This document shows, piece by piece, positions 1 to 64,000 of a stretch of DNA of 64,000 nt. The position numbers and the translations under genes were made by a program. Below the pieces are notes generated by a model. It saw nothing but the letters and a program-made list of their open reading frames with translations. It did not search any database and was not told the DNA's origin. How positions within the stretch are numbered: the stretch's first letter is position 1; each line of letters begins with the position of its first letter. The DNA comes from Desulfocapsa sp. (GTDB lineage: Bacteria > Desulfobacterota > Desulfobulbia > Desulfobulbales > Desulfocapsaceae), in assembly GCA_013792135.1 (NCBI GenBank), contig VMSP01000124.1, positions 16,480 to 80,479 on the forward strand. The letters run 5' to 3'.

Positions 1-540
1 CAATTTGGGTGAGTCGGAAGAGTGGGGTGAATGGCAGACGCTGCAGCCGTCAGCAGCTACGGGTCCATGAACAAATTTGCCACCAGTGATTTTTTTATCG
101 TGGCATCTTAAGCACAGAGCAGGGCCTGCACCTTTGAGTTGGAACTTATTGGCGGATTGGTGTGGATCGTGGCAACCTGTGCATTTTCCCTCTTTAACCG
201 GTTTATGCACAACCGAACCGTTGTTTAATTTGTCATGGCACTCGTAACAAAGAGATTCAACACTTTTAATCGGTTGAAATATGTGCTGGTCCTTTTTATC
301 CTGCTTATGGCAGAAGGAACAGTCGCCTGTGGCCACAGGCCCGTGGACAAACTTGTCTTTTCCCATGCCAGTGTGGCATTCAGAGGTAGCGCATGACTGT
401 CCTGCCTTTATCGATACGTTGCTGGATTTATCCTTTGCAGCACATGCCTCCAGTGCAAAAAAACTTAAAATACAGATAAAAGGGCACACCTTTAGCCATG
501 TTGACAATAGGTGTTTCTTCTTTCCTTTGTTTGTGTTCAT
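1..540 (-). CDS. Multihaem c-type cytochrome, partial (N-terminal 180 aa; C-terminus lies beyond the left window edge)
   Basis: Absent from the ORF track because it has no stop inside the window. Minus-strand translation from the ATG at 540 (RBS GGAGAGAGGA about 5 nt upstream) reads MNTNKGKKKHLLSTWLKVCPFICILSFFALEACAAKDKSSN... and stays open for all 180 codons to nt 1. It is a clear paralogue of the 663..1097 product. Motifs: CSFCH, CYECH, CTGCH, CLRCH, CSVCH plus CATSECH (CX4CH). Confidence 0.75.
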   Translation of the reverse strand, partial: MNTNKGKKKHLLSTWLKVCPFICILSFFALEACAAKDKSSNVSIKAGQSCATSECHTGMGKDKFVHGPVATGDCSFCHKQDKKDQHIFQPIKSVESLCYECHDKLNNGSVVHKPVKEGKCTGCHDPHQSANKFQLKGAGPALCLRCHDKKITGGKFVHGPVAADGCSVCHSPHSSDSPKL

Positions 541-662
541 ACGTTTCCTCTCTCCTGTTTGTAGGGAAGTTACCTCTGTTATGCTCCTGTTAGAGGCATA
601 CATTGTCGTCTATATCTTACAAAATTAACAGATCATGCTACAATTCTTACTAACGATTAGCC

Positions 663-1097
663 TCAACCAAGCCCGCCAGTTTGAACCTCTTTGAGCTGGA
701 ACTGGTTGGCAGATTGGTGAGGATCGTGGCATTTTGTGCACTTGCCGTCTGTAACCGGCTTATGCACTCCTACGCTGGTATTTAATTTTTCATGACACTC
801 GTAACAGAGTGCTTCAACATTTTTGATCGGCTGAAATGTGTGCCGGTCTTTTTTGTCCTGCCTATGGCAAAAGGAACAGTCGCTTGTGGCCACAGGACCA
901 TGGACAAATTTGTCTTTTCCCATTGTAGGGTGGCATTCGGAGGTTACACATGACTGGCCGGTTTTTATCGTCACGTTGCTTGATTTATCCTTTGCCGCAT
1001 AAGCATCTAATGTAAAGCAACTTACAAGACAGATGAAAGGGAATAGCTTACGCCATGTTAACATTTTGTATTTTTTCTTTCCTTTGCCTTTGGTCAA
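663..1097 (-). CDS. Small periplasmic multihaem cytochrome c (3 CXXCH + 1 CX4CH)
   Basis: Signal peptide (LFPFICLVSCFTLDAYAA). Motifs: CVTSECH, CSFCH, CYECH, CTKCH. The TTG start at 1097 aligns with the ATG of the upstream paralogue; an alternative ATG lies at 1064. Confidence 0.85.
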   Translation of the reverse strand: MTKGKGKKKYKMLTWRKLFPFICLVSCFTLDAYAAKDKSSNVTIKTGQSCVTSECHPTMGKDKFVHGPVATSDCSFCHRQDKKDRHTFQPIKNVEALCYECHEKLNTSVGVHKPVTDGKCTKCHDPHQSANQFQLKEVQTGGLG

Positions 1098-1206
1098 CGC
1101 TCCCTCACTGTTTATAGTAGGTGTTTCCTCTGGAATACCCCTATTAGAGATACGTTGTATTATCTGTGTTTTACAAGATTACCGAGCATTCATGCTGCAG
1201 TTGTCA

Positions 1207-2961
1207 CTATCGATTACCACCACCACCAGTACCTGATGGAATATGATGAATGTGCCCGTGACATGTAAGCGAACAAGCAGGTGAAGTAGTAGTGGTTCCT
1301 GGAATAAATGTAGTAAAGTCGGTGACTTCGATTGAATTAAAGTTAATCAGGTTGGGGTAATTGGAGGAGCCGTGGGGGTCATGGCAGGTCGCACATGATA
1401 CTACATCATTATTAATGCCCCCTAATGCAAGATGACCACCATGACTAAAAATCTTAGCCTGACCTCCGTTCTCTAACAAATCCCCCCCCTCAATAATTGC
1501 CTGATCATGGCACTTGTAGCAGAGCTCATGATCGAAGGCATTATATGCAGTCCCCACGTCTTGGGTTTTATAATTTGCCACAAGCAGGTGTGGATAGATT
1601 GAACCGTGCGGCCCCTGTGCCCCGACTGTGGGATTATCAGATCCATGGCAGTCGGTGCAGTACATATTACTGTTTGGGATTCTGTAGATAGCTTTCAGAC
1701 TTGGTGTATAGGTGCTGCCTGTCTTCTGGATTACCGGATGAGAGGAACTGCTGATGTCGTTGTTGATGTAGTTGAATTCAAGCCGGGTGTCCAACTGATT
1801 GGAGTAGCGGACAATTTCAGGGACGTCTGTTACATTTTTGGTAGCAGCGGCATGGCACTTGAAACATATTTCGTAGAGATACTGGGCATTCTGGGTCATC
1901 ACTCCATCGGCAGTAATCCCCTGCACGCCAATATTCTTTCCGGAAACGTAGGGTGCTACCGCCGTGGTATTCTTCACCTGGTGGGGGTTGTGGCAGTCTT
2001 CGCACTCTACATGGTCACCCTTTACGACTCCAGCGGGCCCAAAATCCTCGGCGGCATCGTGCACATCGGCGTAATTGCCGACGGAATGACGATACGACTT
2101 GGTAAGTTCGCTTGCAATATCGCTTGTTATTGCGACATTACCACTATGGCAGACAAGACAGTTATCCTCTTCATTGCTTTGTTTCAGCAACCGTTGATGC
2201 ATGCCCGCGGTGTGGGGCCTATGGCAGTTACCACAACCGTTCTCTTTCACCGTGGTGTAAGTGCTATTTGGCCACGGGTCAGGGGCAGTGCCGTTCCATG
2301 TAAGATCAGAGGTGTCGTGGGTGCTTCCCTCCCAGTTGCTTTTGTTATGGCACTTGAGGCAGAGTGCCGAATATTGATTGGTCATCACCAGAAATTTCCC
2401 CAAGGCATCGTTATGAGGATCGTGACAGGCCGTGCACTGGAGTTGGCCGGTGCTATCAAGTTGAACTGATGATGTCAATGCCGAGGCATCAACAAGCTCA
2501 GTGTTTCCCGAAGTAATGCTGCTCTGATAGCTAAAGGAAACGGGATGGTCATCACTGAGGTCGGTTCCAAGCAAACTGCTCCGGCCAGCAAGAGTTAAGC
2601 TGAATGGTATCTCTGTCGGCCTGGAAAGGACTGCTCCCAGGGCGATGGTCCCGTCATGGCAGCTCAAGCAGAGTCTTGAGGCGCCGGTGGGCTGGCCAAC
2701 AGTGGCGGACAGAGTGGTACTTTTATAGGGGGTGTAGGTGACTGGATCCCTCCGATTCCACAGATAGGGGATATCCTGGCGGGCATGGTGGGGAGTATGG
2801 CAGAAGATACACACCTCGCTTTCTCCTGTCGCCCTTATTTCATTCCCCCCGCTTGCGGAAAGATTATGCTTGCTGTCAAGAATGCTTTTCCCGTGGGCGA
2901 CTGCTCCCTGGCCAAGCAGCATTGCGGTGATCAAGATTAAAGTGTTTACTCTTTTCTTCAT
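1207..2961 (-). CDS. Secreted multihaem cytochrome c, about 12 haems (11 CXXCH + 1 CX3CH)
   Basis: Signal peptide MKKRVNTLILITAMLLGQGAVAHG. Motifs: CIFCH, CLSCH, CTACH, CLKCH, CGNCH, CLVCH, CEDCH, CFKCH, CTDCH, CYKCH, CATCH, CSLTCH. Repeated C..CHDPH/NPH pattern typical of paired-CXXCH cytochromes. 4-nt overlap with the upstream NHL gene. Confidence 0.9.
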   Translation of the reverse strand: MKKRVNTLILITAMLLGQGAVAHGKSILDSKHNLSASGGNEIRATGESEVCIFCHTPHHARQDIPYLWNRRDPVTYTPYKSTTLSATVGQPTGASRLCLSCHDGTIALGAVLSRPTEIPFSLTLAGRSSLLGTDLSDDHPVSFSYQSSITSGNTELVDASALTSSVQLDSTGQLQCTACHDPHNDALGKFLVMTNQYSALCLKCHNKSNWEGSTHDTSDLTWNGTAPDPWPNSTYTTVKENGCGNCHRPHTAGMHQRLLKQSNEEDNCLVCHSGNVAITSDIASELTKSYRHSVGNYADVHDAAEDFGPAGVVKGDHVECEDCHNPHQVKNTTAVAPYVSGKNIGVQGITADGVMTQNAQYLYEICFKCHAAATKNVTDVPEIVRYSNQLDTRLEFNYINNDISSSSHPVIQKTGSTYTPSLKAIYRIPNSNMYCTDCHGSDNPTVGAQGPHGSIYPHLLVANYKTQDVGTAYNAFDHELCYKCHDQAIIEGGDLLENGGQAKIFSHGGHLALGGINNDVVSCATCHDPHGSSNYPNLINFNSIEVTDFTTFIPGTTTTSPACSLTCHGHIHHIPSGTGGGGNR

Positions 2962-4040
2962 GGCAGCGGCTTGCCCTCTTTGAGATACTGGAAGATTTGA
3001 ACCCGTTTGTTATAGGAATCAGCGACATAGATTTTGTCATTCTGGTCAATCCATAACCCGGCCGGCATCCAGAACTCACCGTAGTCCTGGCCTGATCTGC
3101 CAAAGTCCATAAGCAGTTGCCCTGTTTTGTCAAAGATCTGGATGTTGTCAAAGAGGGCATCAGCCACATAAATGTTGCCGTCACTGTCGCTGGCGATACC
3201 GCGGGGCCGGGAAAAATGACCGGGACTGTCACCGGAGCTGCCAAATGTCCTCTGGAACTGTCCTTGGGCGGAAAAAATTTGAATTCGGAAGTTAAGGGCA
3301 TCGGTAATAAGAAGGGTGCCATCGCCGGTAACAGCAATATTGGTGGGGTTATTGAATTGTCCGGTTTCCACTCCCTTGCTACCAAATGTTCCCTTCAATT
3401 GGTGGTTGTCGAGATCAAATCTGAAGACCTGAGCCAGTTTTGTATCGACCACGAGCAGTTCATTGTTTGTTTGATTGATAGCTATACCGGTTGGCCGTTG
3501 AAAGAGGCCCTCGCCAATGGTTATTGGCGAGATGTCATCGGCGCCGTTAAAGACCTTGATAATATTATCCTTGGAGTCTGTAACGTAAATTGGGCCGCTC
3601 TTATCAACAGCAATACCAATAGGAGAAGTCATGGGGAGGTCATCAGCAGGTAAAACGGAGAATTCCCCGGCTGTCGTATCAAAGAGCTGAACCCTGCGCA
3701 GATAGGTGTCCACGACATACATTCTGCCGGCTCTATCCACCGTCACTCCATAGGGTGCTACCAGGGTATCATCTTCCTTGCCGATAACAAAATTCCAGAA
3801 GCGCATCAAAGCCCCTGGGGTGATCTGGAAATCTTCCGGTTTGGAGATGCTGCTGATAAAACGGATTCTTGGTTTTTCTCCACCTGTGGGCCAAACCAGA
3901 TCGACCGGTGGCACCACTGGTTCGATATTCGGGGACATACAGCCATAAAGCCCGAGAACAACAACGAGCAACAAGGATATGCGGCTGGCCCTGTGAGGGA
4001 AATGGTTTTTGCTCATTATTTTAATCAATATCTTTATCAT
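2958..4040 (-). CDS. NHL-repeat six-bladed beta-propeller lipoprotein
   Basis: Lipobox-like LGLYGC. Six NHL-type blades, e.g. GVTVDRAGRMYVVDTYLRRVQLFD, PTNIAVTGDGTLLITDALNFRIQIFS, PRGIASDSDGNIYVADALFDNIQIFD, AGLWIDQNDKIYVADSYNKRVQIFQ. Confidence 0.9.
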   Translation of the reverse strand: MIKILIKIMSKNHFPHRASRISLLLVVVLGLYGCMSPNIEPVVPPVDLVWPTGGEKPRIRFISSISKPEDFQITPGALMRFWNFVIGKEDDTLVAPYGVTVDRAGRMYVVDTYLRRVQLFDTTAGEFSVLPADDLPMTSPIGIAVDKSGPIYVTDSKDNIIKVFNGADDISPITIGEGLFQRPTGIAINQTNNELLVVDTKLAQVFRFDLDNHQLKGTFGSKGVETGQFNNPTNIAVTGDGTLLITDALNFRIQIFSAQGQFQRTFGSSGDSPGHFSRPRGIASDSDGNIYVADALFDNIQIFDKTGQLLMDFGRSGQDYGEFWMPAGLWIDQNDKIYVADSYNKRVQIFQYLKEGKPLP

Positions 4041-4049
4041 AGGTCAAGC

Positions 4050-6128
4050 CTACCACATAAAGCGGATGATTTCAAAACGAGCCAGTTGTTCTGTTCGCTG
4101 ATTGTCGGTCAGACTGTAATTTTGGTCGGTGAATTCATAGCTGAGGCGCGCCGTCCAGATGCGGTAGCGGAACTCAAGGCCTGCCTTGATGCCGTTATTT
4201 TCGGTTGCCTCAAAATCTCCCTGGCTGTTGTCATAATAGCCCTCGACACGAAGTTTACACCATCTGCTTAACAACCAGTCAAAGGAACTGACTCCGCCGT
4301 AAAAATCCCTGGTCTCATCATGGTCTTTATAATCGGTTTGACCAAAATAACCTGTCAGAGAAAAGTAAAACTGTCCCTGAGGCCTGTAGTACAGCGTTTC
4401 CCGTATTTCTCGCCGGGTATAGGATGAGGTGGATTGGCGGTTGTTGTCCTCGTAGCTGAGCGAGGTGTTTGACCAACCGATATCATAGCGGATATTGGCA
4501 TTATGAACGGTGTCATCAACCAGGTTCTGCGGCGCCTGACCAGAGAGGATATCCTGGGTAACCCGCAGGAAATTGTAGGAAAAAAGCCAGTCATGCCAGA
4601 GGTCGAAATTGATTCCGTAGTTCTCCGTCAATAAGGCATCATCATATTCTGCATCTCGAAGGTAACGGTAGTTGACTGAAACGATTTGCCCATCTGATAT
4701 CGCACCAAAAGGCAGTCGGCTTATCCGTACATAATCGTTGATTTTTTCAACTGTGTAATCAATGTTTACAATATAAACGATGGTCCCGGCACTGTTGGTG
4801 ACAACAATGGAGTCAAGGTTGACGTTGTAATGATTCAGATAAATTTCTTCATTGAAGCCCAGACTATGGGTCTCATTGGTCACCAGGGCATCAGAAGAGG
4901 TGAATCCGCTCCGGTCAGTGTAGAGGTAGTCCCAGCCGGTATACAAGCCCAGCGTCGTCCAGGAAAGGGGACGTTTGTAGGAAAAATTAAGGAAGCCATC
5001 GTATGCGTTCTCGTTGCCGGTGGAGTAATTATTCTGATTTGCTCTGCTGCCGACATTGGTGGTCAGGTTTTCATAAAGCAGGTGCGTCAAACTGGCCTCA
5101 ATATCTGTCATGTCGGAATTAAAATCACCTGATTCCTGCCGGTTGTGGGTAACTGAGTAATTAGACTGTAAATTTGGGCGATGGCGCCAGTTCAGGTGTT
5201 CTCTGAAATTGATATTTTGCGTATCATACCAGGTTGAGTCCTGGTTCCTGTAAGTCATGGACGAGTTCAAATTGATATTGTTGTCTTCAGTGATCTTATA
5301 GTTGTTGAACAGACTACTACTAAGGGTTTTTATTTGAGTCTCAAAATCATCGCTGTTTCTCTGGTCATCACTGTAGGTGGAGGTCAGCCAGGTATTGCTT
5401 GTTTCGGTCTGATGCCGGGATGACAGATTAAATTCATCGTGGATGTCTTGGGAGATATAGAAACCGGTCTGGTCGGTCTTATTGTGGGAATATCCAAAAG
5501 TGGTGGGCAGAACTTTATATTTGAGTTGTCCAGTGGCGCCATAGGAGTCGGTAATAGTTTCGGTGTTACCTGAAAAGGCTGCCCATACAGGTTCCTGCAG
5601 ACGGTTGGCAAAGATGTTGAGTGTATAGGGCTTTGGCTCAAGAAAGGTCGCTGTCATGGAATAATCCGGTGTAAAGGCACTCGTCCGGGTTGTATCCCCT
5701 GGGCTCATTTCTTCTTTAGTCTGGGTCAATTCTGGTGCAATCATCAGCGTGTATTGCATAAGTGCAGGGTGGTAGACCCAACCTGCTGTTTTGATCTCTA
5801 TTTGCTCTTTAAATTTATGGCTGGTGTCCGTGTCTGTTATACCGTTTGATGTTTGGGATTCATTTTGAAATTCGTATATGAGTTTCCCGCCCATGGTAGG
5901 CCGTTTGATAAAATAATATTGGCTTTGCTGTCCGTCTTTCGTCTGACTCGTCTTCCATTTACCAAGGAGTGCTGCGACCGCAGATGTCTCCCGGGCAACA
6001 TCATCATCTGGCACTGATTGTTTTTCTTCAGCCTGAAGTTCTTCAGTACCGACAAAAAAAAGCGTCAATGATGCAAGGGCAAGCAGGCCTAACGGAAAAA
6101 AATTTAAGCAAGAGTCTGAAATTTTCAT
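4050..6128 (-). CDS. Large outer-membrane beta-barrel protein (candidate porin of a porin-cytochrome conduit)
   Basis: Signal peptide (FFPLGLLALASLTLFFVGTEELQA). 692 aa rich in N/S/T/Y/D with alternating hydrophobic pattern. C-terminus ...RFEIIRFMW has aromatic/hydrophobic residues at -1/-3/-5 (OMP signature). Flanked by lipoprotein cytochrome and NHL genes. No family-level match recognised by eye. Confidence 0.7.
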   Translation of the reverse strand: MKISDSCLNFFPLGLLALASLTLFFVGTEELQAEEKQSVPDDDVARETSAVAALLGKWKTSQTKDGQQSQYYFIKRPTMGGKLIYEFQNESQTSNGITDTDTSHKFKEQIEIKTAGWVYHPALMQYTLMIAPELTQTKEEMSPGDTTRTSAFTPDYSMTATFLEPKPYTLNIFANRLQEPVWAAFSGNTETITDSYGATGQLKYKVLPTTFGYSHNKTDQTGFYISQDIHDEFNLSSRHQTETSNTWLTSTYSDDQRNSDDFETQIKTLSSSLFNNYKITEDNNINLNSSMTYRNQDSTWYDTQNINFREHLNWRHRPNLQSNYSVTHNRQESGDFNSDMTDIEASLTHLLYENLTTNVGSRANQNNYSTGNENAYDGFLNFSYKRPLSWTTLGLYTGWDYLYTDRSGFTSSDALVTNETHSLGFNEEIYLNHYNVNLDSIVVTNSAGTIVYIVNIDYTVEKINDYVRISRLPFGAISDGQIVSVNYRYLRDAEYDDALLTENYGINFDLWHDWLFSYNFLRVTQDILSGQAPQNLVDDTVHNANIRYDIGWSNTSLSYEDNNRQSTSSYTRREIRETLYYRPQGQFYFSLTGYFGQTDYKDHDETRDFYGGVSSFDWLLSRWCKLRVEGYYDNSQGDFEATENNGIKAGLEFRYRIWTARLSYEFTDQNYSLTDNQRTEQLARFEIIRFMW

Positions 6129-6299
6129 AAAAAGGTGGTGAGACAGCGAGCTTTGTTAATGTTTTTAAGTCATTGGAGAAGATATCTTCCAGATAAGCCG
6201 TCGTTCAAAAGCATCTGCTCATTCAATGTTATTAACGCAAAGTGGCCGTAATGAAATGGCTTAAGAGTATGTGTTATTTTTTAAGGCCCCTAAACATCT

Positions 6300-7007
6300 T
6301 CACCTGTCAGGTACCTGGTCTCCAGGGACGAGTACCACAGGCATCTTGATTTCTTTGTACTCTTTTGTCAAAATGTTTTTGTCGATACCCATATGCGGGT
6401 TGTGACAGGAGAGACACTCTTCCCCTTTTTGATGAACGGATGTTGCCAGGAACTTCCCTTCCTTGTGACAGGGGAGGCAGATGATGGACGGCGCCTGACG
6501 CAGGGTGTTCGCGATATTACTCTGGTGCGGATCGTGGCATGACAGACAGTCTCCCTTTGCTACGGTGTTGTGCAGCCACAGATTGTCGGCCATGGCCCGT
6601 CTTGGGGTTTTATCTTTATGGCATTGGATGCAGAGCTCATTTTTTGGAAGGGTCAATTTTCCAGGCATGCCGCCGCCTGTTTTGAAAACATGAGGTGATG
6701 ATTTTTGAGCACCGGGAGTGCGGAATACACCTGTACTTTCATGACAGGGAGTGCATGTGCCTGCCACCCAAACCGGATGGGAAAACAGGGGCTTGGGGGC
6801 TGATGGAACTGGTTTTTTGGCAATATTGGCAGCAGGGGGAGGTGTCGCCGGCTCCTGGATCTCAGCAGCCGGCGCTGATTCCTCATTCAGGGGAGGAACA
6901 CCGGTAAAGAAGAAGTTGAGTGCCTGGTGCCTGGTTTGCGGCTCGCATCCGGTCAGGGAGGCTGTCAATAAGATTAGCATAACTATCTGAGCTGAACCCC
7001 TGACCAT
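6300..7007 (-). CDS. Pentahaem cytochrome c lipoprotein
   Basis: Lipobox LTASLTGC followed by a Pro/Ala-rich linker. Motifs: CTPCH, CIQCH, CLSCH, CLPCH, CLSCH. Confidence 0.9.
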   Translation of the reverse strand: MVRGSAQIVMLILLTASLTGCEPQTRHQALNFFFTGVPPLNEESAPAAEIQEPATPPPAANIAKKPVPSAPKPLFSHPVWVAGTCTPCHESTGVFRTPGAQKSSPHVFKTGGGMPGKLTLPKNELCIQCHKDKTPRRAMADNLWLHNTVAKGDCLSCHDPHQSNIANTLRQAPSIICLPCHKEGKFLATSVHQKGEECLSCHNPHMGIDKNILTKEYKEIKMPVVLVPGDQVPDR

Positions 7008-7054
7008 TTTATTGTCCTTTTTGCCAATTCATAATACAATCTTTCGCTGAAGGA

Positions 7055-8137
7055 CTATTTACCTGTCCAGTCACCAAAACCGTAGACATTGATTTTATTG
7101 GGCCCACTCAGATTGCAGACATAGATGAGATATTTCAGCTTGAAATACTTGTCGGCAAACTTATTGAAAAACTCAATGTTGTCATAATCGATATGGACCC
7201 CTGCCGGCAGGTACATATTGCCGGGACCGACTCCAGGGCCACCGAAAAATAAAAGCATCCTGGCTTTTTCGTCAAAAATCTGCGCATATTCAGAGGCAGC
7301 ATCGACACTATACAGATGTCCTTCCCGGTCAATATCCAGCCCCTTGGGCCGGGCCATACCACCGACATGGTCGCCGTGAAAGCCAAAAACTCTGACGAAC
7401 TTTCCCTCGGGATCGAATTGCTGGACCCTGAAATTAAAGGCGTCATTGACAAAGAGATTGCCTTGGTCGTCAACGGTGATATGGGTTGGTTTGTAGAGTT
7501 GTCCCTCTGCAGAGCCACCTTTACCAATATAGAGAAGTGGTTCTCCGGAATCTTTGTCGAGAACAACAATCTGATTTTTTTTTATGTCGCAGACAAAAAT
7601 GCGGTTTTCGTGCACGGCAACATCGACAGGTTTCTCAAACAATTCTTTGTTGCCATAGGCTCGGACAAAGTTATTTTTGGCATCAAAGACCACGATCTGT
7701 TGTCGATTCATGTCGGCCACATACTTGACATTGTCCCGGCTGACCCAGATGCCGGCAGGGGTACGGAGAGTGCCGAGGCCTTTGTCGTCCAGCTTTTTGA
7801 AACTCTTTGCGGCCAAGTCAAAAATGAGGATCTTGTTAATCTCTCTGTCGGTAATATAGATGTTCCCTGGTGATGAGCTCACATCATAGGGTCGTCCTAT
7901 GGTGGCGAAAGATACATTAGGTCCCAGGAGAAAGTTTTCCAGACCAGTTTGCTTGCTTCCCGTATCCTCTTCCGAGGAGAGGGTGGTGAGAAACTGCAGT
8001 CTGGGTTGTTCCGGCGGTTGAGGGTAGAAGACAGCTGGCGCTTTTTCTTCAACGTGTTGGGCGCAAGCACTGATAATGAAAAGACAGAGCAGAGTGTATA
8101 TCAGCTGCTTGATGATAAAGAGTTGAGTTTTCGGCAT
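7055..8137 (-). CDS. NHL-repeat six-bladed beta-propeller lipoprotein (paralogue 2)
   Basis: Lipobox-like LFIISAC. NHL blades, e.g. PTHITVDDQGNLFVNDAFNFRVQQFD, PKGLDIDREGHLYSVDAASEYAQIFD. Confidence 0.9.
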   Translation of the reverse strand: MPKTQLFIIKQLIYTLLCLFIISACAQHVEEKAPAVFYPQPPEQPRLQFLTTLSSEEDTGSKQTGLENFLLGPNVSFATIGRPYDVSSSPGNIYITDREINKILIFDLAAKSFKKLDDKGLGTLRTPAGIWVSRDNVKYVADMNRQQIVVFDAKNNFVRAYGNKELFEKPVDVAVHENRIFVCDIKKNQIVVLDKDSGEPLLYIGKGGSAEGQLYKPTHITVDDQGNLFVNDAFNFRVQQFDPEGKFVRVFGFHGDHVGGMARPKGLDIDREGHLYSVDAASEYAQIFDEKARMLLFFGGPGVGPGNMYLPAGVHIDYDNIEFFNKFADKYFKLKYLIYVCNLSGPNKINVYGFGDWTGK

Positions 8138-8300
8138 GGTAGTTTTTGATGGTTCCGCTAAAAAAATATGCTAAAAATATTTTACCTGCAAAGCGGCTAC
8201 AGTTTCAAAATTGAGCCCCGGCGAGGGGATGCCACTGTAACTGGACAGTTCCACCAATAAAGCAGTAAAATATTTTTGGTCGCATGTCATTAGTTTTTTT

Positions 8301-8348
8301 AAAAAAAGCCGCCCCATACATTGAAAATGTCTTAGGGTATGGGGCGGC
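8301..8348 (-). terminator. Rho-independent terminator downstream of the 8382..9026 cytochrome gene
   Basis: Perfect 12-bp GC-rich stem (gccgccccatac 8308-8319 / gtatggggcggc 8337-8348). On the minus strand it is followed by T7 (plus-strand A7 at 8301-8307). Confidence 0.75.
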
Positions 8349-8381
8349 GACAGCAGGCAGAGGGCGAATCAGGCCATGCTC

Positions 8382-9026
8382 TTATTTGGTGTGACAGTTA
8401 ATACAAAGGGCCGATCCGAAATTGGTGCCATTGAGCAGTCCCGCTCCCAGAGCAGTATTATGTTTGTTATGGACATCATGGCAGGTCGCGCACTCCATCA
8501 TGCCGGCAAACAATGGCAGTTTCTGTACTCCCACAGTTCCGTCAGCGGAGGGGGTCACAAGGCCGACGACTCCGCTACCGGTAAGGGTATCTCTAACGAC
8601 AAGCTCGTTATTATAGAGGAACGAAACAGGATGGTCGTTGCCCAAGTTGTTCGTGCCGTCTCCGAGATTGGCGGCCCCGCTGATATAAGTAGTGCCTGGA
8701 TGGTCGGTATAGGCGTCAAGCGCTACAGTACCGTCGTGACAGGAAAGACAGAACTTGGATAAAGAAGCGGGTTGACCCGGAATTGCAATATCAAAAGTTG
8801 GACTGTCGTACAGAGTATAGGACGCTGTAGTCGGATTATGATTCCACAGGAGGTCGCCTGTGAGGTTTTGATTGTTATGCGGGGCGTGACACGGCATGCA
8901 GATCTGACCATTAGCCCATGATGTTAGGTGGAAATCATGGGCTGACCCAGTGATGACTGCAGGAGCTGTCGAGCAGATACCTAGACCACCAATAAGTGTT
9001 AATGATGCAACCAGTAGTTTTTTCAT
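8382..9026 (-). CDS. Tetrahaem cytochrome c (paralogue of the N-terminal part of the 1207..2961 product)
   Basis: The likely start is the internal ATG giving the signal peptide MKKLLVASLTLIGGLGICSTAPA; the ORF extends to 9086. Motifs: CMPCH, CLSCH, CATCH, CINCH. It shares FCLSCHDGTVALDA / NDHPVSFLY with the 584-aa cytochrome (LCLSCHDGTIALGA / DDHPVSFSY). Confidence 0.85.
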   Translation of the reverse strand: MKKLLVASLTLIGGLGICSTAPAVITGSAHDFHLTSWANGQICMPCHAPHNNQNLTGDLLWNHNPTTASYTLYDSPTFDIAIPGQPASLSKFCLSCHDGTVALDAYTDHPGTTYISGAANLGDGTNNLGNDHPVSFLYNNELVVRDTLTGSGVVGLVTPSADGTVGVQKLPLFAGMMECATCHDVHNKHNTALGAGLLNGTNFGSALCINCHTK

Positions 9027-9736
9027 TTCTCTTCCCCTTTCCCTGAATATTTTAAAATACTTCCATTGGCTGGACGTAAGGATCACCTCCGCAGTTCTTC
9101 AGCAAAGTCGAACAGAGGAGATAAAAATTTATTTTTTAATGCGTCCCTGAATATCCATTCTCCATGTACCTTTGTCACGCAACCCAGCCATGCGCCTTGC
9201 CAGCAACTAACCCTCTAAAATCACAACGACAACACAACAGTTTTCGCAGGCAAATGAAAAAAATCACAGACAAAACCTTAAACGGACCTTACTCTCTCCC
9301 TGCATTTCTTTTATTTAATAGTACTGTAGCCCTCATGAACAAAAAAGAGGGTTTTCCCTATTTCTGAGATGCTAAAAACCTCTGTTTTTTTTGTCAGGAT
9401 GCAGAATCCGTCCTGACTGTGTACAGAGACGTTTGTGAGGCGGTTAAGAAAATCGTTAGTCACGTCTCGTCTAATTATAGTGCTGGATTTCGAATCTTCT
9501 CTACATATCCAGAAACCATTATAATCTATATTACTGCTGTCTCATAAAAGATCAATCATAAATGGCCTAGATGAACCTGTTTGACCGTCGCCCGTTCAAC
9601 GAACGATTTAAATCTCCATGCAATCAACATGTGTTTTCTCCAAAGAAATTGATCTGGAAAAATTTATAAGTCAGCAGTGATCCCATTACCAGACTTGATA
9701 GCTTCACCTGACAGCCAAAGTGACATAGCGCTGGAC

Positions 9737-9776
9737 AAAAAAAGCCGAACTGCCTCTTTGATATGGCAGCCCGGCT
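9737..9776 (-). terminator. Candidate rho-independent terminator of the upstream cytochrome operon
   Basis: Minus strand reads agccgggctgcc-atatcaaaga-ggcagttcggct followed by T7-8 (plus-strand A-run 9737-9743). Confidence 0.55.
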
Positions 9777-9911
9777 AATTCACTTCTGAATCCCGAGGCA
9801 TTCCGTCCCTGCTTCACAACAGGTTTGGCTTTATTTCATATTGGTGAATGGAAAAATCTTGTCACATTCTTACTACACATTATGATATCTTTTTAATATA
9901 TAAAGTTTTCT

Positions 9912-9963
9912 TACTAACAGCAATAAAAAATGAATTGAAATTCATTTTTTATTGCTGTTAGTA
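9912..9963. repeat. Near-perfect 23-25-bp AT-rich inverted repeat (hairpin) 37 nt past the stop of the 18-haem cytochrome gene
   Basis: ctaacagcaataaaaaatgaatt (9914-9936), 2-nt loop, aattcattttttattgctgttag (9939-9961). Two extra flanking pairs. Confidence 0.8.
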
Positions 9964-9999
9964 CCGTCTCGTATCAATATTATTGCACTGCTGTCTATA

Positions 10000-12237
10000 T
10001 CAAGGTGCCGGCATGGGTTTTCTTTTTTTGCTGTCATGGTAATATTTAAATCGAAACAGCGAATCAAGGCCGTGACAATCCTTGCATATCATATTGTAGG
10101 TCTGTATCCGTAAAAAGCTGTTGGTGGCCTTGCCTTCGAGATTATTGCCGGTGCCCTGTGATGCCTGTTTCGGATCCCATTGATGGACATCATGGCATGA
10201 GGAGCAGGCAATATCGCCAACAGTTTTGAAGGCCCCTGTGGCATTGTCAAACAGGGGAAAGTAGTTTGCCTGGTCCTTGCTGTTTCTTCCTGGATTGGCA
10301 ATCAGTTGTTTTTCCGGGTGAGTGGATACTTTGGGCACCTTATTGCGACCCGATCCTGTCTCACTATGGCAGCTGTTACACATCCTGTCCATGATACCTT
10401 TACCGATGCCGTAGTCACGAGCCCAGAGGCGCACCTTGTTTTTCCCATTATGGATGATATGGCAGGCGCCGCAGACTCCGGATTCTGCTGGTGTCTGGCC
10501 CTGCATGTTTTTGGCTTTCGGAGCGGTTATGGTGAGATCGTGGTCTGTCTTTTCTACATATGCCTTTGCCCCATGGCAATTACCACACAAGACGGGTCTT
10601 GGTGCGACCTCAAGACGGAGAAAGCTGTTTTTGGCGTTGCCTTCTGGATTGTTACCGCCATGATCTTCTGGTTTTTGAGGATTCCATTGATGGGGATTGT
10701 GACAGGTAAGACAGGCGATCACACCGTTACCAGCCTTTTTTCCCTGCTTGTCATAGAGGGGAAGCTTGGTATTGATACCCTTTTTGGCAGGATCAATATC
10801 AACGGGATGGGAATGACCCCCGATCACCTTTTTATCGGCCTCCCCTTTGCTCTTATGACAGGTGAGGCAGAGGTCCTGGGCCGGAAAGGTACTCTTGCCA
10901 GGAACATTTCTGGCCCACAAATTCTCTGTCTGCGCTCCGTGCACCAGATGGCAAACGCCGCACACGTCAGACTCCAGAGCCGACTGGCCCCGATCATTTT
11001 TCGTTGTGGGTCCCGTATTCCGCAGATCATGATCACTCCCGACAATGCGGGCCTGTTGAACATGGCATTGCCTGCACAGCCTCTCCGGCTGACCACCTTC
11101 TACCCGGAGAAAACTGGAACTTGGAGGCGTCATCTTCGCCTGTCTGTCTGTTCCTTTCTGGTGCGGGTCATGGCAGGTGAGGCAGGTTAAGAGTGCCTCC
11201 TTTGACTTGAAGGGGATCTGTTTTCCCTTGAGATCATAAACTGGCAAATCAGGCGTCATCCCCTTGTCTTTGAGTGAGATATTGACGGGATGAGCATACC
11301 CCTTGAGGAGTTTTTCAGGGGCCAGTCCCTGCCTGTTATGGCAACTTATACAGAGGTCCTGGATCCTGTTTTCGCTCTTGTCTGGAAGCTCTCTTGCCCA
11401 GAGTGCCACTTTCTTTGCCCCGTGTACCAAATGACAGGCACCGCATATTCCTGACTTTTCCGGGTTCTGTCCCTTGCTGTTTTTTGAATTTGCTGCTGAG
11501 CGTCGCAGGTCATGCCCGGTGTTCAGGACGCCGCCCTTCTCCTCATGACAGTCGAGGCAGAGCTGGGCCGAATCGCGGTTGTTGTCCACGAGGAAATTGT
11601 CATACGGTGAACCATGGACCGTATGACAGGTCTGGCAGATGAGTTGCTTCTTGTCAGAGCCCTCGACACTGCCTCGGCTGAGCATCTTCTCGGGGATTGG
11701 ACGTTTGATTGTGCCAATGGGATGGTTACCGGCAGCAGGGCCGCCTTCCTTGCCCTTGTGACACATCATGCACATGGAAGAGTTATCGTTTGAGGCACGG
11801 ATAAAGACCGCCCTCTCTATCCCCATCTCGCTGGATACGCCGTGGGCGGTATGGCAGGTAAAACACTGCATGTTTCCCTTATCGTCCAGGGGGAAGATGG
11901 CCGGGATTTCCATGCCTGGGGGCGGAGGTTTGTTGATGGGATGACGATGATCGTTGTAGACCTTTCCTCTTGAGTCAGCCACACTGCCGTCATGGCAGGA
12001 AAAGCACATTTCCTGTGAGGCGACAGCCTTTGTTGTCTCCTCATAGGGAACCAGGTCTGTTCCCTTGCCATCGATGAAAAAGGTATCGATCCATCGATAG
12101 TGACAGATCGCACACTCTTTGGCTGAGTTCGGGTTGCGGGGAGGGGGCTGATCGGCGAGAGAGGACGTATGGTGCAAGAATATGGTGCTGAAAAGGAGGA
12201 AAAGGAGGAAAAGGAGGTAGGTTGAGGATCTGTTCAT
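10000..12237 (-). CDS. 18-haem c-type cytochrome with three tandem four-haem modules
   Basis: The likely start ATG at 12237 gives the signal peptide MNRSSTYLLFLLFLLFSTIFLHHTSSLA and avoids overlap with the upstream gene; the ORF extends to 12348. 18 CXXCH motifs counted. Three homologous ~165-aa modules each have the pattern C(G)xCHxxHG...LWAR...C.xCH...HP...C..CH(D/N)xHQ...SFLR...C..CH. Confidence 0.9.
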   Translation of the reverse strand: MNRSSTYLLFLLFLLFSTIFLHHTSSLADQPPPRNPNSAKECAICHYRWIDTFFIDGKGTDLVPYEETTKAVASQEMCFSCHDGSVADSRGKVYNDHRHPINKPPPPGMEIPAIFPLDDKGNMQCFTCHTAHGVSSEMGIERAVFIRASNDNSSMCMMCHKGKEGGPAAGNHPIGTIKRPIPEKMLSRGSVEGSDKKQLICQTCHTVHGSPYDNFLVDNNRDSAQLCLDCHEEKGGVLNTGHDLRRSAANSKNSKGQNPEKSGICGACHLVHGAKKVALWARELPDKSENRIQDLCISCHNRQGLAPEKLLKGYAHPVNISLKDKGMTPDLPVYDLKGKQIPFKSKEALLTCLTCHDPHQKGTDRQAKMTPPSSSFLRVEGGQPERLCRQCHVQQARIVGSDHDLRNTGPTTKNDRGQSALESDVCGVCHLVHGAQTENLWARNVPGKSTFPAQDLCLTCHKSKGEADKKVIGGHSHPVDIDPAKKGINTKLPLYDKQGKKAGNGVIACLTCHNPHQWNPQKPEDHGGNNPEGNAKNSFLRLEVAPRPVLCGNCHGAKAYVEKTDHDLTITAPKAKNMQGQTPAESGVCGACHIIHNGKNKVRLWARDYGIGKGIMDRMCNSCHSETGSGRNKVPKVSTHPEKQLIANPGRNSKDQANYFPLFDNATGAFKTVGDIACSSCHDVHQWDPKQASQGTGNNLEGKATNSFLRIQTYNMICKDCHGLDSLFRFKYYHDSKKRKPMPAP

Positions 12238-12265
12238 AGCAAACTGTTTGTTTGGTGATGCACTA

Positions 12266-13249
12266 TTATTGTGCATTGTCCAGGCTGAAGACGCTGAGTC
12301 GACCTGGAAGCATTTCCACAACATAGAGGCGCATTGAGTCGTCAACAAAGAGTCCCACCGGGGTAGTAAATTTTCTCACCCCACCGCTTACAGGATCACC
12401 GAGGACAGAATGAAATGTTCCTGTGATATTAAAGAGCTGAATCACTCCCATGTAGCTGTCGCTGACATAGGCGAGGCCTTTTTTATCAACAGTGACCCCT
12501 TTGGGCCTGAAGAATTGTCCCTTTTCCACACCCCAGCCTCCGACAAAGGTAACAAACTTGCCCTCTGTGTTCACCACCTGTACCCTGGTGTTGATCACAT
12601 CGACGATGTAGAGATCTTTGTTATGATGCAGATGCATGAGAAAGGGATAACGGAACTCCCACTTCTCAGCCCCTGGTTTTCCATAGCTGTTGACAAGCTT
12701 TTTTGAGCCAATATCAAATTTGAGAATACGGTGATTATTGTTGTCTGCCACAAAGAACCACTTGCCGGAATCATTTACGGCCACATCCGTTGGATCTGCC
12801 TTGTTACCGTTATCGTCCGGAACCGGGATCTCAGATATAAAATCTCCCTTGGCTGTGAATATCTGGATCCTGTGGTTTCTGGAATCGGCAACATAGATCC
12901 TGCCTGATTCGTCAATATCCATACCCAGGGGAAAGGCAAATTCGCCGGGTCCGGTTCCTGGGCGTCCGATGGTGAAAAGATAACTTCCTGATGGAGAAAA
13001 TGCCTGTATCCTGCCATTGACTCCGTCAACCACATAGATGGTACCATTCTTGGCAACGGCCACATCGCTTGGCTGGTTAAATGTACCCTTTATATCAAAG
13101 AGGTGTTTTGCCATGGTCAGTTCGAGTCCATAGGCAGCCGAGCCATAGGCAGTGAGCCAGAGGAGGATGGCAACGGAAAATATGCTGCTCCGTTGCCATC
13201 TGCACTTCACGAGGATTGTACGCCATCCAAGCATAATATCTTTATTCAC
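12266..13249 (-). CDS. NHL-repeat six-bladed beta-propeller protein (paralogue 3)
   Basis: Signal/anchor SIFSVAILLWLTAYGSAAYG. Blades, e.g. PSDVAVAKNGTIYVVDGVNGRIQAFS, PLGMDIDESGRIYVADSRNHRIQIFT, PKGVTVDKKGLAYVSDSYMGVIQLFN. Confidence 0.9.
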   Translation of the reverse strand: MNKDIMLGWRTILVKCRWQRSSIFSVAILLWLTAYGSAAYGLELTMAKHLFDIKGTFNQPSDVAVAKNGTIYVVDGVNGRIQAFSPSGSYLFTIGRPGTGPGEFAFPLGMDIDESGRIYVADSRNHRIQIFTAKGDFISEIPVPDDNGNKADPTDVAVNDSGKWFFVADNNNHRILKFDIGSKKLVNSYGKPGAEKWEFRYPFLMHLHHNKDLYIVDVINTRVQVVNTEGKFVTFVGGWGVEKGQFFRPKGVTVDKKGLAYVSDSYMGVIQLFNITGTFHSVLGDPVSGGVRKFTTPVGLFVDDSMRLYVVEMLPGRLSVFSLDNAQ

Positions 13250-13262
13250 TTGTTCCAGGTGG

Positions 13263-14210
13263 TTAGTGCTGTTTTGGCGGAAGTTCCGGCTGCTGTTTCG
13301 GCTGTAGTTCCGACTGCTGTTTCAGCAGTGGTTCAGGCTGCAGTTGCGGCAAGGCCGGTTTTTCACCAGGACTCAACATTTTCGGCATATGAAATTCTGT
13401 ATAGTTTCTTATCATTCCCACCACCTCTGTACTGGTGATAGAGTCAATCCGTGTCTGGGGATACCCAAGCTCAGCCAGGGGGAGGAGCGGTTTATTCTTT
13501 GTATGGCATGCTTCACAGGTCACCGGGGTCTTACTGATAATCTTATGGATAAGCTTCTTTGCCTTGGACTTCTGGCCTTCGCTCAAGACCTTTTCATTGT
13601 TCTTGTAATCAAGAGCAAATTGTATCTTTTCTTCACTGTCGATACGGACGAGTTTACCGTTCTCATCACGAACAAAGGGGATGATTTTTGCCTGATAGGT
13701 TCCTGGCGCAGCCCCATTAACCGGGCTGTCAACAATATCGCCGGTTTTGCGGTCATACCATTTATAGACGTTTGTCTTATCCTTTTCTTCGAGTTTGACA
13801 TGGCAGGTCTGACAGGCGACAAAGAAGGCGTGCATATTCAAAAAAGCACGAACATCCTTTACTTTATCGTGCGGCATGTCACCGTGGCAGGATCGGCAAT
13901 AGGACCTGTTATCCGGGCCTATATCAAAACCGATATGGTGAAAATGGCCCTCTATTCGTTGCTCTTCGAGCACACGGTAGCCGAGATAGTGCTTAACCCG
14001 ATCTTCGCTTTCAAGGATCATCGTATCAAATGTCTGTTTTCCTTTCTCCTTTTTGCCTGCTTCTCCCTCATGCTGAATGGAGACATCTCCCTTCCGGGCG
14101 TGGTATTCATGGATAAGATGGGCAAAGGTCAAGTTCCAGATGAGCACACCGAAAAAAACAACCAGCCCCATAAAAGCAAGGATGTATAACTTGGTAAAAA
14201 AACATTTCAT
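13263..14210 (-). CDS. Membrane-anchored trihaem cytochrome c with Pro/Gln-rich C-terminal tail
   Basis: N-terminal TM helix LYILAFMGLVVFFGVLIWNLTF. Motifs: CRSCH, CQTCH, CEACH. Tail PQLQPEPLLKQQSELQPKQQPELPPKQH. ATGA overlap with the upstream cytochrome b gene. Confidence 0.8.
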   Translation of the reverse strand: MKCFFTKLYILAFMGLVVFFGVLIWNLTFAHLIHEYHARKGDVSIQHEGEAGKKEKGKQTFDTMILESEDRVKHYLGYRVLEEQRIEGHFHHIGFDIGPDNRSYCRSCHGDMPHDKVKDVRAFLNMHAFFVACQTCHVKLEEKDKTNVYKWYDRKTGDIVDSPVNGAAPGTYQAKIIPFVRDENGKLVRIDSEEKIQFALDYKNNEKVLSEGQKSKAKKLIHKIISKTPVTCEACHTKNKPLLPLAELGYPQTRIDSITSTEVVGMIRNYTEFHMPKMLSPGEKPALPQLQPEPLLKQQSELQPKQQPELPPKQH

Positions 14211-15109
14211 GAGCTGATCCCTCCCTGCTGCATGGTATCATTCGGCTGTTCGGCATCGGTAGTGGTTGATGGACTGTTTTCGTCCGATAACGGTTTACCA
14301 CAGAAGGGCTTGTGGCCACCATGAGGTGGGAGGATTTCATCCTCCAGTCCCTCTTGTTTCATTACCCTGACATAATGTTCATAGTGCTCTTCAGCCATCA
14401 AATCCTCTGGGAGATAACCCGTCAAAAAAACCGTGCCCATTGGGAAGACGGATGTGGAAAAATGGACATTGTACCAGTGCCATATAAAGAGAAAAAGGGC
14501 GGCCAGCAGTGCCTCGTCGCTGTGGGCTATCAGGCAGAGGTTGATGAGCTCCCCTGGTATGACCTGGGTGGCAAGCACTTTGTTCCAGATAACGAGGCCG
14601 GTAAGACCAATGACAAACATACCCCAGAACGGTGCCCAGTAATCAAATTTTTCCTTCCAGGTAAATTCATCTCCATCAGGCCGTACAGTGGTAAAATAGA
14701 GGAGATACTTCATCAGCCCTATGATATCATAGGCGTCCTTCATGTTGGGGATCATCGGCTGCTTAACCAGTATCATGGAGACTCGACCAACACTCATCTT
14801 TCCCTCTTTTTTGAGGGGTAAAATCTGTTTAGTCACGATTTGGCTGATAACACGGATGACATGGTACACAAAGAGGATGAGCATAATGGCACCGGTTATT
14901 TTATGTATTGTCGGCGCCATCTTACTTCCACCGAAAATAGTATAAAGATACGGGGCCCAGCTTGCATCGCTGAATTTGAGAGGCATCCCTGTCAGTACCA
15001 GGATAATGACCGTTAGCGCCAGGATGATGTGCTGGATCCTTTGGTCCAGGTCGAATCTGAAAAAATATTTCTTTCCGTCTTTTCTTTTTATAGCTGGATA
15101 TCGTTTCAT
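14207..15109 (-). CDS. Integral-membrane b-type cytochrome (FdnI/HydC/PhsC-like dihaem cytochrome b)
   Basis: N-terminus KKYFFRFDLDQRIQHIILALTVIILVLTGMPLKF is typical of the Ni/Fe-hydrogenase / formate dehydrogenase cytochrome b family. At least 4 TM helices carry conserved His (IHKITGAIMLILFVYHVI, IAHSDEALLAALFLFIWHWYNVH). Translationally coupled to both flanking cytochrome c genes. Confidence 0.8.
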   Translation of the reverse strand: MKRYPAIKRKDGKKYFFRFDLDQRIQHIILALTVIILVLTGMPLKFSDASWAPYLYTIFGGSKMAPTIHKITGAIMLILFVYHVIRVISQIVTKQILPLKKEGKMSVGRVSMILVKQPMIPNMKDAYDIIGLMKYLLYFTTVRPDGDEFTWKEKFDYWAPFWGMFVIGLTGLVIWNKVLATQVIPGELINLCLIAHSDEALLAALFLFIWHWYNVHFSTSVFPMGTVFLTGYLPEDLMAEEHYEHYVRVMKQEGLEDEILPPHGGHKPFCGKPLSDENSPSTTTDAEQPNDTMQQGGISS

Positions 15110-16170
15110 TATTTCTCTTTCCTCCGACTAAAAGATGCATTGGGAAACAGGCGGCGAAGCAGGTCAAGAAACAGGATCGCCATCAGAGGCAACAGGGTAC
15201 CGCCGGTGAGAACGATGAAGAAGGTGGTAAACCAGTATATTACCGGGTTGCTTTTCTTATCGAATTCGGCATGGACCTTGTAATTCGCAAAGTCTGCGGA
15301 GGCTCCTGGATGACAGTCCACGGAGTTGCAAATTTTCCCTCTGTTGTCTTTATGGGTTGTGGCGCGAGGGTCCTTGTTCTCATACATCTGGTGTACGGAT
15401 TTTCCCTTGGGCACATGACAGTCAAGGCAATCTGGCACCGATTCGTCGAGAAGGTTGGCTGCCTTGCCGTGAAAGGTCTGACCATAGGAACCTCCAGCAC
15501 TGGTGGAAAGATTGTGCCTGGCGACCAGCTCCGGGTCATCATGGCATCGAGCGCACGACTCTGCAATATTTAGGGGGCTTCTGCTCTTGTGCAGCCTGGT
15601 GGTGATATGATTGTAAAACCTGGTGATAAATTCTTCTTGTGTGTGACAGACTCGGCAGCGCCCCAGAGCATCCTCGGCGACACCGGGTCTGACTTTTTTA
15701 ACAAAGGCAAGGGGTCTGAACAATGGGTCATCATGACAGTCCTTGCAGGTGGGCATATCCTCGCTGAACGGTTTTTCCTTGCCGTCCTTGCCCTTCTTGC
15801 TGTGAACACTGTCTTCCAGGGAGGTTGCAACACTCTTATGGGAGAACTTCTGCTCTGAAGTCGGTTCTATGATATGGCAAAGCACGAGGCAATCGACAGG
15901 CTTGGCTGGTTCATGGGGAATTTTGGTTATATCAGTATGACATCCCTCGCACTTGACCTTGCCATGGACGCCCTTGTTGTGAATTTCCTCATTGACAAAG
16001 AGAAGCCGCATCTCGCCATTCTCGTCAACCCTGCTTAATCCCGGGTACTTGTGACAGACAAGACAGTTGCCTGCATCTGCCCCAAAGACCCTTGCTGGCA
16101 TGAAATAGATGGTAAGCAGTACAAAAATACCAATGTAACCAAATGGTCCGAAACGTGACTTCAATCTCAT
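15109..16170 (-). CDS. Multihaem cytochrome c with C-terminal membrane anchor (6 CXXCH + CX3CH + CX4CH)
   Basis: Signal peptide. Motifs: CLVCH, CEGCH, CLVLCH, CKDCH, CRVCH, CARCH, CLDCH, CNSVDCH. C-terminal TM VIYWFTTFFIVLTGGTLLPLMAILFLDLL. Pairing with the downstream cytochrome b resembles the CbcA/CbcB-type quinol oxidoreductases described in Geobacter (architecture only). Confidence 0.85.
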   Translation of the reverse strand: MRLKSRFGPFGYIGIFVLLTIYFMPARVFGADAGNCLVCHKYPGLSRVDENGEMRLLFVNEEIHNKGVHGKVKCEGCHTDITKIPHEPAKPVDCLVLCHIIEPTSEQKFSHKSVATSLEDSVHSKKGKDGKEKPFSEDMPTCKDCHDDPLFRPLAFVKKVRPGVAEDALGRCRVCHTQEEFITRFYNHITTRLHKSRSPLNIAESCARCHDDPELVARHNLSTSAGGSYGQTFHGKAANLLDESVPDCLDCHVPKGKSVHQMYENKDPRATTHKDNRGKICNSVDCHPGASADFANYKVHAEFDKKSNPVIYWFTTFFIVLTGGTLLPLMAILFLDLLRRLFPNASFSRRKEK

Positions 16171-16271
16171 CTCCTCTCCTTTTTTTGTAACACTTTCGTA
16201 AGATCTACTCCGTTATGTAAACAACTGTACTGGTATAGGTTTCGCAGTGGTGCGAAGTTATTGTTCAATTT

Positions 16272-17201
16272 TTACATGTTATGGCATGCCACACAGATAC
16301 TGCCCCCTCCCCATGCTTTTCTCAGCCGACCCTTGTCGCTTGCACCGGCAGATGCTGCTTTTTCAGTGGGGATAACCCCGAGTTCATGGGGGTTGTGGCA
16401 GGTAATACAGGTGATTTTCCCCTCATCGTTCAGTGGCAGTATGATCGAGAGATTTTTCTCGGACCAGTGCATTCTGGTGGACACCTTTTCGGATGGTTTG
16501 ACGCGATGGTTTGTGCTGAGGGGGTGGTTTCCGGCTTTGTTATTGTGACATCGCAGGCAAAGCACTTCAAGATCACCGACAAGATGGACAGTATCTTCTC
16601 CGTTTTCTCGCGATTCCAGTGTCGCAGACTCCACGTCAGGCTTGGTTTCGTGGCAATAGAGGCATGACTCTGAGTTTATCGCCCCTGAGGCGTCCAGCTG
16701 TTTGTGCGGGTCAAGCATCTTGTACTGCTTTTCCTGATGGCATTGAAAACAGAGGAAGGTTCTGCCCAAGGAGGGGTCCGTTCGTAAAAATGCCTTATTG
16801 TGGCGTTTGAATTCAAATTTCGGCTCGCATTGCAACGCCATGTTGTGGCAGGTGGTACAGGTGATTTTGTTGTTTGTAAGGGGGAATTCTGCCGGGATAG
16901 TGGCCAATTTTTCGGCTGAGAGTGGTATGTCGACAGGATGGGTATAAGTGTCGGAAGTATATCCATGACACCTGCAGGCCAGTGTATAGTTTTCATATCT
17001 CAGCTGAACGGCATCACCTTTGTTTGGTCTTTGCAGATGACACTCAGTGCAGTAGTGTTCGTTGAAATGGACATTGGTTTCTGTTGTCACGCCGGGGTTA
17101 ATGAAAAGAAGATCCTGTTGGCTGTCGTTATTTGCCAATGTTATGCTGCTGACAGAGAGGAGAAACAAGGAGATATATGTTGTTTTTTTTATTGTCCTCA
17201 A
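16272..17201 (-). CDS. Periplasmic multihaem cytochrome c (7 CXXCH + 1 CXCH)
   Basis: Signal peptide MRTIKKTTYISLFLLSVSSITLA. Motifs: CTECH, CTTCH, CFQCH, CLYCH, CLRCH, CITCH, CVACH, plus ACRCH. First gene of the operon. Confidence 0.85.
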   Translation of the reverse strand: MRTIKKTTYISLFLLSVSSITLANNDSQQDLLFINPGVTTETNVHFNEHYCTECHLQRPNKGDAVQLRYENYTLACRCHGYTSDTYTHPVDIPLSAEKLATIPAEFPLTNNKITCTTCHNMALQCEPKFEFKRHNKAFLRTDPSLGRTFLCFQCHQEKQYKMLDPHKQLDASGAINSESCLYCHETKPDVESATLESRENGEDTVHLVGDLEVLCLRCHNNKAGNHPLSTNHRVKPSEKVSTRMHWSEKNLSIILPLNDEGKITCITCHNPHELGVIPTEKAASAGASDKGRLRKAWGGGSICVACHNM

Positions 17202-17655
17202 AAGTCAACTTTCCTTTTTAATCAATATGGTTACCTTCATGAATGGAAGGATCTTTGTTGGATTATTTGATGGTGTCAGATGGTAGCATCATGTAAGATA
17301 CTTTGGAAGGGGGTTTCCCCTATTTGTAGACCTCGAAATCCCTTATTGTGGTTTTAGGTGTGTGCAGATGAGGGGGAGAAGCGGGGTAGGGCAAGAAAAC
17401 AGGGAAGGCAGGGGAATGGATGAGGGAAAAGGTTTTTTTTTGATGCAGTGGGAGATTGCCCCAAGAACGTCAATGTCGTTACTGGGGATTCATTAATCTC
17501 TTTACAGGAAAAAGTTGAATATCAAAAAACAGGCAATTCCGAACTGCAGAATGACAAGGAGATATGCGAAATTCGATATTTCCTGGAGTCTTCGTCTTTC
17601 TGTAAGGTTACATTCAGTTCATTTTTAAGGTACCCTGCGGGCGACTCTCTCAGGG

Positions 17656-18297
17656 TTACAGCTCTGTCAGCCCTTCTCGGATGGCATATTTGACAAGTCC
17701 GGCCACGGAGTTAATCTGCAGTTTTTCCATGAGCCGCCCTCGCCGTCCTTCAATGGCCTTGACGCTGACAAAGAGTCTTTCGGCAATTTCTTTGGTCGAA
17801 CGGCCCTCGGCAATCAGTTGCAGCACTTCACGTTCTTTGGTTGTGAGGTTTTCTTCCTTGGCCTCGGAGAGCAGGCGACGTCGGTAATCGTGAACAACCA
17901 TACCGGCAATTTTGGGACTGAGATAGGTCTGCCCGCTACGGACTGCGTCAAGGGCCTGGTTGAGTTCCTGGAAGGCGCACTCCTTGAGCAGGAAGCCTGA
18001 TGCTCCGGCCTGAAGAGCACCGGTAATGAAGCGTTTATCCGAATGCATGGACAGGACAATGATCTTACAAGAGGGGATTTCTTCCATGATCGAACTGGTG
18101 GCATCAATACCGTTCATCTCCGGCATGCTGACATCCATGATGATGATATCAGGTTTTTCCCGACGTGCCACCTCGATGGCTTGCCTACCGTTTTCCGCCC
18201 GGCCGACGATGGTGTAACCGGAGAGTCCTTCGATGAGTGAACAGAGCCCGTCCCTGACAATTTTATGGTCATCAACCACAATAATTTTTAGTATCAT
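17656..18297 (-). CDS. NarL/LuxR-family response regulator (REC + HTH)
   Basis: Receiver domain (KIIVVDDH..., PDIIIMDVSMPEMNG). C-terminal LuxR-type HTH (LTTKEREVLQLIAEGRSTKEIAERLFVSVKAIEGRRGRLMEKL). 4-nt overlap with the kinase gene. Confidence 0.93.
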   Translation of the reverse strand: MILKIIVVDDHKIVRDGLCSLIEGLSGYTIVGRAENGRQAIEVARREKPDIIIMDVSMPEMNGIDATSSIMEEIPSCKIIVLSMHSDKRFITGALQAGASGFLLKECAFQELNQALDAVRSGQTYLSPKIAGMVVHDYRRRLLSEAKEENLTTKEREVLQLIAEGRSTKEIAERLFVSVKAIEGRRGRLMEKLQINSVAGLVKYAIREGLTEL

Positions 18298-20291
18298 ACT
18301 CGTTCACTGCCGGATTCCGTGCAGGCCTCTTTTATTGGAATTGTAATGATTATGGTTGTTCCTTGACCTTTTGGCGAATTAATCACCACTGTGCCGCCGA
18401 TGTTGACTACCCGCTCACGGACGCTGAACAGGCCAAAGCCTCCGCTTGTGTTTTCTCCGTCTTTTTGATTCCCGTCTTTCATGCCGCAGCCATTGTCCCT
18501 TACGGTTATACGGACACCTTTGCTTGTACATCGAACTTCTACCTCGGCAGTATCAGCATGGGCATGACGGACGACATTTATCAGTAATTCACGAATTGTA
18601 CGGTAAATAAGGGCCAGGAAGGCGGGAGTGGTGCATTTGGGACACGCATCACATGCGGACTTGATTGTGAGGGCGTATTTTTTTTGAAAATCTTCAGCGA
18701 GCCATTCCAGCGCGGCCTTAAGACCAAGCTCATACAAAATGGGCGGACTGAGTTCAAAGGTGAGGGTGCGGACATCCTGTACTGTTTGCTCAATGATGCT
18801 TGCTATGAGCTGAAGTCTCTCCTGGCTGACATCGTTTGATGTGGAGGAAATGAGTCCATCCACATACATCTTCACAACCGAGAGGGACTGCCCTACCTGG
18901 TCGTGGAGGTCAGTGGCAAGTTGGCGTCTTTCATTGTCTTCTATCTGCATGAGTTCCGATGAGAGGGCGCGAAGACGCTTCCTGTGGTTGATCAGTTCTT
19001 CTTCCTTCCCTTTGCGGGTTACAATTTCGATCTGCATTACCCTGTTAGCCTGACGGAGCTCTCTGGTACGTTTTTCGACCTGTTCTTCAAGGTTTCTCTG
19101 GACCTCGTGCAAGTCTTTTTCAATCTTCAGCCTCTCCTTGATCTCTTTGATCATCTGGTCATTCAGTTGACGACGTGAAGTTGTATGTTCATTAATGATA
19201 TTTTTTTGATGTTCGCTGGTTTGTGCAAAATCGGCGATCATGGAGCGGAGGTCATCACTTAATCTGGAAAATTCATCGGTGTTGAAGCCTATCGATAGTG
19301 GATTTTCTGGTTGTACTTTTATTCGAGACGGGAAGGCTTTATCGATAAGGTCTCGGAATGTCGAGGTTGCAGTCCTGAGCTGATTTCTGTAAACGATGAG
19401 GAGGAGAAGGAGGGTAATAAGGCCTATGCCAATGTTTGAGAATAGGACATAACGAAGGGTCTTACTGGATTGGTTGGTGATAGGGCGATCGGCCTGAACC
19501 TCAAGAAGCCACTTGGGTTTCTCCAGATAATCGGAAAGGAGGCTGTATACGGTGATTCTGTTTTCTGTATCATAAAAGACAAAGGGTGTCTCTGGGCCAA
19601 GTGTGGATATATCGGCAGGAATCTTGGAAAGAGGCTCTTGTTCATCGAGATCAAGAAGTCGGTAATTGACCTTGGTCTGTTTTTTTAATTTTGCCATTAA
19701 CTCCTTGGTGAGCAAGCGACCCAGCATCAGCGTTCCGACAATGGGCCCGGTGTTTTCACTGGTGATAATAGGGTGGGATGCGATCAAGAGTGGGCCGTGA
19801 GCTGTTTTGAGAATTCCACTGATTGAACTGTCCACTCCTGGATGGTGCAGCAGGGAATGATTTCTGGCCAGTCCGGTCGGCGGCAGCTCAGAGAGGCCCA
19901 TTTCCTCTTCTGTCTCAAGGTTGAGCAGTCGACTCAATACCAGCGATCCGTCGAGGCGAAATATGTACAACAGATTTAATTTGATATTTGTAAAGGTTGT
20001 ATTTCCTAGATTGGAGGTGATATATTCGGGGTTTACGTTCTGTACAAAATTATAGGTATCATCCCAGGCCGACCAGTCATGGGCGATGGTTACCAAACCC
20101 TCTTCTTCTCGTAGTAGCGCTTCAATAAGACGTTCCATCTCTTGTTGAGCCAGGTGATGTTCAAGTTGAAGATGGTGGGGGGAGACAATCAGCTTAATAA
20201 TGAAATAGTTGGCAAGTGAGTATATGGAAACTAAGAGCAAGAGGCTGAGGAACGCCTTGCCCTGTATTAATCTGATTTTCCCTAACATCAT
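18294..20291 (-). CDS. Sensor histidine kinase, HisKA_3 (NarX/DegS-like) class, with large periplasmic sensor domain
   Basis: Two TM segments bracket a ~260-aa periplasmic region (WDDTYNFV motif; a CHASE4-like guess only). Coiled coil. H-box LATDLHDQVGQSLS. ATPase motifs VRDNGCGM and GGFGLFSVRERV. Confidence 0.9.
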   Translation of the reverse strand: MMLGKIRLIQGKAFLSLLLLVSIYSLANYFIIKLIVSPHHLQLEHHLAQQEMERLIEALLREEEGLVTIAHDWSAWDDTYNFVQNVNPEYITSNLGNTTFTNIKLNLLYIFRLDGSLVLSRLLNLETEEEMGLSELPPTGLARNHSLLHHPGVDSSISGILKTAHGPLLIASHPIITSENTGPIVGTLMLGRLLTKELMAKLKKQTKVNYRLLDLDEQEPLSKIPADISTLGPETPFVFYDTENRITVYSLLSDYLEKPKWLLEVQADRPITNQSSKTLRYVLFSNIGIGLITLLLLLIVYRNQLRTATSTFRDLIDKAFPSRIKVQPENPLSIGFNTDEFSRLSDDLRSMIADFAQTSEHQKNIINEHTTSRRQLNDQMIKEIKERLKIEKDLHEVQRNLEEQVEKRTRELRQANRVMQIEIVTRKGKEEELINHRKRLRALSSELMQIEDNERRQLATDLHDQVGQSLSVVKMYVDGLISSTSNDVSQERLQLIASIIEQTVQDVRTLTFELSPPILYELGLKAALEWLAEDFQKKYALTIKSACDACPKCTTPAFLALIYRTIRELLINVVRHAHADTAEVEVRCTSKGVRITVRDNGCGMKDGNQKDGENTSGGFGLFSVRERVVNIGGTVVINSPKGQGTTIIITIPIKEACTESGSERV

Positions 20292-20292
20292 C

Positions 20293-20490
20293 TTATGCCT
20301 TTATTTCTTTTATTGCGGCAATCAGGTGATGTTGAATCTCATTGAAATTTTTAAATAAAATTTTACTATCCGTAGTATGAGATACACGTAACTCGTGAAG
20401 ACCATCCATCGCCTGCTGAAGGTAAGCCAGTGCTGCTGTAATTTTTTTTTCCAAAAATGCTGTCATAATATTAAAATCATTTACCACCAT
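20293..20490 (-). CDS. Small hypothetical helical protein (65 aa) tightly coupled to the kinase gene
   Basis: The ORF ends 1 nt before the kinase start codon. No recognisable domain. Coding status uncertain. Confidence 0.4.
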   Translation of the reverse strand: MVVNDFNIMTAFLEKKITAALAYLQQAMDGLHELRVSHTTDSKILFKNFNEIQHHLIAAIKEIKA

Positions 20491-20522
20491 CTGCTGTGGA
20501 TCGATGTGAAGAAACTGAATTA

Positions 20523-20677
20523 CCTAGGAGTCTGTCGGATTATCCGAATTTAAAAAAGATAACATATTGATATTGCTACATATAATACAAATTGCAAGTT
20601 GCGTAACATTTCTAGTAATTCTTTAAATATCAGCAAGTTACGAAAACTGAATCACCAAAATCCGACAGACTCCTAGG
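20523..20677. repeat. Perfect 18-20-bp inverted repeat enclosing ~117 bp of AT-rich DNA
   Basis: cctaggagtctgtcggat(ta) at 20523-20542 and (aa)atccgacagactcctagg at 20658-20677. It lies in the 650-bp AT-rich region upstream of the small-ORF/kinase/regulator operon. Confidence 0.7.
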
Positions 20678-21141
20678 GAGTCAAATGCCCACTCATTTTA
20701 TCAAGATGGTTAGAAAAGTGCTATAATGAACCGAAAACACGTCTTAACTAAAACAAGATAAAGATAATAGTCACAAGAGTAAGTAGTGCTGTAAGACATA
20801 GGTTAATACAGAGAAGAGCAGGCCCTGGTATTTGCCCGGAACTTAAAGCTTATATTGTAAGTATAGCAAAAAATACGTCTCTTGCAAATAGGGGGATAGT
20901 TTATGTGGAGTTTCAACAGAAATTCATCTTCGGTTTAGAATTCGTTCATAAATTAATCATTTTTTTGTATGGTTATCATAGGTATTCTCCACAGATGTCG
21001 AACCTATTGCAAAATGAAGAATTAAGTCCAAAAACTGAGATACTCGCGCAGGCTTGAATGTATAACGTGCTGAATTTGCAAAATGAATTCAAGATAAAAA
21101 CACTCTGGATGACATCTTAGTCATTTTGCAAGAACCTTATA

Positions 21142-22452
21142 TTAACTTTTCTTTTCATTTTGCAGACTTCTGCGATAGGCTTGGAGATACTTTTTTGATG
21201 CGGGTTTCATAGACACGGCGCAGGCAAACTGTTCTTTGGCTGCAGTTGTGTCACCTTTGGCCTGTAAGCATTTGCCATACCAATAATAATTATCGGCCTT
21301 AGATGGCTCTAATAATACCTTGTTATGGCTTTCCTCAATGGCTTTTTCCAAATGAATTCGGGCTTTTTCCTTCTTGCCGTTTTGCTGAAAGCTATGAAAT
21401 AACGAGAGATTAACCGCTATCTGGTGAGGATCCCGACTATAATGAATCATGTCAAGGCGAATGGCTTTACCATTGGTGGCAAGAAACCTCTGCTCATCCC
21501 CCATCTCTTTATAAGTTCGGGCCAAGCTGCGTAACAGAACCCTGTTTTCAGGACTTTTTCCAAGAAGGTCTTCATAGAGATAGGCCGCATTCTGCCAATC
21601 TCCATAACTGCAATAGCGCTTGGCAAATTTTTTCTCCCCAGCCGTGATGCGCTTTACCATTTGGCCATGCAGCTCCGGAGATTTCCAGCAATACCAACTC
21701 GCCGATCCTGCTCCAGCGAAACAGACAAGAACTACTCCGACCATTGCTATAGCCGGACCCCAGGGAGTTGCATGTGCCCGTTTTCCCTGGCTCAGCAGGA
21801 GATAGTGAAGGGTCAGGAAGGCCAGAGCCATGGCAATAAGGAGCTCTGCGATCTCAGCCTCGTTAAATAAAAAAAGACGAACTTCACACAGCGCCCCTGT
21901 GATAAAGTAGGGGCTGAGGTAGAGCGGCGGGACAGGCAGTCCGTGGTCTGCCAACCATTGCGCCAATCTATTACCGTTCCTCTGCAAGAGAGGGTAGATC
22001 AGACCATATCCTATCAAACCGGCAACAAGACCAATCTCAATGATTTTCTTTTGCCAGGTTGCTGTTGGGCCGGTGAGAAAGTTGTGGAGGTTGACCTCCT
22101 GCTGAAGATTATGGCGCTGAAAAAACTCCGGGCTTGCAAAGGAAAAAAGACGTTGGCCCCAGGAAATTTCCTCGCCTACCACATAGAAGCAGGCAAGGGC
22201 CAGGATAGCAAAAAAGAGACGGTAGGGATGTGTGTACCGTGTCAGGAGAAGGGAACCAATAAGGGTTGCCGCAAAAAAGAAGACCTGGGTCCATTCCCCG
22301 AGCAGATCCTCATAGGTGGCAAGGATGTAGAGCTGCGGAAACTTAACTGCCAGAATAACAAAGAGGGACACAACCCCAACAAAAAGAATGGTTGCTGTTA
22401 TCCCTGCAGTATTTCTCGCAGAAATCATAGTATTTCCCTGAGGGTCACTCAT
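21142..22452 (-). CDS. Polytopic membrane protein with C-terminal TPR-like domain, function unknown
   Basis: About 7-8 hydrophobic helices in the first ~250 aa. The remainder is soluble and TPR-like (AYLYEDLLGKSPEN..., YYWYGKCLQAKGDTTAAKEQFACAVSMKP). Confidence 0.75.
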   Translation of the reverse strand: MSDPQGNTMISARNTAGITATILFVGVVSLFVILAVKFPQLYILATYEDLLGEWTQVFFFAATLIGSLLLTRYTHPYRLFFAILALACFYVVGEEISWGQRLFSFASPEFFQRHNLQQEVNLHNFLTGPTATWQKKIIEIGLVAGLIGYGLIYPLLQRNGNRLAQWLADHGLPVPPLYLSPYFITGALCEVRLFLFNEAEIAELLIAMALAFLTLHYLLLSQGKRAHATPWGPAIAMVGVVLVCFAGAGSASWYCWKSPELHGQMVKRITAGEKKFAKRYCSYGDWQNAAYLYEDLLGKSPENRVLLRSLARTYKEMGDEQRFLATNGKAIRLDMIHYSRDPHQIAVNLSLFHSFQQNGKKEKARIHLEKAIEESHNKVLLEPSKADNYYWYGKCLQAKGDTTAAKEQFACAVSMKPASKKYLQAYRRSLQNEKKS

Positions 22453-22640
22453 GACATTCTCCTTTCACTTAAATTATTCTACCTCTTCTGAATCTGCAGC
22501 GCAGGCTTTTGATCAACTGACCAGCTATACTGATAGCCATAAAGCCAATTATAACCAAAACTACCAAACCAATATTTTCAGATACACCATCCATTTGATC
22601 TCTATCCTTTTAACACACTGTAATAATAGTAGGTGATAAG

Positions 22641-22687
22641 CAGAAAACGAAAACCCCCTTTTCCGGCCACTCAAGACCGGAAAAGGG
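22641..22687 (-). terminator. Rho-independent terminator after the acidic-tail protein gene
   Basis: Stem cccttttccgg (22656-22666) / ccggaaaaggg (22677-22687). On the minus strand it is followed by GGTTTTCGTTTTCTG. Confidence 0.65.
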
Positions 22688-22750
22688 TAAATATGTGGGG
22701 AGCTCTTGGATTACAGACTAACAAGACCCATTATTATGGAACGACCTTGA

Positions 22751-23230
22751 TTAATCTTCTTCAAGTCCACTATCGTCACTATCGCCATAAACTTTGACAA
22801 CTACAGCATCATCACTGTCATCATCATCATCATCATGATCTTCATCATCGTCGCTATCATCACTGTCATCACCATCATCATGATGATCACTGTCATCACC
22901 GACTACTTGATTGATGCAGGTACCGGCGACAACGACCTTGGAGCTCCAGTAAAGGCCGGTCTTATAGTTCGGAGCCTGCCAGCGAAAGGTCACTGTCTTG
23001 GTGGAATTTGCGCGCAGGTACTGCTCGCTGCAGACCTTACCCACCACAGTGCCGGCATCGTCATAAGCTGTAAGTTTAACAGCAGCTTTCAGGGCGTTGC
23101 TTGTTGTATTTTTAACATTCGCAGACACATACACGGACTCATTCATCTGCACTGAGCCGGCGGCCATGCCCATACTGGTGCTTGCTAAGGCGACTACCAT
23201 CGCCAAAAGAATTATTTGTACGATTTTCAT
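22751..23230 (-). CDS. Secreted small protein: beta-rich domain plus extreme Asp/His-rich C-terminal tail
   Basis: Signal peptide MKIVQIILLAMVVALASTSMGMAAG and RBS GGAGGA. Tail: GDDSDHHDDGDDSDDSDDDEDHDDDDDDSDD...DSDDSGLEED. Confidence 0.8.
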   Translation of the reverse strand: MKIVQIILLAMVVALASTSMGMAAGSVQMNESVYVSANVKNTTSNALKAAVKLTAYDDAGTVVGKVCSEQYLRANSTKTVTFRWQAPNYKTGLYWSSKVVVAGTCINQVVGDDSDHHDDGDDSDDSDDDEDHDDDDDDSDDAVVVKVYGDSDDSGLEED

Positions 23231-23278
23231 TCTATTCCTCCAATATTCAGAATAATCATTTTGTTAAAGAACCTTACG

Positions 23279-24712
23279 TTAGAGAACGGTGTTCGGGGCA
23301 TTGATACTGACCACGAATGCTGCAGGATCAGTAATGCCTGGCTCGGCCTGGGCCACAGTAGCGTCAAAGGTCGGAGTCGCCCTGATGGTAAAGCTGGCAT
23401 TGCCGTTACCATCTGCGGTGGGCCAATTCTGGGCGTTGGCTACAGAGATGAAGGCATTAATGTTGACGTTAGCCAGATCGTCGATATCTCCGGGGATCAT
23501 CAAGGGATCAGCCATCCAGGCAAGGATGGTGTCAGCATCAACCGGAATTGGGGGTCGGACATCGGTACCCACGGAAGGCGCGAGTTCTTTAGCAATTCCG
23601 TCGCCATCGTTATCATGAAGCTGATAATCCTCGCGGTAAGTCATCCACTGGCCTGTACAACCACCATTGGCGGCACCAGCCTGGCCAGCTACTTTATCAA
23701 AATCACCGTCGCAGTTGGCAACGATTAAATTATCAGTGTAAGGATTGCCATCGTCATCGTAGTAGAAAGCACCCTTCATCTGGTTGGATGGCAGCCATTC
23801 ACCGAACAGATCACGATGAACTGCACCGAGTTCTGTGGTGGTGATTGAGGTTTCTCCGGCCAGCAGGCCGAAGGTACCCCGGACATAGGGGTTGAAATAA
23901 CCGGTACCGGCGTGATGCTTGTCAGCGGCGCCGAACAGGCCGTGGGCCATGAGGGAATCAAGTTCTCCCTGATTCATCATCGTGCTTGGGGTGGGGTCGT
24001 AATCATCATAGATAGTGCCGTTTTTGGCACAGAAGGCAATACCTGTGCCGGGGGTGGCTTTTTGGAATTGACCATTAACGATAAAACCGATTTCCTGGGT
24101 ATAACCGGTGACCCGTTGACCAGTCTGGTTGCCATATTTCTGCAGGAGACGATATATATCTGTGTTGCCGTTGGCGCTGACATTAAAGGTCAAATCAACG
24201 GGGCCATCCAGCACATAACTCACCATCTTGAAGCGCTTACTGGATTGGAAGGGATCGGAACATTGCTTGATATCAGTACCCCAGGGCGATTCAGGCATCC
24301 ATCCTGCCGACATAATACAGTTTTCGTTCTTGACATCATCACCGGTGACCACGTTTATTCCTGGCCCCTGCGTATCTCTCTCTTTCCAGGTCATGGCACC
24401 GTTCTGGGTGGTCTTGGTGCTATCGGTAAAGATATTCGTCTTACCTCCGGCAAAGAGAGACCAGCCGCTGGGCATGAAACCGCCACTGGCAACGGCACCG
24501 GTGTTTGGGTCCGTCAGACTGCCCGGTTCCACATAGTTAAAGATGTCAAAGGTAAAAGGGACACCGGTCGCTGCAGCAACCTCCTGGGTCGTCGGCGCCG
24601 GAGATGTCAGAGACATATCCCACTGGCTGACAACATCCGCTTGAGCAACGCCAACTGCGCTCACCATCCCCAGTGCCGCAGCAGCGGCCATCAATTTTCT
24701 ACTTCGTTTCAT
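23279..24712 (-). CDS. Secreted protein of unknown family (477 aa), paralogue of the 25496..26659 product
   Basis: Signal peptide MKRSRKLMAAAAALGMVSAVGVAQA and RBS GGAGGAGG. Blocks shared with the paralogue: GAMTWKERDTQGPGINVV, NCIMSAGW, CSDPFQSSKRFKM, GYFNPY, YYDDDGNPYTDNLIVANCDGDF, GDIDDLANV. Confidence 0.85.
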   Translation of the reverse strand: MKRSRKLMAAAAALGMVSAVGVAQADVVSQWDMSLTSPAPTTQEVAAATGVPFTFDIFNYVEPGSLTDPNTGAVASGGFMPSGWSLFAGGKTNIFTDSTKTTQNGAMTWKERDTQGPGINVVTGDDVKNENCIMSAGWMPESPWGTDIKQCSDPFQSSKRFKMVSYVLDGPVDLTFNVSANGNTDIYRLLQKYGNQTGQRVTGYTQEIGFIVNGQFQKATPGTGIAFCAKNGTIYDDYDPTPSTMMNQGELDSLMAHGLFGAADKHHAGTGYFNPYVRGTFGLLAGETSITTTELGAVHRDLFGEWLPSNQMKGAFYYDDDGNPYTDNLIVANCDGDFDKVAGQAGAANGGCTGQWMTYREDYQLHDNDGDGIAKELAPSVGTDVRPPIPVDADTILAWMADPLMIPGDIDDLANVNINAFISVANAQNWPTADGNGNASFTIRATPTFDATVAQAEPGITDPAAFVVSINAPNTVL

Positions 24713-24909
24713 AGCTTTTCCTCCTCCAAGATTAATAAGGATACTACCCTTTGCTTAATCCTTGGGAATGCATAACACGTACCAGAAAGACACAAGGAAA
24801 TATTTTTGGCAGTAAAAAACTGTCAACTATACGTGATGACGATGTTATTCTTAAAAAAATGTTGTTACTAGAAAAAAACAGAGGGGAACATCACTCTCAG
24901 TGATTAGAA

Positions 24910-25015
24910 GCTGCTCATCAGCTCACTAGAATCTGGGGAGTGATTTTCAGGAGAAAAAAGTTTGGAAATCAAGTATGTGAAAAGGGAATGATGGAGGTAA
25001 AAAAATTAAGAAAGG
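24910..25015. repeat. Copy A of a ~110-140-nt dispersed repeat
   Basis: ctgctcatcagctcactagaatctggggagtgattttcaggagaaaaaagtttggaaatcaagtatgtgaaaagggaat...ggaggtaaaaa. Near-identical to copies at 27036-27165 and 27600-27745, same orientation. Confidence 0.85.
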
Positions 25016-25021
25016 CAAGGT

Positions 25022-25170
25022 GAACTTTGGCGAATCGTTCATTATAAGCATACGTGAATTCTTTGAAATGTCTATCCAGAAGATTCCACAGTGGGTATTC
25101 TTGCTGTGTGCGGGGATGACAGGCCGCAGGTGGTTTGACGTGCTCGGGCTTAAGCCACCGTCCCGGAAGA
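25022..25170 (-). pseudogene. Relic of an IS91-family (Y2) transposase N-terminus
   Basis: Minus-strand translation ...CHPRTQQEYPLWNLLDRHFKEFTYAYNERFAKV resembles, from memory, the conserved YRPR......Y..V.D.F..F...Y.E.F N-terminus of IS91-like transposases. It is cut off where repeat copy A begins. Confidence 0.4.
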
Positions 25171-25495
25171 AGTAAAGGCGGTTAAGATAAAAATCTCAAC
25201 CGCCTCTTTGATTGTTGGATTGTCACGGTTGAACCCGCTTCCTGACCCAGGTCATATTTATTGTTGTTTGTCGACGTCCGTAAATGTTCTGTTATCTTCT
25301 TCAACGCAACTTATCAGGCTGCATCAAGTGCAATAAGAGTCAAGATCAGGTCAGACGGGAGATCCTTACAAGTAGGAGGAGTTTGAACTCCTCCCGCTAT
25401 TGATGCGAAATATCACAGGTGTGAAGTGTATCTGCAGGGCTTGTTATTGACACAACCGATGTGCCGGTGTAATAGGCCTGCCGCTCTGGCCATTA

Positions 25496-26659
25496 TTAAT
25501 ATATCGGATAAAAGCGCATTACGAACTGGGTCGGGGTCGGCCATTTGGAGTTAGTTTTGCCAACCGTGATGTAGTAGTTCAAGCCAAGATTGGCAAGGTC
25601 TTCGATCGGGCCGTTCAAGTACAGATAGTTCGACTGCCAGGCTGCCAGTTCGTCTTCAGGAACAGGCTTCTTGATTCCGTCAGAGGGATAGGGAAGGCCG
25701 TTGGCATCAAGCCCAGCCTGACTGCGGTAGGTTACCCAGGTACCATCGCAGTAGCCAGTTTCCGCGATCGCGTCGGTCACCACGAAATTGCCGTCGCAGT
25801 TAGCCATCAAGATGTTGTCGGTGTTAACGTTGTCATCATCGTCATAGTAATAAGCCCAAGGGACACTGGCCAGGTTGTTCCAGTCGCCGAACATTGCATA
25901 GTAGTTGGAAGTGATCAGACCGGTGGAAATCGTGTCTTCCGTTGCGTTGAGCAGGTAACCCATGCGGTAGAGCGGGTCAAAGTAGCCGGTAGTTGGATGA
26001 TTGGCATCGGCAGGCCCGGCCAATCCTTGAGCGTAGACAGCAGAAAGCACATCGGCAGACTGAACAGTAGAGGTGGTCGTGGTGAAATATTTACCCTTGT
26101 TGGTGGAGAATCCAAGGCCGTCAAGAGACTTGGATTTGGTGAACACGCCGTTGACCATGAAGCCCAGTTCAGCCCTGAAGCCTTTCCACTTTCTGATATC
26201 GCCATCGGTCAGCTTCTGCATGGAGTTGTAGATGCTGACATTTGTGTCGATTGCAGTGGTGAAGTACACGTCGATCGGCTGGCCGTTGGTTCCCTTGACC
26301 TTCCAGCGCTTACTGGACTTTAACGGGTCGGTGCACATTTTGTCACTAAAGTCATAAGGGTTGTAGCCAGTGGTCATGATGCACTTGAGACCGCTGACAT
26401 CGTCAGCATTAACAATCTTCATGCCCGGAGCCTTGACATCGGTCTCTTTCCAGGTGATCGCGCCGTTGGTTGCAGTCTTGGCAGCAGTGGTGTAGAGCGT
26501 GCTGGGATAACTAACCCATTCAATATAGGGGGGGGGAGTTACGGTTACATTACTCATGTTCCACCCGGTGATAGTGCCGGCATTGACAATGGAAGCTGCG
26601 GCACATGTACCGAAGGCGGTGAGAAGAAATACGGCTGATTTATTAAATTTCTTTTTCAT
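25496..26659 (-). CDS. Secreted protein of unknown family (387 aa), paralogue of the 23279..24712 product
   Basis: Signal peptide [27 protein letters not shown]. Shared blocks: [77 protein letters not shown]. Confidence 0.85.
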
Positions 26660-26666
26660 TTTTTCA

Positions 26667-26850
26667 TCCTGATAGAATTGATTTTTAAAATACCTACCAT
26701 TAAAAAGATGCTAAAAAAATACCTGCCATTACTACGACGTAGCTTAGATTACCCCTCCTCCTGATAGAATTGATTTTTAAAATACCTACCATTAAATTGA
26801 TGTTATAAAAACATCTGCCATTACTCAGTCGTAGCCAAGATTGCCGCTCC
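26667..26850. repeat. Tandem direct repeat, 2 x 92 bp, abutting the start codon of the 25496..26659 gene
   Basis: Unit 1 (26667-26758) and unit 2 (26759-26850) both begin tcctgatagaattgatttttaaaatacctaccatta. They are roughly 80% identical. Each unit holds two copies of the 13-nt motif A(T/C)A(C/T)CT(A/G)CCATTA. Confidence 0.85.
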
Positions 26851-27035
26851 TCACGGTTTCAGGTGAGTAAACGAAAAACAAGTTTTCCATTTATGATGAA
26901 AAGTAAATGTTTGAAACTATTTCATGCAGAAAATGTACCATAACGATGCAGTAAAACATTAAGGAGGGAGTAACAGTTAACTTCTTGTAAATATGTATTT
27001 TTGTTTTTAACAAAAATAAAGTATTTATCAAAAAA

Positions 27036-27165
27036 CGGGGCCCATTGTTTCAATAACCAGAAACTGATCATCAGCTCACTAGAATCTGGTGAGCGATTTT
27101 CAGGACAAAACAAGTTTGGAGATCAAGTTTGTGAAATGAGAATTCTGGAGATAGGAAATTGGCTG
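27036..27165. repeat. Copy B of the dispersed repeat (long form with 5' extension)
   Basis: aaaaacggggcccattgtttcaataaccagaaactgatcatcagctcactagaatctggtgagcgattttcaggacaaaacaagtttggagatcaagtttgtgaaatgagaattctggagatag. Confidence 0.85.
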
Positions 27166-27169
27166 CGCA

Positions 27170-27595
27170 CTGGGGTTGCCAGTTGTATAGGGGGCTGGTC
27201 CGAGAGGTGACCCGGTCATTAGGACAGGTGAGCGACGAGAATAAGGTGGATAGCCTTCATGTTTATGCCGCCAGTTTAAAGATCGGTCCGGCGTAGCCGT
27301 ACCGGGGTCTTTGCCAATATGCCTCATCCGGTGTTTTGTTGTCCGATGGTAAAACGCGAAGAGACTGCCGAAAAACAGATCAATGCTAAACTGTTTTCCG
27401 GCCAGTAATGACAGGCCATTGATTGATTTGCTCATATCGGTCGAGACAAGTGCCACATAGGCCGTCACTTCAGGAGCTCGTCAGCATTGCCGCCCCTCCA
27501 GGACAAGTAATTTTTTCAACACCGTCGGAGAAAAGGTTTCCCCGACGTCAATGGCAAAGCACTTCTCTCATAGCAACAGCAAAATGCAGTTTCTA
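27170..27595 (-). mobile_element. Decayed IS66-family element fragment (tnpA 3' end plus tnpB relic)
   Basis: The minus ORF 27100..27468 contains VALVSTDMSKSINGLSLLAGKQFSIDLFFGSLFAFYHR. This resembles the IS66 Orf2/TnpB core (..TDMRKxxxGLaxLV...dPFsGhLFvFrgRR..) recalled from memory. Upstream reads ..IDVGETFSPTVLKKLLVLEGRQC*, resembling a TnpA C-terminus. No intact transposase; flanked by repeat copies B and C. Confidence 0.5.
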
Positions 27596-27599
27596 TATT

Positions 27600-27745
27600 A
27601 AAAAATGGGGCTCATTGTTTCAATGACCAGAAACTGCTCATCAGCTCACTAGAATATGGGGAGCGATTTTCAGGAGAAAACAAGTTTGGAAATCAAGTAT
27701 GTGAAAAGGAAATTCTGGAGGTAGAAAGTCAAGAAAGGAAAAGTA
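27600..27745. repeat. Copy C of the dispersed repeat (long form)
   Basis: aaaaatggggctcattgtttcaatgaccagaaactgctcatcagctcactagaatatggggagcgattttcaggagaaaacaagtttggaaatcaagtatgtgaaaaggaaattctggaggtagaaagtcaagaaagg. Confidence 0.85.
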
Positions 27746-27771
27746 TTTTGCATGGAAGGGTGGTTGAGAGT

Positions 27772-29448
27772 TTATATTTGATCTTGGACGAACAAGACAA
27801 AACGGTTACGGCCCTGAGCCTTGGCGGCGTACATAGCCATGTCGGCATTTTTTACCAGGTCATTCGCATTGCTAATCTCAGTCGAGGAAAGACAAATACC
27901 GATACTGATCCCTAAGGTGCTCTGGTCTCCACGGATAAGGAATGGCTTACCTATAATGTCCAGAATTTTGGTGGCCACCATTGTGGCTTCACCGGCATCT
28001 TTTATCCTGCTCAGCAGGATGGCGAACTCGTCACCACCAAGCCTGGACACGGTGTCAGAGTCACGCACTGTCTCTTTCAGACGTCTTGCCACTTCTTGCA
28101 GGGCAAGGTCTCCGGTTGGATGACCATACTTGTCATTGAGGGGTTTGAAGTTGTCGAGATCAAGATACAACAGGGCAAAGAGATGGTTATACCGCCTGGC
28201 CTCAGTTATGGTCACGGTCAGGCGGTCAAAAAAGAGATTACGGTTGGGCAGACCGGTGAGTTTGTCAAAATTTGCCAGAAATTCCAGGTTGTCACGTTGT
28301 TCTTTGAGTTCGCTGATATCACGGGCCATACAGGAAATACCTTGCAGGGTGCCGTCAGGAAGATAGATGGGGCTTGCTGAAAACAACACCGGGATGGGCA
28401 GTTCATTATAACCAGTATAAAAGGCCTCAATATTGGCAACGACTTTGCCTTCGAGAAACCCATGGAAGAGGGAATCGACAATGGACTTTTCATCATGGCT
28501 GAAAATAGTCCGGAAGGGACGGCCTTCTAATTCCTCCTTAGAGAAACGCAGGAGACTTAGGGTTGCGTGATTGGTGGTTTGAACAGTCAGGTCGGGGGTT
28601 AAGACAATGAGTGAATCTGACATATTGTTGATAATATTATCAACATAGTTCCGAGAGACAGTTATGAGCTGAAGATCGGAAGTCATTTGCCAGAATGAGC
28701 TTGCCAACTCCTGAATCTCATCTCCTCTTCGACTGCTCTGCGGTTTTTCGATAGTTCTTCCGCGACCAAAATTATCAATCATCAGTTTTAATTTCCCAAG
28801 AGGATCAATAATTTCCCTATTTGCGAGCCAGTTAACCACCACAATAGCTATAAGGAGAGACAGGGTAAAAACGATAGCAAGGAAGCGGGTGAGGAAATCA
28901 ATACGCTGCTTATTTTTCTCAAAATCCTCATTAATAATCTCCTGCAGCCTCCCGGCTACTTCTTTAAAGTCGACAGAAAGGCTTGCCTGTAGTTTTCCAA
29001 GCTGATGTATCTCGTTACGGAAGGCAAAGATATCATTCTTTTGCACCGCCTCTAAGTAATACTGAGAGGCCATAACGTAATAATTGTTGTATTCATCCCG
29101 TAAGGAAAGGATGCGAGGAGATAAATCATTATTATTATTGATATCAGACAATTGTACCATCTCATCCAGCAGGGGAGCTATCTGGTTATGAAGGATATTG
29201 GCCTGGTGTACCTCTACCTGCTCACCGGCGAGGAGGCCGTTTTCATACTCTTGACTCTGGGTGTTAAACAGGCTGTTAGCAAGATCCCCTTTAGAAAGGA
29301 GAGGCAGATCGATCCTTTGTGCGTGAGTGATGAAAATTTTAGTCTCGTTATTCACCCAGGTGGTAGCCAGAGTGGCAGCAAGATAACTCAGGAGGGCCAC
29401 GCTTCCACAGGCCCAAATTTTACAGCGAATACTGCAGAGGATATTCAT
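27772..29448 (-). CDS. Membrane-bound diguanylate cyclase (periplasmic helical sensor, HAMP, PAS, GGDEF)
   Basis: Two TM segments. HAMP-like linker. PAS region (LIVLTPDLTVQTTNHA...). GGDEF domain with RLGGDEFAILL and the DxLTGLPNR lead-in. Confidence 0.92.
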   Translation of the reverse strand: MNILCSIRCKIWACGSVALLSYLAATLATTWVNNETKIFITHAQRIDLPLLSKGDLANSLFNTQSQEYENGLLAGEQVEVHQANILHNQIAPLLDEMVQLSDINNNNDLSPRILSLRDEYNNYYVMASQYYLEAVQKNDIFAFRNEIHQLGKLQASLSVDFKEVAGRLQEIINEDFEKNKQRIDFLTRFLAIVFTLSLLIAIVVVNWLANREIIDPLGKLKLMIDNFGRGRTIEKPQSSRRGDEIQELASSFWQMTSDLQLITVSRNYVDNIINNMSDSLIVLTPDLTVQTTNHATLSLLRFSKEELEGRPFRTIFSHDEKSIVDSLFHGFLEGKVVANIEAFYTGYNELPIPVLFSASPIYLPDGTLQGISCMARDISELKEQRDNLEFLANFDKLTGLPNRNLFFDRLTVTITEARRYNHLFALLYLDLDNFKPLNDKYGHPTGDLALQEVARRLKETVRDSDTVSRLGGDEFAILLSRIKDAGEATMVATKILDIIGKPFLIRGDQSTLGISIGICLSSTEISNANDLVKNADMAMYAAKAQGRNRFVLFVQDQI

Positions 29449-29456
29449 GCCAAGAC

Positions 29457-29903
29457 CTACTGGAGAATTGAGACAACCTTTACTGCCTGAGTTACCGCAT
29501 CAGGGCTGACATAGCTGATGCCACCCACGTGCTCACCCACAAATGCAACAACATCTTTGTCCGTTTTGAGTGTGGGGGGCGGCATACCCTGGCCGCGAAA
29601 CAACATTTGCTTGCGGAAGACTAAAAACTGCTGTGATGATCGTCTCAGGACGGTATGGCTGAAAGAATCATAAATCTTTGGATTTTCGTTAATCACCACA
29701 CTAATATTTTTTCCATCAGGCCAGCTTCGTTGTTTGTTCAAGAAAATGAGTTCTGCATCTTTGCGGTTGATGGTGGTCACCTCATTATCAGCATTGACCA
29801 CCATCACAAAATCACCCTGTGGCTCTGCACCCCCTGCCCCTACGGCAAAAAGCCATATAACCAGAATAAGGCCACCTGTTCTCTTATTCAGCGTTATCAT
29901 CAT
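29457..29903 (-). CDS. Small periplasmic protein resembling one lobe of a PstS-type substrate-binding protein
   Basis: Signal peptide. DFVMVVNADNEVTTINRKDAELIFLNKQRSWPDGKNISVV...GGISYV resembles the (ivvn..n....l....l..if.Gk...W.dG..i) pattern of phosphate-binding-like PBPs. Only ~125 aa mature. Paralogue at 34868..35293. Confidence 0.7.
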   Translation of the reverse strand: MMITLNKRTGGLILVIWLFAVGAGGAEPQGDFVMVVNADNEVTTINRKDAELIFLNKQRSWPDGKNISVVINENPKIYDSFSHTVLRRSSQQFLVFRKQMLFRGQGMPPPTLKTDKDVVAFVGEHVGGISYVSPDAVTQAVKVVSILQ

Positions 29904-29905
29904 GA

Positions 29906-31111
29906 TTAGAAATTAAAAGAGAGTTTCAGAGTACCATACTGCCAGTATCGCTCAGCTCCCTGTGGATTGAAATACCCCGAGTAGAGGGCAGTACCATCTA
30001 CGGTATGCCATTCGGCCTTAAAGGTCCAATTCTCAGTAATATCATAACGCAGAGATACGGCCAGGTCCTTGCGCCAGGGGTAGGGGTTCAGGGATGTTGA
30101 TTCATAATGATTGTTTTTAAGTCGGAAATACTCATCATAGAGCAGGGAAAGGGTCAATACTTGAGTGGGGGAGTAGCTCAGGAGCATATACCAGGCTTGG
30201 GAAGGGGTATCCAATGTCGTGACATGGAACTGCTCCTGCCGGCGGTCAGTCTCACAATATTCGGTAGTAAAACTAAATTTTTTCCAGGAATATTCGAGAG
30301 AGGCGACAATCTTGCTTTTTATTCGCAGGCTGCTCACCTGGTATTCATTGAGCCACGAGTCGTCATCCAAAACCAACAAAGTCAAGGACCCGCGTAGTCC
30401 TTTAAGTGAGGGATTAAAAAACAGGGCAGCACCATAGACATAATTATTTTGTCGATCCAGATCCTCGGTGCTGAGAAACAACGAATATTGTTGATTGTAA
30501 CGGTTAACAAACTCTGTGGAAGCAAGGGTAGCCAGAGAATCATCTTCATACTGAATACGGCCGCCAAAGAGCTGGTAATCGATGTCCCCCCATTTACTCA
30601 AGAACAGATTGCCATACATATCACCGCCCCAAAGGGACTGCCAGGAATCACGAAGGGTCTCGTCATAAATGGATTGAGGAAGAAAGATGAGAGGACGCAG
30701 GAAGTCAGAATCACGCTCCATATTATAAAGGCCCATGGGCATCTTTACCTTGCCCAGCCTTACCCCAAAGGGGTCGGAAAAATGATAATCGGCCACCAGC
30801 CAGTCGGCGCGGACTTTATCTGTGCTTGCTGCCGGTAAATTACAATAAAGGGCCTGCCCGCCCAAACGAAATTTATCTGTAAGCTGGGCATTGATATTGA
30901 TGCCTATTTCCGTGAGCCGAAAGGTGCCATCCATGGTATCCCCGAGAAAATTATTCTCTACGCTCTCCATGTATCCCTGGGTCAAAAAGCCGTGCAACTG
31001 CACCTTGTTACCAGCTAAATCTATGGCCCAGAGTGATGTCGGCAACAACAGACAGAAAATGGTCGTAAGGAATAAAATCTGTGACCTTGCAGATGGAAAA
31101 AAAGAAGACAT
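29906..31111 (-). CDS. Outer-membrane beta-barrel protein (401 aa), paralogue of the 35304..36518 product
   Basis: Signal peptide. C-terminal ...GTLKLSFNF OMP signature. Shared block VADYHFSDPFGVRLGKVKMPMGLYNMERDSDFLRPLIFLPQSIYDE. The start overlaps the regulator stop by 1 nt. Confidence 0.75.
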   Translation of the reverse strand: MSSFFPSARSQILFLTTIFCLLLPTSLWAIDLAGNKVQLHGFLTQGYMESVENNFLGDTMDGTFRLTEIGININAQLTDKFRLGGQALYCNLPAASTDKVRADWLVADYHFSDPFGVRLGKVKMPMGLYNMERDSDFLRPLIFLPQSIYDETLRDSWQSLWGGDMYGNLFLSKWGDIDYQLFGGRIQYEDDSLATLASTEFVNRYNQQYSLFLSTEDLDRQNNYVYGAALFFNPSLKGLRGSLTLLVLDDDSWLNEYQVSSLRIKSKIVASLEYSWKKFSFTTEYCETDRRQEQFHVTTLDTPSQAWYMLLSYSPTQVLTLSLLYDEYFRLKNNHYESTSLNPYPWRKDLAVSLRYDITENWTFKAEWHTVDGTALYSGYFNPQGAERYWQYGTLKLSFNF

Positions 31112-32457
31112 CAGGATTCAGCTCGCTTTAAGTTATAATCAGTGATTTTTTTGCGGAGAGTGGTGGGTGAGACATCCAGGGTGAGAGCGGTATGGGTAAT
31201 ATTCCAGTTATGCTCAGCGAGTGCCTGGCGTATATATTTTCTTTCGGTGGCTGCCAAGGTGCCGGTTGCCGGACGGGCTGCCTGCTCCTGATTGTCATTC
31301 TGCCGCATGTTCAGGTCCTCGGCATCGATCTCCTTACCATGGGCCAGAACCATGGCCCGAGTCAGGGTGTTTTCGAGTTCACGGACGTTGCCGGGCCAAT
31401 TTCCAGCCCGCAGTTTCAGACGACCGGCAGTGCTGAGACGCAATGGTTGACGCCCCATCTTATAGGCAATTTTGGCAAGAAGATACTCGGCAAGATGGTC
31501 GATGTCACCCCGTCGCTCGCGTAGGGGGGGGACTTCAATGCTCACCACATTAAGCCGGTAAAAGAGATCCTGCCGGAAGGTCCCTTTACCCACCATTTCC
31601 TGAAGATTGCGGTGGGTTGCCGCCACAATCCGAGCCTCAAAAATCATGGTTTTGAGCCCTCCCACCCGGACAAATTCATCCTCCTGGAGAACCCGCAGCA
31701 GTTTACTCTGCAGATCTAGAGACATATCACCAATTTCATCGAGAAAAACCGTACCCTTACCAGCAAATTCCAGCTTCCCTTTCTTGACCTGATCCGCACC
31801 GGTAAAGGCCCCTTTCTCATAGCCGAAAAGTTCGCTTTCAAGGAGAGTGGAGACAAAAGCTGAACAGTTGATAGCAACAAATGGTTGATCGGGGGCTGAG
31901 GCCTCATGGAGAATATTGGCCACCAACTCTTTACCGGTGCCGGACTCCCCTGTAACAAGTACCGTTACTCTGCTGCGAGCCAGGAGACCGATCTGCTTAT
32001 GGATATCAATAATCTTCCGATCAGAACCAATCATTTGCAAAGGGACTACTTTGGGAAGAGGCACTTCTTGGTCATTATCAGCGGAAACATTTTTCCCCTT
32101 TAGCGATTCCACCTTGACCGTCATCTGTAATAGTTCGTCAAGGTCCAATGGCTTTCGTAGATAGTCAAAGGCACCGTCACGCATGGCATCAACGGCCTCA
32201 CTATTTTCCGTATTCCCGGTCATAATGACCACTGTCACGCCGGGCAGATTGGTGAAAATACCAGGCAACGCTTTCAGGCCGTGCTCATCAGGAAGATTAA
32301 GATCCAATAATACCAAGTCGGGGAGCAACTCTCCCAGAGCCGTCATGCCGTCCGAGACATTATGGGCCACGACGACTTGATGACCTTCTGCCTTGAGTTG
32401 AATTTCCAGAGATCTGGCCAAGGCCTGATCGTCATCGATGATAAGAATTTTAATCAT
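31111..32457 (-). CDS. Sigma54-dependent response regulator (NtrC family: REC, AAA+, Fis-type HTH)
   Basis: REC (KILIIDDD..., [14 protein letters not shown]). Walker [17 protein letters not shown] sigma54-contact loop. C-terminal [23 protein letters not shown]. Confidence 0.95.
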
Positions 32458-32463
32458 TACCCC

Positions 32464-34221
32464 TTAATCCTTAAAAATAAGTGAAAAGCTTGCCCCCCCA
32501 TCGGGATTGTTTGCAGCAAGAACCGATCCACCCTGGTAGTCCATTATTTTTTTCACATTTGCCAGCCCAAGACCTGTACCCAATGGACGGGTAGTGAAAA
32601 AAGGCTGAAACACTCTTTCCATCTGTTCCGGTCGCAAGCCAGGTCCTGAATCAGCTACTTTAATCAATGCCACCCCTTCGTTTCCAGTAGGACGCCTGCC
32701 GCTTATGGTGACAACGCTGCCGGGTTCAGACCACTGGATGGCATTGCCCACCAGATTAATCAAGGCTCGGCAAGTGCTTTCCTTATCAGCTTGGAAAAGG
32801 AAATCCTGGAGTTTGTCTTCCACTCGAAGGTCTACATTCTTCTTTTCTGCTTCAGGCTTTACAGTGGTTAAAAACTCATCCATCAGCTTAGCAAAAGTGA
32901 TTGATTCCATGTGAATTTCAATGGGCTTGCTGAACTGGAGTAGATCCTCAAACATTCCGTCAAGGCGACTGACCTGTATAAGCGAAATAGTTGCCATCTC
33001 GCTATAATCTTTGTCATCCCGGAGCTTTCTGGCGATGGCTTGAAGGTTGATCTTAATAGACGAGAGAGGGTTGCGCATCTCATGCACCAGGCTTGAACTC
33101 ATCTTGCCTATCGTGCTGAGGGTGGTGCTTTGGATGATAATTTGCTGCTGTTTTTCCAAAGCATTCATCATGGCATTAAAAGCCAGGCCCACCTCCTGGG
33201 CATATTCTTCTTTAAAAGGAGGCATCCGCTCATTGTGTTGGCCGGCACTAATTTGTCGGGCGACCCTTGTGAGCTCATCAAGAGGGGCAGAGAGACGTTT
33301 TGAAAGTTTTTGGGATAGAAACACAAGTATTATAAAGGTGAGGACGGCCGTGACTAAACCATAAAGGATATACTTCTCAAATTGCTGGAGAGTACTACCG
33401 GTTTCAAACTGACTGATGAGAAGCCATTTAAATTCTGCGATAGGAACAGTGATGAAGTAGTTCTCGGTTCCACAATTCTTGATTTTATGTACTTCCCGGG
33501 GAGGACTGGTCAGTATCTGCGAGGGGACAATATCCGAAACGCACTGTTCAGCGGGGGACCTTTTCTGGTCAGTAACCGAAATTTGATAGAGAATTTTACC
33601 TTTTTCAGAGGCAAGAATGTAGCTGCCTCCGGAGTTGAGATCAGATGCGTCAGCGAGAATAGGACCCAAAGAACGGTTAAGATTGATTTCGGCAACCAAA
33701 AAGGCTCCGATTTTACCCTGCGGGTTCAGCAGTCCCTGACCCACCGGCAGGATGACCTCCTTACCAACATTGCGATAATCATCATCAACAACAAACAGAG
33801 ACCCAGGGGTCTGGAGTTTTGCACGATACGTCTTTGAAGGAGATTGGACCTCATCCTTGAAGTCTTGGGGATAGCGAATGAGCAATGACCAGTCAGGTCG
33901 GTAGAGACTAATGGAGCGATAGGTGAGATGGCCAATGAAAAGTTTCCGGGCCGTTTGAAGAAATATCTCTTCGTCGCTCAGGTTTTTCTTGTCACTATTA
34001 TCCAAGGCCAGGTGATAAAAATCCCGGCGGGTATGGTTTACCCAGGTTCGTAGCCAGAGCTCGCGGGAGTGCAGGGAAAAGGCGAGATGCTCTTTTTCAA
34101 CATTCTCGATGGTCTGCCGAGCAAAATAGTGGTTTTGAAAGGCCATAACCAACAGAGGGAAAAGTCCGGAGAAGGCCATGGCCAGGAAGATCTGCTTGTT
34201 AAGTCCTGAAGATATTTTCAT
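32464..34221 (-). CDS. Sensor histidine kinase with periplasmic (Cache-like?) domain, HAMP, HisKA, HATPase_c
   Basis: Two TM segments flank a ~250-aa periplasmic region. H-box SSLVHEMRNPLSSI. N/G boxes LINLVGNAIQW, DSGPGL, GTGLGL. Confidence 0.9.
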   Translation of the reverse strand: MKISSGLNKQIFLAMAFSGLFPLLVMAFQNHYFARQTIENVEKEHLAFSLHSRELWLRTWVNHTRRDFYHLALDNSDKKNLSDEEIFLQTARKLFIGHLTYRSISLYRPDWSLLIRYPQDFKDEVQSPSKTYRAKLQTPGSLFVVDDDYRNVGKEVILPVGQGLLNPQGKIGAFLVAEINLNRSLGPILADASDLNSGGSYILASEKGKILYQISVTDQKRSPAEQCVSDIVPSQILTSPPREVHKIKNCGTENYFITVPIAEFKWLLISQFETGSTLQQFEKYILYGLVTAVLTFIILVFLSQKLSKRLSAPLDELTRVARQISAGQHNERMPPFKEEYAQEVGLAFNAMMNALEKQQQIIIQSTTLSTIGKMSSSLVHEMRNPLSSIKINLQAIARKLRDDKDYSEMATISLIQVSRLDGMFEDLLQFSKPIEIHMESITFAKLMDEFLTTVKPEAEKKNVDLRVEDKLQDFLFQADKESTCRALINLVGNAIQWSEPGSVVTISGRRPTGNEGVALIKVADSGPGLRPEQMERVFQPFFTTRPLGTGLGLANVKKIMDYQGGSVLAANNPDGGASFSLIFKD

Positions 34222-34301
34222 AACAGTTCAAAAATCCATTTAATAATCGATCTGTTTTTATTGAACTTTTTTTTATAATATTATTTTTTTAAAACAGTAC
34301 G

Positions 34302-34330
34302 AGGGTATCACCATTGATTTTGATTGTCAA
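34302..34330 (-). promoter_or_regulatory. Candidate sigma70 promoter of the kinase/regulator/barrel/PBP/cyclase operon, inside a conserved 37-nt element
   Basis: Minus strand: TTGACA-17 nt (ATCAAAATCAATGGTGA)-TACCCT, about 75 nt upstream of the ATG at 34221. The 37-nt element 34304-34340 is 33/37 identical to 36785-36821. Confidence 0.45.
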
Positions 34331-34867
34331 TTTAGGGTGCCCTTGACTAAATGCTTCATCACTCTCGCATATCCGGGAGTTTAAACAGGTAATTGCTTAG
34401 TTTTCTATAAAGCCACAATGTTTTATGTTTTAAGTTCAGAACTCGTAAACGGAGGTTCAAGATAGTGCAATTTTGAGAACATTTCATAGGTATGGCAAGC
34501 TCACTCATACCTGTTTGCCTTATTTTAACGTAACTATTCACTATAAAAAAGGAGTTTCAGAGTATTTGTTGCCCGCCATCCTGTTATCCAAGCTATGGAA
34601 CTTTTGGCTCGTTCCCCGGCAAGTTTGTCTCGTGTTGAAAAAAAGAGTTTTAGCTCGGCGTATGTTAAGATTGACATGATAAAACCGATAAAAGCCACAT
34701 TGACGCAGAGCCAGATTTTTTTTGCAGATTGTGTTGATCAGTTTCATCGTTGCCTTGTTGTTTTGGGGGAACCGTTACGAAATAGTCTCTGCATTATTTA
34801 ACATTTCCTTGCGGCTACTTATGCCGTTGCTGATATTCAAACAATCATATTGTTTTATGATAACGGC

Positions 34868-35293
34868 TTATTTCAACTGGATCCCTCTGACCGTATCATC
34901 AAGTTGCAAAATATCTATATAACCAATTGCTGCAGGATTGGCGGCAACTTCATTTTTTACGGACTGATCATCCGGATATTCCTTAGGCAGCATCGCTTTT
35001 CCGGAAAAAAGTTCCTGCAGCCAGTATATCGAAAGCTGACGAGGTGACTTACTCAGAATCTCCAGAACAAAGCCGCGGTGAACATCGCCATCAGTCTGCA
35101 GTAATACGTCTATACCATGGCCGTCGGACCAGAAAATCTTCTTGCCGAGAAAAATATTTTTGACCTCAGACTTGTATAGAGACTCAATCGGATTTTCTTT
35201 GTTCACCACCACCACAAAATCAGCGGCCTCAACGCGGTTGGACAGCAGTGTCAGGAGAAGAAAGAAAAGGGAGAGATGTTTTGACAATATCAT
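34868..35293 (-). CDS. Small periplasmic PBP-lobe-like protein (paralogue of the 29457..29903 product)
   Basis: Signal peptide MILSKHLSLFFLLLTLLSNRVEA. DFVVVVNKENPIESLYKSEVKNIFLGKKIFWSDGHGIDVL...AAIGYI. Confidence 0.7.
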   Translation of the reverse strand: MILSKHLSLFFLLLTLLSNRVEAADFVVVVNKENPIESLYKSEVKNIFLGKKIFWSDGHGIDVLLQTDGDVHRGFVLEILSKSPRQLSIYWLQELFSGKAMLPKEYPDDQSVKNEVAANPAAIGYIDILQLDDTVRGIQLK

Positions 35294-35303
35294 TTCCCCT
35301 CTC

Positions 35304-36518
35304 CTAAAAGTTGAATGAAGTTTTCAGAGCAAAATAGTTCCAGAGCCTTTCAACCCCCTGTGGATTAAAAATCGGCATCTGCAGAGCGGCTCCATCCACC
35401 CAGTGCTGTTCCGCCTTGATAATCCAGCGGTTGTTGATATCCCAACGCAGTACGACGCCAAAATCCTTGCGCCAGCCGAGAAAATCGGGCTGTCCATGGG
35501 TGACTAAATTATTGCCGTCAGGATCATTTTTGTCCGCATAAAAAACATCATAAACTGCTGACAGTGCCAACGGTTCAGAGAGATGGTAGCAAAGCTGGAC
35601 ATAGGCGCCCTGGGAACGGCCGTCAGGGATATCTCTGCCCAGAGCCTCCCTGTCTGAGGTGAATTCTGAGTACTCGACGGCAAATTTCCAGTCAGGCTGA
35701 GCGTATTCCAGTGACAGGACAACAAGATCTTTATTAGTGCCTCTGGCAGCACCATCTTTTGTCCCGACTTTAAAAGCAAAGTCGGTTTGCCCCGTAAAAT
35801 ATGAAACTCCCAGCCGCAGCCCGTCAAGCGGGGGAGAATAAAGCAGAGAGCCGCCATACACATACCTGTTGTCAGCCTCAAAATCAGACACCGGCCCAAG
35901 ACCTCTCTGCCGGGTCATCGTGTTTACCAGATATTCCATGCCTCGCGACTGCCCTGAATCCTCACGGAAATCAATTTTTCCGTAATAGGTCTGATAATCG
36001 AGATTACCCCTGTTGCCGAATGAGAGATTGCCGTAGATGCTGCCCCCCATGGCTGCAACAAGCAGGGATCGCTTGTTTTCGTCGTAGATACTTTGCGGTA
36101 GAAAGGCCATGGGCCGCAGAAAATCGGTGTCGCGGCTTTGATTGTATAAACCAATGGGAAGTTTCACCTTGCCAAGACGCAGGCCAAGCCAGTCCTGAAA
36201 GCGATAGTCTGCAACCGCCCAGTCAAGTAGAACATCGTTGTTTCCTTCTTCTCCCACATCACGGGAAAGAAGTTGAAGGCCTAAGCGCAGGTTGTCGTTT
36301 ACCACCGAGTTAACCGTCAGACCAAATTCGTTCAACTGAAACGAACCATCCAGTGAATTGCTCAGAAAATTGTTGTGGCTACTTTTAATGTAGCCTTGGG
36401 ATAAAAAACCGTTGATACTGAGTTGTTCATTGAAATTATAGGCTTGGCAGGGAGTAATCGTTTGCAGGAAGATGAGTCCGGACAGAAAGATGCAAAAAAC
36501 ACCCTGGTATCGATTCAT
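35304..36518 (-). CDS. Outer-membrane beta-barrel protein (404 aa), paralogue of the 29906..31111 product
   Basis: Signal peptide. C-terminal ...FALKTSFNF. Shared block VADYRFQDWLGLRLGKVKLPIGLYNQSRDTDFLRPMAFLPQSIYDE. Confidence 0.75.
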   Translation of the reverse strand: MNRYQGVFCIFLSGLIFLQTITPCQAYNFNEQLSINGFLSQGYIKSSHNNFLSNSLDGSFQLNEFGLTVNSVVNDNLRLGLQLLSRDVGEEGNNDVLLDWAVADYRFQDWLGLRLGKVKLPIGLYNQSRDTDFLRPMAFLPQSIYDENKRSLLVAAMGGSIYGNLSFGNRGNLDYQTYYGKIDFREDSGQSRGMEYLVNTMTRQRGLGPVSDFEADNRYVYGGSLLYSPPLDGLRLGVSYFTGQTDFAFKVGTKDGAARGTNKDLVVLSLEYAQPDWKFAVEYSEFTSDREALGRDIPDGRSQGAYVQLCYHLSEPLALSAVYDVFYADKNDPDGNNLVTHGQPDFLGWRKDFGVVLRWDINNRWIIKAEQHWVDGAALQMPIFNPQGVERLWNYFALKTSFNF

Positions 36519-36783
36519 GGAACCTCTATAAGATAATATTGCTTTTCAAACCCGTAAAAAGGCAGAAGATTCTTACCCATAAGACTTCTAATCTTTTTAT
36601 GGATTAGCAAAAATTGCACTCTTTTTTATGGTAATTCCAAAAAACATTCAAGTTGACATTGAGTAAGCGAGCCGCGCAGTGCAATCGACGAAGGTGCCAG
36701 CTTGAATGCACATTGGGATAACAATATTTTTGGTAAATTAACCATAAGCAAAGTGAACACTATGGAATTTATTCCTTAGTGTG

Positions 36784-36812
36784 AAGGTATCATCAATGAT
36801 TTTTATTGTCAA
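36784..36812 (-). promoter_or_regulatory. Second copy of the conserved promoter-like element
   Basis: Minus strand: TTGACA-17 nt (ATAAAAATCATTGATGA)-TACCTT, about 265 nt upstream of the barrel gene start at 36518. Confidence 0.4.
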
Positions 36813-36835
36813 TTTAGGATGCAATTAAAAGAGAT

Positions 36836-37029
36836 CTGGATTTCCACATGTTGAAATAGTTGCATAAAGAGGTTGAGGTAACTGATGAGTCTGTCTCTAT
36901 CCTTGATCCTGAGATGATCAAGGATGCTTTGGATTGGTGGGCGATCTGGCTCAGGCCGGGATAACAATGCTCTGTGTTACCCATGAGGTAACTATTCACC
37001 TTGCGCGCGAGCAAGCTATTATTCGGTGA
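36836..37029 (+). pseudogene. Relic of a polar amino-acid ABC transporter ATPase (GlnQ/HisP-like C-terminal part)
   Basis: Plus-strand frames give ..EVEVTDESVSILDPEMIKDALD and, after a frameshift, VGDLAQAGITMLCVTHEV..LAREQAIIR*. Compare the canonical ..[50 protein letters not shown]. Contains stops and a frameshift. Confidence 0.55.
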
Positions 37030-37232
37030 TCATGAATGGAGGAGATTTTCCCTCAAACAACAACCGTAATTCCTCTGTAGCACTGATTGCATGTTTGCGG
37101 CAAGTAGATAACTAACTGTGAATGCGGCAGAATATTTTGGCACTTTCCATTGACCGAATACAACCAGATATCTTCTGCTGAACCTTAGTCATTCGCAGAT
37201 CGTTTTCAGCCTGATTGTTGGAAAAGGGGACA
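37019..37232 (-). pseudogene. Relic of an IS66-family transposase C-terminus
   Basis: Minus strand: [68 protein letters not shown]. The NNxAExxLR and FCRIxSYLSTxxK motifs are typical of IS66-type transposases (from memory). In-frame TAG. The N-terminal ~85% of the gene is missing. Confidence 0.6.
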
Positions 37233-37244
37233 ATTCTCTCAGAT

Positions 37245-38150
37245 TTACGAAGTTTGTATCCTTGCCGATGCTGGCATGGGGTCCTGATGAATGGTCACAT
37301 CGGCACCTGGGAAGCTCTTCCAAATCAATTGTTCCACGTCTTTGCCTATACTATGAGCCTGGGAGAGTGGGAGGTCGGCGTTTAGATCCAGATGGAGCTG
37401 AATGATGGCGATTTGTCCGGATTGTCGGGTGCGCAGGTCATGCATCCCCAGAACCTGTTGATGGCTATGGACTATTTGCTGAATGAGCTCCCGTTGTTCC
37501 CGTGGTAGTTGGTGATCCATCAATAATTGAACGGCTTCACTGCCGATTTGCCAGGCACTGCGGAAAATGATCAGAGCAATGATCATGGAAAAAATGGGAT
37601 CCATGATCTGGCCCCAACTGAAACGGGTCAGTAATAGGGCAATGATGGTGCAGACATTAGTCAGGAGGTCTGTGGCATAATGCAGTGAGTCGGCCCGAAT
37701 AGCAGTGGAATTTGTCTGCTTTATTACATACCTCTGAAAGGCGATAAGGATGAGTGTGGCCAGAATAGAGAAAACCATGATGCCCAGGCCCAAGCCCAGC
37801 GATTGAATGGGGACAGGAGTTTTCAACCGTTCTATGCCATGCATGAAAAGGATCAGAGCAGAACCGGCGATAAAGCTTGCTTGGGCCAGTCCGGCCAACG
37901 CCTCTGCCTTGCCATGACCGAAACTGTGGTCATCGTCTGCAGGATTTAAGGAATAACGAATCGCCATTAAATTGATGAAAGAGGCCATGACATCCATCAG
38001 TGAGTCGATCAATGAGGCAAGGATGCTGAGGGAACCGGTGGCGAGCCAGGCGCCGAATTTGCTCCCGACCAGGAGCAGCGCGGTGGCGACGGAGGCATAG
38101 GTCGCACGCTTCAGGAGACGTCCTGTTTTATGGGAAGGTGTTTCGTTCAT
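37245..38150 (-). CDS. Cation diffusion facilitator (CDF) divalent-metal efflux transporter, FieF/YiiP-like
   Basis: [43 protein letters not shown]..., [27 protein letters not shown]-terminal cytoplasmic domain. Confidence 0.92.
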
Positions 38151-39700
38151 GTGACGATTCGTTCAATAATAGTTTTTGCCGTATCCGGTCCCCAGCTTCC
38201 GGCTGAATAGTTGTGGAGTCTTTGCGAACGGCCCTGACAGGTTTCACATTCATTGAGCAACGGAGTGAGAAGAGACCAGGACAGCTCGATTCCGTCCTGA
38301 CGCCAGAAAAGCATGTGGTCGCCCTGAATACAATCAAGGAGTACTTTCTCGTAGGCTTCTGGGGATGGCTCGGTGTAAAAGTCATCATATTTGAAGTCCA
38401 TGGTCATGGAGCGCATGCACATTTTGGCCCCGGGGTTTTTGGTTTGAAAGGTGAGGCTGATGGATTCTTTGGGGTAGATTCCAAGAACCAGACGGTTGGC
38501 AATGACTTTGGCTCCCAGAATATCCCGGAACAGAGAATGAGGAACATCCTTGAACTGAATTACGATCCGAGTCTCCTTGCGGGCCATCCTTTTGCCGGAA
38601 ACAAGGTAGAAGGGTACTCCCTGCCATCGCCAGTTATCCACGTATACCGGAAGCATGGCAAAGGTCGGAATCAGGGAATCGGATGAAACCCCCGGTTCCT
38701 GGCGGTAGCCGGGGACCTCCTGACCATCTATAACCCCTGGTCCGTATTGTCCCAGAACAATGTCCTCTGTACGATTATGCAGGGGGCGGATTGAGCGGAA
38801 TAGTTTGATTTTTTCATCCCGCACCCTTTCCGCTTCAAAATGGGAGGGTGGCTCCATGGCAATGAGCGACAGGAGCTGGAGCATGTGATTCTGGAACATG
38901 TCGCGGAGGACCCCGGATTGCTCGTAATACCCGGCCCGATGCTCCACTCCCAGTTTTTCCGCGGCTATGATTCCCACAGATTCGATATAACCACGGTTCC
39001 AGATGGGCTCAAAAATAGTGTTGGCAAAACGAAAAGTCAGGATATTTTGTACCGTCTCTTTTGCCAGATAATGGTCTATGCGGAAAATCTGCTTTTCATG
39101 AAAATGTTGATGCAGGGTCTGGTCAAGGGCAAGGGCAGAGTCCAGATCACGTCCAAATGGTTTCTCGATGACGATCCGGGTCCAGCCTTTGCCTTCTTCA
39201 AACTGGCTGGCAAGCCCTGCCTCGCCGATTTTGGTAGCAACTGCTTCGTAGAGGGATGGCGGCAGGGCCAGATCAAAGAGTCGGTTTCCCCTGGTTCCTC
39301 TTTGCTGGTCAAGGGTATTGAGAAGGCTGGCCAACTCCAGAAAGTCCGGAAGTGAATCGTAATTGAGAGGCGAATAATAAATCTTGTCCGCAAATTCGTG
39401 CCAGCGGGCCATGTCCAGTATTGGATCACTTGCGCAGGCGGCTTGCAGAAAGGTCCGGAAAGTATCATGGTTGTAGCCGGTACGGGCACAACCGACGATG
39501 GAGACCGGGGCGGGCAGGCTGGCGTTTAAAAACATCCGGTACAGGGCCGGGATCAGTTTTCTGGCAGTCAGGTCACCTGATGCCCCGAAAATGACAATGG
39601 CACAGGGGGCGAGTTCACCCACGGTCAGGCAATCACAGATATTGTCCAAATCGCAGATCTTCCCTTTGATGACAGTCTGCTCCATTTCTTTGCCTTTCAT
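38147..39700 (-). CDS. zwf: Glucose-6-phosphate 1-dehydrogenase
   Basis: NADP-binding IFGASGDLTARKLIPALY. Active-site motif RIDHYLAKE (canonical RIDHYLGKE). Typical length of 517 aa. Confidence 0.95.
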   Translation of the reverse strand: MKGKEMEQTVIKGKICDLDNICDCLTVGELAPCAIVIFGASGDLTARKLIPALYRMFLNASLPAPVSIVGCARTGYNHDTFRTFLQAACASDPILDMARWHEFADKIYYSPLNYDSLPDFLELASLLNTLDQQRGTRGNRLFDLALPPSLYEAVATKIGEAGLASQFEEGKGWTRIVIEKPFGRDLDSALALDQTLHQHFHEKQIFRIDHYLAKETVQNILTFRFANTIFEPIWNRGYIESVGIIAAEKLGVEHRAGYYEQSGVLRDMFQNHMLQLLSLIAMEPPSHFEAERVRDEKIKLFRSIRPLHNRTEDIVLGQYGPGVIDGQEVPGYRQEPGVSSDSLIPTFAMLPVYVDNWRWQGVPFYLVSGKRMARKETRIVIQFKDVPHSLFRDILGAKVIANRLVLGIYPKESISLTFQTKNPGAKMCMRSMTMDFKYDDFYTEPSPEAYEKVLLDCIQGDHMLFWRQDGIELSWSLLTPLLNECETCQGRSQRLHNYSAGSWGPDTAKTIIERIVT

Positions 39701-39899
39701 TTAAAATTCAAAGTATTCTTGAGATTCACGAATTTTTTTACGGCATGACCGCAAAATTCACGGCGCAGTGCTGCCAGCACTCTGTTTCAAAGACATTTGG
39801 CATTAGATTACCTTGGAAAATAGTCTTTTCACCCAAACTCTGCGTTATGCTTAAAATTTTATCCTCGTAATATTCATTATATGCCTGCGGTAAAATTTT

Positions 39900-40132
39900 G
39901 CGCATGTCTTGATCTTGGACGAAAATCCTTATTTTTCAAGGCACCCATTAGCCAGATAACCTTGGGGGAGAGAAGACTTTTCACCGGAGAAAGCTCTTAT
40001 AGCCCTTTCCTTGACCAGCTCTTCTGTCTTGTCGGAAGTGCGGTTAAAGGCCACAATTTGATGGCCGCCCTAGAGCAGCCTGCGCGCCATGTTCATTCCC
40101 ATCCGCCCTAGACCGATCATCCCTATTTCCAT
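39900..40132 (-). pseudogene. Decayed 6-phosphogluconate dehydrogenase-like gene (gnd/YqeC-type)
   Basis: A good RBS (CAGGAGAAC) precedes the ATG at 40132. Translation reads MEIGMIGLGRMGMNMARRLL*GGHQIVAFNRTSDKTEELVKE, with TAG at 40070-40072. The conserved PKVIWLMGA block then appears in another frame, and similarity is lost after that. Confidence 0.7.
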
Positions 40133-40156
40133 GAGAAAGTTCTCCTGCTTTGTTGA

Positions 40157-40384
40157 TTATTTTTTGCCCTTTTCGCCTTCCGGCCACTCCTGTTTTCTGG
40201 TATCAATCATATAGCAAAACCGGTTCCAGCAAAACTCTTTACCACTGACAGGGCAGTGTAAGGTGATTTTTTTGTCATCAAGGTCTGCCACTATCCAGTC
40301 CCCATGACGTGGTCCCTCGGAAATATGTATTTTTTCACCAATGGCAAAAGGGTAGGGGGTAAAGATCGTAACGGATGTCAGCAT
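40157..40384 (-). CDS. Small hypothetical protein (75 aa)
   Basis: ORF only. Cys-containing (HCPVSGKEFCWNRFC). No family recognised. Confidence 0.45.
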   Translation of the reverse strand: MLTSVTIFTPYPFAIGEKIHISEGPRHGDWIVADLDDKKITLHCPVSGKEFCWNRFCYMIDTRKQEWPEGEKGKK

Positions 40385-40578
40385 AGCATCTCTCCAGGAA
40401 AAAAATCAGATCAAAATAAGATTTAACTTGATTATTGCATACTCGAAAGGGAGAATAAAGTCCAAATGAAAGAGATTGTGACAGCGGGTTGATTGTCGGT
40501 TGATTATTGTCATTATTCTTTGCGATTGCATCAGCGTTGATTGTTAGAAAATATCTTTCAAAGAAGGAGTGTCATTGA

Positions 40579-41376
40579 GTGTATTCCATCATTTTGATTT
40601 ATTCTGCGCTCGGTGCGGTGGCTGGAATTCTGGCCGGAATGCTTGGTATTGGTGGTGGGCTGGTTATTGTCCCCATGTTGGTCTTTGCTTTCGGTTGGCA
40701 GCATTTTCCTGATCCTGTGATCATGCATCTGGCCCTTGGGACATCCATGGCCAGTATTATTTTTACCTCGGTGTCCAGTTTTTGGGCCCATCATAAACGT
40801 GGGGCAGTACAGTGGATTGTGGTTCGCCGCATTGTACCGGGAATTTTGGTGGGGACCTTTCTTGGCTCTTGTTTTGCTGCCAGGCTATCCACGAGTTTTC
40901 TGAAAGGATTTTTTGTGATCTTCCTTTATTACGTCGGTGCTCAGATGTTGGTGAACCGCAAACCAAAACCCTCCCGTCAGATTCCAGGATCGTCCGGGAT
41001 GTTTGGGGTGGGGAGTGTGATTGGTGCTTTTTCCAGTCTGGTTGGTATTGGTGGTGGAACTCTTTCTGTGCCTTTTATGATCTGGTGTAATCTTTCAGTA
41101 CATGCGGCTATTGGAACATCTGCAGCCATCGGCTTCCCCATCGCTATTGCTGGAACTTTTGGGTATATTTATAATGGACTGAATGTTCCGGGGCTCCCAG
41201 AATATTCAGTGGGATTTGTGTACCTTCCAGCTCTGGCTGGTCTGGTTTGTGCCAGTGTCTTGACCGCACCCTTAGGAGTACGTTTAGCTCATAGTCTGCC
41301 GGTTGATCGATTAAAGCGTGTCTTTGCCATTGTATTGTTTATTGTCGCAACCCGGATGGCATATGGCTTTTTATAA
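40579..41376 (+). CDS. TSUP-family (TauE/SafE, YfcA-like) anion exporter
   Basis: Duplicated signature GIGGGLVIVPML / GIGGGTLSVPFM. About 8 TM helices. GTG start as given by the ORF track. Confidence 0.9.
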   Translation: MYSIILIYSALGAVAGILAGMLGIGGGLVIVPMLVFAFGWQHFPDPVIMHLALGTSMASIIFTSVSSFWAHHKRGAVQWIVVRRIVPGILVGTFLGSCFAARLSTSFLKGFFVIFLYYVGAQMLVNRKPKPSRQIPGSSGMFGVGSVIGAFSSLVGIGGGTLSVPFMIWCNLSVHAAIGTSAAIGFPIAIAGTFGYIYNGLNVPGLPEYSVGFVYLPALAGLVCASVLTAPLGVRLAHSLPVDRLKRVFAIVLFIVATRMAYGFL

Positions 41377-41602
41377 ACGAAAAATGCAGTCATAGTGGAA
41401 TCCTTATGACTAATAAGGGAGAGGAATCATTTTTATTTTTTCGATTTTTGGACCTTTCTTTCCCTTGAAACGAGAAGTTCAGGATGGTACTATCCTTTTG
41501 TAACTTTTTAAAAATATTGATTAAGCTTCTTGCAAGCAATAGTTTTTTTATTTCATGATTGCCTTGTGGAAGAACGGTTGAAACTTTGAATGAATAAGCG
41601 AA

Positions 41603-41630
41603 AGCGAAGTGAAAGATTTTTCACTTCGCT
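41603..41630 (+). other. Perfect 12-bp hairpin between the TSUP gene and the REC-cyclase gene
   Basis: agcgaagtgaaa-gatt-tttcacttcgct. No U-tract follows, so terminator function is uncertain. Confidence 0.4.
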
Positions 41631-41728
41631 GACAGTCTCGCATGTTTGCTTGCCAGCCAGTGGCTTTCTTGGCTTAACTGTTTGATATAATTTATTAGAA
41701 TGGAAGTATTTGAGTAAGGGAAAGTTAG

Positions 41729-42787
41729 ATGCAGTCTCGAAAAATCTTAGTGATTGACGATGAGGTTATGGTTGCAGATGTAAGCAGAAGTACTCTTACA
41801 TATGCCGGCCACCAAGTCTTTTGCGCCTATAGTGGAGAACAAGCTGTGGAGATGGCCATGGCTCTGCGTTTTGATCTTGCTATTATTGATGCCATGTTGC
41901 CGGGTATGAATGGTATCGAGACTTTTGAGGTTGTCAGGCAAAGCTGCCCTCATATGAAAGGAATCCTGGTGAGTGGAGACCTGACGATGGACATGACCTT
42001 GGAGGCCATGGATAAAGGGTTCAGCAGGGTACTTGTAAAACCTGTACAAACAGGGTCTTTGCTCCGGGCTGTTCAGGCAGCTGTGGGAGAATCAGAGCTG
42101 CGAGAAGAAAATATCCGTCTGAATGAACGTGTTTTGAAGTTACAAACTCTCTTTGAGCAGTATATGGCTCCGGAGGTGGCTGCTATCCTGCTGAATAAAC
42201 AAGAGTCCATGTCTGAAGTTGTAGGCAAGGTTCAGGAAATTACCGTTCTCTTTGCTGATATTAGAAATTTTACATTTCTAGTTCAATATCTACCATTACA
42301 GGAATCGCGGGATTTTTTGACGGAGTTTTTTGATATTGTGGCAGATGTTGTCTCCTCATGGCAGGGAATTCTTGATAAATTTATTGGTGATGCTGCCTTG
42401 GCTATCTTTGGCGCACCGATGCCTCATGACTCACCTAATCTGTCTGCCGTGTCTGCAGCGCTGGAAATCCAAAAAAAGTTTGAAGTGTTGCGTGCCCGCT
42501 GGGCCCTGAAATCGGAACTTTTTATGCAGATTGGTCTGGGGATCGGGATAAGTCGTGGGAAGATGTTTTTGGGAAACGTGGGATCTGGTCGTCGTCTTGA
42601 CTATACGGTTGTTGGAGCTGATGTTAATATTGCGCAACGCCTTGCCTCGGAGACGGCAGCTGGGCAGATTCTTATTACTGAGTCAGTTTATTGTGATGTG
42701 GTAGGCAAAGTCTCAATTCAGGGGGAAAAGACCAGATTGCTTCGAGGGGTGGAGAAAAAGATCCAACTTTATTCAATTATCCCTTAG
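41729..42787 (+). CDS. Response-regulator receiver fused to a class III adenylate/guanylate cyclase domain
   Basis: REC (KILVIDDE..., DLAIIDAMLPGMNG). Cyclase motifs VLFADIRNFT, KFIGDAALAIFGAP, GIGISRGKMFLGNVGSGRRLDYTVVGADVNIAQRL. Confidence 0.9.
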   Translation: MQSRKILVIDDEVMVADVSRSTLTYAGHQVFCAYSGEQAVEMAMALRFDLAIIDAMLPGMNGIETFEVVRQSCPHMKGILVSGDLTMDMTLEAMDKGFSRVLVKPVQTGSLLRAVQAAVGESELREENIRLNERVLKLQTLFEQYMAPEVAAILLNKQESMSEVVGKVQEITVLFADIRNFTFLVQYLPLQESRDFLTEFFDIVADVVSSWQGILDKFIGDAALAIFGAPMPHDSPNLSAVSAALEIQKKFEVLRARWALKSELFMQIGLGIGISRGKMFLGNVGSGRRLDYTVVGADVNIAQRLASETAAGQILITESVYCDVVGKVSIQGEKTRLLRGVEKKIQLYSIIP

Positions 42788-42830
42788 GAAAATCTTTGTT
42801 TGAAGGTCTGTCCTTCGTCGCCGATATTTG

Positions 42831-43073
42831 TTATGCGTTTTTTTTGTAATCTATTACTGATAGTGTGTCTCCCATCATGACTTGGTCCCCATGGACCAGC
42901 TTTCTGCCCCGTCTTGTTTCCTGAACACCATTCACCCATATTTGACCATTTTGTATCTGAACTTTTGCCTCAAATCCATCTTGAACCAGGTTGGCTAATT
43001 TTAAGAATTGTCCAAGGCGAATAGGTTCTTCAGTGATGGTGATAATGTTTTGTTTTGAGGTCATGATGGACAC
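42831..43073 (-). CDS. S4-domain RNA-binding protein, YbcJ-like
   Basis: IRLGQFLKLANLVQDGFEAKVQIQNGQIWVNGVQETRRGRKLVHGDQV matches the YbcJ/S4 pattern. Confidence 0.8.
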   Translation of the reverse strand: MSIMTSKQNIITITEEPIRLGQFLKLANLVQDGFEAKVQIQNGQIWVNGVQETRRGRKLVHGDQVMMGDTLSVIDYKKNA

Positions 43074-43591
43074 GATGTGTGTTTAGATTTGTGGGTTGTG
43101 ATAGATGGTTGTTTCGTGAGTTCTCCTCTGCTGCCATTCCTGCCGCATTTGAATAAACTCCATTCCATAATGCTAACTGTTAACTACCTTGCCGACAAGA
43201 GTAACTTTATGGTCTGAGAGACAAGTGCTTGTCTGGATATCTTTAATAAAATATTGGGATATCCTTGATAATTATATCTTTGATATTTCCAGGAAACCAC
43301 AAGTATTGATTCGTACTCTATTACTAACTGAAAAATATTGAATTTACCGTACCTTTTAATTTCAGGAAAGTGTAGATGGTGGTAAAAGAGAGTTTCAATG
43401 GAAAAAATGTTATCGTTCAAAAATATGATATAGTGATATTGACTTATCAATGAACAATACATGAGTAATGACGCATTTTTTACTCTTTTTCACTGCTGAG
43501 TGCCTGTCTTCACATATCGCAGTCATAATGAGTATCAGCCGGATGAAAAAAATGGTTTTATTGATGGTGTTTTCAGTGTGAGGTGAGAACA

Positions 43592-45046
43592 ATGGAATTG
43601 AAAGATCCTGCTTTGTTCAGGCAGGAATGTTATATTGATGGCGCCTGGGTCACGGCGCAAGAATCCTTTGAGGTTGTTGATCCAGCCGATGGGCGGATAG
43701 TCGGGAGGGTTCCGTCCCTTGGTCAGGAGGCAACTAGACAGACCATTGCTGCGGCCAGTGCCGCCTATCCTGCATGGAAGGCTCTGACTGCCAAAGAGCG
43801 TTCCGCGATTATGAAACGTTGGTACGCCCTGATTGTTGAACATCAAAACGATCTGGCCATGATCATGACCAGAGAACAAGGGAAGCCGCTGGCAGAGGCC
43901 GCGGGAGAGGTGTTGTACGGCGCATCCTATATCGAGTGGTTTGCGGAAGAGGCTAAACGGGTTTATGGTGATACGATTCCCACGACCCAGAAAGGAAAAC
44001 GTATTATTGTCCTTAAGGAACCGGTGGGGGTCTGCGCCGCCATTACTCCCTGGAATTTCCCCTCAGCCATGATCAGCCGTAAGGCTGCGCCAGCCTTGGC
44101 TGCAGGTTGTCCGGTGATTGTCAAGCCTGCGGCCCAGACGCCTTTTTCTGCCTTGGCCTTGGCCGAGCTTGCTGGCCGGGCTGGTTTTCCCCCTGGCGTA
44201 TTTAATGTGATCACCGGTCCTGCAGCGGAGATTGGAGGCGAGCTGACGCGTAATCCTTTGGTGCGTAAACTGAGTTTTACAGGTTCCACGGCTGTAGGAA
44301 AACTCCTCATGGCTGCCTGTGCCGATACGGTCAAAAAGATTTCCCTGGAGCTTGGTGGACATGCTCCATTTATCGTTTTTGATGATGCGGATCTCGATCA
44401 GGCAGTGGCTGGGGCCTTGGCTTCCAAATATCGGAATTCAGGACAGACTTGTGTCTGCGCTAATCGTTTTCTGGTGCAGGAAGGGGTCTATGAACTTTTT
44501 GCCTCTAAACTGGCAGCCGCAGTCCGTTCTGATTTCCGGGTGGGACCAGGGGTGGAAAGAGGAAATAATCAGGGGCCTCTTATCGACCTGAATGCGGTGA
44601 TCAAGGTTGAGGAGCAGGTTCAGGATGCCCTGAAGAAGGGGGCCAGACTGCTAGCTGGTGGCAAGAGGGTTGGAGGAAAGGGCTTTTTCTTTGAACCAAC
44701 AGTGCTTGTTGATGTGACCAGTGAGATGAAGATAGCTCGGGAAGAGACCTTTGGTCCGGTGGCGCCGCTCTTTGTCTTTAAAGAAGAGGCGGATGCGGTG
44801 AGAATGGCCAATGATTCCGAATATGGGTTGGCCTCTTATTTCTATAGCCGTGATATCGGCAGGGCTTGGCGTGTAACTGAGGCCTTGGAATATGGTATGG
44901 TCGGTGTAAATACCGGAGTCCTTTCCTCTGAAGCCGCTCCCTTTGGCGGGATGAAGGAATCAGGCATAGGCCGTGAAGGATCAAAATATGGTATTGATGA
45001 GTATCTTGAGATCAAATATATGTGCATTGGCGGGATTGATTCATAG
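43592..45046 (+). CDS. gabD: NAD(P)-dependent succinate-semialdehyde dehydrogenase
   Basis: ATG at 43592 is preceded by GAGGTGA; the ORF track starts at a GTG at 43583. Aldehyde dehydrogenase catalytic motifs LELGGHAP and RNSGQTCVCANR. N-terminus LKDPALFRQECYIDGAWV is typical of GabD. Confidence 0.88.
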   Translation: MELKDPALFRQECYIDGAWVTAQESFEVVDPADGRIVGRVPSLGQEATRQTIAAASAAYPAWKALTAKERSAIMKRWYALIVEHQNDLAMIMTREQGKPLAEAAGEVLYGASYIEWFAEEAKRVYGDTIPTTQKGKRIIVLKEPVGVCAAITPWNFPSAMISRKAAPALAAGCPVIVKPAAQTPFSALALAELAGRAGFPPGVFNVITGPAAEIGGELTRNPLVRKLSFTGSTAVGKLLMAACADTVKKISLELGGHAPFIVFDDADLDQAVAGALASKYRNSGQTCVCANRFLVQEGVYELFASKLAAAVRSDFRVGPGVERGNNQGPLIDLNAVIKVEEQVQDALKKGARLLAGGKRVGGKGFFFEPTVLVDVTSEMKIAREETFGPVAPLFVFKEEADAVRMANDSEYGLASYFYSRDIGRAWRVTEALEYGMVGVNTGVLSSEAAPFGGMKESGIGREGSKYGIDEYLEIKYMCIGGIDS

Positions 45047-45179
45047 GTAGCAGTTTCTATCTTGTTTGGTGGTGACCTGGGATCAATAATATTCTCGACA
45101 AACTAAGCTCTTTAAACTAATTGTACTTTATGGTTAGAGTATAAATAATTATTTTATTCTAAAAAAGGGGGATTTTATT

Positions 45180-45650
45180 ATGCAATATATGAAGAAGAAT
45201 GCAGGTTTATTTCTACTTGTAGCTTTTATGCTGGTGTTGAATGGTTGTGCATCCATGGGAAGTCGTAGCGATTCCCCGCCCCCGATGGAGAATCTTCCGC
45301 CATTATCAAATTTTGTAGGGGAGTATCGTGATATTGAGCTTCCCATTGATATGAAATATAACCATAAAAAAAGCATGGTCGTTCGTACGGACTCCTTTAC
45401 CGGCGGGGTATTCTATTTTAGCGGCAAGGTAGAGCGCGATTCATTGAAAAATTTCATTCTTGCTTCCATGCAGAAGAATAAATGGAAACGTGCTGGTGAG
45501 GTCTCGTATGACAGTGTTCTCTTGGCCTTCACTAAACCTAACAAATCCTGCACTGTGGTCCTGGAAGAGGGCTTCGGTGGGTCATTAGGTTCAACGTATG
45601 CGGCTGTTTATGTGGCTGAAGATGTGTCCGCCGGTTCCGGTGGTAATTGA
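45180..45650 (+). CDS. Lipoprotein of unknown function
   Basis: RBS GGGGGA. Signal peptide with lipobox FMLVLNGC. Confidence 0.75.
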   Translation: MQYMKKNAGLFLLVAFMLVLNGCASMGSRSDSPPPMENLPPLSNFVGEYRDIELPIDMKYNHKKSMVVRTDSFTGGVFYFSGKVERDSLKNFILASMQKNKWKRAGEVSYDSVLLAFTKPNKSCTVVLEEGFGGSLGSTYAAVYVAEDVSAGSGGN

Positions 45651-45727
45651 TGTGATGACTGTTGTCCTGTCTTTGCCGGGCAGAGTCTGAATTACCGGCT
45701 AGAGTCAGGTTGTATTGTGAACTGCTA

Positions 45728-45952
45728 TTATGCCCCTTCAGGTGTGATGGCAGTTTTTTTTTTAAATAGCGCCGCAACTTTTTGTCCGCAACGTTTTGAT
45801 CCGCAGGATCCTCCGCCGATACCTGTTTCCTTAGCAATCTGCTCAAAGCTTGTGGCCCCCTGTTCAATAGCCTCAATAATTCGGTACAGTTTGATTCCTC
45901 TACAGATGCACCCGGGTTTCATTCGGGCGAGGATTTCTTCTTCAGTGGCCAT
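45728..45952 (-). CDS. BFD-like [2Fe-2S]-binding domain protein
   Basis: Cys pattern CICRGI...GGGSCGSKRCGQKV is typical of bacterioferritin-associated-ferredoxin-like domains. The start codon abuts the uvrC stop with no gap. Confidence 0.8.
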   Translation of the reverse strand: MATEEEILARMKPGCICRGIKLYRIIEAIEQGATSFEQIAKETGIGGGSCGSKRCGQKVAALFKKKTAITPEGA

Positions 45953-47878
45953 TTATGGTTTTTGCAGCGGTTGCCAAGATTGTTGGGCATCTTGATGAAA
46001 ATGTCGGTGGATATCCCGTGCCAGTTCCGGGCCGATTCCTTGAACTCCGGCCAGCTCTTCTTCAGAGGCCAGTTTGATTTGTTTAAGGCTTCCGAGGGTC
46101 TTGAGCAGGGTTTGTTTTTTTTTGGGCCCAATACCGTTAATGGTGTCAAGTTCAGAGGCCAGAGTCGATTTATTGCGCAGCTTGCGGTGAAAGGTTACCC
46201 CGTAGCGATGTGATTCATCCCGTATCCGCATGAGATAGAGTAACACTGGATTGTGGGCCGGCAAGATAATGGGATTTTTGCGGCCAGGTTTATACAACTT
46301 TTCCCCTTCAGCCTCTTTTTCCTTGGCAATCCCGAGCCAGTCGATGTCCTGGGCGTCTTCAACTCCTAGTTCGCGGGCCACGCGCATGGCGATTCCCAAC
46401 TGGCCTCGTCCGCCATCCACCATCAGAAGATCAGGCAGGTCATTTTCCGCGAGCCCACGTCTAAGCCTTCGTTGCAGCACTTCTTCCATCATTGCGTAAT
46501 CATCGGGTCCATCAACGGTACGGATCTTGTAGTGCCGGAAATGACGCCTGTCTGGTTCCCCCTGTTTAAAGCAGACCAGTGAGCCTACTGCCTGCTGACC
46601 GGAGGTGTTGGAGATATCCAGACATTCAATAGTCTCAGGGGGGCGACTCAGGTGCAAGCTTTTAACCAAGGCGTTCGCGAGTGACTGCCAAGATTGATCT
46701 TTTTTGTCACGTTCGGCAAAAACCTGCTCGGCATTTGCATTGGCCATGGTGATGAGCTGCAGGCGATCGCCGCGCTGTGGGATTTGGAGATGAACTAGCT
46801 CTCCACGCAAGTCGCTCAGACGCTCACTCAAAAGTTCTTTATCCTCGGGCTCACAGGGGAGGAGGATCTCTTGGGGTAGGTTGTCACCCTGGTCATAGTA
46901 CTGATTCAGAACCTGGGAGAGGATGCTCGCGTCATCGCCAATGGGGTCAGAGAGGAAAAATGTGCGGCTGCCGCTGATTGTCCCGTTTCTGACCAAGAGG
47001 ATAGCAAGGGCCAAAGATGCATCTTTTCTGGCCAGGCCAAAGATGTCCTGATCCCGGGAGTGTGCAGCTACGATTACCTGTTTTTCCAGGGTTCGGGACA
47101 GGGCCTGGATCTGGTCACGGATGAGGGCGGCCCGCTCAAATTCCAAGTCGTGTGCGGCCTCGGTCATCTGCTGGCCCATGGAAGTGATCAGCTCCCGGTT
47201 ATGACCTTCCAGTACCATGATGATCCTGGCCACCATCTTCTGATATTCGGCTCGTTCGGTCAGGCCCATGCAGGGGGCCAGGCAGTTGTGCATCTGTCCG
47301 TTGAGACAGGGCCGTGTCCTGGCTTGGACCTGACTGGTTTTGCATCTTCTCAATGGAAAAATTGAGGAGAGCAGTTTGAGGGTTGCCCACATGGCCGAAG
47401 AGGAGGAGTAGGGACCGAAATAGCGGGCACCGTCTTTTTTCCTCCGTCTGGTCATCAACACCCTCGGCCATTCTTCCTGGATCGTGACCTTGAGCAGTGG
47501 ATAATTCTTGTCATCACGGAGGACAATATTGTATCTGGGACGATGCTTTTTGATCAGCGAGGCCTCAAGGATGAGGGCCTCTTTTTCAGTTCGGGTGAGC
47601 AGAGTATCCACCTTGTGGACATGGGAGAGCATGACGGCCGTCTTGCCCTGTGTTGACTCAGCAAGCCGCGTGTAGGAGGCCAGCCGCTTGCGCAAATCCT
47701 TGGCCTTGCCAACGTAGATGACACCAGATTTTTTATCCAGCATCAGATAAACCCCTGGAGAATGGGGGATAGAGGCGAGAAGGTCGGGGGGGAACATTAT
47801 TTTATCAGATGCATCTGGAATTTTTATAAACGACTTTATGGCTAATGAAAATGGTGCGTAATTCTTTCCTCTAGTCAT
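45953..47878 (-). CDS. uvrC: Excinuclease ABC subunit C
   Basis: GIY-YIG motif PGVYLMLDKKSGVIYVGKAKDLRKRLASY. UvrBC-interaction region, endonuclease V-like domain and C-terminal (HhH)2 (GIGPKKKQTLLKTLGSL...GVQGIG). The start is ambiguous: 47896 (ORF maximum), 47878 (best RBS, AGGAAAG) or 47797. Confidence 0.95.
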   Translation of the reverse strand: MTRGKNYAPFSLAIKSFIKIPDASDKIMFPPDLLASIPHSPGVYLMLDKKSGVIYVGKAKDLRKRLASYTRLAESTQGKTAVMLSHVHKVDTLLTRTEKEALILEASLIKKHRPRYNIVLRDDKNYPLLKVTIQEEWPRVLMTRRRKKDGARYFGPYSSSSAMWATLKLLSSIFPLRRCKTSQVQARTRPCLNGQMHNCLAPCMGLTERAEYQKMVARIIMVLEGHNRELITSMGQQMTEAAHDLEFERAALIRDQIQALSRTLEKQVIVAAHSRDQDIFGLARKDASLALAILLVRNGTISGSRTFFLSDPIGDDASILSQVLNQYYDQGDNLPQEILLPCEPEDKELLSERLSDLRGELVHLQIPQRGDRLQLITMANANAEQVFAERDKKDQSWQSLANALVKSLHLSRPPETIECLDISNTSGQQAVGSLVCFKQGEPDRRHFRHYKIRTVDGPDDYAMMEEVLQRRLRRGLAENDLPDLLMVDGGRGQLGIAMRVARELGVEDAQDIDWLGIAKEKEAEGEKLYKPGRKNPIILPAHNPVLLYLMRIRDESHRYGVTFHRKLRNKSTLASELDTINGIGPKKKQTLLKTLGSLKQIKLASEEELAGVQGIGPELARDIHRHFHQDAQQSWQPLQKP

Positions 47879-48004
47879 GTATAGCTTTCCTGCCATTTGA
47901 TTGCAAGAATGGTCTTTCCTTTGCTTTACATTTTGCTGATCATTGGCTAAAGTGCTGTCGATTATTAAATGATATTTTCTAAAGGAATTCTTCCGGTGTC
48001 GTCC

Positions 48005-48200
48005 TGATTTTCAGGTCGGTGAAAAGGGAATACGGTGCAAAACCGTAACGTTGGGCCAACGCTGTGAGCGGGGACAAGGACTGCATGATGTCACTGTCTG
48101 TGATCCGGGTAACCGGATGATGGGTGGGAAGGCGTGGTCTGAGGCTGATCCGTGAGTCAGAAGACCTGCCGGAAGAAAAAAGGAATTCTTGTCCATGGAA
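48005..48200 (+). promoter_or_regulatory. Cobalamin (B12) riboswitch aptamer
   Basis: ggtgaaaagggaatacggtgcaaaaccgtaacgttgggccaacgctgtgagcgg matches the conserved GGTG.AA.GGGAA...GGTG.AAA.CC....C.G.CC.....CTGT core. B12-box-like gtcactg. 3' element gagtcagaagacctgcc (canonical AGCCAGGAGACCTGCC). P1 pairing caggtc (48012-17) / gacctg (48164-69). Confidence 0.8.
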
Positions 48201-48253
48201 GTCCGTATTGCGCCCTGAGGGTTGATCCCTGAGGCGCGGTACGGACTTTTTTT
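48201..48253 (+). terminator. Riboswitch expression-platform terminator
   Basis: A 14-bp stem (gtccgtattgcgcc / ggcgcggtacggac, with two G-U pairs) plus an inner 4-bp stem, followed by T7 at 48247-48253. Confidence 0.8.
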
Positions 48254-48289
48254 ATGCTCGGACGAAAAATAAGAAAAGGAAGGTTGACC

Positions 48290-49618
48290 ATGAAGACACA
48301 GATAGAACTGGCACGCGAGGGCATCATTACCGAGGCGATGAAAAAAGTAGCCATGGATGAGGGCTTTGGCCTTGATCCGGAGACCATCCGTCAGCGGGTG
48401 GCGGATGGTCATATTGTCATTGCCGTCCATCCCAACCGGCCTTTACAGAAGGTGGTGGGGATCGGCAAGGGACTGCGGACCAAGGTGAATGCCTCCATCG
48501 GCACCTCCTCCGATATCTCGGATATTGAGCTGGAGGTACGCAAGGCCAAGGTGGCTGAGGCGGAACAGGCAGACACCCTTATGGAGCTTTCCACCGGCGG
48601 TGATCTTAATCTGGTGCGGCAGCGGGTCCTTGGAGCCTGTAACCTGCCTGTCGGCAATGTACCCCTCTATCAGGCTTTTTCCGAGGCCAGCCGCAAATAT
48701 CATAATCCCAATAAGCTGGATAGCGAGTATCTTTTTGAGCTGATAGAGCGGCAGCTATCAGACGGGATATCTTTTATGGCCATCCATTGCGGGATCAACC
48801 GTTTTTCCATCGAGCGGTTGCGCAAGCAGGGCTATCGTTATGGTGGCTTGGTCTCTAAGGGTGGAACATTTATGGTCTCGTGGATGGAGTATAATAACCG
48901 GGAAAATCCCCTCTATGAGCAGTTTGATCGGGTATGCTCCCTCATGAAAAAGTATGACGCGGTTCTCTCGCTTGGTAACGGGATCAGGGCCGGGGCCATT
49001 CATGACAGCCATGACCGGGCCCAGATGGCAGAGATGGTGATCAACTGCGAACTGGCTGAGATCGGCCGTGACATGGGCTGTCAGATGATGGTGGAGGGAC
49101 CTGGCCATGTGCCCCTCGATGAGATTGAAGGTAATATTATGCTGGAAAAACGGATGAGCGGTGGCGCACCATACTATGTGCTCGGACCACTTCCCGCTGA
49201 TTCAGGAGCTGGCTATGATCACATCACTGCAGCCATCGGTGCGGCTAGCTCGGCCCGTTTTGGTGCCGATCTTATCTGCTATATAACGCCAGCCGAACAT
49301 CTGGCCCTGCCCAATGAAGATGATGTTCGGGAGGGGGTTCGGGCTACGAGACTGGCCGCCAGGATTGGCGATATTGCAAAGTATCCGGACCGTCGTGAAC
49401 AGGAAAAAAAGGTCGCCCTTTCCCGGCGTGATACCAACTGGAAGGAACATTTTCCCTTACTGATGTTTCCCGACAAGGCCCAGGAGGTGAGAGATAGTCG
49501 TACCCCAGAAAATATTGGCACCTGCACCATGTGCGGTGATTTTTGTGCCATGGAACGGGGACTTTCTCTTTTTCAGGATGATATCAAGGGGGATAAGAAG
49601 ACGTTAGGCTGCAGATAA
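48290..49618 (+). CDS. bzaF: ThiC-family radical SAM enzyme; context suggests 5-hydroxybenzimidazole synthase BzaF rather than HMP-P synthase ThiC
   Basis: Start ATG at 48290 with RBS AAAGGAAGG; the ORF-track ATG at 48254 lies inside the terminator tail. ThiC-family blocks: GIGKGLRTKVNASIGTSSD, MELSTGGD, VEGPGHVPLDEIE, GYDHITAAIG, CYITPAEHL, C-terminal CTMCGDFCA. It is preceded by a cobalamin riboswitch, not a TPP riboswitch. Confidence 0.85.
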   Translation: MKTQIELAREGIITEAMKKVAMDEGFGLDPETIRQRVADGHIVIAVHPNRPLQKVVGIGKGLRTKVNASIGTSSDISDIELEVRKAKVAEAEQADTLMELSTGGDLNLVRQRVLGACNLPVGNVPLYQAFSEASRKYHNPNKLDSEYLFELIERQLSDGISFMAIHCGINRFSIERLRKQGYRYGGLVSKGGTFMVSWMEYNNRENPLYEQFDRVCSLMKKYDAVLSLGNGIRAGAIHDSHDRAQMAEMVINCELAEIGRDMGCQMMVEGPGHVPLDEIEGNIMLEKRMSGGAPYYVLGPLPADSGAGYDHITAAIGAASSARFGADLICYITPAEHLALPNEDDVREGVRATRLAARIGDIAKYPDRREQEKKVALSRRDTNWKEHFPLLMFPDKAQEVRDSRTPENIGTCTMCGDFCAMERGLSLFQDDIKGDKKTLGCR

Positions 49619-49688
49619 CAGGAGTCATTGGGGGTGAGGGCGATGCTTCATTGAGCAGTCCTCTTCTTGACCTCAAGGTGTTTTTTGT

Positions 49689-51302
49689 TTAGTGCAGAGC
49701 TGCCTCGAACAATCTCCGGGTGTAGGCATGTTTGGGGGCGGCAAAGACCTCCCGGGCCGGTCCTGCCTCAACAATGCGGCCATGCTGCATCACTGCCACC
49801 TGATCAGCCATGGCCCGGATCACTCGTAGGTCATGAGAGATAAAGAGGTAGGTCATTCCGTAACGTTGCTGCAGATCCAGGAGCAGGTCGATGATCTGCT
49901 TCTGGATGGTCATGTCAAGTGCCGAGGTCGGCTCATCAAGGATCAGGAGCCGGGGTTTCAAGACGATGGCGCGGGCAATGGCGATGCGCTGACGTTGACC
50001 GCCGGAAAATTCGTGGGGATAGCGATAGGCCATCTCCGGACTGAGTCCTACCTCCGTTAGGGTCTCGGCAACGATTTCATGGCGTTGATGCGCGGTACCG
50101 CCCATATTGTGCACCCGCATTCCTTCTTCCACAATCTGCTCCACGGTCATCCGGGGGGAGAGTGAGGAAAAGGGGTCCTGAAATACCACCTGGAGTTCGC
50201 GGCGGAGGGGACGCATCTGGCGGCTTGTGAGCTGTTGCAGATCCCGGCCGTCAAAGTTAATCGTTCCATGGCTTTTGGTCAGCTTGAGAATAGCCATGCC
50301 GAGTGTAGTTTTCCCCGATCCTGATTCACCCACTACCCCGCAGGTTGTACCCTGATTGAGTGTCAGGTTGACATTGTCAACAGCCTTGATAGTCTTGATC
50401 TTCCTCTTGAAAAAAGTACTCCAGCCATCCTTGAGATGAAAATGGCAATCGAGGCCCTTGAGGCTGAGCAGGGGGTTTTGCCCTTGATTCTCATCAGGGT
50501 TACCCTGGGGAATTGATTGCAAGAGGTGGATGGTGTATGGGTGTTGCGGCTTGTCCAATAGACCTTTAGTCGACCCATGTTCGACAATCCTCCCTTCTTG
50601 CATGATATGGACATGATCCGCAATCTGTCTTACCATGGCCAGGTCGTGGGTGATCAGGAGCAGTGCCATTTTAAACTCATCCTGCAGATCACGGATCAGG
50701 TCAAGGATCTGGGCCTGGATGGTCACATCGAGTGCGGTTGTCGGTTCATCGGCAATGAGCAGGGAGGGGCGGCAGGCAAGGGCCATGGCGATCATCACCC
50801 GTTGCCGCTGTCCGCCGGAAAGCTGATGGGGATAGGTGTGAAGGCGGGCTGCCGGAGTGTCGATACCGGTACGGTCAAGGAGGCGGACAGCTTCCTTCTC
50901 TGCCTCTTTCTTGGTCAGGGATCGGTGCAGAAGCAGGGGCTCAATAAGCTGGTTACCAATGGTGTATACCGGATTGAGCGAGGTCATCGGTTCCTGAAAT
51001 ATCATGGCGATACGATTGCCACGAATGGCCCGTAACTGTCGGTCATCCAAGGTCAGAATATTCTTTCCCTCGAAATTTATCTGACCTGAGCTGTGCACTT
51101 GGCTCCCCTCTTCAAGCAACCGCAGAATCGAGAGGGCGGTTACCGATTTACCCGATCCTGATTCCCCGACCAAGGCCACGGTTTCCCCCTGGTCAACTGA
51201 AAGGGACACGTCATACAGAACCTGATTTACCTCGGGTTGCTGTCGGCCGGTGTCAAGAGTAAAGCTTACATTAAGTTTGTCAATTTCAAGGAGCATGATC
51301 AA
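49689..51302 (-). CDS. ABC transporter ATP-binding protein with two fused ATPase domains (peptide/nickel type, YejF-like)
   Basis: Two Walker A motifs (GESGSGKS twice), two LSGGQRQR signatures, two Walker B motifs ([16 protein letters not shown]). Confidence 0.93.
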
Positions 51303-51307
51303 TGCAG

Positions 51308-53281
51308 TTAGTTTGTAGTGGTGGGGATTGCGCTGGTGATGACTTTGATTAATTCATCAATCTTGAAAGGCTTGGAAAGAACGGCGCAAAAGCCATATTC
51401 CTGGTAGCTTGCCATAATGGGATCGTTGGCGTATCCACTGGAGACAACGGCCTTAGCTGTGTGATCGAGAGGGAGTAAGGCGGCAATAGCCTCCTTGCCA
51501 CCCATTCCTCCTGGTATGGTAAGATCCATAATAACAAGATCAAAAGGGACGCCTTCATTTTTTGCCTGAATGTAAAGCGCGATTGCCTCCTTTCCATCAC
51601 AAGCCTGATCTACACTGCATCCGATAAAATTGAGCATTGCCGTCATAATTTCTCGAACGGTTATGTCGTCATCCATGATCAGTATTTTGTGAGCTGCAAT
51701 TTTTGTGAATTCATCCTGTTTTCCGGGTTGATTTGTGTTTTTATTCAGGGTTGCCGGAAGGAGAATGGAAAAAATAGTGCCCTGTCCCAGTTTGGAACTC
51801 ACAGTAATCATTCCATCATGGTTTTTGATGATGGAATAGGAAATGGCCAGTCCCAAGCCAGACCCTGTGCTTTTACTGGAAAAGTAAGGATCAAAGATCC
51901 TGGAGATGTGTTCCGGGGGAATCCCTGTGCCGGTGTCTTGAAAAAGGAGTTCTATGTACTTGCCTGGTGGCAGGGTTGGATGCTCATCCAGAGAAAGAGT
52001 TTTGTTAGTTCCCTGAATTGTTATGGTGCCGCCTTTTGGCATAGCCTGACTGGCGTTGATGACCAGATTCTGGCTAACCTGACTCAATTGTCCTTCGTCA
52101 GCTTCAATGTCCCAGAGACTTTCATCGAAATGGTAATCGCATTTGACTTTTGATCCTCTGAGGACAAAACTGGTGGCATCCTTGATCAGTTCCGTGATTG
52201 TGGTGACAGTTTTGATGGGTGCGCCACCTTTGGAAAAGGTGAGTAACTGTTTGGTCAGGCCCTGGGCCCTGATGGAAGCTTTTTCTGTATTATCCAGATA
52301 TCCGCTAATAATATCATGCGGATTGGTATACATCTTGGCCAAAGAGATATTGCCAATGATCGCGGTGAGCAGGTTGTTGAAATCGTGGGCAATACCACCA
52401 GCCAAAACTCCGAGTGATTCCAACTTCTGGGCCTTGATCAGCTCTTCAACCATATGCCTTTTTTCGGTGACATCATTAAAGATACATTGGGTGGAGACGG
52501 GCTTTCCGTCCTCAAATTTACAGATGGCATTGCCTTCAATGATGACCTGCCTGCCGTCTTTGGTGGTAAAAACCGTGTCGAGATGATGAAGTTTTGGTTC
52601 GCTGATGATCTGTTGAAAGGTGGCTTGACAATGCCCCTGACAGTCAGTGGAGATCAGATCAAAAATGGAAAGGGTGGAAATCTCCTCTTCGCTGTAGCCG
52701 AATGTCTCCCGCCAAGCCCGGTTCACATACTTGAAATTGCCGTTAGGCATGACGATCTGGATCAGGTCGGAGGAGTTTTCAAAGAGATTTTTGTATTTTA
52801 TTTCACTCTCCCTCCGAGCCAGTTCGCTACGGGTCAGATCGCTCATGTCTCGGAAAATACCGGTCATGAAGAGTGGCTTACCATTTTCAAAATGAGTGGA
52901 ACAACGACCTTCCACGATCACTCTGTCGCCATTTTTGGCAATAAAGGTGGTGGCGTTGCGGTCAATCTTTTCGCCTTTCATCAGGTTTTTGAAGATAAGG
53001 GCGCATTCCCCCTTGCATTTATTATCGACAATATCTATGAGTGACAAATTTCGAATATCTTCTTCCGTGTAGCCGAGTGTGTCGCGCCAGGCCTGATTGG
53101 TATAGAGAAAGGCCCCATCTGGAGTCACGCTGTGGATAAGGTCACTGGCGCTGTCAATGAGTAAGCGGTATTGATCCAGTTCTGCACTGAGTTTCTCACT
53201 TTTTTGGACGAGCCCGTGATTTTCCATCTCCAGTTCTTTAACCTTGAGCAGGAGTGCTTCTGTGGTCAGGTTGGCAGGCAT
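51308..53281 (-). CDS. Hybrid sensor histidine kinase (coiled coil, 2 x PAS, HisKA, HATPase_c, REC)
   Basis: Two PAS units (NQAWRDTLGYTEEDI, NRAWRETFGYSEEEI). H-box GGIAHDFNNLLTAI. ATPase motifs DTGTGI and GSGLGLA. C-terminal receiver ILIMDDD...DLVIMDLTIPGGMGG. Confidence 0.92.
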   Translation of the reverse strand: MPANLTTEALLLKVKELEMENHGLVQKSEKLSAELDQYRLLIDSASDLIHSVTPDGAFLYTNQAWRDTLGYTEEDIRNLSLIDIVDNKCKGECALIFKNLMKGEKIDRNATTFIAKNGDRVIVEGRCSTHFENGKPLFMTGIFRDMSDLTRSELARRESEIKYKNLFENSSDLIQIVMPNGNFKYVNRAWRETFGYSEEEISTLSIFDLISTDCQGHCQATFQQIISEPKLHHLDTVFTTKDGRQVIIEGNAICKFEDGKPVSTQCIFNDVTEKRHMVEELIKAQKLESLGVLAGGIAHDFNNLLTAIIGNISLAKMYTNPHDIISGYLDNTEKASIRAQGLTKQLLTFSKGGAPIKTVTTITELIKDATSFVLRGSKVKCDYHFDESLWDIEADEGQLSQVSQNLVINASQAMPKGGTITIQGTNKTLSLDEHPTLPPGKYIELLFQDTGTGIPPEHISRIFDPYFSSKSTGSGLGLAISYSIIKNHDGMITVSSKLGQGTIFSILLPATLNKNTNQPGKQDEFTKIAAHKILIMDDDITVREIMTAMLNFIGCSVDQACDGKEAIALYIQAKNEGVPFDLVIMDLTIPGGMGGKEAIAALLPLDHTAKAVVSSGYANDPIMASYQEYGFCAVLSKPFKIDELIKVITSAIPTTTN

Positions 53282-53418
53282 CTGTTAACGCTCCTCTGTT
53301 GTCAAATCACTCATTGGAAGAGTTGTGAAAAAGGTTGACACCGGTTTTGGGTCGACTATTCTTGAGATTATTCAGGCTATCAGGCAGTTCCTAACCTTTT
53401 ATGATCAAATAAACTCAC

Positions 53419-54300
53419 TTGTATCCAGAATATCCTTTTCCTTCGCATTTTGCCACCATTGATGGTCACCTCCTTCATTATATTGACGAAGGGGCTGGAC
53501 GGGTCATTGTCATGGTTCATGGCAACCCCACCTGGTCTTATTATTATAGGCATCTTATTGCTCTGCTCTCCAAGACGTATCGGGTGATTGCCATTGATCA
53601 TCTTGGCTGCGGACTTTCCGATAAGCCGCAGAAGTATCCATATCAATTAAAAAATCATATAGATAATCTGCAGGCCCTGTTGCGTCAACTCCGGATCAAT
53701 TCCTATTCCCTGATTGTCCATGACTGGGGTGGGGCCATTGGTTTGGGTGTGGCGGGTAGGTATCCTGCCGCCATTGAAAAGCTGGTGATCCTCAATACCG
53801 CCGCCTTTCACTCACAACGGATTCCATGGCGTATCCGCCTCTGTCGCTGGCCGTTTATCGGTAGCCTTTTGGTGCGCGGGCTGAATGGATTTGCCGGTCC
53901 CGCGGTCTTTATGGCTGTGACCCGCCGCCTGCGTCCGGATGTGGCCAGAGCCTATCTGGCACCCTATGATTCCTGGCAGAATCGGGTGGCCGTCTATGGT
54001 TTCGTCCGGGATATCCCCCTTACCACTGCACATCCTTCGTATGCTACTCTGCAAAAGGTTGAGGAGGGACTACAGGCTCTGGCTGCAAGAGATGTCCCGG
54101 TATGTATTTGCTGGGGAGGCATGGATTTTTGTTTTAATGATCACTTCTATGAGGAGTGGCGCCGACGTTTCCCACGGGCTGAGTGTCATTATTTCAAGGA
54201 CGCCGGTCATTATGTGCTGGAGGATGCGCTGTCCGAGATCAAGCCACTGTTGGTGAATTTTTTTGCTGACAGCAGTTCAGTGTCAGGAAATGGTGGGTGA
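53419..54300 (+). CDS. oleB: Alpha/beta hydrolase of the haloalkane-dehalogenase-like OleB type (beta-lactone decarboxylase)
   Basis: HYIDEGAGRVIVMVHGNPTWSYYYRHLI...AIDHLGCGLSDKP...LIVHDWGG. TTG start with an in-frame stop two codons upstream. GTGA overlap with the next gene. Assignment relies on context with oleC/oleD. Confidence 0.75.
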   Translation: MYPEYPFPSHFATIDGHLLHYIDEGAGRVIVMVHGNPTWSYYYRHLIALLSKTYRVIAIDHLGCGLSDKPQKYPYQLKNHIDNLQALLRQLRINSYSLIVHDWGGAIGLGVAGRYPAAIEKLVILNTAAFHSQRIPWRIRLCRWPFIGSLLVRGLNGFAGPAVFMAVTRRLRPDVARAYLAPYDSWQNRVAVYGFVRDIPLTTAHPSYATLQKVEEGLQALAARDVPVCICWGGMDFCFNDHFYEEWRRRFPRAECHYFKDAGHYVLEDALSEIKPLLVNFFADSSSVSGNGG

Positions 54301-55931
54301 ATGTGAATATCGGCGAGCTTCTGGCTGAGCGGGCGCACGACCAGGCCGATGAGATCGGTCTGGTAGAGGCGGCCACGGGCAAGACTCTGAGCTTTCATGA
54401 ACTCAATGGTCGGGCTGATGCCCTTGCCTTCTATCTGCAGGCAAAAGGAGTGATGGCAGGCGAGCGGGTGATGCTCATGGTCAAGCCCTCTGCTGATTTT
54501 ATCTGTCTGACCTTTGCCTTGTTCAAGCTGGGGGCAGTGGTCATTCTCATTGATCCGGGCATGGGATACAGGAATCTGCTACGTTGTATTGCCGGGGTGC
54601 AGCCGCAGGTCTTTATCGGCATTCCAGTGGCCCATCTGTTTCGTAAGCTCTTTCGTGCTCCCTTTCGTTCTGTCAGGTCTTCCTTCTGCTGTGGCTCCTC
54701 TTGGGGGCTCTTAGGTCCGGACATATGCAAAGAGGCAGGAATATCCTCTCAACCATTCCCCGTTTATCCGGCTCGGCCTGATGAACTGGCCGCCATTATC
54801 TTCACCACCGGTTCTACTGGCCCACCTAAGGGTGTGCGTTACGAGCATGGAGTTTTTAATGCCCAGCTAAGGTTGATTCGAGATTATTATCATATTGGTC
54901 CGGGTCAGATTGATCAGCCTGGATTTCCGCTCTTTGCCCTGTTTTCAACGGCCCTCGGGGCCAGGGCTGTTATCCCTGATATGGATCCGACCAGACCTGC
55001 CATGGTTGATCCGCGAAAATTTGTCCGCTCTCTGCGTGAGCAGCAGGTGACCTATTCCTTTGGCTCACCTGCCATCTGGAATGTGGTCAGCCGCTATTGT
55101 CAGGAGCAGGGGATTGTCCTCGAGAGTTTGCAGCAGGTACTCATGGCCGGGGCTCCTATTCCTGGCGACCTGATAACTCGAATGCAGGCTGTTTTACCAA
55201 TTGGGGCCAGGATTCATACCCCCTATGGTGCCACCGAGAGCCTTCCCATCGTCTCCATGGAGGGAAAAGAGATCGTTGAGTCGACTTGGCCTCTTAGTCG
55301 CAAGGGTAATGGAATCTGTGTGGGGAGACCACTGCCGGGAATTGAAATTCGGGTGATTGCCCTCTCTGATGTCCCTATTCCTTTCTGGGACGATGCTGTT
55401 TGCCTGCCTGATGGTGAAATCGGTGAAATCGTGGTGCGTGGTGATGTGGTGACACGGGCCTATGAAAATAATACCGAAGAAAACAGGCTGGCAAAGATCA
55501 AGGACAATGCTTCCTTCTGGCACCGGATGGGGGATCTTGGATATCTTGATCAGCAGGGCCGTCTTTGGTTCTGCGGCAGACGTGCTCATCGCGTAAGGAC
55601 TATAGCCGGAACCCTATTTACCATCCCCTGCGAGGCTATTATCAATGAGCATCCAGATGTTTCAAGATCAGCCCTGGTCGGGATTCCTGATCCTCTTCAT
55701 CCTGGTTGGCAGCTCCCGGTCATGATTGTTGAAACTGTCAAGACCAGGAAAATAAACAGAGATAGGCTGCTTGCAGAGGTGAGGAAGCTGGCAGCAGACT
55801 CTGCCTTGACAGATTCCATCCAGCTCATTTTGACCCATCCTGATTTCCCAGTAGATATCCGTCACAATGCCAAGATATTCCGTGAGAAATTGAGTGACTG
55901 GGCACAGAAAAAGATAGAGGGCGGTGCATGA
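54297..55931 (+). CDS. oleC: AMP-dependent synthetase family, OleC-type olefin beta-lactone synthetase
   Basis: IIFTTGSTGPPKGV adenylation motif. Blocks recalled as OleC-typical: FALFKLGAVVILIDPG, VIPDMDPTRPA, TPYGATE, HRMGDLGYLDQQGRLWFCGR, HPDFPVDIRHNAKIFREKL. Confidence 0.85.
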   Translation: MNVNIGELLAERAHDQADEIGLVEAATGKTLSFHELNGRADALAFYLQAKGVMAGERVMLMVKPSADFICLTFALFKLGAVVILIDPGMGYRNLLRCIAGVQPQVFIGIPVAHLFRKLFRAPFRSVRSSFCCGSSWGLLGPDICKEAGISSQPFPVYPARPDELAAIIFTTGSTGPPKGVRYEHGVFNAQLRLIRDYYHIGPGQIDQPGFPLFALFSTALGARAVIPDMDPTRPAMVDPRKFVRSLREQQVTYSFGSPAIWNVVSRYCQEQGIVLESLQQVLMAGAPIPGDLITRMQAVLPIGARIHTPYGATESLPIVSMEGKEIVESTWPLSRKGNGICVGRPLPGIEIRVIALSDVPIPFWDDAVCLPDGEIGEIVVRGDVVTRAYENNTEENRLAKIKDNASFWHRMGDLGYLDQQGRLWFCGRRAHRVRTIAGTLFTIPCEAIINEHPDVSRSALVGIPDPLHPGWQLPVMIVETVKTRKINRDRLLAEVRKLAADSALTDSIQLILTHPDFPVDIRHNAKIFREKLSDWAQKKIEGGA

Positions 55932-56920
55932 ACAAGGCGCTGATTACCGGCGGCGGGGGGTTTGTCGGCAAGGCTATTGTCCGTCAGTTACTGGCGCATG
56001 GTGTCCAGTGTCTGGTGGTCGGCCGCCATGCGTACCCGGAGCTTGAATCCCTTGGGGTGACGTGTCGGCAGGGTGATATCATTGACTGTGGATTCATACG
56101 GGAGTGCTGTCAGGGAGTGGACACCGTTTTCCATGTGGCTGCCCTGGCGGGGATCTGGGGGAGGTGGCGGGATTATTATGCCACCAACGTCCTGGGTACT
56201 GAGAATGTCCTTGCCGGCTGCAGGGCGGAAGGTGTCAGGCATCTGGTCTATACCTCAACTCCGTCGGTAGTGTTCAACCAACATTCCATCTGCAATGGTG
56301 ACGAGAAGCTGCCCTATGCCGATCACTTTCTCTGTCATTACGCCAGGAGTAAGGTCATGGCGGAGCAGTTGGTCCTGGCTGAATCTGATTATGACCTGCA
56401 CACCTGTGCAATTCGTCCACATCTGGTGTGGGGGCCAGGTGATCCTCATCTGATTCCAAGGCTTATTGACAGGGGGCGGAAAGGACAACTCAGGCGGGTG
56501 GGAGATGGGCAGAATCTTGTGGATATCTCCTATATTGATAATGTGGCTCACGCCCACCTGCTGGCCGCGGATAATCTGGCTGGAGTCGGGACGGCCTCGG
56601 GGCGGGCTTATTGTATCAGCCAGGGAGAACCGATGAATTTGTGGCAGTGGATTAACGAGCTTTTTTCCCGACTTGACATTGCACCAATACGATCTAAGAT
56701 TTCATATCCGGTTGCCTATGGGCTTGGTGCCCTGCTTGAGTGGGGCTATCGTTTGTCAGGCTGTCAGAGGGAACCGCAGATGACCCGTTTTCTGGCGCAG
56801 CAACTTGCCAAATCGCACTATTTTTCCATTGCCCAGGCCAGACGTGACCTTGGCTATCAACCAATTGTCTCAACAGAAGAGGGGATGGAGCGTTTACTCG
56901 CATCACTCATGAAAAAATGA
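55928..56920 (+). CDS. oleD: NAD(P)-dependent 3-beta-HSD/epimerase-family reductase, OleD-type
   Basis: Rossmann motif ALITGGGGFVGKAI. YxxxK (YARSK). ATGA overlaps on both sides. Confidence 0.8.
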   Translation: MNKALITGGGGFVGKAIVRQLLAHGVQCLVVGRHAYPELESLGVTCRQGDIIDCGFIRECCQGVDTVFHVAALAGIWGRWRDYYATNVLGTENVLAGCRAEGVRHLVYTSTPSVVFNQHSICNGDEKLPYADHFLCHYARSKVMAEQLVLAESDYDLHTCAIRPHLVWGPGDPHLIPRLIDRGRKGQLRRVGDGQNLVDISYIDNVAHAHLLAADNLAGVGTASGRAYCISQGEPMNLWQWINELFSRLDIAPIRSKISYPVAYGLGALLEWGYRLSGCQREPQMTRFLAQQLAKSHYFSIAQARRDLGYQPIVSTEEGMERLLASLMKK

Positions 56921-58416
56921 AAAATAATTTTCAGAAAATCTGGGCCATTGTTCTGGTCTTCTCCTTCTTGCATCTTTCCTGCGCCCGGCCTGTTGCCGCT
57001 TTCACTGTTGGCGAGGAGCGAGAGGTGGGAGAAATTCTTTTGCATCAGATACGGTTGGCCTTTTCCCTTGTTGATGACCCTGATGTCTCTCAATATATTA
57101 ATGAACTCGGCGCTGAGGTGCTGCAGGTGGCGGGAGCTCAATATTTTGATTATCATTTTTTTGTGATAAAAAACAAGGAGTTTAATGCCTTTGCCGCCCC
57201 CTCCGGCTTGATCTTTTTTCATTCCGGTCTCATTGAGACCATGGGCAGCGAGGATGAACTGATTTCGGTCATGGCCCATGAGGTTGGTCATGTGGTCAGC
57301 CGCCATATTGCCTCCCGCATGGATAAAGGAATGAAGGTGGGCATTGGTGCACTTGCCCTGGCCATTGCCGGGCTGGCCCTTGGCGGTGGAGGTGCTGCCG
57401 GTCAGGCCCTGGTGGCAGGCTCGATGGCAGCCAATCAGGCCTTGAATCTGCATTTCAGTCGTCAGGATGAGGAAGAGGCAGATCTCCTCTCCTATGGCTG
57501 GATGAAAAAGCTCGAAAGAGATCCGGTGGCCATGGAAAAGATGTTGAAGACCATGCGGCGGATCACCAGGTATCGTATGGGTGATGTTCCCCCGTATCTG
57601 CTCACCCACCCTGATCCCGAGGCCCGTCTTGGCTATGTGCAATCTCTTATTGCCATTGAGAAGGCGCCTTTAAGTAATGTCAGTCAGCAGACTGATAATT
57701 TTGCTTTTTTACGTTTCAAATACCGGATTCTCTCCCAGATTGAAGATGATGGCCAGTTTCGCAATTTTCTGGCCACGAAGATTTCTGATCCAAAGTCCTC
57801 TCCTCCTGACAGAACCATGGCCAAGTATGGCTTATCGCAGGTAGAGAGAGAGGCAAATAATTACGAACGCGGTCGTGCCTTGTTGCTTGAAGTGATTGCA
57901 GCATATCCCAACAGATCAATCCTGCTGGTTGATCTGGGCCGCGTAGAACTTGCGGCCGGAAATAAAGAAAAGGCTTTGGAGCTGACCCAACAGGCTTTCA
58001 AACAGAATCCGGCAGATCTGTGGGCTGTCTTTCAGCTTGCAAAGGTCTATCTTGAGCTTGGCAAGCTGAAAGAGGCAGAAGTAAATCTCTTTACTGTGGC
58101 CCGAGAGATTCCCGAATATTCTAAGGTCTATTATGAGATCGGGAAACTGAGGTCAAGCCAGGGCAAGAAGGGTGAGGCTTCCTATTATCTGGGAAAACAT
58201 TATCTGTATGAGGGGCGTATTGAACTTGCCAAAGAAAATTTTGAGCGGGTCCTCAAGGATCAATCGCTTTCTCGTGATATTCGTGACAATGCTAAGGTGC
58301 AACTGGAGACGATAGAACGTCTGGAGGAAGGTCCGGGTTCAAAAAAAGAACAGGAAGAAGAAAAGAAAAGGAAAGAGGAGGAGGTAAGGAGAGATCGGAG
58401 GCTGGTGCCATTTTGA
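56917..58416 (+). CDS. M48-family zinc metalloprotease with C-terminal TPR domain (BepA/YfgC-like)
   Basis: Signal peptide. HEVGHVVSRH zinc motif. Downstream EEEADLLS. TPR repeats. Lys/Glu-rich tail. Confidence 0.9.
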   Translation: MKNNFQKIWAIVLVFSFLHLSCARPVAAFTVGEEREVGEILLHQIRLAFSLVDDPDVSQYINELGAEVLQVAGAQYFDYHFFVIKNKEFNAFAAPSGLIFFHSGLIETMGSEDELISVMAHEVGHVVSRHIASRMDKGMKVGIGALALAIAGLALGGGGAAGQALVAGSMAANQALNLHFSRQDEEEADLLSYGWMKKLERDPVAMEKMLKTMRRITRYRMGDVPPYLLTHPDPEARLGYVQSLIAIEKAPLSNVSQQTDNFAFLRFKYRILSQIEDDGQFRNFLATKISDPKSSPPDRTMAKYGLSQVEREANNYERGRALLLEVIAAYPNRSILLVDLGRVELAAGNKEKALELTQQAFKQNPADLWAVFQLAKVYLELGKLKEAEVNLFTVAREIPEYSKVYYEIGKLRSSQGKKGEASYYLGKHYLYEGRIELAKENFERVLKDQSLSRDIRDNAKVQLETIERLEEGPGSKKEQEEEKKRKEEEVRRDRRLVPF

Positions 58417-58432
58417 GAGTGATGGCCGGATC

Positions 58433-59164
58433 TTATGTCTCAAGGGTCAGATAAATCAGAAATTCGCTGTTTCCCTTGGGGCCGACAATGGGGGAGCGGA
58501 CTACTCCCCGGCTTTTCATTCCAAGTTTCTGGCAGAAGAGCTGGATCTTGTTTATGGCCTCTTCGTGGAGGGGCGGGTCGAGAACGACCCCGCCCTTGGG
58601 GACCTTCTCTCTGGGGAGTTCAAACTGGGGTTTTATCAGGGCAATCAAGTGGCTTTGTTTGCCAAAAAGGGGAAGAAGTGGCGGAATCAGTTTGGTAAGG
58701 GAGATAAAAGAGGAGTCAATGACAGCCAGATCAATGATTTCCGGGATCTGAGTTTTTGTGATCTTACGGGCGTTAAAGCGTTCAATCACCACCACCCTGG
58801 GATCCTGACGCAGTTTCCAGTCAAGTTGGCCATAACCAACATCGACAGCGTAGACCTTGCTGGCTCCATGTTGGAGCAGGCAGTCGGTAAAGCCACCACT
58901 TGAAGCGCCAATGTCAGCACAAATCTGTCCTGTTGGATCGTAATCGAAGGCATCAAGCCCGCCTTTCAATTTTAAGCCGCCTCGAGAAACATAGAGACAA
59001 CTTGGCTTGACCTGAATCCTGATATCCTGGGCGAACAAACACCCCGCTTTGTCAGCCAGCTGCTCATTGACCAGAACATGCCCGGCACCTATCAGTGCTC
59101 TGGCCTTGACCAAGGTGTCGGCCAAGCCAAAGGTGACAAGGAGCTCGTCAAGTCGTTGTTTCAC
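58433..59164 (-). CDS. tlyA: TlyA-family rRNA 2'-O-methyltransferase
   Basis: N-terminal S4 domain (RLDELLVTFGLADTLVKARALIGAGHVLVN). FtsJ-type SAM motif DIGASSGGFTDC. Confidence 0.92.
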   Translation of the reverse strand: MKQRLDELLVTFGLADTLVKARALIGAGHVLVNEQLADKAGCLFAQDIRIQVKPSCLYVSRGGLKLKGGLDAFDYDPTGQICADIGASSGGFTDCLLQHGASKVYAVDVGYGQLDWKLRQDPRVVVIERFNARKITKTQIPEIIDLAVIDSSFISLTKLIPPLLPLFGKQSHLIALIKPQFELPREKVPKGGVVLDPPLHEEAINKIQLFCQKLGMKSRGVVRSPIVGPKGNSEFLIYLTLET

Positions 59165-59182
59165 TGGATACGTTGGACGTCC

Positions 59183-60259
59183 TTACAAAGAAGAGAGTTT
59201 ACTTTTGGCCTGTCCTGCCTCGGGGCTGGAACCATAAGAGCTTATAATCTTCTGGTAAATGATCTTGGCGGTATCTTTGTCCGAGAGTTGTTCAAAGGCC
59301 ATGCCCTGTTTCAAGAGGGCGGCAGGTGTTTTCGCATGTTTGGGCTGACTGGCGATGATCTTTTGATACTGGAGGATCGCCTGATCGTATTCTTTCTGCT
59401 GATAGAGACATTCACCCATCATGTAGCGGGCCTGGATGGCATTGGTGCTACTGCCGTTTTTGTCAATATAGGACTCAAACATCTCATAGGCATTCTGGTA
59501 ATTTCCTGCTTCGTATTTCTTTTGTGCCTGATTGAATAGATCATCAGTTGGTGTTGCATTTGCAACTGGTGATTCTTGTGCCGTTTTGGGAGCCTGTTCA
59601 GTTACGGATGCGGCTAAAACTGCTGAGCTGGTATCCTCAGGAGATACTGGTTCTGCTGTCGGCTTTGGTTCTTCAGAAACGGTTGTGGTTGCGGCGGTAT
59701 TCTGTTTCACCGATGCCGGTTCCTGCCTTTTGAGCTGTTTTTTACGTTGAGCCTGAATTTGAGCAATGCCCTGATTGCTGCTTGCCATTTTCACCTTTAG
59801 CCTTGCGGCATCAGCTGCCTCGGCTGCAGCGCGCGCTTTCCGCTCTGCCTCGAGTGCACGAGCTGCCTGCAGGGAAGCCACGCTATCCTGTTGTTGCTTG
59901 AGCTGCTCATTAAGCTGCGTAATCTTAATATCGGTTTCAGAAGATTGCTTGGAAACTATTTCCTGAAGTGAGGTTTCAAGCTCTTTGTTCTGCTCCTGAA
60001 GCTGGCGATTGGTCATCGCTGTTGTCTCAAGCTCACCTTTCAGGGCCAGAAGTTCCTGTTGCATTTCAGTTAACTGTCCGGCTGAACTGGCCTGTTTCTT
60101 CTGCATCTTGTCTACGGTATTGGCCTGCATGTCCTCAAGTTTTTTATTCACCGCCCGTAACTGATAGGAGAGGGTTCTGACCTCATCCTGACTTGCGCAC
60201 TGGACAAGAAAAGGGGTTAAGGAGAGAAGGACAAGGAGGGTAAGGAAAGATTTATTCAT
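59183..60259 (-). CDS. cpoB: Tol-Pal system protein CpoB/YbgF-like (coiled coil plus TPR)
   Basis: Signal peptide. Long coiled coil (QLRAVNKKLEDMQ...). Ala/Pro-rich linker. C-terminal TPR block YQNAYEMFESYI...ARYMMGECLYQQKEYDQAILQYQKII...ALLKQGMAFEQL. Confidence 0.8.
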   Translation of the reverse strand: MNKSFLTLLVLLSLTPFLVQCASQDEVRTLSYQLRAVNKKLEDMQANTVDKMQKKQASSAGQLTEMQQELLALKGELETTAMTNRQLQEQNKELETSLQEIVSKQSSETDIKITQLNEQLKQQQDSVASLQAARALEAERKARAAAEAADAARLKVKMASSNQGIAQIQAQRKKQLKRQEPASVKQNTAATTTVSEEPKPTAEPVSPEDTSSAVLAASVTEQAPKTAQESPVANATPTDDLFNQAQKKYEAGNYQNAYEMFESYIDKNGSSTNAIQARYMMGECLYQQKEYDQAILQYQKIIASQPKHAKTPAALLKQGMAFEQLSDKDTAKIIYQKIISSYGSSPEAGQAKSKLSSL

Positions 60260-60294
60260 GGCATTTACCTGTTCAATGATATTTTTTATAAATA

Positions 60295-61593
60295 TTATTT
60301 TTTAGAGGACCAGCGGGGATAGGTCTGGTTGCCTTTTAACGAAAAAATTTGTCGCTGAAAAGTGCCGTTTTTCAGAATGGCATAAATTTTTCGCGCACCA
60401 CCTTCACGTTGTGAGTAGATCAGTTGTTTGCCGTCAGGTGACCAGTCTGGTGATTCGTGCTGATTTGCATCTTTTGTAACCTGGAAAGGTGTGGCACCTT
60501 GTTGGGGAGTGATGGTGCAAATCTGGTATGAGCCATTGGTCAGACTCGAGTAGGCCAGAAGATCCCCCTTTGGAGACCACGAGGGTTCAGCATTTTCTGT
60601 TCCTTTAAATGTGAGTCTCTGAACATTTTTACTACCGAGGTCCATAAGATAGATCTGTGGCTTGCCACTGCGGTCTGAGACAAAGGCAATTGTATTACCA
60701 TTCGGTGACCATGCTGCCGAGACATTGATGCCTGAGCGTTTAGTCAGTTGTTCCAGAACGTTCCCTTTACGGTCAAGCATATAGAGATCAGGATTTCCGT
60801 CTTTGCTCATGGTTAGAATCATCCTCTGTCCATCCGGTGACCAGGCAGGTCCCAGATTCATCCCTTTTCTCCGGGAAAGGACTTGGGTCGAGGTACTTTG
60901 ATTGAGATCGGTAATGTAAAGATTCTGATTGCCCTTGTGGTAGGAGGTATAGCTGAGGCTCTGACCATCAGGGGTAAAACGGGGAGAGATCACCAGATTT
61001 CGATGACGGGTTATTTGTCTTGTCTTATCACCGAGGATATTTGTCACGTAGGCCTCTTTAGCACCTGTGTTGTCTGAAATAAAAGCTATCTGGCTGGAAG
61101 CAATTCCTGGTTCACCGGTGAGCTCCTTGATGACACTGTCGCAGAATTTAAAGATTATTTCCTGTTTCTGCTCTGTCGTTCCCGTATATTTTTTACCGAG
61201 GACCATGTCGCCACCTCCCACATCCAGAAGGCGCATCTCATAATTGATCCCTGCTGGTGATATGGTGTAACTTCCCAGGATGGTATAGTCGGCGCCAACC
61301 TGTTTCCAATCAGGAGATGATGACCCGGAGTAATTTTGATTAGGAATAATAGAGATGATCCCATGGAATTCCAGCGCTTTTTCAAGAGTATTGGCCAGTT
61401 CACGGCCAAAGGCCTGTAACTCACCGGACTTTGCCGTGTTGGTAAACCAGGGTACGGCCATGTTGATCTTCCGTGTTCCTGACGCGGTAATGTCAAGATA
61501 GACCTTGGTATCTGCTTGTGCGAAATTAGTGGTATTGCCAAGGATCAGAAGAAGACCCACGAGGAGCGTAACTAAAAAGCGTATCGGATTCAT
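60295..61593 (-). CDS. tolB: Tol-Pal system beta-propeller protein TolB
   Basis: The ATG at 61593 gives the signal peptide MNPIRFLVTLLVGLLLILGNTTNFAQA. The ORF can be extended to a GTG at 61671 overlapping the tolA stop. N-terminal TolB domain plus repeated WSPDG-type blades (AWSPDGQRM, AWSPNGNTI, SWSPKGDL, DWSPDGKQL). Confidence 0.93.
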   Translation of the reverse strand: MNPIRFLVTLLVGLLLILGNTTNFAQADTKVYLDITASGTRKINMAVPWFTNTAKSGELQAFGRELANTLEKALEFHGIISIIPNQNYSGSSSPDWKQVGADYTILGSYTISPAGINYEMRLLDVGGGDMVLGKKYTGTTEQKQEIIFKFCDSVIKELTGEPGIASSQIAFISDNTGAKEAYVTNILGDKTRQITRHRNLVISPRFTPDGQSLSYTSYHKGNQNLYITDLNQSTSTQVLSRRKGMNLGPAWSPDGQRMILTMSKDGNPDLYMLDRKGNVLEQLTKRSGINVSAAWSPNGNTIAFVSDRSGKPQIYLMDLGSKNVQRLTFKGTENAEPSWSPKGDLLAYSSLTNGSYQICTITPQQGATPFQVTKDANQHESPDWSPDGKQLIYSQREGGARKIYAILKNGTFQRQIFSLKGNQTYPRWSSKK

Positions 61594-61667
61594 AATGTGA
61601 TGAAGGGTAAAAGGAAAAAAGGAATGATTCGAATATTCACAGAGTGTACCACTTATAGATGAAAAAA

Positions 61668-62699
61668 TCACTGAATTCCGCTTGGTTTGAAGCGGAGCCC
61701 TATTTCAATGCGCTGTTTTTGCAGGGCTGGTGGTGGTGCGGGTAGGGGATTGGCCGCCTCCAGGGTCTTGAGCACAAACTGATCAAAGAGGTTATCCCCG
61801 GATCCCTGCTCAAAGTTCTGGCTGACGATCTGACCATCGCTGGCAATGGTGATGCTGACCACCGCTAAAATATTGGGATCCCAGGTCTTGACATCGGGTG
61901 GCTGCCAGTATTGTTGAATATGGCCCATGATTGTCGCATAATATTGCTGTTCAAGTATGCCCATGCTTTGTGCATTACTGGTTCCAGTCTGTGAGGACGT
62001 TTGTGATGTACTGGTAGGGGTTGAAGCCCGGAGCTGATCTCGCAGGGCATTCTTGGCGTCTGCTGCCAACATTCTGGCCTCCAGCTCCGCACGTCTGGCC
62101 TCCTCGCGGGCTGCAGCCAGCTGTCGCTGACGTTTGATGGTTTCCTGTGCCGCAGTTTCTTTTTTTGCCTCTTCCTGGAGTTTATTGGTAATGCTTTTCA
62201 ACTCATCTTTACGAATCTTGGCATCTTCAACCTTGGTGTCAGGGATATCTTTGATTATTTTTTTCAGCTTTTGCTTTAACGGCTTAATCGAAATGGCCTC
62301 GGCTGGTGCCGGGGGTGCAACCGGTTCAGGAGTAGCCGTTGGTTCTGGAATGGGAACTGCATCCGGCGTTTCAGGGGGGAGAGGAATCTGCTTCGTTTCT
62401 ACCGGTTTGATAGTCTCCGCCGGTTTAGGCGGCGGTGATGGGGCTATTGCCTTTTTTGATTCCTGCTTTATGGCCGTAGGAGCAGCAGGTTTACTTGGGG
62501 CAGCCGGTTCCCCCATGCTGACCAGATCAATGGTGGTAATTTCCGGGAGGATGGTTCGTTGATCCAACAGGCCAGGAAGCACCATGGCGCAAAACAGGGC
62601 CAGAAGATGGAGACCGATTGCCAGGTTAATCGGCAGTTTCCATTCGTTGGGCCGGGCGTGGAAGAATGCTTGATTCGCAGGCACGTTACTTTTTTTCAT
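61668..62699 (-). CDS. tolA: TolA-like envelope-spanning protein (TM anchor, Pro-rich and Lys/Glu/Ala-rich helical region, TonB/TolA C-terminal domain)
   Basis: TM INLAIGLHLLALFCAMVLPGLL. PAAPSKPAAP...PPPKP. KKETAAQETIKRQRQLAAAREEARRAELEARM. Position between tolR and tolB. Confidence 0.8.
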   Translation of the reverse strand: MKKSNVPANQAFFHARPNEWKLPINLAIGLHLLALFCAMVLPGLLDQRTILPEITTIDLVSMGEPAAPSKPAAPTAIKQESKKAIAPSPPPKPAETIKPVETKQIPLPPETPDAVPIPEPTATPEPVAPPAPAEAISIKPLKQKLKKIIKDIPDTKVEDAKIRKDELKSITNKLQEEAKKETAAQETIKRQRQLAAAREEARRAELEARMLAADAKNALRDQLRASTPTSTSQTSSQTGTSNAQSMGILEQQYYATIMGHIQQYWQPPDVKTWDPNILAVVSITIASDGQIVSQNFEQGSGDNLFDQFVLKTLEAANPLPAPPPALQKQRIEIGLRFKPSGIQ

Positions 62700-63114
62700 C
62701 CGAGGGTTTAGTGACCATCCCCAGTTTGGTAAACCCTGCGGCTTTAATGTCAGCCATAATTGAGGCTACCTCTCCATAGGTGATATTTTTGTCCGCCTTG
62801 AGCAAAATGAGTTCTTCTTTTCCCTTTTCAGCAAATATCTTGGCCAGTTGATCGCGAAGGACAGGCTGAGTGTATTCGATTTTTCCCAGCATGATCTTGC
62901 CGTCCTTGTCAACGCTTACCACCTGGGGATCTTCTTTCTGCCGCAGCGAATTGGCTGTGGTCTCAGGCAGATCAACATCTAACCCCTGAGTCATCATCGG
63001 CGCGGTTATCATGAAGATGATGAGCAGCACCAGCATAACATCTACCAGAGGTGTGACGTTAATATCGGCGACCAATCCTCTCGTGCCATTTCCCCTGCTT
63101 GATCCCATTCCCAT
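62686..63114 (-). CDS. tolR: Biopolymer transport protein TolR (ExbD family)
   Basis: ADINVTPLVDVMLVLLIIFMITAP is the ExbD/TolR signature. 142 aa. Confidence 0.9.
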   Translation of the reverse strand: MGMGSSRGNGTRGLVADINVTPLVDVMLVLLIIFMITAPMMTQGLDVDLPETTANSLRQKEDPQVVSVDKDGKIMLGKIEYTQPVLRDQLAKIFAEKGKEELILLKADKNITYGEVASIMADIKAAGFTKLGMVTKPSDEKK

Positions 63115-63137
63115 TTGATTTGTATCCAGTTTAAAAA

Positions 63138-63210
63138 AATTACGAATTACGAATTACGAATTTAAAAAAGACGAATTGTAATTCGTAATTTCTAATTCGT
63201 AATTCCTAAT
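63138..63210. repeat. Intercistronic heptamer-based inverted repeat between tolQ and tolR
   Basis: (attacga)x3 at 63139-63159. Central palindrome acgaatt-gt-aattcgt. Complementary taattcgtaatt units at 63179-63205. Confidence 0.8.
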
Positions 63211-63217
63211 TAGTTCG

Positions 63218-63919
63218 CTATCCGCGGCTTATCATGTCGCGTTCAACAAGGTTGAGAAAATCGGTGGAGAAATTCTGCATTTCGCCGTCAATATAGGTCA
63301 GTTTGTTGGCGAAATAATTATAGAAGATAACTGCTGGAATGGCAACAGCAAGACCTGCGGCTGTTGCGATCAATGCCTCGGATATACCAGGGGCGACAAC
63401 GGCCAGGGAAGCGGAGCCACGCATGCCGATATCGTGAAATGAGGCCATGATACCCCAGACCGTACCAAAAAGACCAATAAAGGGGGCGGCGCTACCGGTG
63501 GTAGCGAGAAAAGGCAGGTATTTTCCCATTTCAGTAATCTCCTGGGATTCTGCCTTGCGGATGGCCCGTTTCAGATTATCCATGGTGGCCATTTGCATAT
63601 CAAGAGTTTCCGGCTGATTGCTTCCATCCTTACGGCTGCGAATCTTGTTGATCTTTTGCAGCTCGGTAAATCCTGCTGAAAAGATAGTCGCCTCAGGACT
63701 GTATTCATAGTCCTGGGCAGTGTCATAGGCATCGCTGAGTTTGCTTGAAGACCAGAAAGCCTCAAGGAAATCCTGAGTGTCGGTAGAAATTTTTTTGAAC
63801 AAGCGTGCCTTAATAAAGACAATGGACCAGGAGATAACAGAAAACAGAAGGAGAACAAGCATGACCAGTTGTCCAATTGGACCGGCATGTAAAATCATAT
63901 TGGCGATAGATAGCTGCAC
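63218..63919 (-). CDS. tolQ: Tol-Pal system proton-channel protein TolQ (MotA/TolQ/ExbB family)
   Basis: Three TM helices. Conserved LATTGSAAPFIGLFGTVWGIM and ALIATAAGLAVAIPAVIFYN. Confidence 0.93.
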   Translation of the reverse strand: MQLSIANMILHAGPIGQLVMLVLLLFSVISWSIVFIKARLFKKISTDTQDFLEAFWSSSKLSDAYDTAQDYEYSPEATIFSAGFTELQKINKIRSRKDGSNQPETLDMQMATMDNLKRAIRKAESQEITEMGKYLPFLATTGSAAPFIGLFGTVWGIMASFHDIGMRGSASLAVVAPGISEALIATAAGLAVAIPAVIFYNYFANKLTYIDGEMQNFSTDFLNLVERDMISRG

Positions 63920-64000
63920 GTGTGTATTCCTTTAAGTGTTTGTCTTTGTATTATTTAATAAAATGTAAGGTAGTAGATTTTATTAATGAAAAAATACTTT

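Follow-up and report, generated by a model that had tools for sequence, protein, structure and literature searches.

The locus lies near the beginning of the window (the analysed stretch of 64,000 nt from Desulfocapsa sp.) and consists of six genes on the minus strand. In order of transcription, they encode an OmcE-like tetrahaem cytochrome (9026-8382), which is a putative filament subunit, the six-bladed β-propeller lipoprotein NHL_b (8137-7055; 360 aa), a pentahaem lipoprotein cytochrome (7007-6300; 235 aa), a predicted outer-membrane β-barrel of about 30 strands (6128-4050; 692 aa), the six-bladed β-propeller NHL_a (4040-2958; 360 aa), which is a lipoprotein in the window genome, and a secreted 12-haem (dodecahaem) cytochrome (2961-1207; 584 aa). 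Each NHL gene in the window is directly followed by a cytochrome gene. Gene calls combined with motif and Pfam checks confirmed that the last five genes exist in the order given in a preliminary description of this DNA and that they lie on the minus strand. The junctions, described there as 4-50 nt or overlaps, need correction: the gaps are 47 nt (NHL_b/pentahaem), 171 nt (pentahaem/barrel, with 6128 as the most upstream start possible for the barrel ORF), 9 nt (barrel/NHL_a) and -4 nt, as the NHL_a stop overlaps the start of the 12-haem gene by 4 nt. The span of 2958-8137 excluded the 12-haem gene named in the title of that description, and it was too narrow, as the module extends beyond it in both directions. 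The OmcE-like gene (9086/9026-8382) was omitted, and its inclusion changes the interpretation of the locus.

The OmcE-like protein matches the OmcE filament of G. sulfurreducens (PDB 7TFS_A; phmmer E 4.1e-21, residues 23-234 versus 13-232) and OmcE of D. soudanensis (9YUQ_N; E 2.1e-15), of which residue 1 aligns with residue 21. These alignments identify it as a homologue, over its full length, of the solved OmcE nanowire subunit. It contains four CxxCH motifs and exactly four other histidines (H50, H70, H152, H206), read as the distal haem ligands; motifs and histidines are 100% conserved in an alignment of 52 sequences that includes both solved OmcE proteins. The ORF reaches a GTG at 9086, but the gene probably starts at the ATG at 9026, immediately preceded by a purine-rich, Shine-Dalgarno-like stretch. 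We should note that OmcE-like tetrahaem cytochromes are very common, so that homology to OmcE is no proof of polymerisation.

The 12-haem cytochrome has 11 CxxCH motifs, one CX3CH motif and a signal peptide without lipobox. Its residues 3-207 match full-length 7TFS_A (phmmer E 1.2e-27) and 9YUQ_N (E 1.1e-27); judged by these matches, the N-terminal part is a second OmcE-like tetrahaem unit, and eight more haem sites follow it. The family profile matches 7TFS_A (E 3.3e-37) and OcwA (6I5B; E 1.9e-5), Pfam matches to MtrC/MtrF domains are found in the protein (E 4.5e-15), and the family has 15 conserved histidines outside the motifs for 12 haems. The AF2 model of this protein has a pLDDT of 39. 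The OmcE homology of two of its cytochromes suggests that the module may serve to export, anchor or wire a cytochrome filament. The pentahaem cytochrome has five CxxCH motifs and, as described previously, a lipobox (LTGC, residues 18-21) followed by a Pro/Ala-rich linker; 38 of 54 homologues also carry a lipobox-like motif. It matches Pfam Paired_CXXCH_1 (E 7e-21) and, weakly, MtrA (6R2Q_A; E 3.7e-4).

The flanking regions, also on the minus strand, contain further cytochrome genes. Downstream, a larger cytochrome gene (540-1) is cut by the window start after 180 N-terminal residues; its full-length homologues (L001, L004, L006-L014) measure 454-487 aa with 13+2 haem motifs, and Geobacter-type omcE loci encode a related 9+2-haem cytochrome. 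The small 3+1-haem cytochrome in between (1097-663; three CxxCH and one CX4CH) is identical to the N-terminus of the truncated one in 99 of 136 residues, which marks the small gene as a partial tandem duplicate. Upstream, a block of six genes (10000-17201), putatively involved in electron supply, encodes a 7-haem cytochrome (17201-16272), a 6+2-haem cytochrome (16170-15109), a cytochrome b561 (15109-14207), a 3-haem cytochrome (14210-13263), a third NHL propeller (13249-12266) and an 18-haem cytochrome (12348-10000). The block is conserved in loci of Desulfobulbales and Desulfobacterales (L001, L006-L011, L017, L020, L027, L030) and was not found beside the module in Nitrospirota or Proteobacteria loci. 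Between block and module lies a c-di-GMP-I riboswitch aptamer (9762-9839; Rfam RF01051, E 4e-9, 57.5 bits with a gathering score of 35). After it, a platform made up of a terminator-like stem and a U7 run (~9775-9735) was read from the sequence. The regulatory target is uncertain because the aptamer lies 736 nt upstream of the OmcE-like start codon; in locus L015, the clan relative c-di-GMP-I-GGC is located 172 nt upstream of the OmcE-like gene.

Synteny was counted around 58 non-redundant barrel homologues, over those loci where the respective partner could be assessed, and the individual partner genes were found in 93-98% of these loci. The conserved order is OmcE-like cytochrome (41 of 42 loci), NHL propeller upstream of the barrel (50 of 51), pentahaem lipoprotein directly upstream of the barrel (52 of 56), barrel, NHL propeller (52 of 53) and 11+1-haem cytochrome (46 of 47). 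This arrangement is far beyond chance. It occurs in Desulfobacterota, Nitrospirota, Alpha-, Beta- and Gammaproteobacteria, Nitrospinota, Binatota and Deferribacteres, including a Gallionella MAG (L054) and a Rubrivivax MAG (L031), and is kept even where the barrels share only 24-28% identity. Desulfocapsa sulfexigens DSM 10523 (L001) has the complete locus.

The AF2 model of the 692-residue protein (pLDDT 84, pTM 0.68) predicts a very large outer-membrane barrel with 30 long strands (residues 78-689), connections of just 2-7 residues between the strands, and a conserved insert of about 60 residues (~424-494). The N-terminus is signal-peptide-like and the C-terminal residue is W, with an aromatic last residue in 44 of 54 homologues. 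There are no haem motifs and only two cysteines (residues 7 and 624), in agreement with the reported lack of a CXXC motif. No Pfam or NCBIfam family matched with the local models at E<=0.01, and at E<=10 only Spo16_C, Harpin and RecX were added, which are short, irrelevant and no barrel families. The PDB yielded neither a sequence match nor a close fold. The suspicion that the barrel has no recognisable relation to MtrB was borne out: there is no profile match at E<=10, and the Foldseek TM-score to 6R2Q_B is 0.34, with LptD and TonB-dependent receptors scoring no worse. The barrel family, of 2,821 clusters at 50% identity, is not newly discovered, however: the newer Pfam accession PF27730 is precomputed for some homologues, and large OmcE-adjacent barrels and UetC are in the literature. 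About a quarter of the homologues carry an N-terminal periplasmic TPR domain, an architecture shared with porins for polymer export such as BcsC and PgaA.

A characterised non-redox family was also considered, and profile searches and Foldseek gave no confident match. The barrel could be a general exporter or receptor lying beside cytochrome genes by coincidence, as the source names of two homologues, UWK_00564 and P0090, suggest (PEP-CTERM/exopolysaccharide-associated TIGR03016 protein and TonB-dependent receptor), and TonB-dependent receptors are among the top Foldseek matches. We regard this as very improbable and close to refuted: hmmscan at E<=10 assigned neither family to the window barrel, UWK_00564 or P0090, the fold matches reach TM-scores of 0.25-0.38 only, no polysaccharide genes lie nearby, and the cytochrome synteny is near-invariant across phyla.

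Both propellers match the NHL family of Pfam. NHL_b (E 1.5e-10, also DUF5128) has a lipobox-like ISAC motif, with such a motif in 44 of 53 homologues, and NHL_a (E 4.6e-36; E 1e-56 to the NHL domain of TRIM71) has the lipobox LYGC, with a lipobox seen in only 23 of 54 homologues. The propellers and the 12-haem protein are the best conserved components, with a median identity of 47-50% to loci outside the Desulfobulbales (barrel: 30%). This conservation, together with the cytochrome gene behind each NHL gene, would fit an LptDE/SusCD-type pair, in which the barrel mainly inserts or displays the propellers at the cell surface, where these bind a mineral, a sulfur compound or a partner cell, and the cytochromes do no more than supply them with electrons. 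LptD is indeed among the top, though weak, fold matches, and NHL proteins of Desulfovibrio ferrophilus accompany outer-membrane cytochromes with no barrel recognised (PMC5815863; PMC9769857). We consider such a pair unlikely, as the LptD matches are generic (TM-scores 0.33-0.37), Pfam, NCBIfam and PDB searches with the NHL sequences gave no enzyme or binding signature beyond a generic propeller, and the D. ferrophilus example equally indicates that NHL-cytochrome pairs can occur without a recognised barrel.

The proposal that the barrel, set among multihaem cytochromes and NHL lipoproteins as originally described, sheathes a cytochrome like MtrB holds in part. The lumen of a barrel with about 30 strands (MtrB: 26) is not too small, but the OmcE homologues point to a filament role, so that a sheath is either a rival or a part of the mechanism. 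As a pure MtrCAB-type conduit, the barrel would permanently enclose a haem chain (the pentahaem protein and/or the C-terminal octahaem part of the 12-haem protein) with no role in export or anchoring, and the OmcE-like proteins would be ordinary monomeric surface cytochromes. The larger barrel without occluding loops in the AF2 model, the pentahaem gene directly upstream with its MtrA-like match, and the MtrC/MtrF-domain matches are consistent with this model, which was also put forward for UetC by the Uet authors (bioRxiv 10.1101/2022.05.06.490989). It is nevertheless a possibility that we hold only tentatively. A lumen of ~4 nm is far wider than a single haem chain requires, no MtrA/DmsE-family (decahaem) cytochrome was found (TIGR03508 scores of 29-77 bits against a cut-off of 192), and the near-invariant OmcE-type gene, the OmcE-like domain in 46 of 47 loci, the need for two propellers and the TPR domain of many homologues are left unexplained.

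We lean, by a little, towards a module for an OmcE-type cytochrome filament in which the barrel is the outer-membrane part. Such a role is wider than that of a simple MtrB-type sheath and may take its place. Localisation, filament formation, lumen occupant and direction of electron flow would, as we infer them, be as follows. The OmcE-like protein would mature in the periplasm and cross the outer membrane via the ~30-strand barrel and/or polymerise on top of it. As the loops are very short, the lumen would stay open, as a hole of ~4 nm, if no partner proteins occupied it. The 12-haem cytochrome would act as an adaptor, with the N-terminal OmcE-like unit joining the filament via the same subunit interface and the eight further haems carrying electrons, while the pentahaem lipoprotein would feed electrons from the periplasmic side and the two propellers may have a scaffolding, plugging or chaperone function. 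A link to the quinone pool may be provided by cytochrome b561 together with the 3-, 6+2-, 7- and 18-haem cytochromes. Electrons could either leave the cell, towards Fe(III) or a partner cell, or enter it from a solid donor. What cytochrome filaments do physiologically is disputed (PMC11077965; PMC13194489).

Several known systems resemble the module. MtrCAB/MtoAB/PioAB systems (6R2Q) also encode a large barrel together with a set of multihaem cytochromes that includes a lipoprotein, but they lack NHL propellers and OmcE-like proteins, while the window has no DmsE/MtrA-family decahaem cytochrome and its barrel has no MtrB/PioB family match, no N-terminal CXXC, about 30 instead of 26 strands and a TM-score of 0.34 to MtrB. 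In the osc (omcS-companion) cluster of G. sulfurreducens (Shen et al. 2025, Cell Chem Biol 32:239), as related in PMC13194489, a filament-forming cytochrome is encoded with the paralogous cytochromes OmcT and OscC, and a role in porin-like secretion of the filament has been proposed for OscE, OscF and OscG. The likeness is one of concept, with hexahaem OmcS as the subunit rather than OmcE. Likened by description, the clusters DFE_0448-0451 and DFE_0461-0465 of D. ferrophilus IS5, like the window from sulfur-cycling Desulfobacterota, interleave NHL genes with multihaem cytochromes, an NHL gene preceding a cytochrome predicted to be extracellular, and are induced under electron-donor limitation, but no porin was recognised there (PMC5815863; PMC9769857).

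The Uet cluster of Ca. Tenderia electrophaga, also reported in Gallionella and Leptothrix (bioRxiv 10.1101/2022.05.06.490989; PMC10734462; PMC13386937), has parts of the same kinds, compared by description. It comprises the tetrahaem UetA, the NHL proteins UetH and UetI, the 28-stranded barrel UetC (pore of ~5 nm), encoded next to the NHL proteins and an undecahaem cytochrome, and, at the cluster end directly after an NHL gene, this 11-haem UetJ; a putative Gallionellaceae UetJ group has 11-12 motifs, comparable to the 11+1 of the window cytochrome. The gene order differs, however, and the window lacks the peptidyl-prolyl isomerase UetB, the trihaem c7 proteins UetD/E/G and the cupredoxin UetF. 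Searches seeded with proteobacterial barrels and a Rubrivivax 12-haem protein gave no match named Tenderia or Leptothrix.

The omcE clusters of Desulfuromonadia have the same six kinds of component, including a barrel “putatively functioning as a secretion or anchor” (bioRxiv 10.1101/2025.10.22.684050). The Geobacter-type loci that we compared (L065, with an OmcE 79% identical to 7TFS, and 12 others) differ in their order (9+2-haem, 8-haem, NHL, OmcE, (NHL), outer-membrane protein of ~710-770 aa) and in lacking the pentahaem lipoprotein and an 11+1-haem cytochrome with an OmcE-like N-terminal unit. Their outer-membrane protein family (A4) aligns with the window barrel family (A1) at an hhalign probability of 3%, and the A1 HMM matches none of its members; because the barrels are not detectably homologous, the analogy rests on context, not on barrel ancestry. 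Both types of locus combine an OmcE-homologous tetrahaem subunit with haem-ligand positions identical to 7TFS and 9YUQ, NHL lipoproteins, a large haem-free outer-membrane protein and extra multihaem cytochromes, among them a cyt144-like (9+2 type) cytochrome. Homologues of OmcE that have a porin close by were reported in five phyla, including Nitrospirota and Pseudomonadota (bioRxiv 10.1101/2025.10.22.684050), a spread that matches the distribution of the window-type module. The barrel and haem genes of the window thus most probably represent a further case of a putative nanowire export/wiring module, of a kind recognised only recently, rather than a wholly new system.

The module is encoded on the minus strand and opens, in transcription order, with an OmcE-like tetrahaem cytochrome (ORF 9086-8382). 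It continues with an NHL propeller (NHL_b, 8137-7055) carrying a lipobox-like ISAC motif, a pentahaem cytochrome of 235 aa (7007-6300) with five CxxCH motifs, a lipobox (LTGC) and a Pro/Ala linker, and a haem-free barrel protein of 692 aa (6128-4050). A second NHL propeller (NHL_a, 4040-2958; LYGC), a 12-haem cytochrome of 584 aa (2961-1207) with 11 CxxCH motifs, one CX3CH motif and an ordinary signal peptide, and a small 3+1-haem cytochrome (1097-663) complete the set. The barrel is flanked by two NHL propellers with lipobox-like motifs, and its gene is located 2.2 kb downstream of the OmcE-like gene. Open reading frames, motifs and domains bear out the five genes of the preliminary description (barrel, pentahaem lipoprotein, 12-haem cytochrome and two NHL lipoproteins), as well as its interpretation of an outer-membrane barrel that sits among cytochromes and is not MtrB-like. 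The gaps or overlaps of 4-50 nt that it gave need correction, as the junction between the pentahaem and barrel genes measures 171 nt, and the 12-haem gene falls outside the range of 2958-8137 that it assigned to the module. It also left out the tetrahaem gene just upstream and missed the connection to OmcE.

The 144-aa 3+1-haem cytochrome (663-1097) shares 99/136 residues (73%) with the N-terminal part of the protein encoded next (1-540, minus strand), a larger cytochrome (13+2 motifs in relatives) whose gene runs past the window start; judging from this alignment, the two genes look like a tandem partial duplication. Three NHL genes each directly precede a cytochrome gene, either overlapping it or separated from it by no more than 47 nt: 12266-13249/10000-12348 (18 haems), 7055-8137/6300-7007 (five haems) and 2958-4040/1207-2961 (12 haems). 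From this pattern, an NHL protein and a cytochrome seem to make up a functional unit that recurs (compare DFE_0463/0464 of D. ferrophilus). The block upstream of the module comprises a cytochrome b561, 3-, 6+2-, 7- and 18-haem cytochromes and the third NHL propeller, and is kept only in Desulfobulbales and Desulfobacterales. Two-component systems adjoin the module, specifically a CHASE4 histidine kinase with a LuxR-type regulator in the window (17656-20291) and a HAMP kinase with a sigma-54 activator in several loci from Nitrospirota and Gallionella (L003, L005 and L054).

A c-di-GMP-I riboswitch aptamer (9839-9762, minus strand; 57.5 bits against a gathering score of 35) was identified within the 913-nt gap upstream of the OmcE-like gene. 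A terminator-like stem followed by a U7 run overlaps the 3' half of the aptamer (~9735-9775). The OmcE-like gene is an uncertain target, since its start codon is 736 nt away. In a locus from Desulfobacteraceae (L015, 6406-6498), a clan relative, c-di-GMP-I-GGC, precedes the OmcE-like gene by 172 nt, and a riboswitch was looked for and found absent in 11 other window-type loci and seven Geobacter-type loci. Directly after the stop of the 18-haem gene, a perfect long palindromic hairpin (9910-9965) precedes the aptamer; its matches to miRNA precursors are spurious, and it probably serves to separate two transcription units, as a terminator or as a site of processing. A promoter/terminator scan of 500-10200 gave no clear difference from shuffled sequence (23 vs 14.8 +/- 4.1; 11 vs 9.6 +/- 3.6).

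Two cytochromes of the module are homologous to the OmcE filament subunit. The tetrahaem protein aligns over its full length with the G. sulfurreducens subunit (7TFS_A, E 4.1e-21, phmmer) and also matches 9YUQ_N (E 2.1e-15), a chain of the Desulfuromonas soudanensis OmcE bundle (bioRxiv 10.1101/2025.10.22.684050). The OmcE start aligns to residue 21 of the 9086-8382 ORF, and a Shine-Dalgarno-like stretch is found before the ATG at 9026. The 12-haem family profile covers the whole OmcE chain of 7TFS_A with an E-value of 3.3e-37 and matches the 16-chain entry 9YUQ too; as a single sequence, the window 12-haem protein aligns to both OmcE proteins over residues 3-207 (E ~1e-27). For the haem ligands, we aligned 52 sequences: the tetrahaem protein of the window, 48 OmcE-like ORFs from the compared loci, the two OmcE proteins of solved structure and, from the 12-haem protein, its N-terminal unit. 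All 52 share the four CxxCH motifs plus exactly four other invariant histidines, as would be expected of four bis-His haems. In the 12-haem family, 15 histidines outside the motifs are conserved against 12 haems, so this protein could donate ligands to partners. Its N-terminal OmcE-like unit also retains the N-terminal ‘KH(N/D)L’ histidine, which, by analogy with OmcS, is taken to be the residue that would cross-coordinate the open haem of the neighboring subunit. An AlphaFold2 model of the 12-haem protein from a 46-sequence alignment reached a pLDDT of 39 and is unfit for fold comparison.

The barrel was modeled with AlphaFold2 from a 48-sequence alignment (A1). The model (pLDDT 84, pTM 0.68) is all-beta with ~30 strands; 30 long strands of 11-22 residues span residues 78-689, with connections of two to seven residues on both sides and a conserved small beta insert at residues ~424-494. 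This ~60-residue insert (window ~4650-4860), between strands 18 and 19, is the most conserved stretch of the family, with the consensus VVTN..GTIVY..NIDY.V..I...VRISR.PFG.I.DGQ.V.VSYRY. It may sit as a plug in the lumen or as a knob on the periplasmic or outer face. The N-terminus is signal-peptide-like, the C-terminal residue is W, and 44 of 54 homologues end in an aromatic residue. By standard barrel geometry rather than by measurement on the model, a barrel of 28-30 strands would have a backbone diameter of ~5 nm and would be wider than the 26-strand MtrB. As no long loops close the barrel, the lumen must be filled by partner proteins.

As a role for the barrel, we consider a pure MtrB-like sheath possible but less likely than the filament platform proposed below. 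The window barrel gives no MtrB_PioB Pfam or TIGR03509 match even at E ≤ 10, its TM-score to MtrB (6R2Q_B) in Foldseek is 0.34, and the decahaem partner MtrA/DmsE is absent, the TIGR03508 scores being 29-77 bits against a cut-off of 192. The only cysteines of the barrel are residues 7 and 624, so that there is no N-terminal CXXC. Foldseek against the PDB found nothing beyond large barrels of a generic kind, namely Cir, LptD, the 30-strand SlpA and, at rank 11, MtrB (TM-scores 0.23-0.38), the A1 profile has no match among PDB sequences, and no barrel family was found for the window protein and selected homologues in Pfam/NCBIfam at E ≤ 10. Two database names were rejected. P0028 (UWK_00564 of Desulfocapsa sulfexigens) is named in UniRef as a TIGR03016 PEP-CTERM-associated outer-membrane protein, but neither it nor the window protein matches TIGR03016 at E ≤ 10; the source name ‘TonB-dependent receptor’ of the Nitrospirae homologue P0090 was not reproduced by direct hmmscan at the same threshold. 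The Pfam accession PF27730 is precomputed for some homologues and missing from the Pfam copy searched, so the family seems recently curated.

About a quarter of the listed homologues are longer (840-935 aa) due to an N-terminal extension (among them P0045-P0047, P0049, P0053, P0054, P0058, P0064, P0072, P0074 and P0081), and TPR repeats were found in this extension in all three homologues checked (P0072, P0074 and P0081). An N-terminal TPR region followed by a barrel resembles the architecture of polymer-export porins such as BcsC and PgaA. That the barrel is an exporter unrelated to the rest of the module seems highly improbable given the fixed gene order around it.

This gene order was assessed by classifying the ORFs around 58 non-redundant barrels by phmmer against the window proteins, with counts taken over assessable loci. 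The OmcE-like tetrahaem type (41/42 loci) and the NHL_b type (50/51) are found upstream of the barrel, the pentahaem type directly upstream (52/56), and the NHL_a type (52/53) and the 11+1-motif cytochrome (46/47) downstream. The neighbors are unchanged even around barrels with only 24-28% identity. Across phyla, the barrel is the least conserved component (median identity to the window protein 30%), followed by the OmcE-like and pentahaem proteins (36-37%), while the propellers and the 12-haem protein reach 47-50%. The conserved propellers on both sides could also point to a barrel whose role is to display them, which we judge improbable. In three further loci (L091, L094 and L095), relatives of the 12-haem protein adjoin other haem-free proteins (550-820 aa), which go undetected by the barrel HMM; 10+1 motifs were counted in the relatives from L091 and L094, and the contig ends within the L095 copy. 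L095 also carries three tandem OmcE-like genes, and L063 has two, directly after resB and ccsA.

An exhaustive profile search assigned 2,821 clusters (50% identity) to the barrel family at E ≤ 1e-3 and 1,260 at E ≤ 1e-30. According to genome and contig look-ups, the family occurs in Desulfocapsaceae and other Desulfobulbales, Desulfobacterales, Desulfurivibrio and Desulfoarculaceae, in Nitrospirota (Thermodesulfovibrionia), Hydrogenophilales, Burkholderiaceae, Rubrivivax and Gallionella, and in several Gammaproteobacteria, Rhodospirillales, Nitrospinota, Binatota, Deferribacteres and Verrucomicrobiota. Isolates carrying it are Desulfocapsa sulfexigens DSM 10523, Desulfosediminicola flagellatus IMCC35005 and Desulforhopalus sp. 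IMCC35007.

From the gene content, homology, predicted fold and synteny, which are established, we infer with moderate confidence that the barrel is the outer-membrane part of a platform for the export, anchoring and wiring of OmcE-type filaments. This reading is supported by the two cytochromes homologous to the filament subunit, the wide barrel that needs a plug, and the TPR fusions together with the fixed synteny. The 12-haem protein, an OmcE-like unit fused to eight further haems, would be the obvious candidate for joining the filament to the cell, and the upstream block with cytochrome b561, multihaem cytochromes and an NHL propeller would connect the module to the quinone pool. A more specific proposal, which we advance only tentatively and regard as doubtful, assigns to the 11+1-haem cytochrome the part of the missing base (or tip) subunit in an OmcE-type nanowire, so that one module both anchors and charges the filament. 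Docking on the end of the filament would then fall to the OmcE-like N-terminal unit, with the eight-haem tail passing through the ~30-strand barrel or onto it. As to the direction of electron flow, on which the sequence itself is silent, the authors describing the Uet cluster favor uptake (bioRxiv 10.1101/2022.05.06.490989), and the Geobacter literature favors export.

Nanowire exit, anchoring and electron supply are acknowledged open questions (PMC12307469; bioRxiv 10.1101/2025.10.22.684050). The module is compact, strongly conserved and very widespread, occurring in sulfur-cycling Desulfobacterota, Nitrospirota, iron-oxidizer lineages and others, which suggests that extracellular electron transfer of the filament type could be far commoner in sediments and groundwater than Geobacter-centered work implies. 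The OmcE-fused dodecahaem cytochrome and the cultured strains offer concrete testable targets outside Geobacter. If the 11+1-haem cytochrome is indeed a base subunit, the barrel family, whose sequence is unrelated to that of the Geobacter omcE barrel, would offer cytochrome filaments a second and independent platform in the outer membrane, and with 2,821 clusters a platform commoner in nature than the omcE type of Geobacter. The module does have a gene for a candidate OmcE-like tip protein, of which the omcE operons of Desulfuromonadia are stated to encode none (bioRxiv 10.1101/2025.10.22.684050). If the module is only a porin-cytochrome conduit, it would still be among the most widespread such conduits without experimental study.

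This kind of system is already known, having been recognized recently, and the roles of the barrels in these clusters are putative. What makes the present one worth following is the sequence-unrelated barrel family, its great abundance and the OmcE-fusion dodecahaem cytochrome. In D. ferrophilus, NHL-cytochrome clusters have been described in which no porin was recognized (PMC5815863; PMC9769857). The Uet cluster of Ca. Tenderia electrophaga encodes a tetrahaem and an undecahaem cytochrome, along with two NHL proteins and a 28-strand barrel with a modeled pore of ~5 nm (bioRxiv 10.1101/2022.05.06.490989), and ‘UetJ and its associated porin’ have been reported in Gallionella and Leptothrix (PMC10734462; PMC13386937). 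The window module is alike in combining a tetrahaem cytochrome, a barrel of similar strand number (~30), two NHL proteins and an 11+1-haem cytochrome, a match of composition and haem counts only. It differs in that a domain search of genes 663-17201 found no counterpart of the UetB peptidyl-prolyl isomerase, the UetD/E/G trihaem c7 cytochromes or the UetF cupredoxin. Furthermore, what comes after the module in proteobacterial loci differs from the ccsAB/nrfG/bat genes found after uetJ. Searches seeded with proteobacterial barrels and the Rubrivivax 12-haem protein gave no match named Tenderia or Leptothrix (cholodnii), and cluster look-ups added only names from Verrucomicrobiota, Desulfoarculaceae and Binatia.

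A further comparison is with the nanowire clusters. For OmcS, secretion of the filament has been proposed as the function of the companion genes oscE, oscF and oscG, according to the citation of Shen et al. (2025) in PMC13194489. In Desulfuromonadia, the smallest omcE clusters invariably contain OmcE itself, two each of multihaem cytochromes and beta-propeller lipoproteins, and a large beta-barrel regarded as a putative secretion pore or anchor, and OmcE homologues with a nearby porin have been reported in five phyla (bioRxiv 10.1101/2025.10.22.684050). We recovered Geobacter-type omcE loci from metagenomes (L065, L068, L073 and L077-L090), reading the OmcE sequence from the PDB alignment; the OmcE of L065 is 79% identical to 7TFS. 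Their gene order is a 9+2-haem cytochrome, an 8-haem cytochrome, an NHL protein, OmcE, sometimes a second NHL protein, and a haem-free protein of 710-770 aa ending in Phe. Like these clusters, the window encodes an OmcE-homologous tetrahaem protein with four CxxCH motifs and four distal histidines, and beta-propeller lipoproteins and a large barrel near its gene. The Geobacter-type loci, in contrast, contain neither the pentahaem lipoprotein nor the 11+1-haem cytochrome. The 9+2-haem partner type has a cyt144-like/13+2-haem relative in the window, where the cyt144-like type is represented by gene 1097-663 and the larger paralogue cut by the window start; the 8-haem type was seen only in relatives (L001). 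The window barrel does not belong to the Geobacter/Desulfuromonas omcE barrel family, as the A1 HMM detected none of 13 Geobacter-type outer-membrane proteins at E ≤ 1e-3 and hhalign of A1 against the alignment of that family (A4) gave a probability of 3% (E 0.015), that is, no detectable homology. With the OmcE-like subunit, the NHL propellers and the cyt144-like cytochrome in common and a barrel that, as far as sequence comparison reaches, is either unrelated to the Geobacter-type one or diverged beyond recognition, the window cluster thus amounts to a second architecture for what is one kind of system.

Follow-up and report, generated by a model that had tools for sequence, protein, structure and literature searches.

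To our knowledge, CbcL (Cbc1, GSU0274 of Geobacter sulfurreducens) is the protein that has been called unique for the direct joining of a b-type membrane domain to a multihaem cytochrome. It is a menaquinol oxidase, needed to respire low-potential extracellular acceptors and subject to oxidative shut-off, and a long gap between its b- and c-haems has been noted in CbcL models. The fold of FdnI, the gamma subunit of Escherichia coli Fdh-N, acts as a quinone reductase in that enzyme. For the CbcBA (Cbc5) complex, CbcB has been described with three b-haem histidines, the fourth coming from the CbcA helix (Joshi et al.). In Desulfurivibrio alkaliphilus, DA_2141 is annotated as "CbcL-like" (PMC12545173), and transcripts of DA_2140 and DA_2141 rise by a log2FC of about 3.0-3.4 (~8-fold) on ferrihydrite relative to nitrate (PMC12545173 Table S3; Nature 2025), an induction seen with three different donors (PMC12545173). 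Deletion of NHL-associated cytochrome clusters in D. ferrophilus produced no Fe(III) oxide phenotype (PMC9769857), a result that warns against taking clusters of this kind to mean iron reduction.

Here we compare these systems with a locus from Desulfocapsa sp., which lies within a window of 64,000 nucleotides, the whole stretch of DNA analyzed. Three of its genes, termed B, C, and D, probably encode one inner-membrane complex, a split and extended CbcL-type menaquinol:cytochrome c oxidoreductase. This reading is based on homology, conserved haem ligands, synteny, natural fusions, and the transcript induction in D. alkaliphilus.

Layout and conservation of the locus

Genes A to D, as delimited in an earlier sequence-only reading, are all real ORFs of the minus strand (Table 1). 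The stop codon of B and the start codon of C have one base in common (TAATG, a 1-nt overlap), and C overlaps D by 4 nt (ATGA). Because the ORF of F as listed overlaps E, translation of F probably begins further downstream than at the TTG given. Gene A heads the co-directional string, a probable operon; a promoter and terminator scan of the locus gave counts near the shuffled expectation and carries no information on operon limits. Directly upstream of A is a LuxR/CHASE4 pair (together 17656..20291), which is syntenic in the closest relatives (L001-L011 and L014), and downstream of B-C-D are NHL-propeller, porin, and cytochrome genes.

Table 1. Features of the locus, with positions counted from the first nucleotide of the window.
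Feature	Coordinates	Strand	Basis
A: soluble periplasmic multihaem cytochrome c, 309 aa	16272..17201	-	ORF, motif scan
B: eight-haem cytochrome c, 353 aa, Sec signal and C-terminal TM anchor	15109..16170	-	motifs, topology, CbcL homology
C: four-helix di-haem cytochrome b, FdnI fold, 300 aa	14207..15109	-	PF01292, 1kqf_C alignment, AF2/Foldseek, tree
D: N-terminally anchored trihaem cytochrome c, 315 aa	13263..14210	-	motifs, topology, natural fusions
E: secreted NHL-repeat beta-propeller	12266..13249	-	Pfam NHL 2.3e-30, synteny
F: 18-haem cytochrome c	10000..12348	-	motif count, synteny
LuxR-type response regulator	17656-18297	-	Pfam
CHASE4 histidine kinase	18294-20291	-	Pfam

The B-C-D order is kept in nearly all of the approximately 80 loci long enough to display the trio. 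These span several phyla (Desulfobulbia, Nitrospirota, Desulfobacteria, Verrucomicrobiota, Deferribacteres, and Nitrospinaceae), which shows that the arrangement is far beyond chance. Across the same set, E usually follows B-C-D, and the presence of A varies from locus to locus. A has a Sec signal peptide, is otherwise devoid of TM helices, and contains seven CXXCH motifs together with one strictly conserved CRCH. Only seven of these motifs are canonical, but the label "~8 haem" given earlier to this soluble leader gene is defensible.

Subunits B, C, and D and their homologues

Comparisons with CbcL used the orthologue from Geobacter benzoatilyticus (L124:6129-8030), a protein of 633 aa with nine CXXCH motifs and six TM helices; the CbcB compared below comes from the same genome. 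B carries a signal peptide, six CXXCH motifs, one CX3CH (C94..H99), one CX4CH (C281..H287), and a C-terminal TM helix (residues 317-335) in which no histidine occurs. All of its cysteines (16/16) are conserved at 99-100% in 77 homologues, and B therefore has eight haem sites, as expected of the C-terminally anchored cytochrome of about eight haems that had been noticed overlapping the start of the cytochrome b gene. In BLASTP, residues 15-353 of B match residues 23-339 of CbcL, comprising the haem domain and TM1 (24% identity over 360 aa, E 7.6e-19). Eight of the nine CbcL haem motifs are colinear with the eight sites of B, and the anchor helices of the two proteins align.

C matches PF01292 at 35.9 bits (cut-off, 30.1) and is predicted to have four TM helices. 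The top Foldseek match of its AF2 model (pLDDT 82) is FdnI (1kqf_C; E 1.6e-6, TM 0.76), in agreement with the FdnI/HydC-like cytochrome b first proposed. The haem-b ligand pairs are H27/H211 and H69/H196; H27, H69, H196, and H211 align with H18, H57, H155, and H169 of FdnI, and all four are invariant in homologues, as are H83, H216, and H242, the first two of which are candidate residues of the quinone site. The b-domain of CbcL is 34% identical to C over 240 aa (E 2.5e-42). In a phylogenetic tree, C groups with the C-D fusions and the CbcL b-domains in a single clade (support 100/99), outside of which fall E. coli FdnI, E. coli HyaC, CbcB, and the three other PF01292 proteins of the same genome (L081-L083). 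Neither the ligand histidines nor the clustering, on which the sequence-only reading had made its assignment depend, contradicts that assignment, and its broader view of an inner-membrane, quinol-oxidoreductase-like b/c module holds.

The same evidence bears on whether C might be an orphan gamma subunit, the catalytic partners of its formate dehydrogenase or hydrogenase being encoded at another locus. Homologues of C are publicly annotated as "formate dehydrogenase subunit gamma," and an NCBIfam search of C gave sub-threshold matches only, including TIGR01583; this match, however, reaches 55 bits, far under the family cut-off of 116. Moreover, a long, fully supported branch parts C from FdnI, HyaC, and the three other PF01292 genes of its own genome, C is always beside, or fused to, multihaem cytochromes, and no formate dehydrogenase or [NiFe] hydrogenase genes were found among its neighbors. 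An orphan gamma subunit is thus extremely unlikely.

D has an N-terminal TM helix (residues 10-28), three CXXCH motifs, and a low-complexity, Pro/Gln-rich tail, and matches in each respect the trihaem cytochrome that had been described as overlapping C through ATGA. A PDB sequence search found that residues 82-181 of D resemble residues 188-280 of OTR (1sp3; E 8.7e-6). Foldseek comparison of the D model with the PDB found nothing at E <= 0.001; such searches perform poorly with apo models of multihaem proteins. When B, C, and D were searched by sequence against the PDB, only weak matches to FdnI, HAO, and OTR came back, and no solved homologous complex.

Natural fusions of C-D, B-C, and B-C-D (the last in proteins P0241, P0268, P0351, and P0362) were observed, and those of C-D arose repeatedly. 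Four MAG fusion proteins considered as Geobacter CbcL proved instead to come from Deltaproteobacteria. Since the trio is syntenic in nearly all loci and both C-D and B-C-D occur as fusions, D is, as judged by comparative sequence analysis, a core third subunit. It had earlier been called "extra," a description at odds with this conservation and with the retention of a D-type membrane helix in CbcL, where the sixth and last helix aligns in register with the anchor of D. One could instead regard D as a periplasmic cytochrome with its own membrane anchor that acts independently, sharing a transcript with B-C but being no subunit of it, given that CbcL works without a trihaem domain and that no Geobacter homologue of D was found. 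The 4-nt start/stop overlap, the adjacency of D to C in nearly all loci, the fusions, and the equivalent helix kept in CbcL all argue against such independence, which we consider quite improbable.

With slightly more doubt than confidence, we propose that the entire CbcL family descends from the three-subunit form, and that Geobacter CbcL is derived from it by fusion of B to C and loss of the trihaem domain, the helix of D being kept as an otherwise unexplained sixth helix. If so, the trihaem domain of D could give the outer b-haem a second outlet to the periplasm, or could bridge the long b-to-c gap.

Proposed complex and direction of electron flow

In the proposed B-C-D complex, C would be an FdnI-fold cytochrome b holding two b-haems, and one helix each from B (C-terminal) and D (N-terminal) would pack against its four helices to give a CbcL-like six-helix membrane part. 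The haem domains of B (eight haems) and D (three haems) would face the periplasm. Menaquinol would be oxidized in C near the haem of the cytoplasmic side, a site placed by analogy with FdnI and CbcL. Electrons would then traverse the membrane through the two b-haems to the c-haems of B and/or D, pass to the soluble and large multihaem cytochromes A and F and to the products of the downstream NHL-propeller, porin, and cytochrome genes, and finally reduce Fe(III) oxides or other acceptors outside the cell. We infer that the three subunits assemble, where menaquinol is oxidized, which way the electrons run, and, more tentatively, what part D plays.

The counterpart of B in D. alkaliphilus is DA_2140 (WP_013164302.1), and DA_2141 (WP_013164303.1) is a C-D fusion. 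Their induction on ferrihydrite may reflect a respiratory role like that of CbcL; these homologues are only 40-49% identical and have C and D fused. We consider it most likely that the complex oxidizes menaquinol and so feeds a multihaem/NHL/porin conduit. The same complex might instead serve mainly inward flow, in which extracellular or periplasmic donors (minerals, partner cells, or electrodes) would reduce menaquinone. The quinone-reducing role of the FdnI fold in Fdh-N would be compatible with this direction, as would the reversibility of haem chains and the frequency of the B-C-D family among sulfate reducers and Thermodesulfovibrionia, organisms that could draw on electrons from outside. 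Yet the D. alkaliphilus counterparts are induced with ferrihydrite as the acceptor, whichever of the three donors is supplied, and CbcL, the nearest characterized relative, oxidizes menaquinol. Mainly inward flow is therefore unlikely.

On this reading, the CbcL-type machine also exists in a three-subunit form with an additional trihaem subunit, found among sulfate reducers, sulfur disproportionators, Thermodesulfovibrionia, Verrucomicrobiota, and others. B-C-D would then be a better genomic marker of quinone-linked extracellular electron transfer outside Desulfuromonadia, and the anchor of D would explain the sixth helix of CbcL. Expression and study should be simpler with the naturally separate subunits. 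The assignment also corrects public annotations such as "formate dehydrogenase subunit gamma" and "hypothetical protein."

Comparison with described systems

The sequence-only reading had likened the locus to CbcBA (GSU0593-0594), and a CbcBA-type complex with an added subunit has to be weighed. The gross architecture is alike, with a C-terminally anchored multihaem cytochrome c followed by a PF01292 cytochrome b, and both systems are presumed menaquinol oxidases, in the case of CbcBA for low-potential acceptors. However, C has no BLASTP similarity to G. benzoatilyticus CbcB (E 2.1), a protein identified as such by the 90%-identity cluster that it shares with the Gmet "Cbc5 cytochrome b subunit" (ABB33147.1). 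B shows no close match to seven-haem CbcA, the alignment being partial (21% identity, E 2.5e-4). The 3 + 1 histidine scheme of CbcBA also differs from that of C, which supplies all four FdnI-type histidines, the helix of B supplying none. CbcC (12 haems), CbcD (HAMP, 1-2 haems), and CbcE are without counterparts here, and D is without a counterpart there. Near the locus, no sigma-54 BccR-type regulator is present; a LuxR-type response regulator and a CHASE4 kinase occur instead. A CbcBA-type complex is thus very improbable, and CbcL, which matches both B and C, replaces CbcBA as the appropriate analogue.

Likeness to FdnI extends from the four-helix fold and the four haem-ligand histidines to the donation of a C-terminal helix by a partner subunit (FdnH there, B here). 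C differs from FdnI in having no molybdoenzyme or FeS partner, in its phylogenetic distance, and in its long conserved cytoplasmic loop and C-terminal extension. The D. ferrophilus genes DFE_0448-0451/0461-0465 were considered as a B-C-D counterpart and rejected: only the NHL-propeller and multihaem (E/F-like) genes are common to both, and no cytochrome b has been described there.

In D. alkaliphilus, the cluster is colinear with the genes of this locus in the order A-B-C/D-E-F. Identities are 33% for A (with DA_2139, "MHC 8x"), 40% for B, 49% for C, 31% for D, and 36% for E with its D. alkaliphilus neighbor. C and D are one polypeptide of 582 aa there, which PMC12545173 counts as a 3-haem "CbcL-like" protein with its subunit architecture not dissected, and the porin and OmaC-like genes are upstream there and downstream here.

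CbcL shares with B-C-D a homologous b-domain of the same clade, a homologous and colinear multihaem domain, the absence of FeS, flavin, and Mo partners, and an association with extracellular electron-transfer genes. Both also have six helices in the membrane part, here distributed as 1+4+1 over B, C, and D. CbcL is a single fused polypeptide, whereas B, C, and D are three overlapping genes, adjoined by the LuxR/CHASE4 two-component pair. Nine CXXCH motifs in CbcL contrast with the eight haem sites of B, two of them with widened motifs, and with the three CXXCH motifs added by D. Because the first-helix histidine of CbcL is missing from B and the invariant H83 of C is missing from CbcL, the membrane chemistry may differ between the two forms. 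The sixth helix, bare in CbcL, bears in D a full trihaem periplasmic domain.

Gene layout and conservation of the B–C–D trio

Six genes, all in the same direction, occupy 10000-17201 of the window. A and B are 101 nt apart, the B stop and the C start have one base in common (TAATG), the ATGA at the end of C includes the D start, and 13 nt separate D from E. Two haem motifs of B are widened, CLVLCH (CX3CH, from residue 94) and CNSVDCH (CX4CH, from residue 281), and a basic tail lies behind its hydrophobic helix. A LuxR-type response regulator and a CHASE4 histidine kinase are encoded directly upstream of the gene string. Given these ORFs, haem motifs, helices and overlaps, the layout described in the sequence-only reading (A first, then overlapping genes for B with its C-terminal helix, the cytochrome b and the N-anchored trihaem D) is correct in all essentials. 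The ORF listed for F, with TTG at 12348, runs 83 nt into the end of E (overlap 12266-12348); translation more likely begins about 37 codons downstream, at an in-frame Met that precedes a typical signal sequence (MNRSSTYLLFLLF...).

Genes of the cytochrome string and of the region downstream of it
Gene	Position	Strand	Features
A	16272-17201	minus	309 aa; Sec signal; no further hydrophobic helix; 7 CXXCH + CRCH
B	15109-16170	minus	353 aa; signal peptide; 6 CXXCH + CX3CH + CX4CH; helix 317-335
C	14207-15109	minus	300 aa; FdnI-fold cytochrome b
D	13263-14210	minus	315 aa; N-terminal helix 10-28; 3 CXXCH; Pro/Gln-rich tail
E	12266-13249	minus	NHL beta-propeller
F	10000-12348	minus	18-haem cytochrome
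4-haem cytochrome	8382-9086	minus	
NHL lipoprotein	7055-8137	minus	
5-haem lipoprotein	6300-7007	minus	
Secreted protein	4050-6128	minus	692 aa, ends ...FMW; no Pfam match; candidate outer-membrane barrel
NHL lipoprotein	2958-4040	minus	
Cytochromes	beyond the 2958-4040 lipoprotein	minus	11, 3 and at least 5 haems

Species-representative genomes scanned with C yielded 146 confirmed relatives, of which the best 80 loci were retained. These best 80 of 146 belong to Desulfobulbaceae/Desulfocapsaceae (identity up to 92%, a level that assigns the organism of the window to this group) and also span Nitrospirota/Thermodesulfovibrionia, Desulfobacterales, Verrucomicrobiota, Deferribacteres, Nitrospinaceae and others. 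ORFs were called in all 80 loci and compared with the window proteins. The B–C–D trio is a conserved unit: nearly all sufficiently long loci carry B, C and D side by side in that order, usually followed by E and an F-like cytochrome of 740-850 aa. Duplication is frequent, as B-C-D-B-C-D-E-F or as two complete B-C-D-E-F sets, and the presence of A varies. Over 75-77 homologues, B keeps all 16 of its Cys at 99-100% conservation, both widened motifs included, along with 9-10 additional histidines, which together suffice for eight bis-His haems. Seven histidines of C are invariant (H27, H69, H83, H196, H211, H216 and H242), and D conserves its three CXXCH motifs plus H89, H91, H92, H114, H127 and H222.

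The CRCH of A (residues 76-79; window 16966-16977) is strictly kept in 34 homologues spanning several phyla, and its position is occupied by a canonical CTVCH in DA_2139 of Desulfurivibrio alkaliphilus. This could represent a haem-binding motif in contracted form; CXCH is not known to count among the accepted natural motifs for attaching c-haem.

The cytochrome b subunit and its relatives

C belongs to the di-haem cytochromes b of the FdnI fold. It passes Pfam PF01292, and its AlphaFold2 model (pLDDT 82, pTM 0.75) has a single significant PDB match, Escherichia coli FdnI (1kqf_C; E 1.6e-6, TM 0.76). Loss of the conserved haem-ligand histidines, which would have refuted the sequence-only reading, is not seen: H27, H69, H196 and H211, all invariant, align with FdnI H18, H57, H155 and H169, the four haem ligands in the numbering of the Fdh-N structure. 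Nor does C cluster with formate dehydrogenase or hydrogenase gamma subunits, the other outcome that would have refuted it. A maximum-likelihood tree was built from 75 PF01292 domains. In it, a long stem leads to a single clade (100/99) that unites C with its deep paralogues and every cytochrome-fused form; FdnI and HyaC of E. coli, CbcB of Geobacter and the other three PF01292 proteins of the window's genome fall outside this clade, a placement that contradicts C being a subunit of either enzyme.

When C was compared with 400 Desulfobacterota genomes, many matches of 34-48% identity lay within much longer open frames of two architectures. One is a C–D fusion, with cytochrome b, a helix and a trihaem domain (551-583 aa). 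The other, with nine CXXCH, a helix, cytochrome b and one final helix (625-690 aa), agrees exactly with the published description of CbcL (Cbc1), a Geobacter inner-membrane quinol-cytochrome system that combines nine c-haems with a di-haem b domain and has six helices.

For comparison with authentic Geobacter proteins, we used the G. benzoatilyticus genome, located by PpcA search and identified through an exact look-up of its CbcB. This CbcB shares a 90%-identity cluster with G. metallireducens ABB33147.1, whose annotation reads 'Menaquinol oxidoreductase complex Cbc5, cytochrome b subunit', and the locus agrees with the literature (7-haem CbcA with a C-terminal helix, 230-aa CbcB, 12-haem CbcC, 1-haem two-helix CbcD and a divergent regulator); its CbcL has 633 aa, 9 haem motifs and 6 helices. 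By BLASTP, C matches CbcL (34% identity over 240 aa, E 2.5e-42) and finds nothing in CbcB (E 2.1); B matches CbcL 23-339 (24% over 360 aa, E 7.6e-19) and CbcA only partially (21%, E 2.5e-4). Eight of the nine CbcL haem motifs are colinear with the eight sites of B, motifs 3 and 9 corresponding to its CX3CH and CX4CH, and motif 4 has no equivalent in B; the anchor helices also line up. CbcL has a first-helix histidine that B lacks, and lacks the invariant H83 of C; both residues would lie in the cytoplasmic leaflet. Judged from these alignments, the relative of the module is CbcL and not CbcBA (Cbc5), the system to which it had been likened.

D as a probable core subunit

The trihaem D, earlier regarded as an extra, is very probably a core subunit: it stands beside C in nearly all long-enough loci and occurs fused in C–D and B–C–D chains. 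BLASTP of D against the Cbc5 proteins and CbcL returned nothing, as did searches of two Geobacter genomes at significance; two other Desulfuromonadia genomes gave short haem-motif matches only. The D family is of modest size, with 374 representatives found at E <= 1e-3 out of 1.84 billion. Part of D (residues 82-181) is similar to residues 188-280 of the octahaem tetrathionate reductase from Shewanella (1sp3; E 8.7e-6). Its AlphaFold2 model, confident in the helix and about 100-275 and poor in 44-92 and the tail, matched no PDB fold.

We aligned C+D pairs, C–D fusions and CbcL-type proteins starting at the b-domain. The sixth helix of CbcL, directly after which that protein terminates, is in register with the N-terminal helix of D, both having a hydrophobic '..LIW..' pattern; the six helices of CbcL thus equate to the B anchor, the four of C and the D anchor. 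The topology is consistent: the B helix goes from periplasm to cytoplasm, both termini of the FdnI fold are cytoplasmic, and the D helix leads back outward into the periplasm.

Every kind of fusion of these parts occurs in nature. B and C are joined in CbcL; C and D in D. alkaliphilus WP_013164303.1 and in a second paralogous cluster of the window's own genome (G000:C80, order B'-C'D'-E'-F'-A'); and all three in single chains of 878-1016 aa with 11 CXnCH and six helices (P0241, P0268, P0351, P0362). One case, P0290, joins B and D without a b domain. This metagenomic protein has 650 aa, 8 + 3 haem motifs and two or three helices; its b subunit may be encoded separately, or else it is a b-less variant. 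P0252 (767 aa) is a C–D fusion with about 230 extra C-terminal residues that match none of B, C and D. The second cluster (L128 6977-14622; C'D' 525 aa, F' 22 haem, A' 11 haem) is 32-42% identical to the window genes, so that one genome holds both split and C–D-fused forms. A third, weaker D-like match there (G000:C57:10463-11041; 30% identity, E 1.7e-16) sits in a frame of 363 aa that a single TAG interrupts, and may represent either a pseudogene or a pair of genes. Stand-alone cytochrome b genes of the C clade occur at L113 (G204:C47), L098 and L087. That of L113 (305 aa) has an extra C-terminal helix without a haem domain and groups with the CbcL clade, and thus represents a 'C + helix 6' form in which B is unfused.

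In the tree, the window clade and the C–D fusions are sister to the CbcL clade (97/81), and two deeper paralogue clades are also arranged B-C-D. A D-containing ancestor is therefore the more parsimonious reading, still an inference given the long branches and the distant outgroup of this tree.

Probable function and comparison with known systems

In D. alkaliphilus, sulfide, FeS or formate serves as the donor for ferrihydrite respiration (PMC12545173). Among its genes consistently upregulated with ferrihydrite are DA_2140 (WP_013164302.1; 8 CXnCH, cytoplasmic membrane) and DA_2141 (WP_013164303.1; 'CbcL-like', 3 haems), with log2 fold changes of ~3.0-3.4 versus nitrate and ~1.5-1.8 versus sulfur disproportionation (PMC12545173 Table S3). 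DA_2140 corresponds to B (40% identity) and DA_2141, the C–D fusion, to C (49%) and D (31%); the genes around them are colinear with A, E and F. Further downstream (window 1-9086, minus strand), more multihaem cytochromes, two NHL lipoproteins and the 692-aa secreted protein resemble the outer portion of a conduit across the envelope. From this induction, colinearity and downstream gene content, the module most likely oxidizes menaquinol into a trans-envelope chain toward extracellular acceptors. D may provide a second exit, or a bridge from the outer b-haem to the chain of B.

The quinone site of CbcL has been argued to be cytoplasmic-side, and by analogy with FdnI and CbcL that of C would be as well; electron export would then add no proton-motive force and may even consume it. 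Such a site would fit the conserved cytoplasmic loop of C (P121, D125, Y135, K152, K154) and its invariant H83 and H216, although these do not prove it.

In the papers searched, we found neither the three-subunit architecture, its breadth across phyla and its set of Rosetta-stone fusions nor the equivalence of the CbcL sixth helix with the D anchor. The kind of system is already known from CbcL, and a 2025 paper already calls the D. alkaliphilus fusion 'CbcL-like' (PMC12545173).

Follow-up and report, generated by a model that had tools for sequence, protein, structure and literature searches.

A stretch of 64,000 nt from Desulfocapsa sp. (hereafter the window; GCA_013792135.1, contig VMSP01000124.1, positions 16,480 to 80,479, forward strand) carries two copies of a gene pair encoding an outer-membrane barrel and a small PstS-related periplasmic protein, one copy within an operon of signalling genes. 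The locus raises the question of whether such a pair acquires a nutrient or supplies a signal to the sensors encoded beside it. A first-pass annotation of the sequence had proposed a trans-envelope sensing device; the pair usually adjoins membrane sensors, which makes a signal-input device, not a nutrient transporter, the most likely reading.

Two porin and half-PBP pairs in the window

The open reading frames between 27772 and 36518 comprise seven genes, all on the minus strand, in the order and at the positions first annotated. Pair 1 consists of barrel-404 (35304..36518) and mini-PBP-141 (34868..35293). The barrel is an outer-membrane protein of the 16-strand porin fold that carries a signal peptide and ends in ...SFNF; the mini-PBP, orphaned in this genome, is secreted and is the counterpart of just one PstS lobe (lobe II). 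After 646 nt, a second unit begins with sensor histidine kinase-585 (32464..34221; two TM segments, ~255-aa periplasmic domain without an assigned family, HAMP, HisKA, HATPase_c) and the NtrC-type sigma-54-dependent response regulator-448 (31111..32457; REC, Sigma54_activat of the AAA+ type with a readable GAFTGA, HTH_8), continues with pair 2, composed of the porin-fold paralogue barrel-401 (29906..31111), the start of which overlaps the stop codon of the regulator, and the single-lobe binding-protein homologue mini-PBP-148 (29457..29903), and ends with the diguanylate cyclase GGDEF-558 (27772..29448; TM, ~155-aa periplasmic domain likewise without an assigned family, TM, HAMP, PAS, GGDEF), in which the GGDEF motif and RxxD site are intact. 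Kinase and regulator lie 6 nt apart, regulator and barrel-401 overlap by 1 nt, and the next two spacings, down to the cyclase, are 2 nt and 8 nt, within the 0-9-nt gaps or overlaps originally noted, and region 27772-36518 holds no ABC permease or ATPase, also as annotated.

The paralogy proposed for both components is borne out, with 40% identity over 401 aa between the barrels (E=7e-92) and 30% identity over 103 aa between the mini-PBPs (E=8e-18). The AF2 model of barrel-404 (pLDDT 88.8), for which orthologues at 98% identity exist, has 16 strands and a long loop L3 (residues 120-154), and its Foldseek matches include ChiP, OmpT, OmpC, Omp32, and OprP. L3, which narrows the channel in known porins, is the best-conserved part of these proteins. 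The Porin_O_P profile scores 15.4 bits, below its cut-off of 20.9. Some database entries label the barrel as OprO/OprP-like.

Alignment of PBP-141 to 265-aa PstS structures is confined to residues ~73-187, the match to Pfam PBP_like_2 covers positions 92-186 of 267, and in a Foldseek comparison the AF2 model (pLDDT 87.5) fits a single lobe of PstS structures (E=3.7e-10; TM 0.65 by query, 0.36 by target). Based on these alignments and the model, the ~140-aa half-PBPs correspond to lobe II of PstS only, in agreement with the single lobe first suspected. The canonical phosphate-binding (anion-binding) motif of PstS is absent from the half-PBPs, as is lobe I, and ligand binding by the mini-PBP is therefore an assumption.

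A widespread pair, usually with an adjacent sensor

The family counts at least 604 matching clusters at the 50% identity level (E<=1e-30), and the mini-PBPs keep a fixed length of 135-150 aa (~120 aa mature), such that they are not truncated pseudogenes, a possibility raised at the outset. The gene immediately before the mini-PBP encodes a porin homologue in 84 of 89 cases and, counted by taxon label, in 24 of 28; porin and mini-PBP are paired 1:1 almost without exception, with a spacing of 2-20 nt. The porin and half-PBP constitute a widespread gene pair, undescribed so far; as anticipated by the first-pass annotation, no description of a porin/half-PBP/sensor composition was found in the literature.

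The neighbourhood of the pair was surveyed in a sample of 80 loci, mostly from the Oxalobacteraceae, the dominance of which means that the counts are not independent. Among 58 long downstream ORFs, HATPase_c occurred in 31, GGDEF in 11 (nine with EAL as well), and MCPsignal in three. A same-strand histidine kinase, GGDEF(-EAL), or chemoreceptor gene flanks the pair for 61 of 91 mini-PBP genes, at distances of -3 to about +100 nt, and for one further pair, in Oceanobacter (L019), the porin gene is immediately preceded by one for a class III cyclase. About 30 of the 91 pairs, including those in Alteromonas, Oleispira, and Colwellia, are without an adjacent sensor gene; the Alteromonas loci have an AMP-binding (acyl-CoA-synthetase-like) enzyme as a neighbour and a TonB-dependent receptor nearby. 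The ABC-ATPase motif set was present in one of the 80 loci, and the sole ABC_tran Pfam match among the 58 downstream proteins was an ABC-F type protein. ABC neighbours, which would have pointed to ordinary uptake, are thus essentially absent, while the co-conservation with signalling genes expected of a sensing device is seen, and what recurs across taxa is the pair with one sensor beside it. Between groups, the partner sensors have non-homologous periplasmic domains (dCache, a four-helix bundle, and two types without an assigned family among them), and they consequently share no one docking domain. As neither chemoreceptors nor cyclases act on transcription, the pair is more plausibly what feeds them than what they regulate.

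Fusions place the mini-PBP in similar company. In P0024, a BlaR1-type M56 transducer has two mini-PBP domains in tandem at its extracytoplasmic sensor position. P0103 joins a mini-PBP to TonB_C, and a chemoreceptor gene follows, overlapping it by 4 nt. Several tandem double mini-PBP proteins were found. No porin was seen beside the mini-PBP domains and transducers of P0024 and L088 on those short contigs.

The five-gene operon of the window recurs in three relatives (L084, L085, and L086), in L086 with different flanks, and the kinase and regulator are an addition to the pair seen only in the clade of the window. Beyond the operon, also on the minus strand, are two genes for choice-of-anchor F family secreted proteins (NF033657), of 387 aa (25496..26659; E=1.6e-86) and 477 aa (23279..24712; E=2.4e-88). 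Sigma-54-type promoter candidates on the same strand lie upstream of the former (TGGTACATTTTCTGCA; 26925..26940) and 57 nt upstream of the latter (TGGTACGTGTTATGCA; 24769..24784), and the TGGTACGTGTTATGCA element has the same position in L084 and L085. In L086, a homologue 42% identical to the 387-aa protein is encoded next to the operon but inverted, and this gene too has a sigma-54-like site. These motifs suggest that the adjacent choice-of-anchor F genes are likely targets of the sigma-54 regulator.

A lost cyclase gene beside pair 1

Orthologues of pair 1 have their own cyclase gene directly downstream. In one of these loci (L081), the GGDEF gene spans 1070-2764; window positions 34860-34668 match L081 961-1151, and 34674-34523 match 2798-2946, the 3' flank of the gene. 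This comparison delimits the deletion scar of the pair-1 diguanylate cyclase gene (34523..34860, minus strand), with a residual ATG at about 34747, ~80 nt of frameshifted 5' coding sequence, and a junction to the former 3' flank at about 34668-34674. The gap, correctly sized at ~650 bp in the first-pass annotation, is no plain spacer but holds the remnants of the deleted gene. Pair 1 is therefore an orphaned triad brought beside the operon recently, and it adjoins the operon only in the lineage of the window. The duplicated pairs, though paralogous as proposed, do not form a single designed unit. The cyclases of the two sets share 33% identity, aligned from residue 1 and with the periplasmic domain included, indicating that pair and cyclase were duplicated as a set in the window lineage.

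A 45-nt direct repeat is present on the minus strand upstream of barrel-404 (36778..36822) and again at 34296..34340, 75-120 nt ahead of the start codon of the kinase gene, the two copies being 84% identical; a relative in which this site lacks pair 1 has a single copy, which precedes the kinase gene. By inspection of its sequence, the repeat upstream of barrel-404 resembles a promoter, with TTGACA and TACCCT separated by 17 nt and TG preceding the second hexamer.

Amino-acid changes in PBP-141, amounting to 12 polarised substitutions, were window-derived in 10 cases and relative-derived in two, with the family-conserved P102 among the changed residues, compared to two window-derived and seven relative-derived changes in barrel-404 (Fisher p=0.009). 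The dN/dS was 0.45 for PBP-141 and 0.11 for its porin. PBP-141 appears to have evolved faster since the loss of the cyclase, and its porin does not.

A proposed sensory input module and its alternatives

Gene neighbourhood and fusions point to a sensory input module spanning the outer membrane, periplasm, and inner membrane as the best explanation, to which we assign an about even probability. A substrate-specific 16-strand porin would let a solute into the periplasm, where the secreted single-lobe PstS-type descendant would capture it, probably as a dimer of two lobes, and the loaded mini-PBP would modulate the periplasmic domain of the sensor encoded beside it. For pair 2, the cognate sensor would be the HAMP-PAS-GGDEF cyclase and the output therefore c-di-GMP, with the kinase and sigma-54 activator of the operon acting on the adjacent choice-of-anchor F genes; pair 1 is the remainder of a second porin/mini-PBP/cyclase triad. 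Of the device first proposed, the lack of ABC neighbours and the sensor co-conservation stand, while its mechanism rests on inference and about a third of pairs are sensor-less.

These sensor-less pairs would suit an unlikely alternative, in which the porin imports a nutrient together with a periplasmic protein acting as trap or chaperone, and neighbouring sensors, with no protein-protein signalling, either respond to that compound on their own or control the pair. The Alteromonas neighbours, the specific-looking L3, and the OprO/OprP-like labels are consistent with import, and OprP/OprO with PstS (Pho regulon uptake) likewise combines a 16-strand porin fold, OprP being among the structural matches, with a PstS-related protein. 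The present pair differs from that system in that Porin_O_P is below cut-off, the half-PBP lacks lobe I and the anion-binding motif, and pstCAB genes are absent. Against import, no inner-membrane transporter gene accompanies the pair (ABC-ATPase motif in 1/80 loci). ABC and TRAP importers recognise two-lobe closure, of which a single lobe is incapable. The translational coupling of chemoreceptor, cyclase, and GGDEF-EAL partners to the pair and the mini-PBP domains at the sensor position of the M56 transducer also argue against import. A structural or biogenesis role, in which the mini-PBP would serve its porin as a dedicated periplasmic plug, gate, or chaperone and be linked to sensors indirectly (e.g., sensors monitoring envelope permeability), is improbable; the near-invariant, closely spaced pairing and the TonB_C fusion would fit, but it was the orphan mini-PBP, not its porin, that changed rate after cyclase loss, which ties the mini-PBP to the cyclase, and P0024 and L088 have mini-PBP domains with transducers and no porin seen on their short contigs.

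The tripartite c-di-GMP system YfiBNR (TpbB) of Pseudomonas aeruginosa and E. coli (PMC2837407, PMC4655355, PMC4887326) similarly encodes outer-membrane, small periplasmic, and inner-membrane HAMP-GGDEF parts together and receives its signal in the periplasm. By analogy, the mini-PBP could hold the periplasmic domain of cyclase or kinase in one state until captured by the barrel on envelope perturbation, releasing the sensor with no small-molecule ligand needed, as the lost phosphate-binding motif and an outer-membrane contact through TonB_C might suggest. This seems quite unlikely, as YfiB is an OmpA/Pal-like lipoprotein whereas the classical 16-strand porin fold of the barrel and its strongly conserved L3 suggest channel function, and YfiR, of a different family, is absent from family matches and, as a structure, from the top Foldseek matches. 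The top NCBIfam match of the cyclase is DgcN/YfiN, but it covers only the GGDEF domain and is below cut-off (188.6 vs 325 bits); profile and structure searches returned no family-level match to YfiBNR for any of the three parts.

The sensory module is closer to binding-protein-dependent sensing (LuxP-LuxQ, TorT-TorS, ChvE-VirA, NspS-MbaA, PstS-CtpL, PruR-DcpA, and CBP-ChiS; reviewed in PMC8050422; PruR, PMC11194511; CBP-ChiS, PMC12704726), where the gene for a periplasmic homologue of binding proteins adjoins that of a kinase, cyclase/phosphodiesterase, or chemoreceptor, the same three output classes, without a cognate transporter. Those examples are full two-lobe proteins without a dedicated porin, whereas here the protein is one lobe of ~120 aa (mature), and nearly every such gene has a porin gene of its own beside it. 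In QseG-QseE (PMC12691602), an envelope accessory protein also drives a two-component kinase, though QseG is an outer-membrane lipoprotein of a different fold and the system has neither porin nor binding-protein homologue. Stand-alone single lobes have been engineered from type I ribose-binding protein as laboratory constructs, testing the origin of PBPs by duplication of a flavodoxin-like lobe (PMC10601554, PMC9815098); the half-PBPs described here, with tandem-duplicated versions among them, are a natural, widespread, secreted family of the PstS-type lineage.

Gene organization and the predicted protein families

The ORF calls bear out the seven minus-strand genes described in the first-pass annotation. 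The first unit comprises barrel-404 (36518..35304) and the small binding-protein-like mini-PBP-141 (PBP-141; 35293..34868), while the second comprises a kinase (34221..32464; HAMP-HisKA-HATPase_c), a sigma-54 regulator (32457..31111; REC-Sigma54_activat-HTH_8), barrel-401 (31111..29906), mini-PBP-148 (PBP-148; 29903..29457), and a GGDEF protein (29448..27772; HAMP-PAS-GGDEF), with domains assigned using Pfam/NCBIfam. From the kinase to the GGDEF protein, successive genes are separated by 6 nt, overlap by 1 nt, and are then separated by 2 and 8 nt. The proposed paralogy also holds, both for the barrels (40% identity over 401 aa, E = 7e-92) and for the mini-PBPs (30% over 103 aa, E = 8e-18). Rfam returned no RNA families inside 27772-36518, and terminator and promoter scans gave counts no higher than the shuffled expectation.

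As a HisKA kinase and a sigma-54 activator, respectively, the two-component proteins are of a generic kind, and neither scores as an NtrB/NtrC, AtoS/AtoC, or ZraS/ZraR equivalog. The periplasmic domains span about residues 31-284 of the kinase and 32-188 of the cyclase. The regulator belongs to the sigma-54-dependent response regulators (bacterial enhancer-binding proteins) based on PF00072, PF00158 (E = 1.2e-64), PF02954, and a GAFTGA motif in the translation, and scores below the equivalog cut-offs for ntrC (397 vs 558.6) and AtoC (386 vs 714); the kinase likewise falls below the AtoS equivalog cut-off (159.6 vs 646). The residues following the Walker A motif that we take to bind c-di-GMP in FleQ (KEVVARNLH) correspond to KELVANILH in the regulator and are seemingly not conserved. 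The GGDEF protein (GGDEF-558) is a predicted diguanylate cyclase, based on PF00990 (E = 3.2e-50) and an LGGDEF motif preceded by RDSD in the translation, and matches the DgcN/YfiN equivalog NF007423 only across residues 379-543 (188.6 bits vs a cut-off of 325).

The barrels are predicted to be porins. The AF2 model of barrel-404 (pLDDT 88.8) has the 16-strand beta-barrel and long L3 (residues 120-154, between strands 5 and 6) of the porin superfamily, and the C-terminus (...SFNF) ends in an aromatic residue. Across 40 aligned sequences, invariant residues are most concentrated at the L3 loop (R114, G116, P121, G123, Y125, N126, R129, D130, D132, R135, L140, P141, Q142, Y145, and R150). A Foldseek search recovered >300 porin chains at E ≤ 1e-3 (TM about 0.55-0.65), including the classical porins ChiP, OmpT, OmpC, Omp32, and OprP. 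No Pfam family claims the barrel, with barrel-404 scoring 15.4 bits against Porin_O_P (PF07396, OprO/OprP; cut-off 20.9) and barrel-401 unmatched, and database names for the homologues are almost all 'hypothetical'.

The description of the small protein as a single lobe of a PstS-type binding protein stands, as PBP-141 aligns only to residues ~73-187 of 265-aa PstS structures and lacks the two hinge-joined lobes typical of PstS. The AF2 model is confident (pLDDT 87.5) and retrieved only PstS-type proteins using Foldseek, with a TM of 0.65 on the query and about 0.36 on the targets, as expected of one lobe; there was no stand-alone single-lobe structure among these matches. Neither mini-PBP matches the PstS or PBP_like_2 models at full length above the cut-off: PBP-141 reaches 25.1 bits against PF12849 (PBP_like_2; cut-off 27; profile positions 92-186 of 267) and 27 bits against TIGR02136 (cut-off 206.6), and PBP-148 has no match to these families. 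The lobe-II anion-binding loop of the R-x-D-G-S-G-T type, the phosphate-binding loop of PstS structures, is not retained, with PBP-141 carrying QTDGDVH where the structure 4q8r has REDGSGT. The equivalent column varies across the mini-PBP family alignment, in which the family has a conserved motif of its own (K..Q....W....F.G...PP); conserved residues include K82, Q86, W91, and Y125.

Distribution, pairing, and neighboring genes

Of 11,005 clusters (built at 50% identity) that a mini-PBP profile recovered at E ≤ 1e-3, 6,665 remained at E ≤ 1e-10 and 604 at E ≤ 1e-30. Family members are uniform in length (135-150 aa), and nearly all of the best 150 profile matches fall within 135-175 aa, so the mini-PBP is not the truncated pseudogene that the first-pass annotation had raised as a possibility. 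Gene neighborhoods were sampled at 80 of at least 430 confirmed loci (scanned at one genome per species), with neighbors found by an anchored same-strand ORF search; most of the sample is from the Oxalobacteraceae and the counts are consequently not independent. The gene directly upstream of the mini-PBP encodes a barrel homologue in 84 of 89 cases, covering 24 of 28 taxon labels, and two pairs stand in tandem in Rugamonas, Alteromonas, and Oleispira.

The predicted association with signaling genes is common in the sample: when both sides are considered, 61 of 91 mini-PBP genes belong to a pair flanked by a same-strand gene for a kinase, GGDEF protein, or MCP (16 of 28 taxon labels). Amongst 58 long ORFs directly downstream, HATPase_c is present in 31, GGDEF in 11 (nine with EAL as well), and MCPsignal in three. 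Duganella, Massilia, and Paucibacter provide kinase, GGDEF-EAL, and chemoreceptor triads, respectively, and in Oceanobacter a class III nucleotide cyclase gene is directly upstream of the porin. The spacing between pair and sensor gene ranges from -3 to about +100 nt. Several Alteromonas loci have a different arrangement (L028 6399-10357; also L075 and L077), consisting of an AMP-binding enzyme, mini-PBP, porin, and mini-PBP, with no sensor gene nearby and, about 4 kb upstream, a gene for a TonB-dependent receptor; this subgroup may have a different, possibly metabolic, role.

A periplasmic docking domain shared by all partner sensors was considered and rejected, as clean alignments restricted to the periplasmic regions had no between-group homology and the apparent homology in one profile comparison came from a misplaced sequence and TM/HAMP segments. 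Pfam assigns the partner periplasmic domains to dCache_1, 4HB_MCP_1, or nothing. Docking, if any, must therefore be adaptable, as is also the case for full-size binding proteins (PMC8050422).

Mini-PBP domains also occur within larger proteins. Several are simple tandem doubles, while one fusion protein (P0024) is a BlaR1-type M56 membrane protease with two tandem mini-PBP domains as its extracytoplasmic C-terminal region, which in BlaR1 is the sensor domain. A second (P0103) joins a mini-PBP to a TonB C-terminal domain and is followed, with a 4-nt overlap, by a HAMP-MCP gene. Both contigs are too short to reveal porin or BlaI-type repressor genes. These architectures suggest that the mini-PBP is a sensory module that acts in twos and can be tethered towards the outer membrane.

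Duplication, deletion, and rates of change

The five-gene operon recurs in three relatives (L084, L085, and L086), with about 85% DNA identity in L084 and 63-75% protein identity with different flanking genes in L086. In L085 (GCA_002347085.1; 3214-6309) the kinase and regulator, 585 and 448 aa elsewhere, are called as one 1031-aa product, which reflects a true gene fusion or else an artefact of sequencing or gene calling. The first pair is missing upstream of the operon in L084, and its orthologues in the same metagenome sit on another contig (L081), directly followed by a 564-aa PAS-GGDEF gene; Desulfobulbaceae MAGs have the same order of barrel, mini-PBP, and GGDEF. The L081 cyclase aligns to GGDEF-558 from residue 1 at 33% identity, and this divergence, together with that of the porins (40%) and mini-PBPs (30%), indicates that the whole triad of porin, mini-PBP, and cyclase was duplicated.

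The ~650-bp gap reported between the two units is present (646 nt from mini-PBP-141 to the kinase) and is not a plain spacer; DNA alignment with L081 identifies it as the deletion scar of the pair-1 cyclase gene. Window positions 34860-34668 align to L081 961-1151, a segment that takes in ~80 nt from the start of the cyclase gene, and positions 34674-34523 align to L081 2798-2946, just past its stop codon, leaving about 1.65 kb missing in the window. A 45-nt direct repeat containing TTGACA-17-TACCCT, with TG before the second hexamer, lies upstream of both units (copies 84% identical), compared to one copy in the relative; pair 1 thus came to adjoin the operon through a rearrangement specific to this lineage. 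In two related contigs the pair-1 triad is closely followed by a 68-aa ISL3-family transposase fragment (L081 3175-3381, L082 3057-3263), which may be relevant to the movement of the triad or to the deletion in the window lineage. Separately, a 129-bp intergenic element, single-copy in the window (39812-39940, upstream of a glucose-6-phosphate dehydrogenase gene), is found between the mini-PBP and cyclase genes in the same contigs (L081 828-956, L082 710-838; 85% identity) and could be a small repeat, either mobile or regulatory.

Since divergence from the cyclase-retaining relative, dN/dS has been 0.45 for the orphaned PBP-141 and 0.11 for its porin. Of 14 amino-acid differences in PBP-141 polarized with seven outgroups, 10 are derived in the window and two in the relative, and among the residues lost on the window lineage are P102, conserved family-wide, and K92 and T99, both locally invariant; the porin has two window-derived and seven relative-derived changes. 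This contrast has p = 0.009 in Fisher's exact test. The numbers are small, and the direction fits a constraint on the mini-PBP tied to the cyclase and a constraint on the porin independent of it. The dN/dS of PBP-148 orthologues (0.27) compared to that of PBP-141 (0.45) is by itself unconvincing, and the argument rests on the lineage-polarized counts.

A candidate sensing route and its outputs

Under the best supported reading, which we give about an even chance, the porin would admit a solute, the single-lobe protein would bind it, probably as a dimer, and the complex would modulate the periplasmic domain of a neighboring sensor, in this locus chiefly the cyclase and perhaps the kinase as well. 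Signaling by a binding protein to kinases, c-di-GMP enzymes, and chemoreceptors is an established principle (PMC8050422, PMC11194511, PMC12704726). Full-text literature searches found no module of a porin and a single-lobe binding protein, in agreement with the first-pass annotation, which knew of no described system with this composition, and the single binding-protein lobes in the literature found were engineered constructs only (PMC10601554, PMC9815098).

Several other explanations can be weighed against this reading. The porin and mini-PBP could be a plain acquisition pair with coincidental sensors, as roughly one third of pairs are without an adjacent sensor gene. Such a role is nonetheless unlikely given the rarity of ABC transporter genes, which the first-pass annotation had regarded as the mark of ordinary uptake. 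No pstCAB genes are present in the window region, one of the 58 downstream ORFs has ABC_tran (an ABC-F type protein), and the ABC-ATPase motif set was found ≤10 kb from the mini-PBP in one of 80 loci using a scan for Walker A, signature, and Walker B motifs that is approximate and missed UvrA (a tblastn probe with an ABC-F domain was too insensitive for ABC ATPases). A ligand-free sequestration switch resembling YfiBNR, itself an established three-compartment c-di-GMP system (PMC2837407, PMC4655355, PMC4887326), would suit the adjacent cyclase and is a rather slim prospect. YfiBNR has the repressor YfiR, whereas the mini-PBP was rejected as a YfiR relative with no family hit (E ≤ 0.1) and none among the 50 best Foldseek matches; YfiB is an OmpA/Pal-like lipoprotein, whereas the barrel is porin-folded and lacks both an OmpA domain hit and a lipobox cysteine following its signal peptide. 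None of the features that define PstS, OprP/OprO, or YfiBNR were found. A porin-gating or chaperone role for the mini-PBP would account for the consistent upstream barrel and appears improbable beside the polarized changes, in which the orphaned mini-PBP changed faster on the window lineage and its porin did not.

Beyond this locus, the route from porin through single-lobe protein to sensor could represent a widespread and unnoticed input module, in which a half-PBP homodimer closes on a porin-admitted ligand and takes kinases, c-di-GMP enzymes, chemoreceptors, nucleotide cyclases, and BlaR1-type proteases as interchangeable partners; we view this broader proposal as plausible, if short of an even chance. 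To our knowledge, binding-protein-dependent sensing is limited to a handful of full-size binding proteins, and the passage of signals across the outer membrane to periplasmic sensors is rarely addressed. If true, the module would constitute a new class of outer membrane-periplasm-inner membrane signaling, and the half-PBP would exemplify, in a living organism, the single-lobe state from which binding proteins are postulated to have originated, a natural protein with which the evolution of the two-lobe fold could be tested. It would also account for thousands of genes now labelled 'hypothetical' porin or 'substrate-binding domain' in the Burkholderiales, marine Gammaproteobacteria, Desulfobulbales/Desulfuromonadales, Acidobacteriota, and Gemmatimonadota by assigning them a role, and offer a candidate input for orphan kinases, cyclases, and chemoreceptors.

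In the window, the module would connect an input at the envelope with c-di-GMP synthesis and with the sigma-54-driven production of choice-of-anchor F proteins. Two genes for such secreted proteins follow the operon on the minus strand (23279-24712 and 25496-26659; NF033657, E about 1e-87 for both); they are paralogues (36% identical), and L084 and L085 have one copy. Each is preceded by a minus-strand sigma-54-type element, TGGTAC-N5-xTGCA (24769-24784 and 26925-26940), which is also found 57 nt before the L084 orthologue and in L085, while in L086 a 42%-identical homologue adjoins the operon in inverted orientation with TGGCAT-N5-ATGCA 89 nt upstream. As the loose sigma-54 consensus is not enriched in the window (31 matches vs 39 expected), only this positional conservation in four contexts was used, and from it we infer that the choice-of-anchor F genes are targets of the regulator.

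Other regulatory elements occur in the same stretch. A c-di-GMP-I riboswitch (9762-9839, minus strand; RF01051, 57.5 bits, E = 1.3e-8) is positioned between two multihaem c-type cytochrome genes, ~680 nt upstream of a gene for a 234-aa protein (8382..9086) and shortly after a gene for a 782-aa protein (10000..12348), and could respond locally to c-di-GMP from the cyclase. Downstream of the operon is a second two-component pair (17656-20291, minus strand) that is syntenic with L084 and L085 and consists of a 665-aa CHASE4-HisKA_3 kinase and a 213-aa LuxR-type response regulator. Elsewhere in the window, a cobalamin riboswitch (RF00174, 98.7 bits) is located on the plus strand at 47977-48187.
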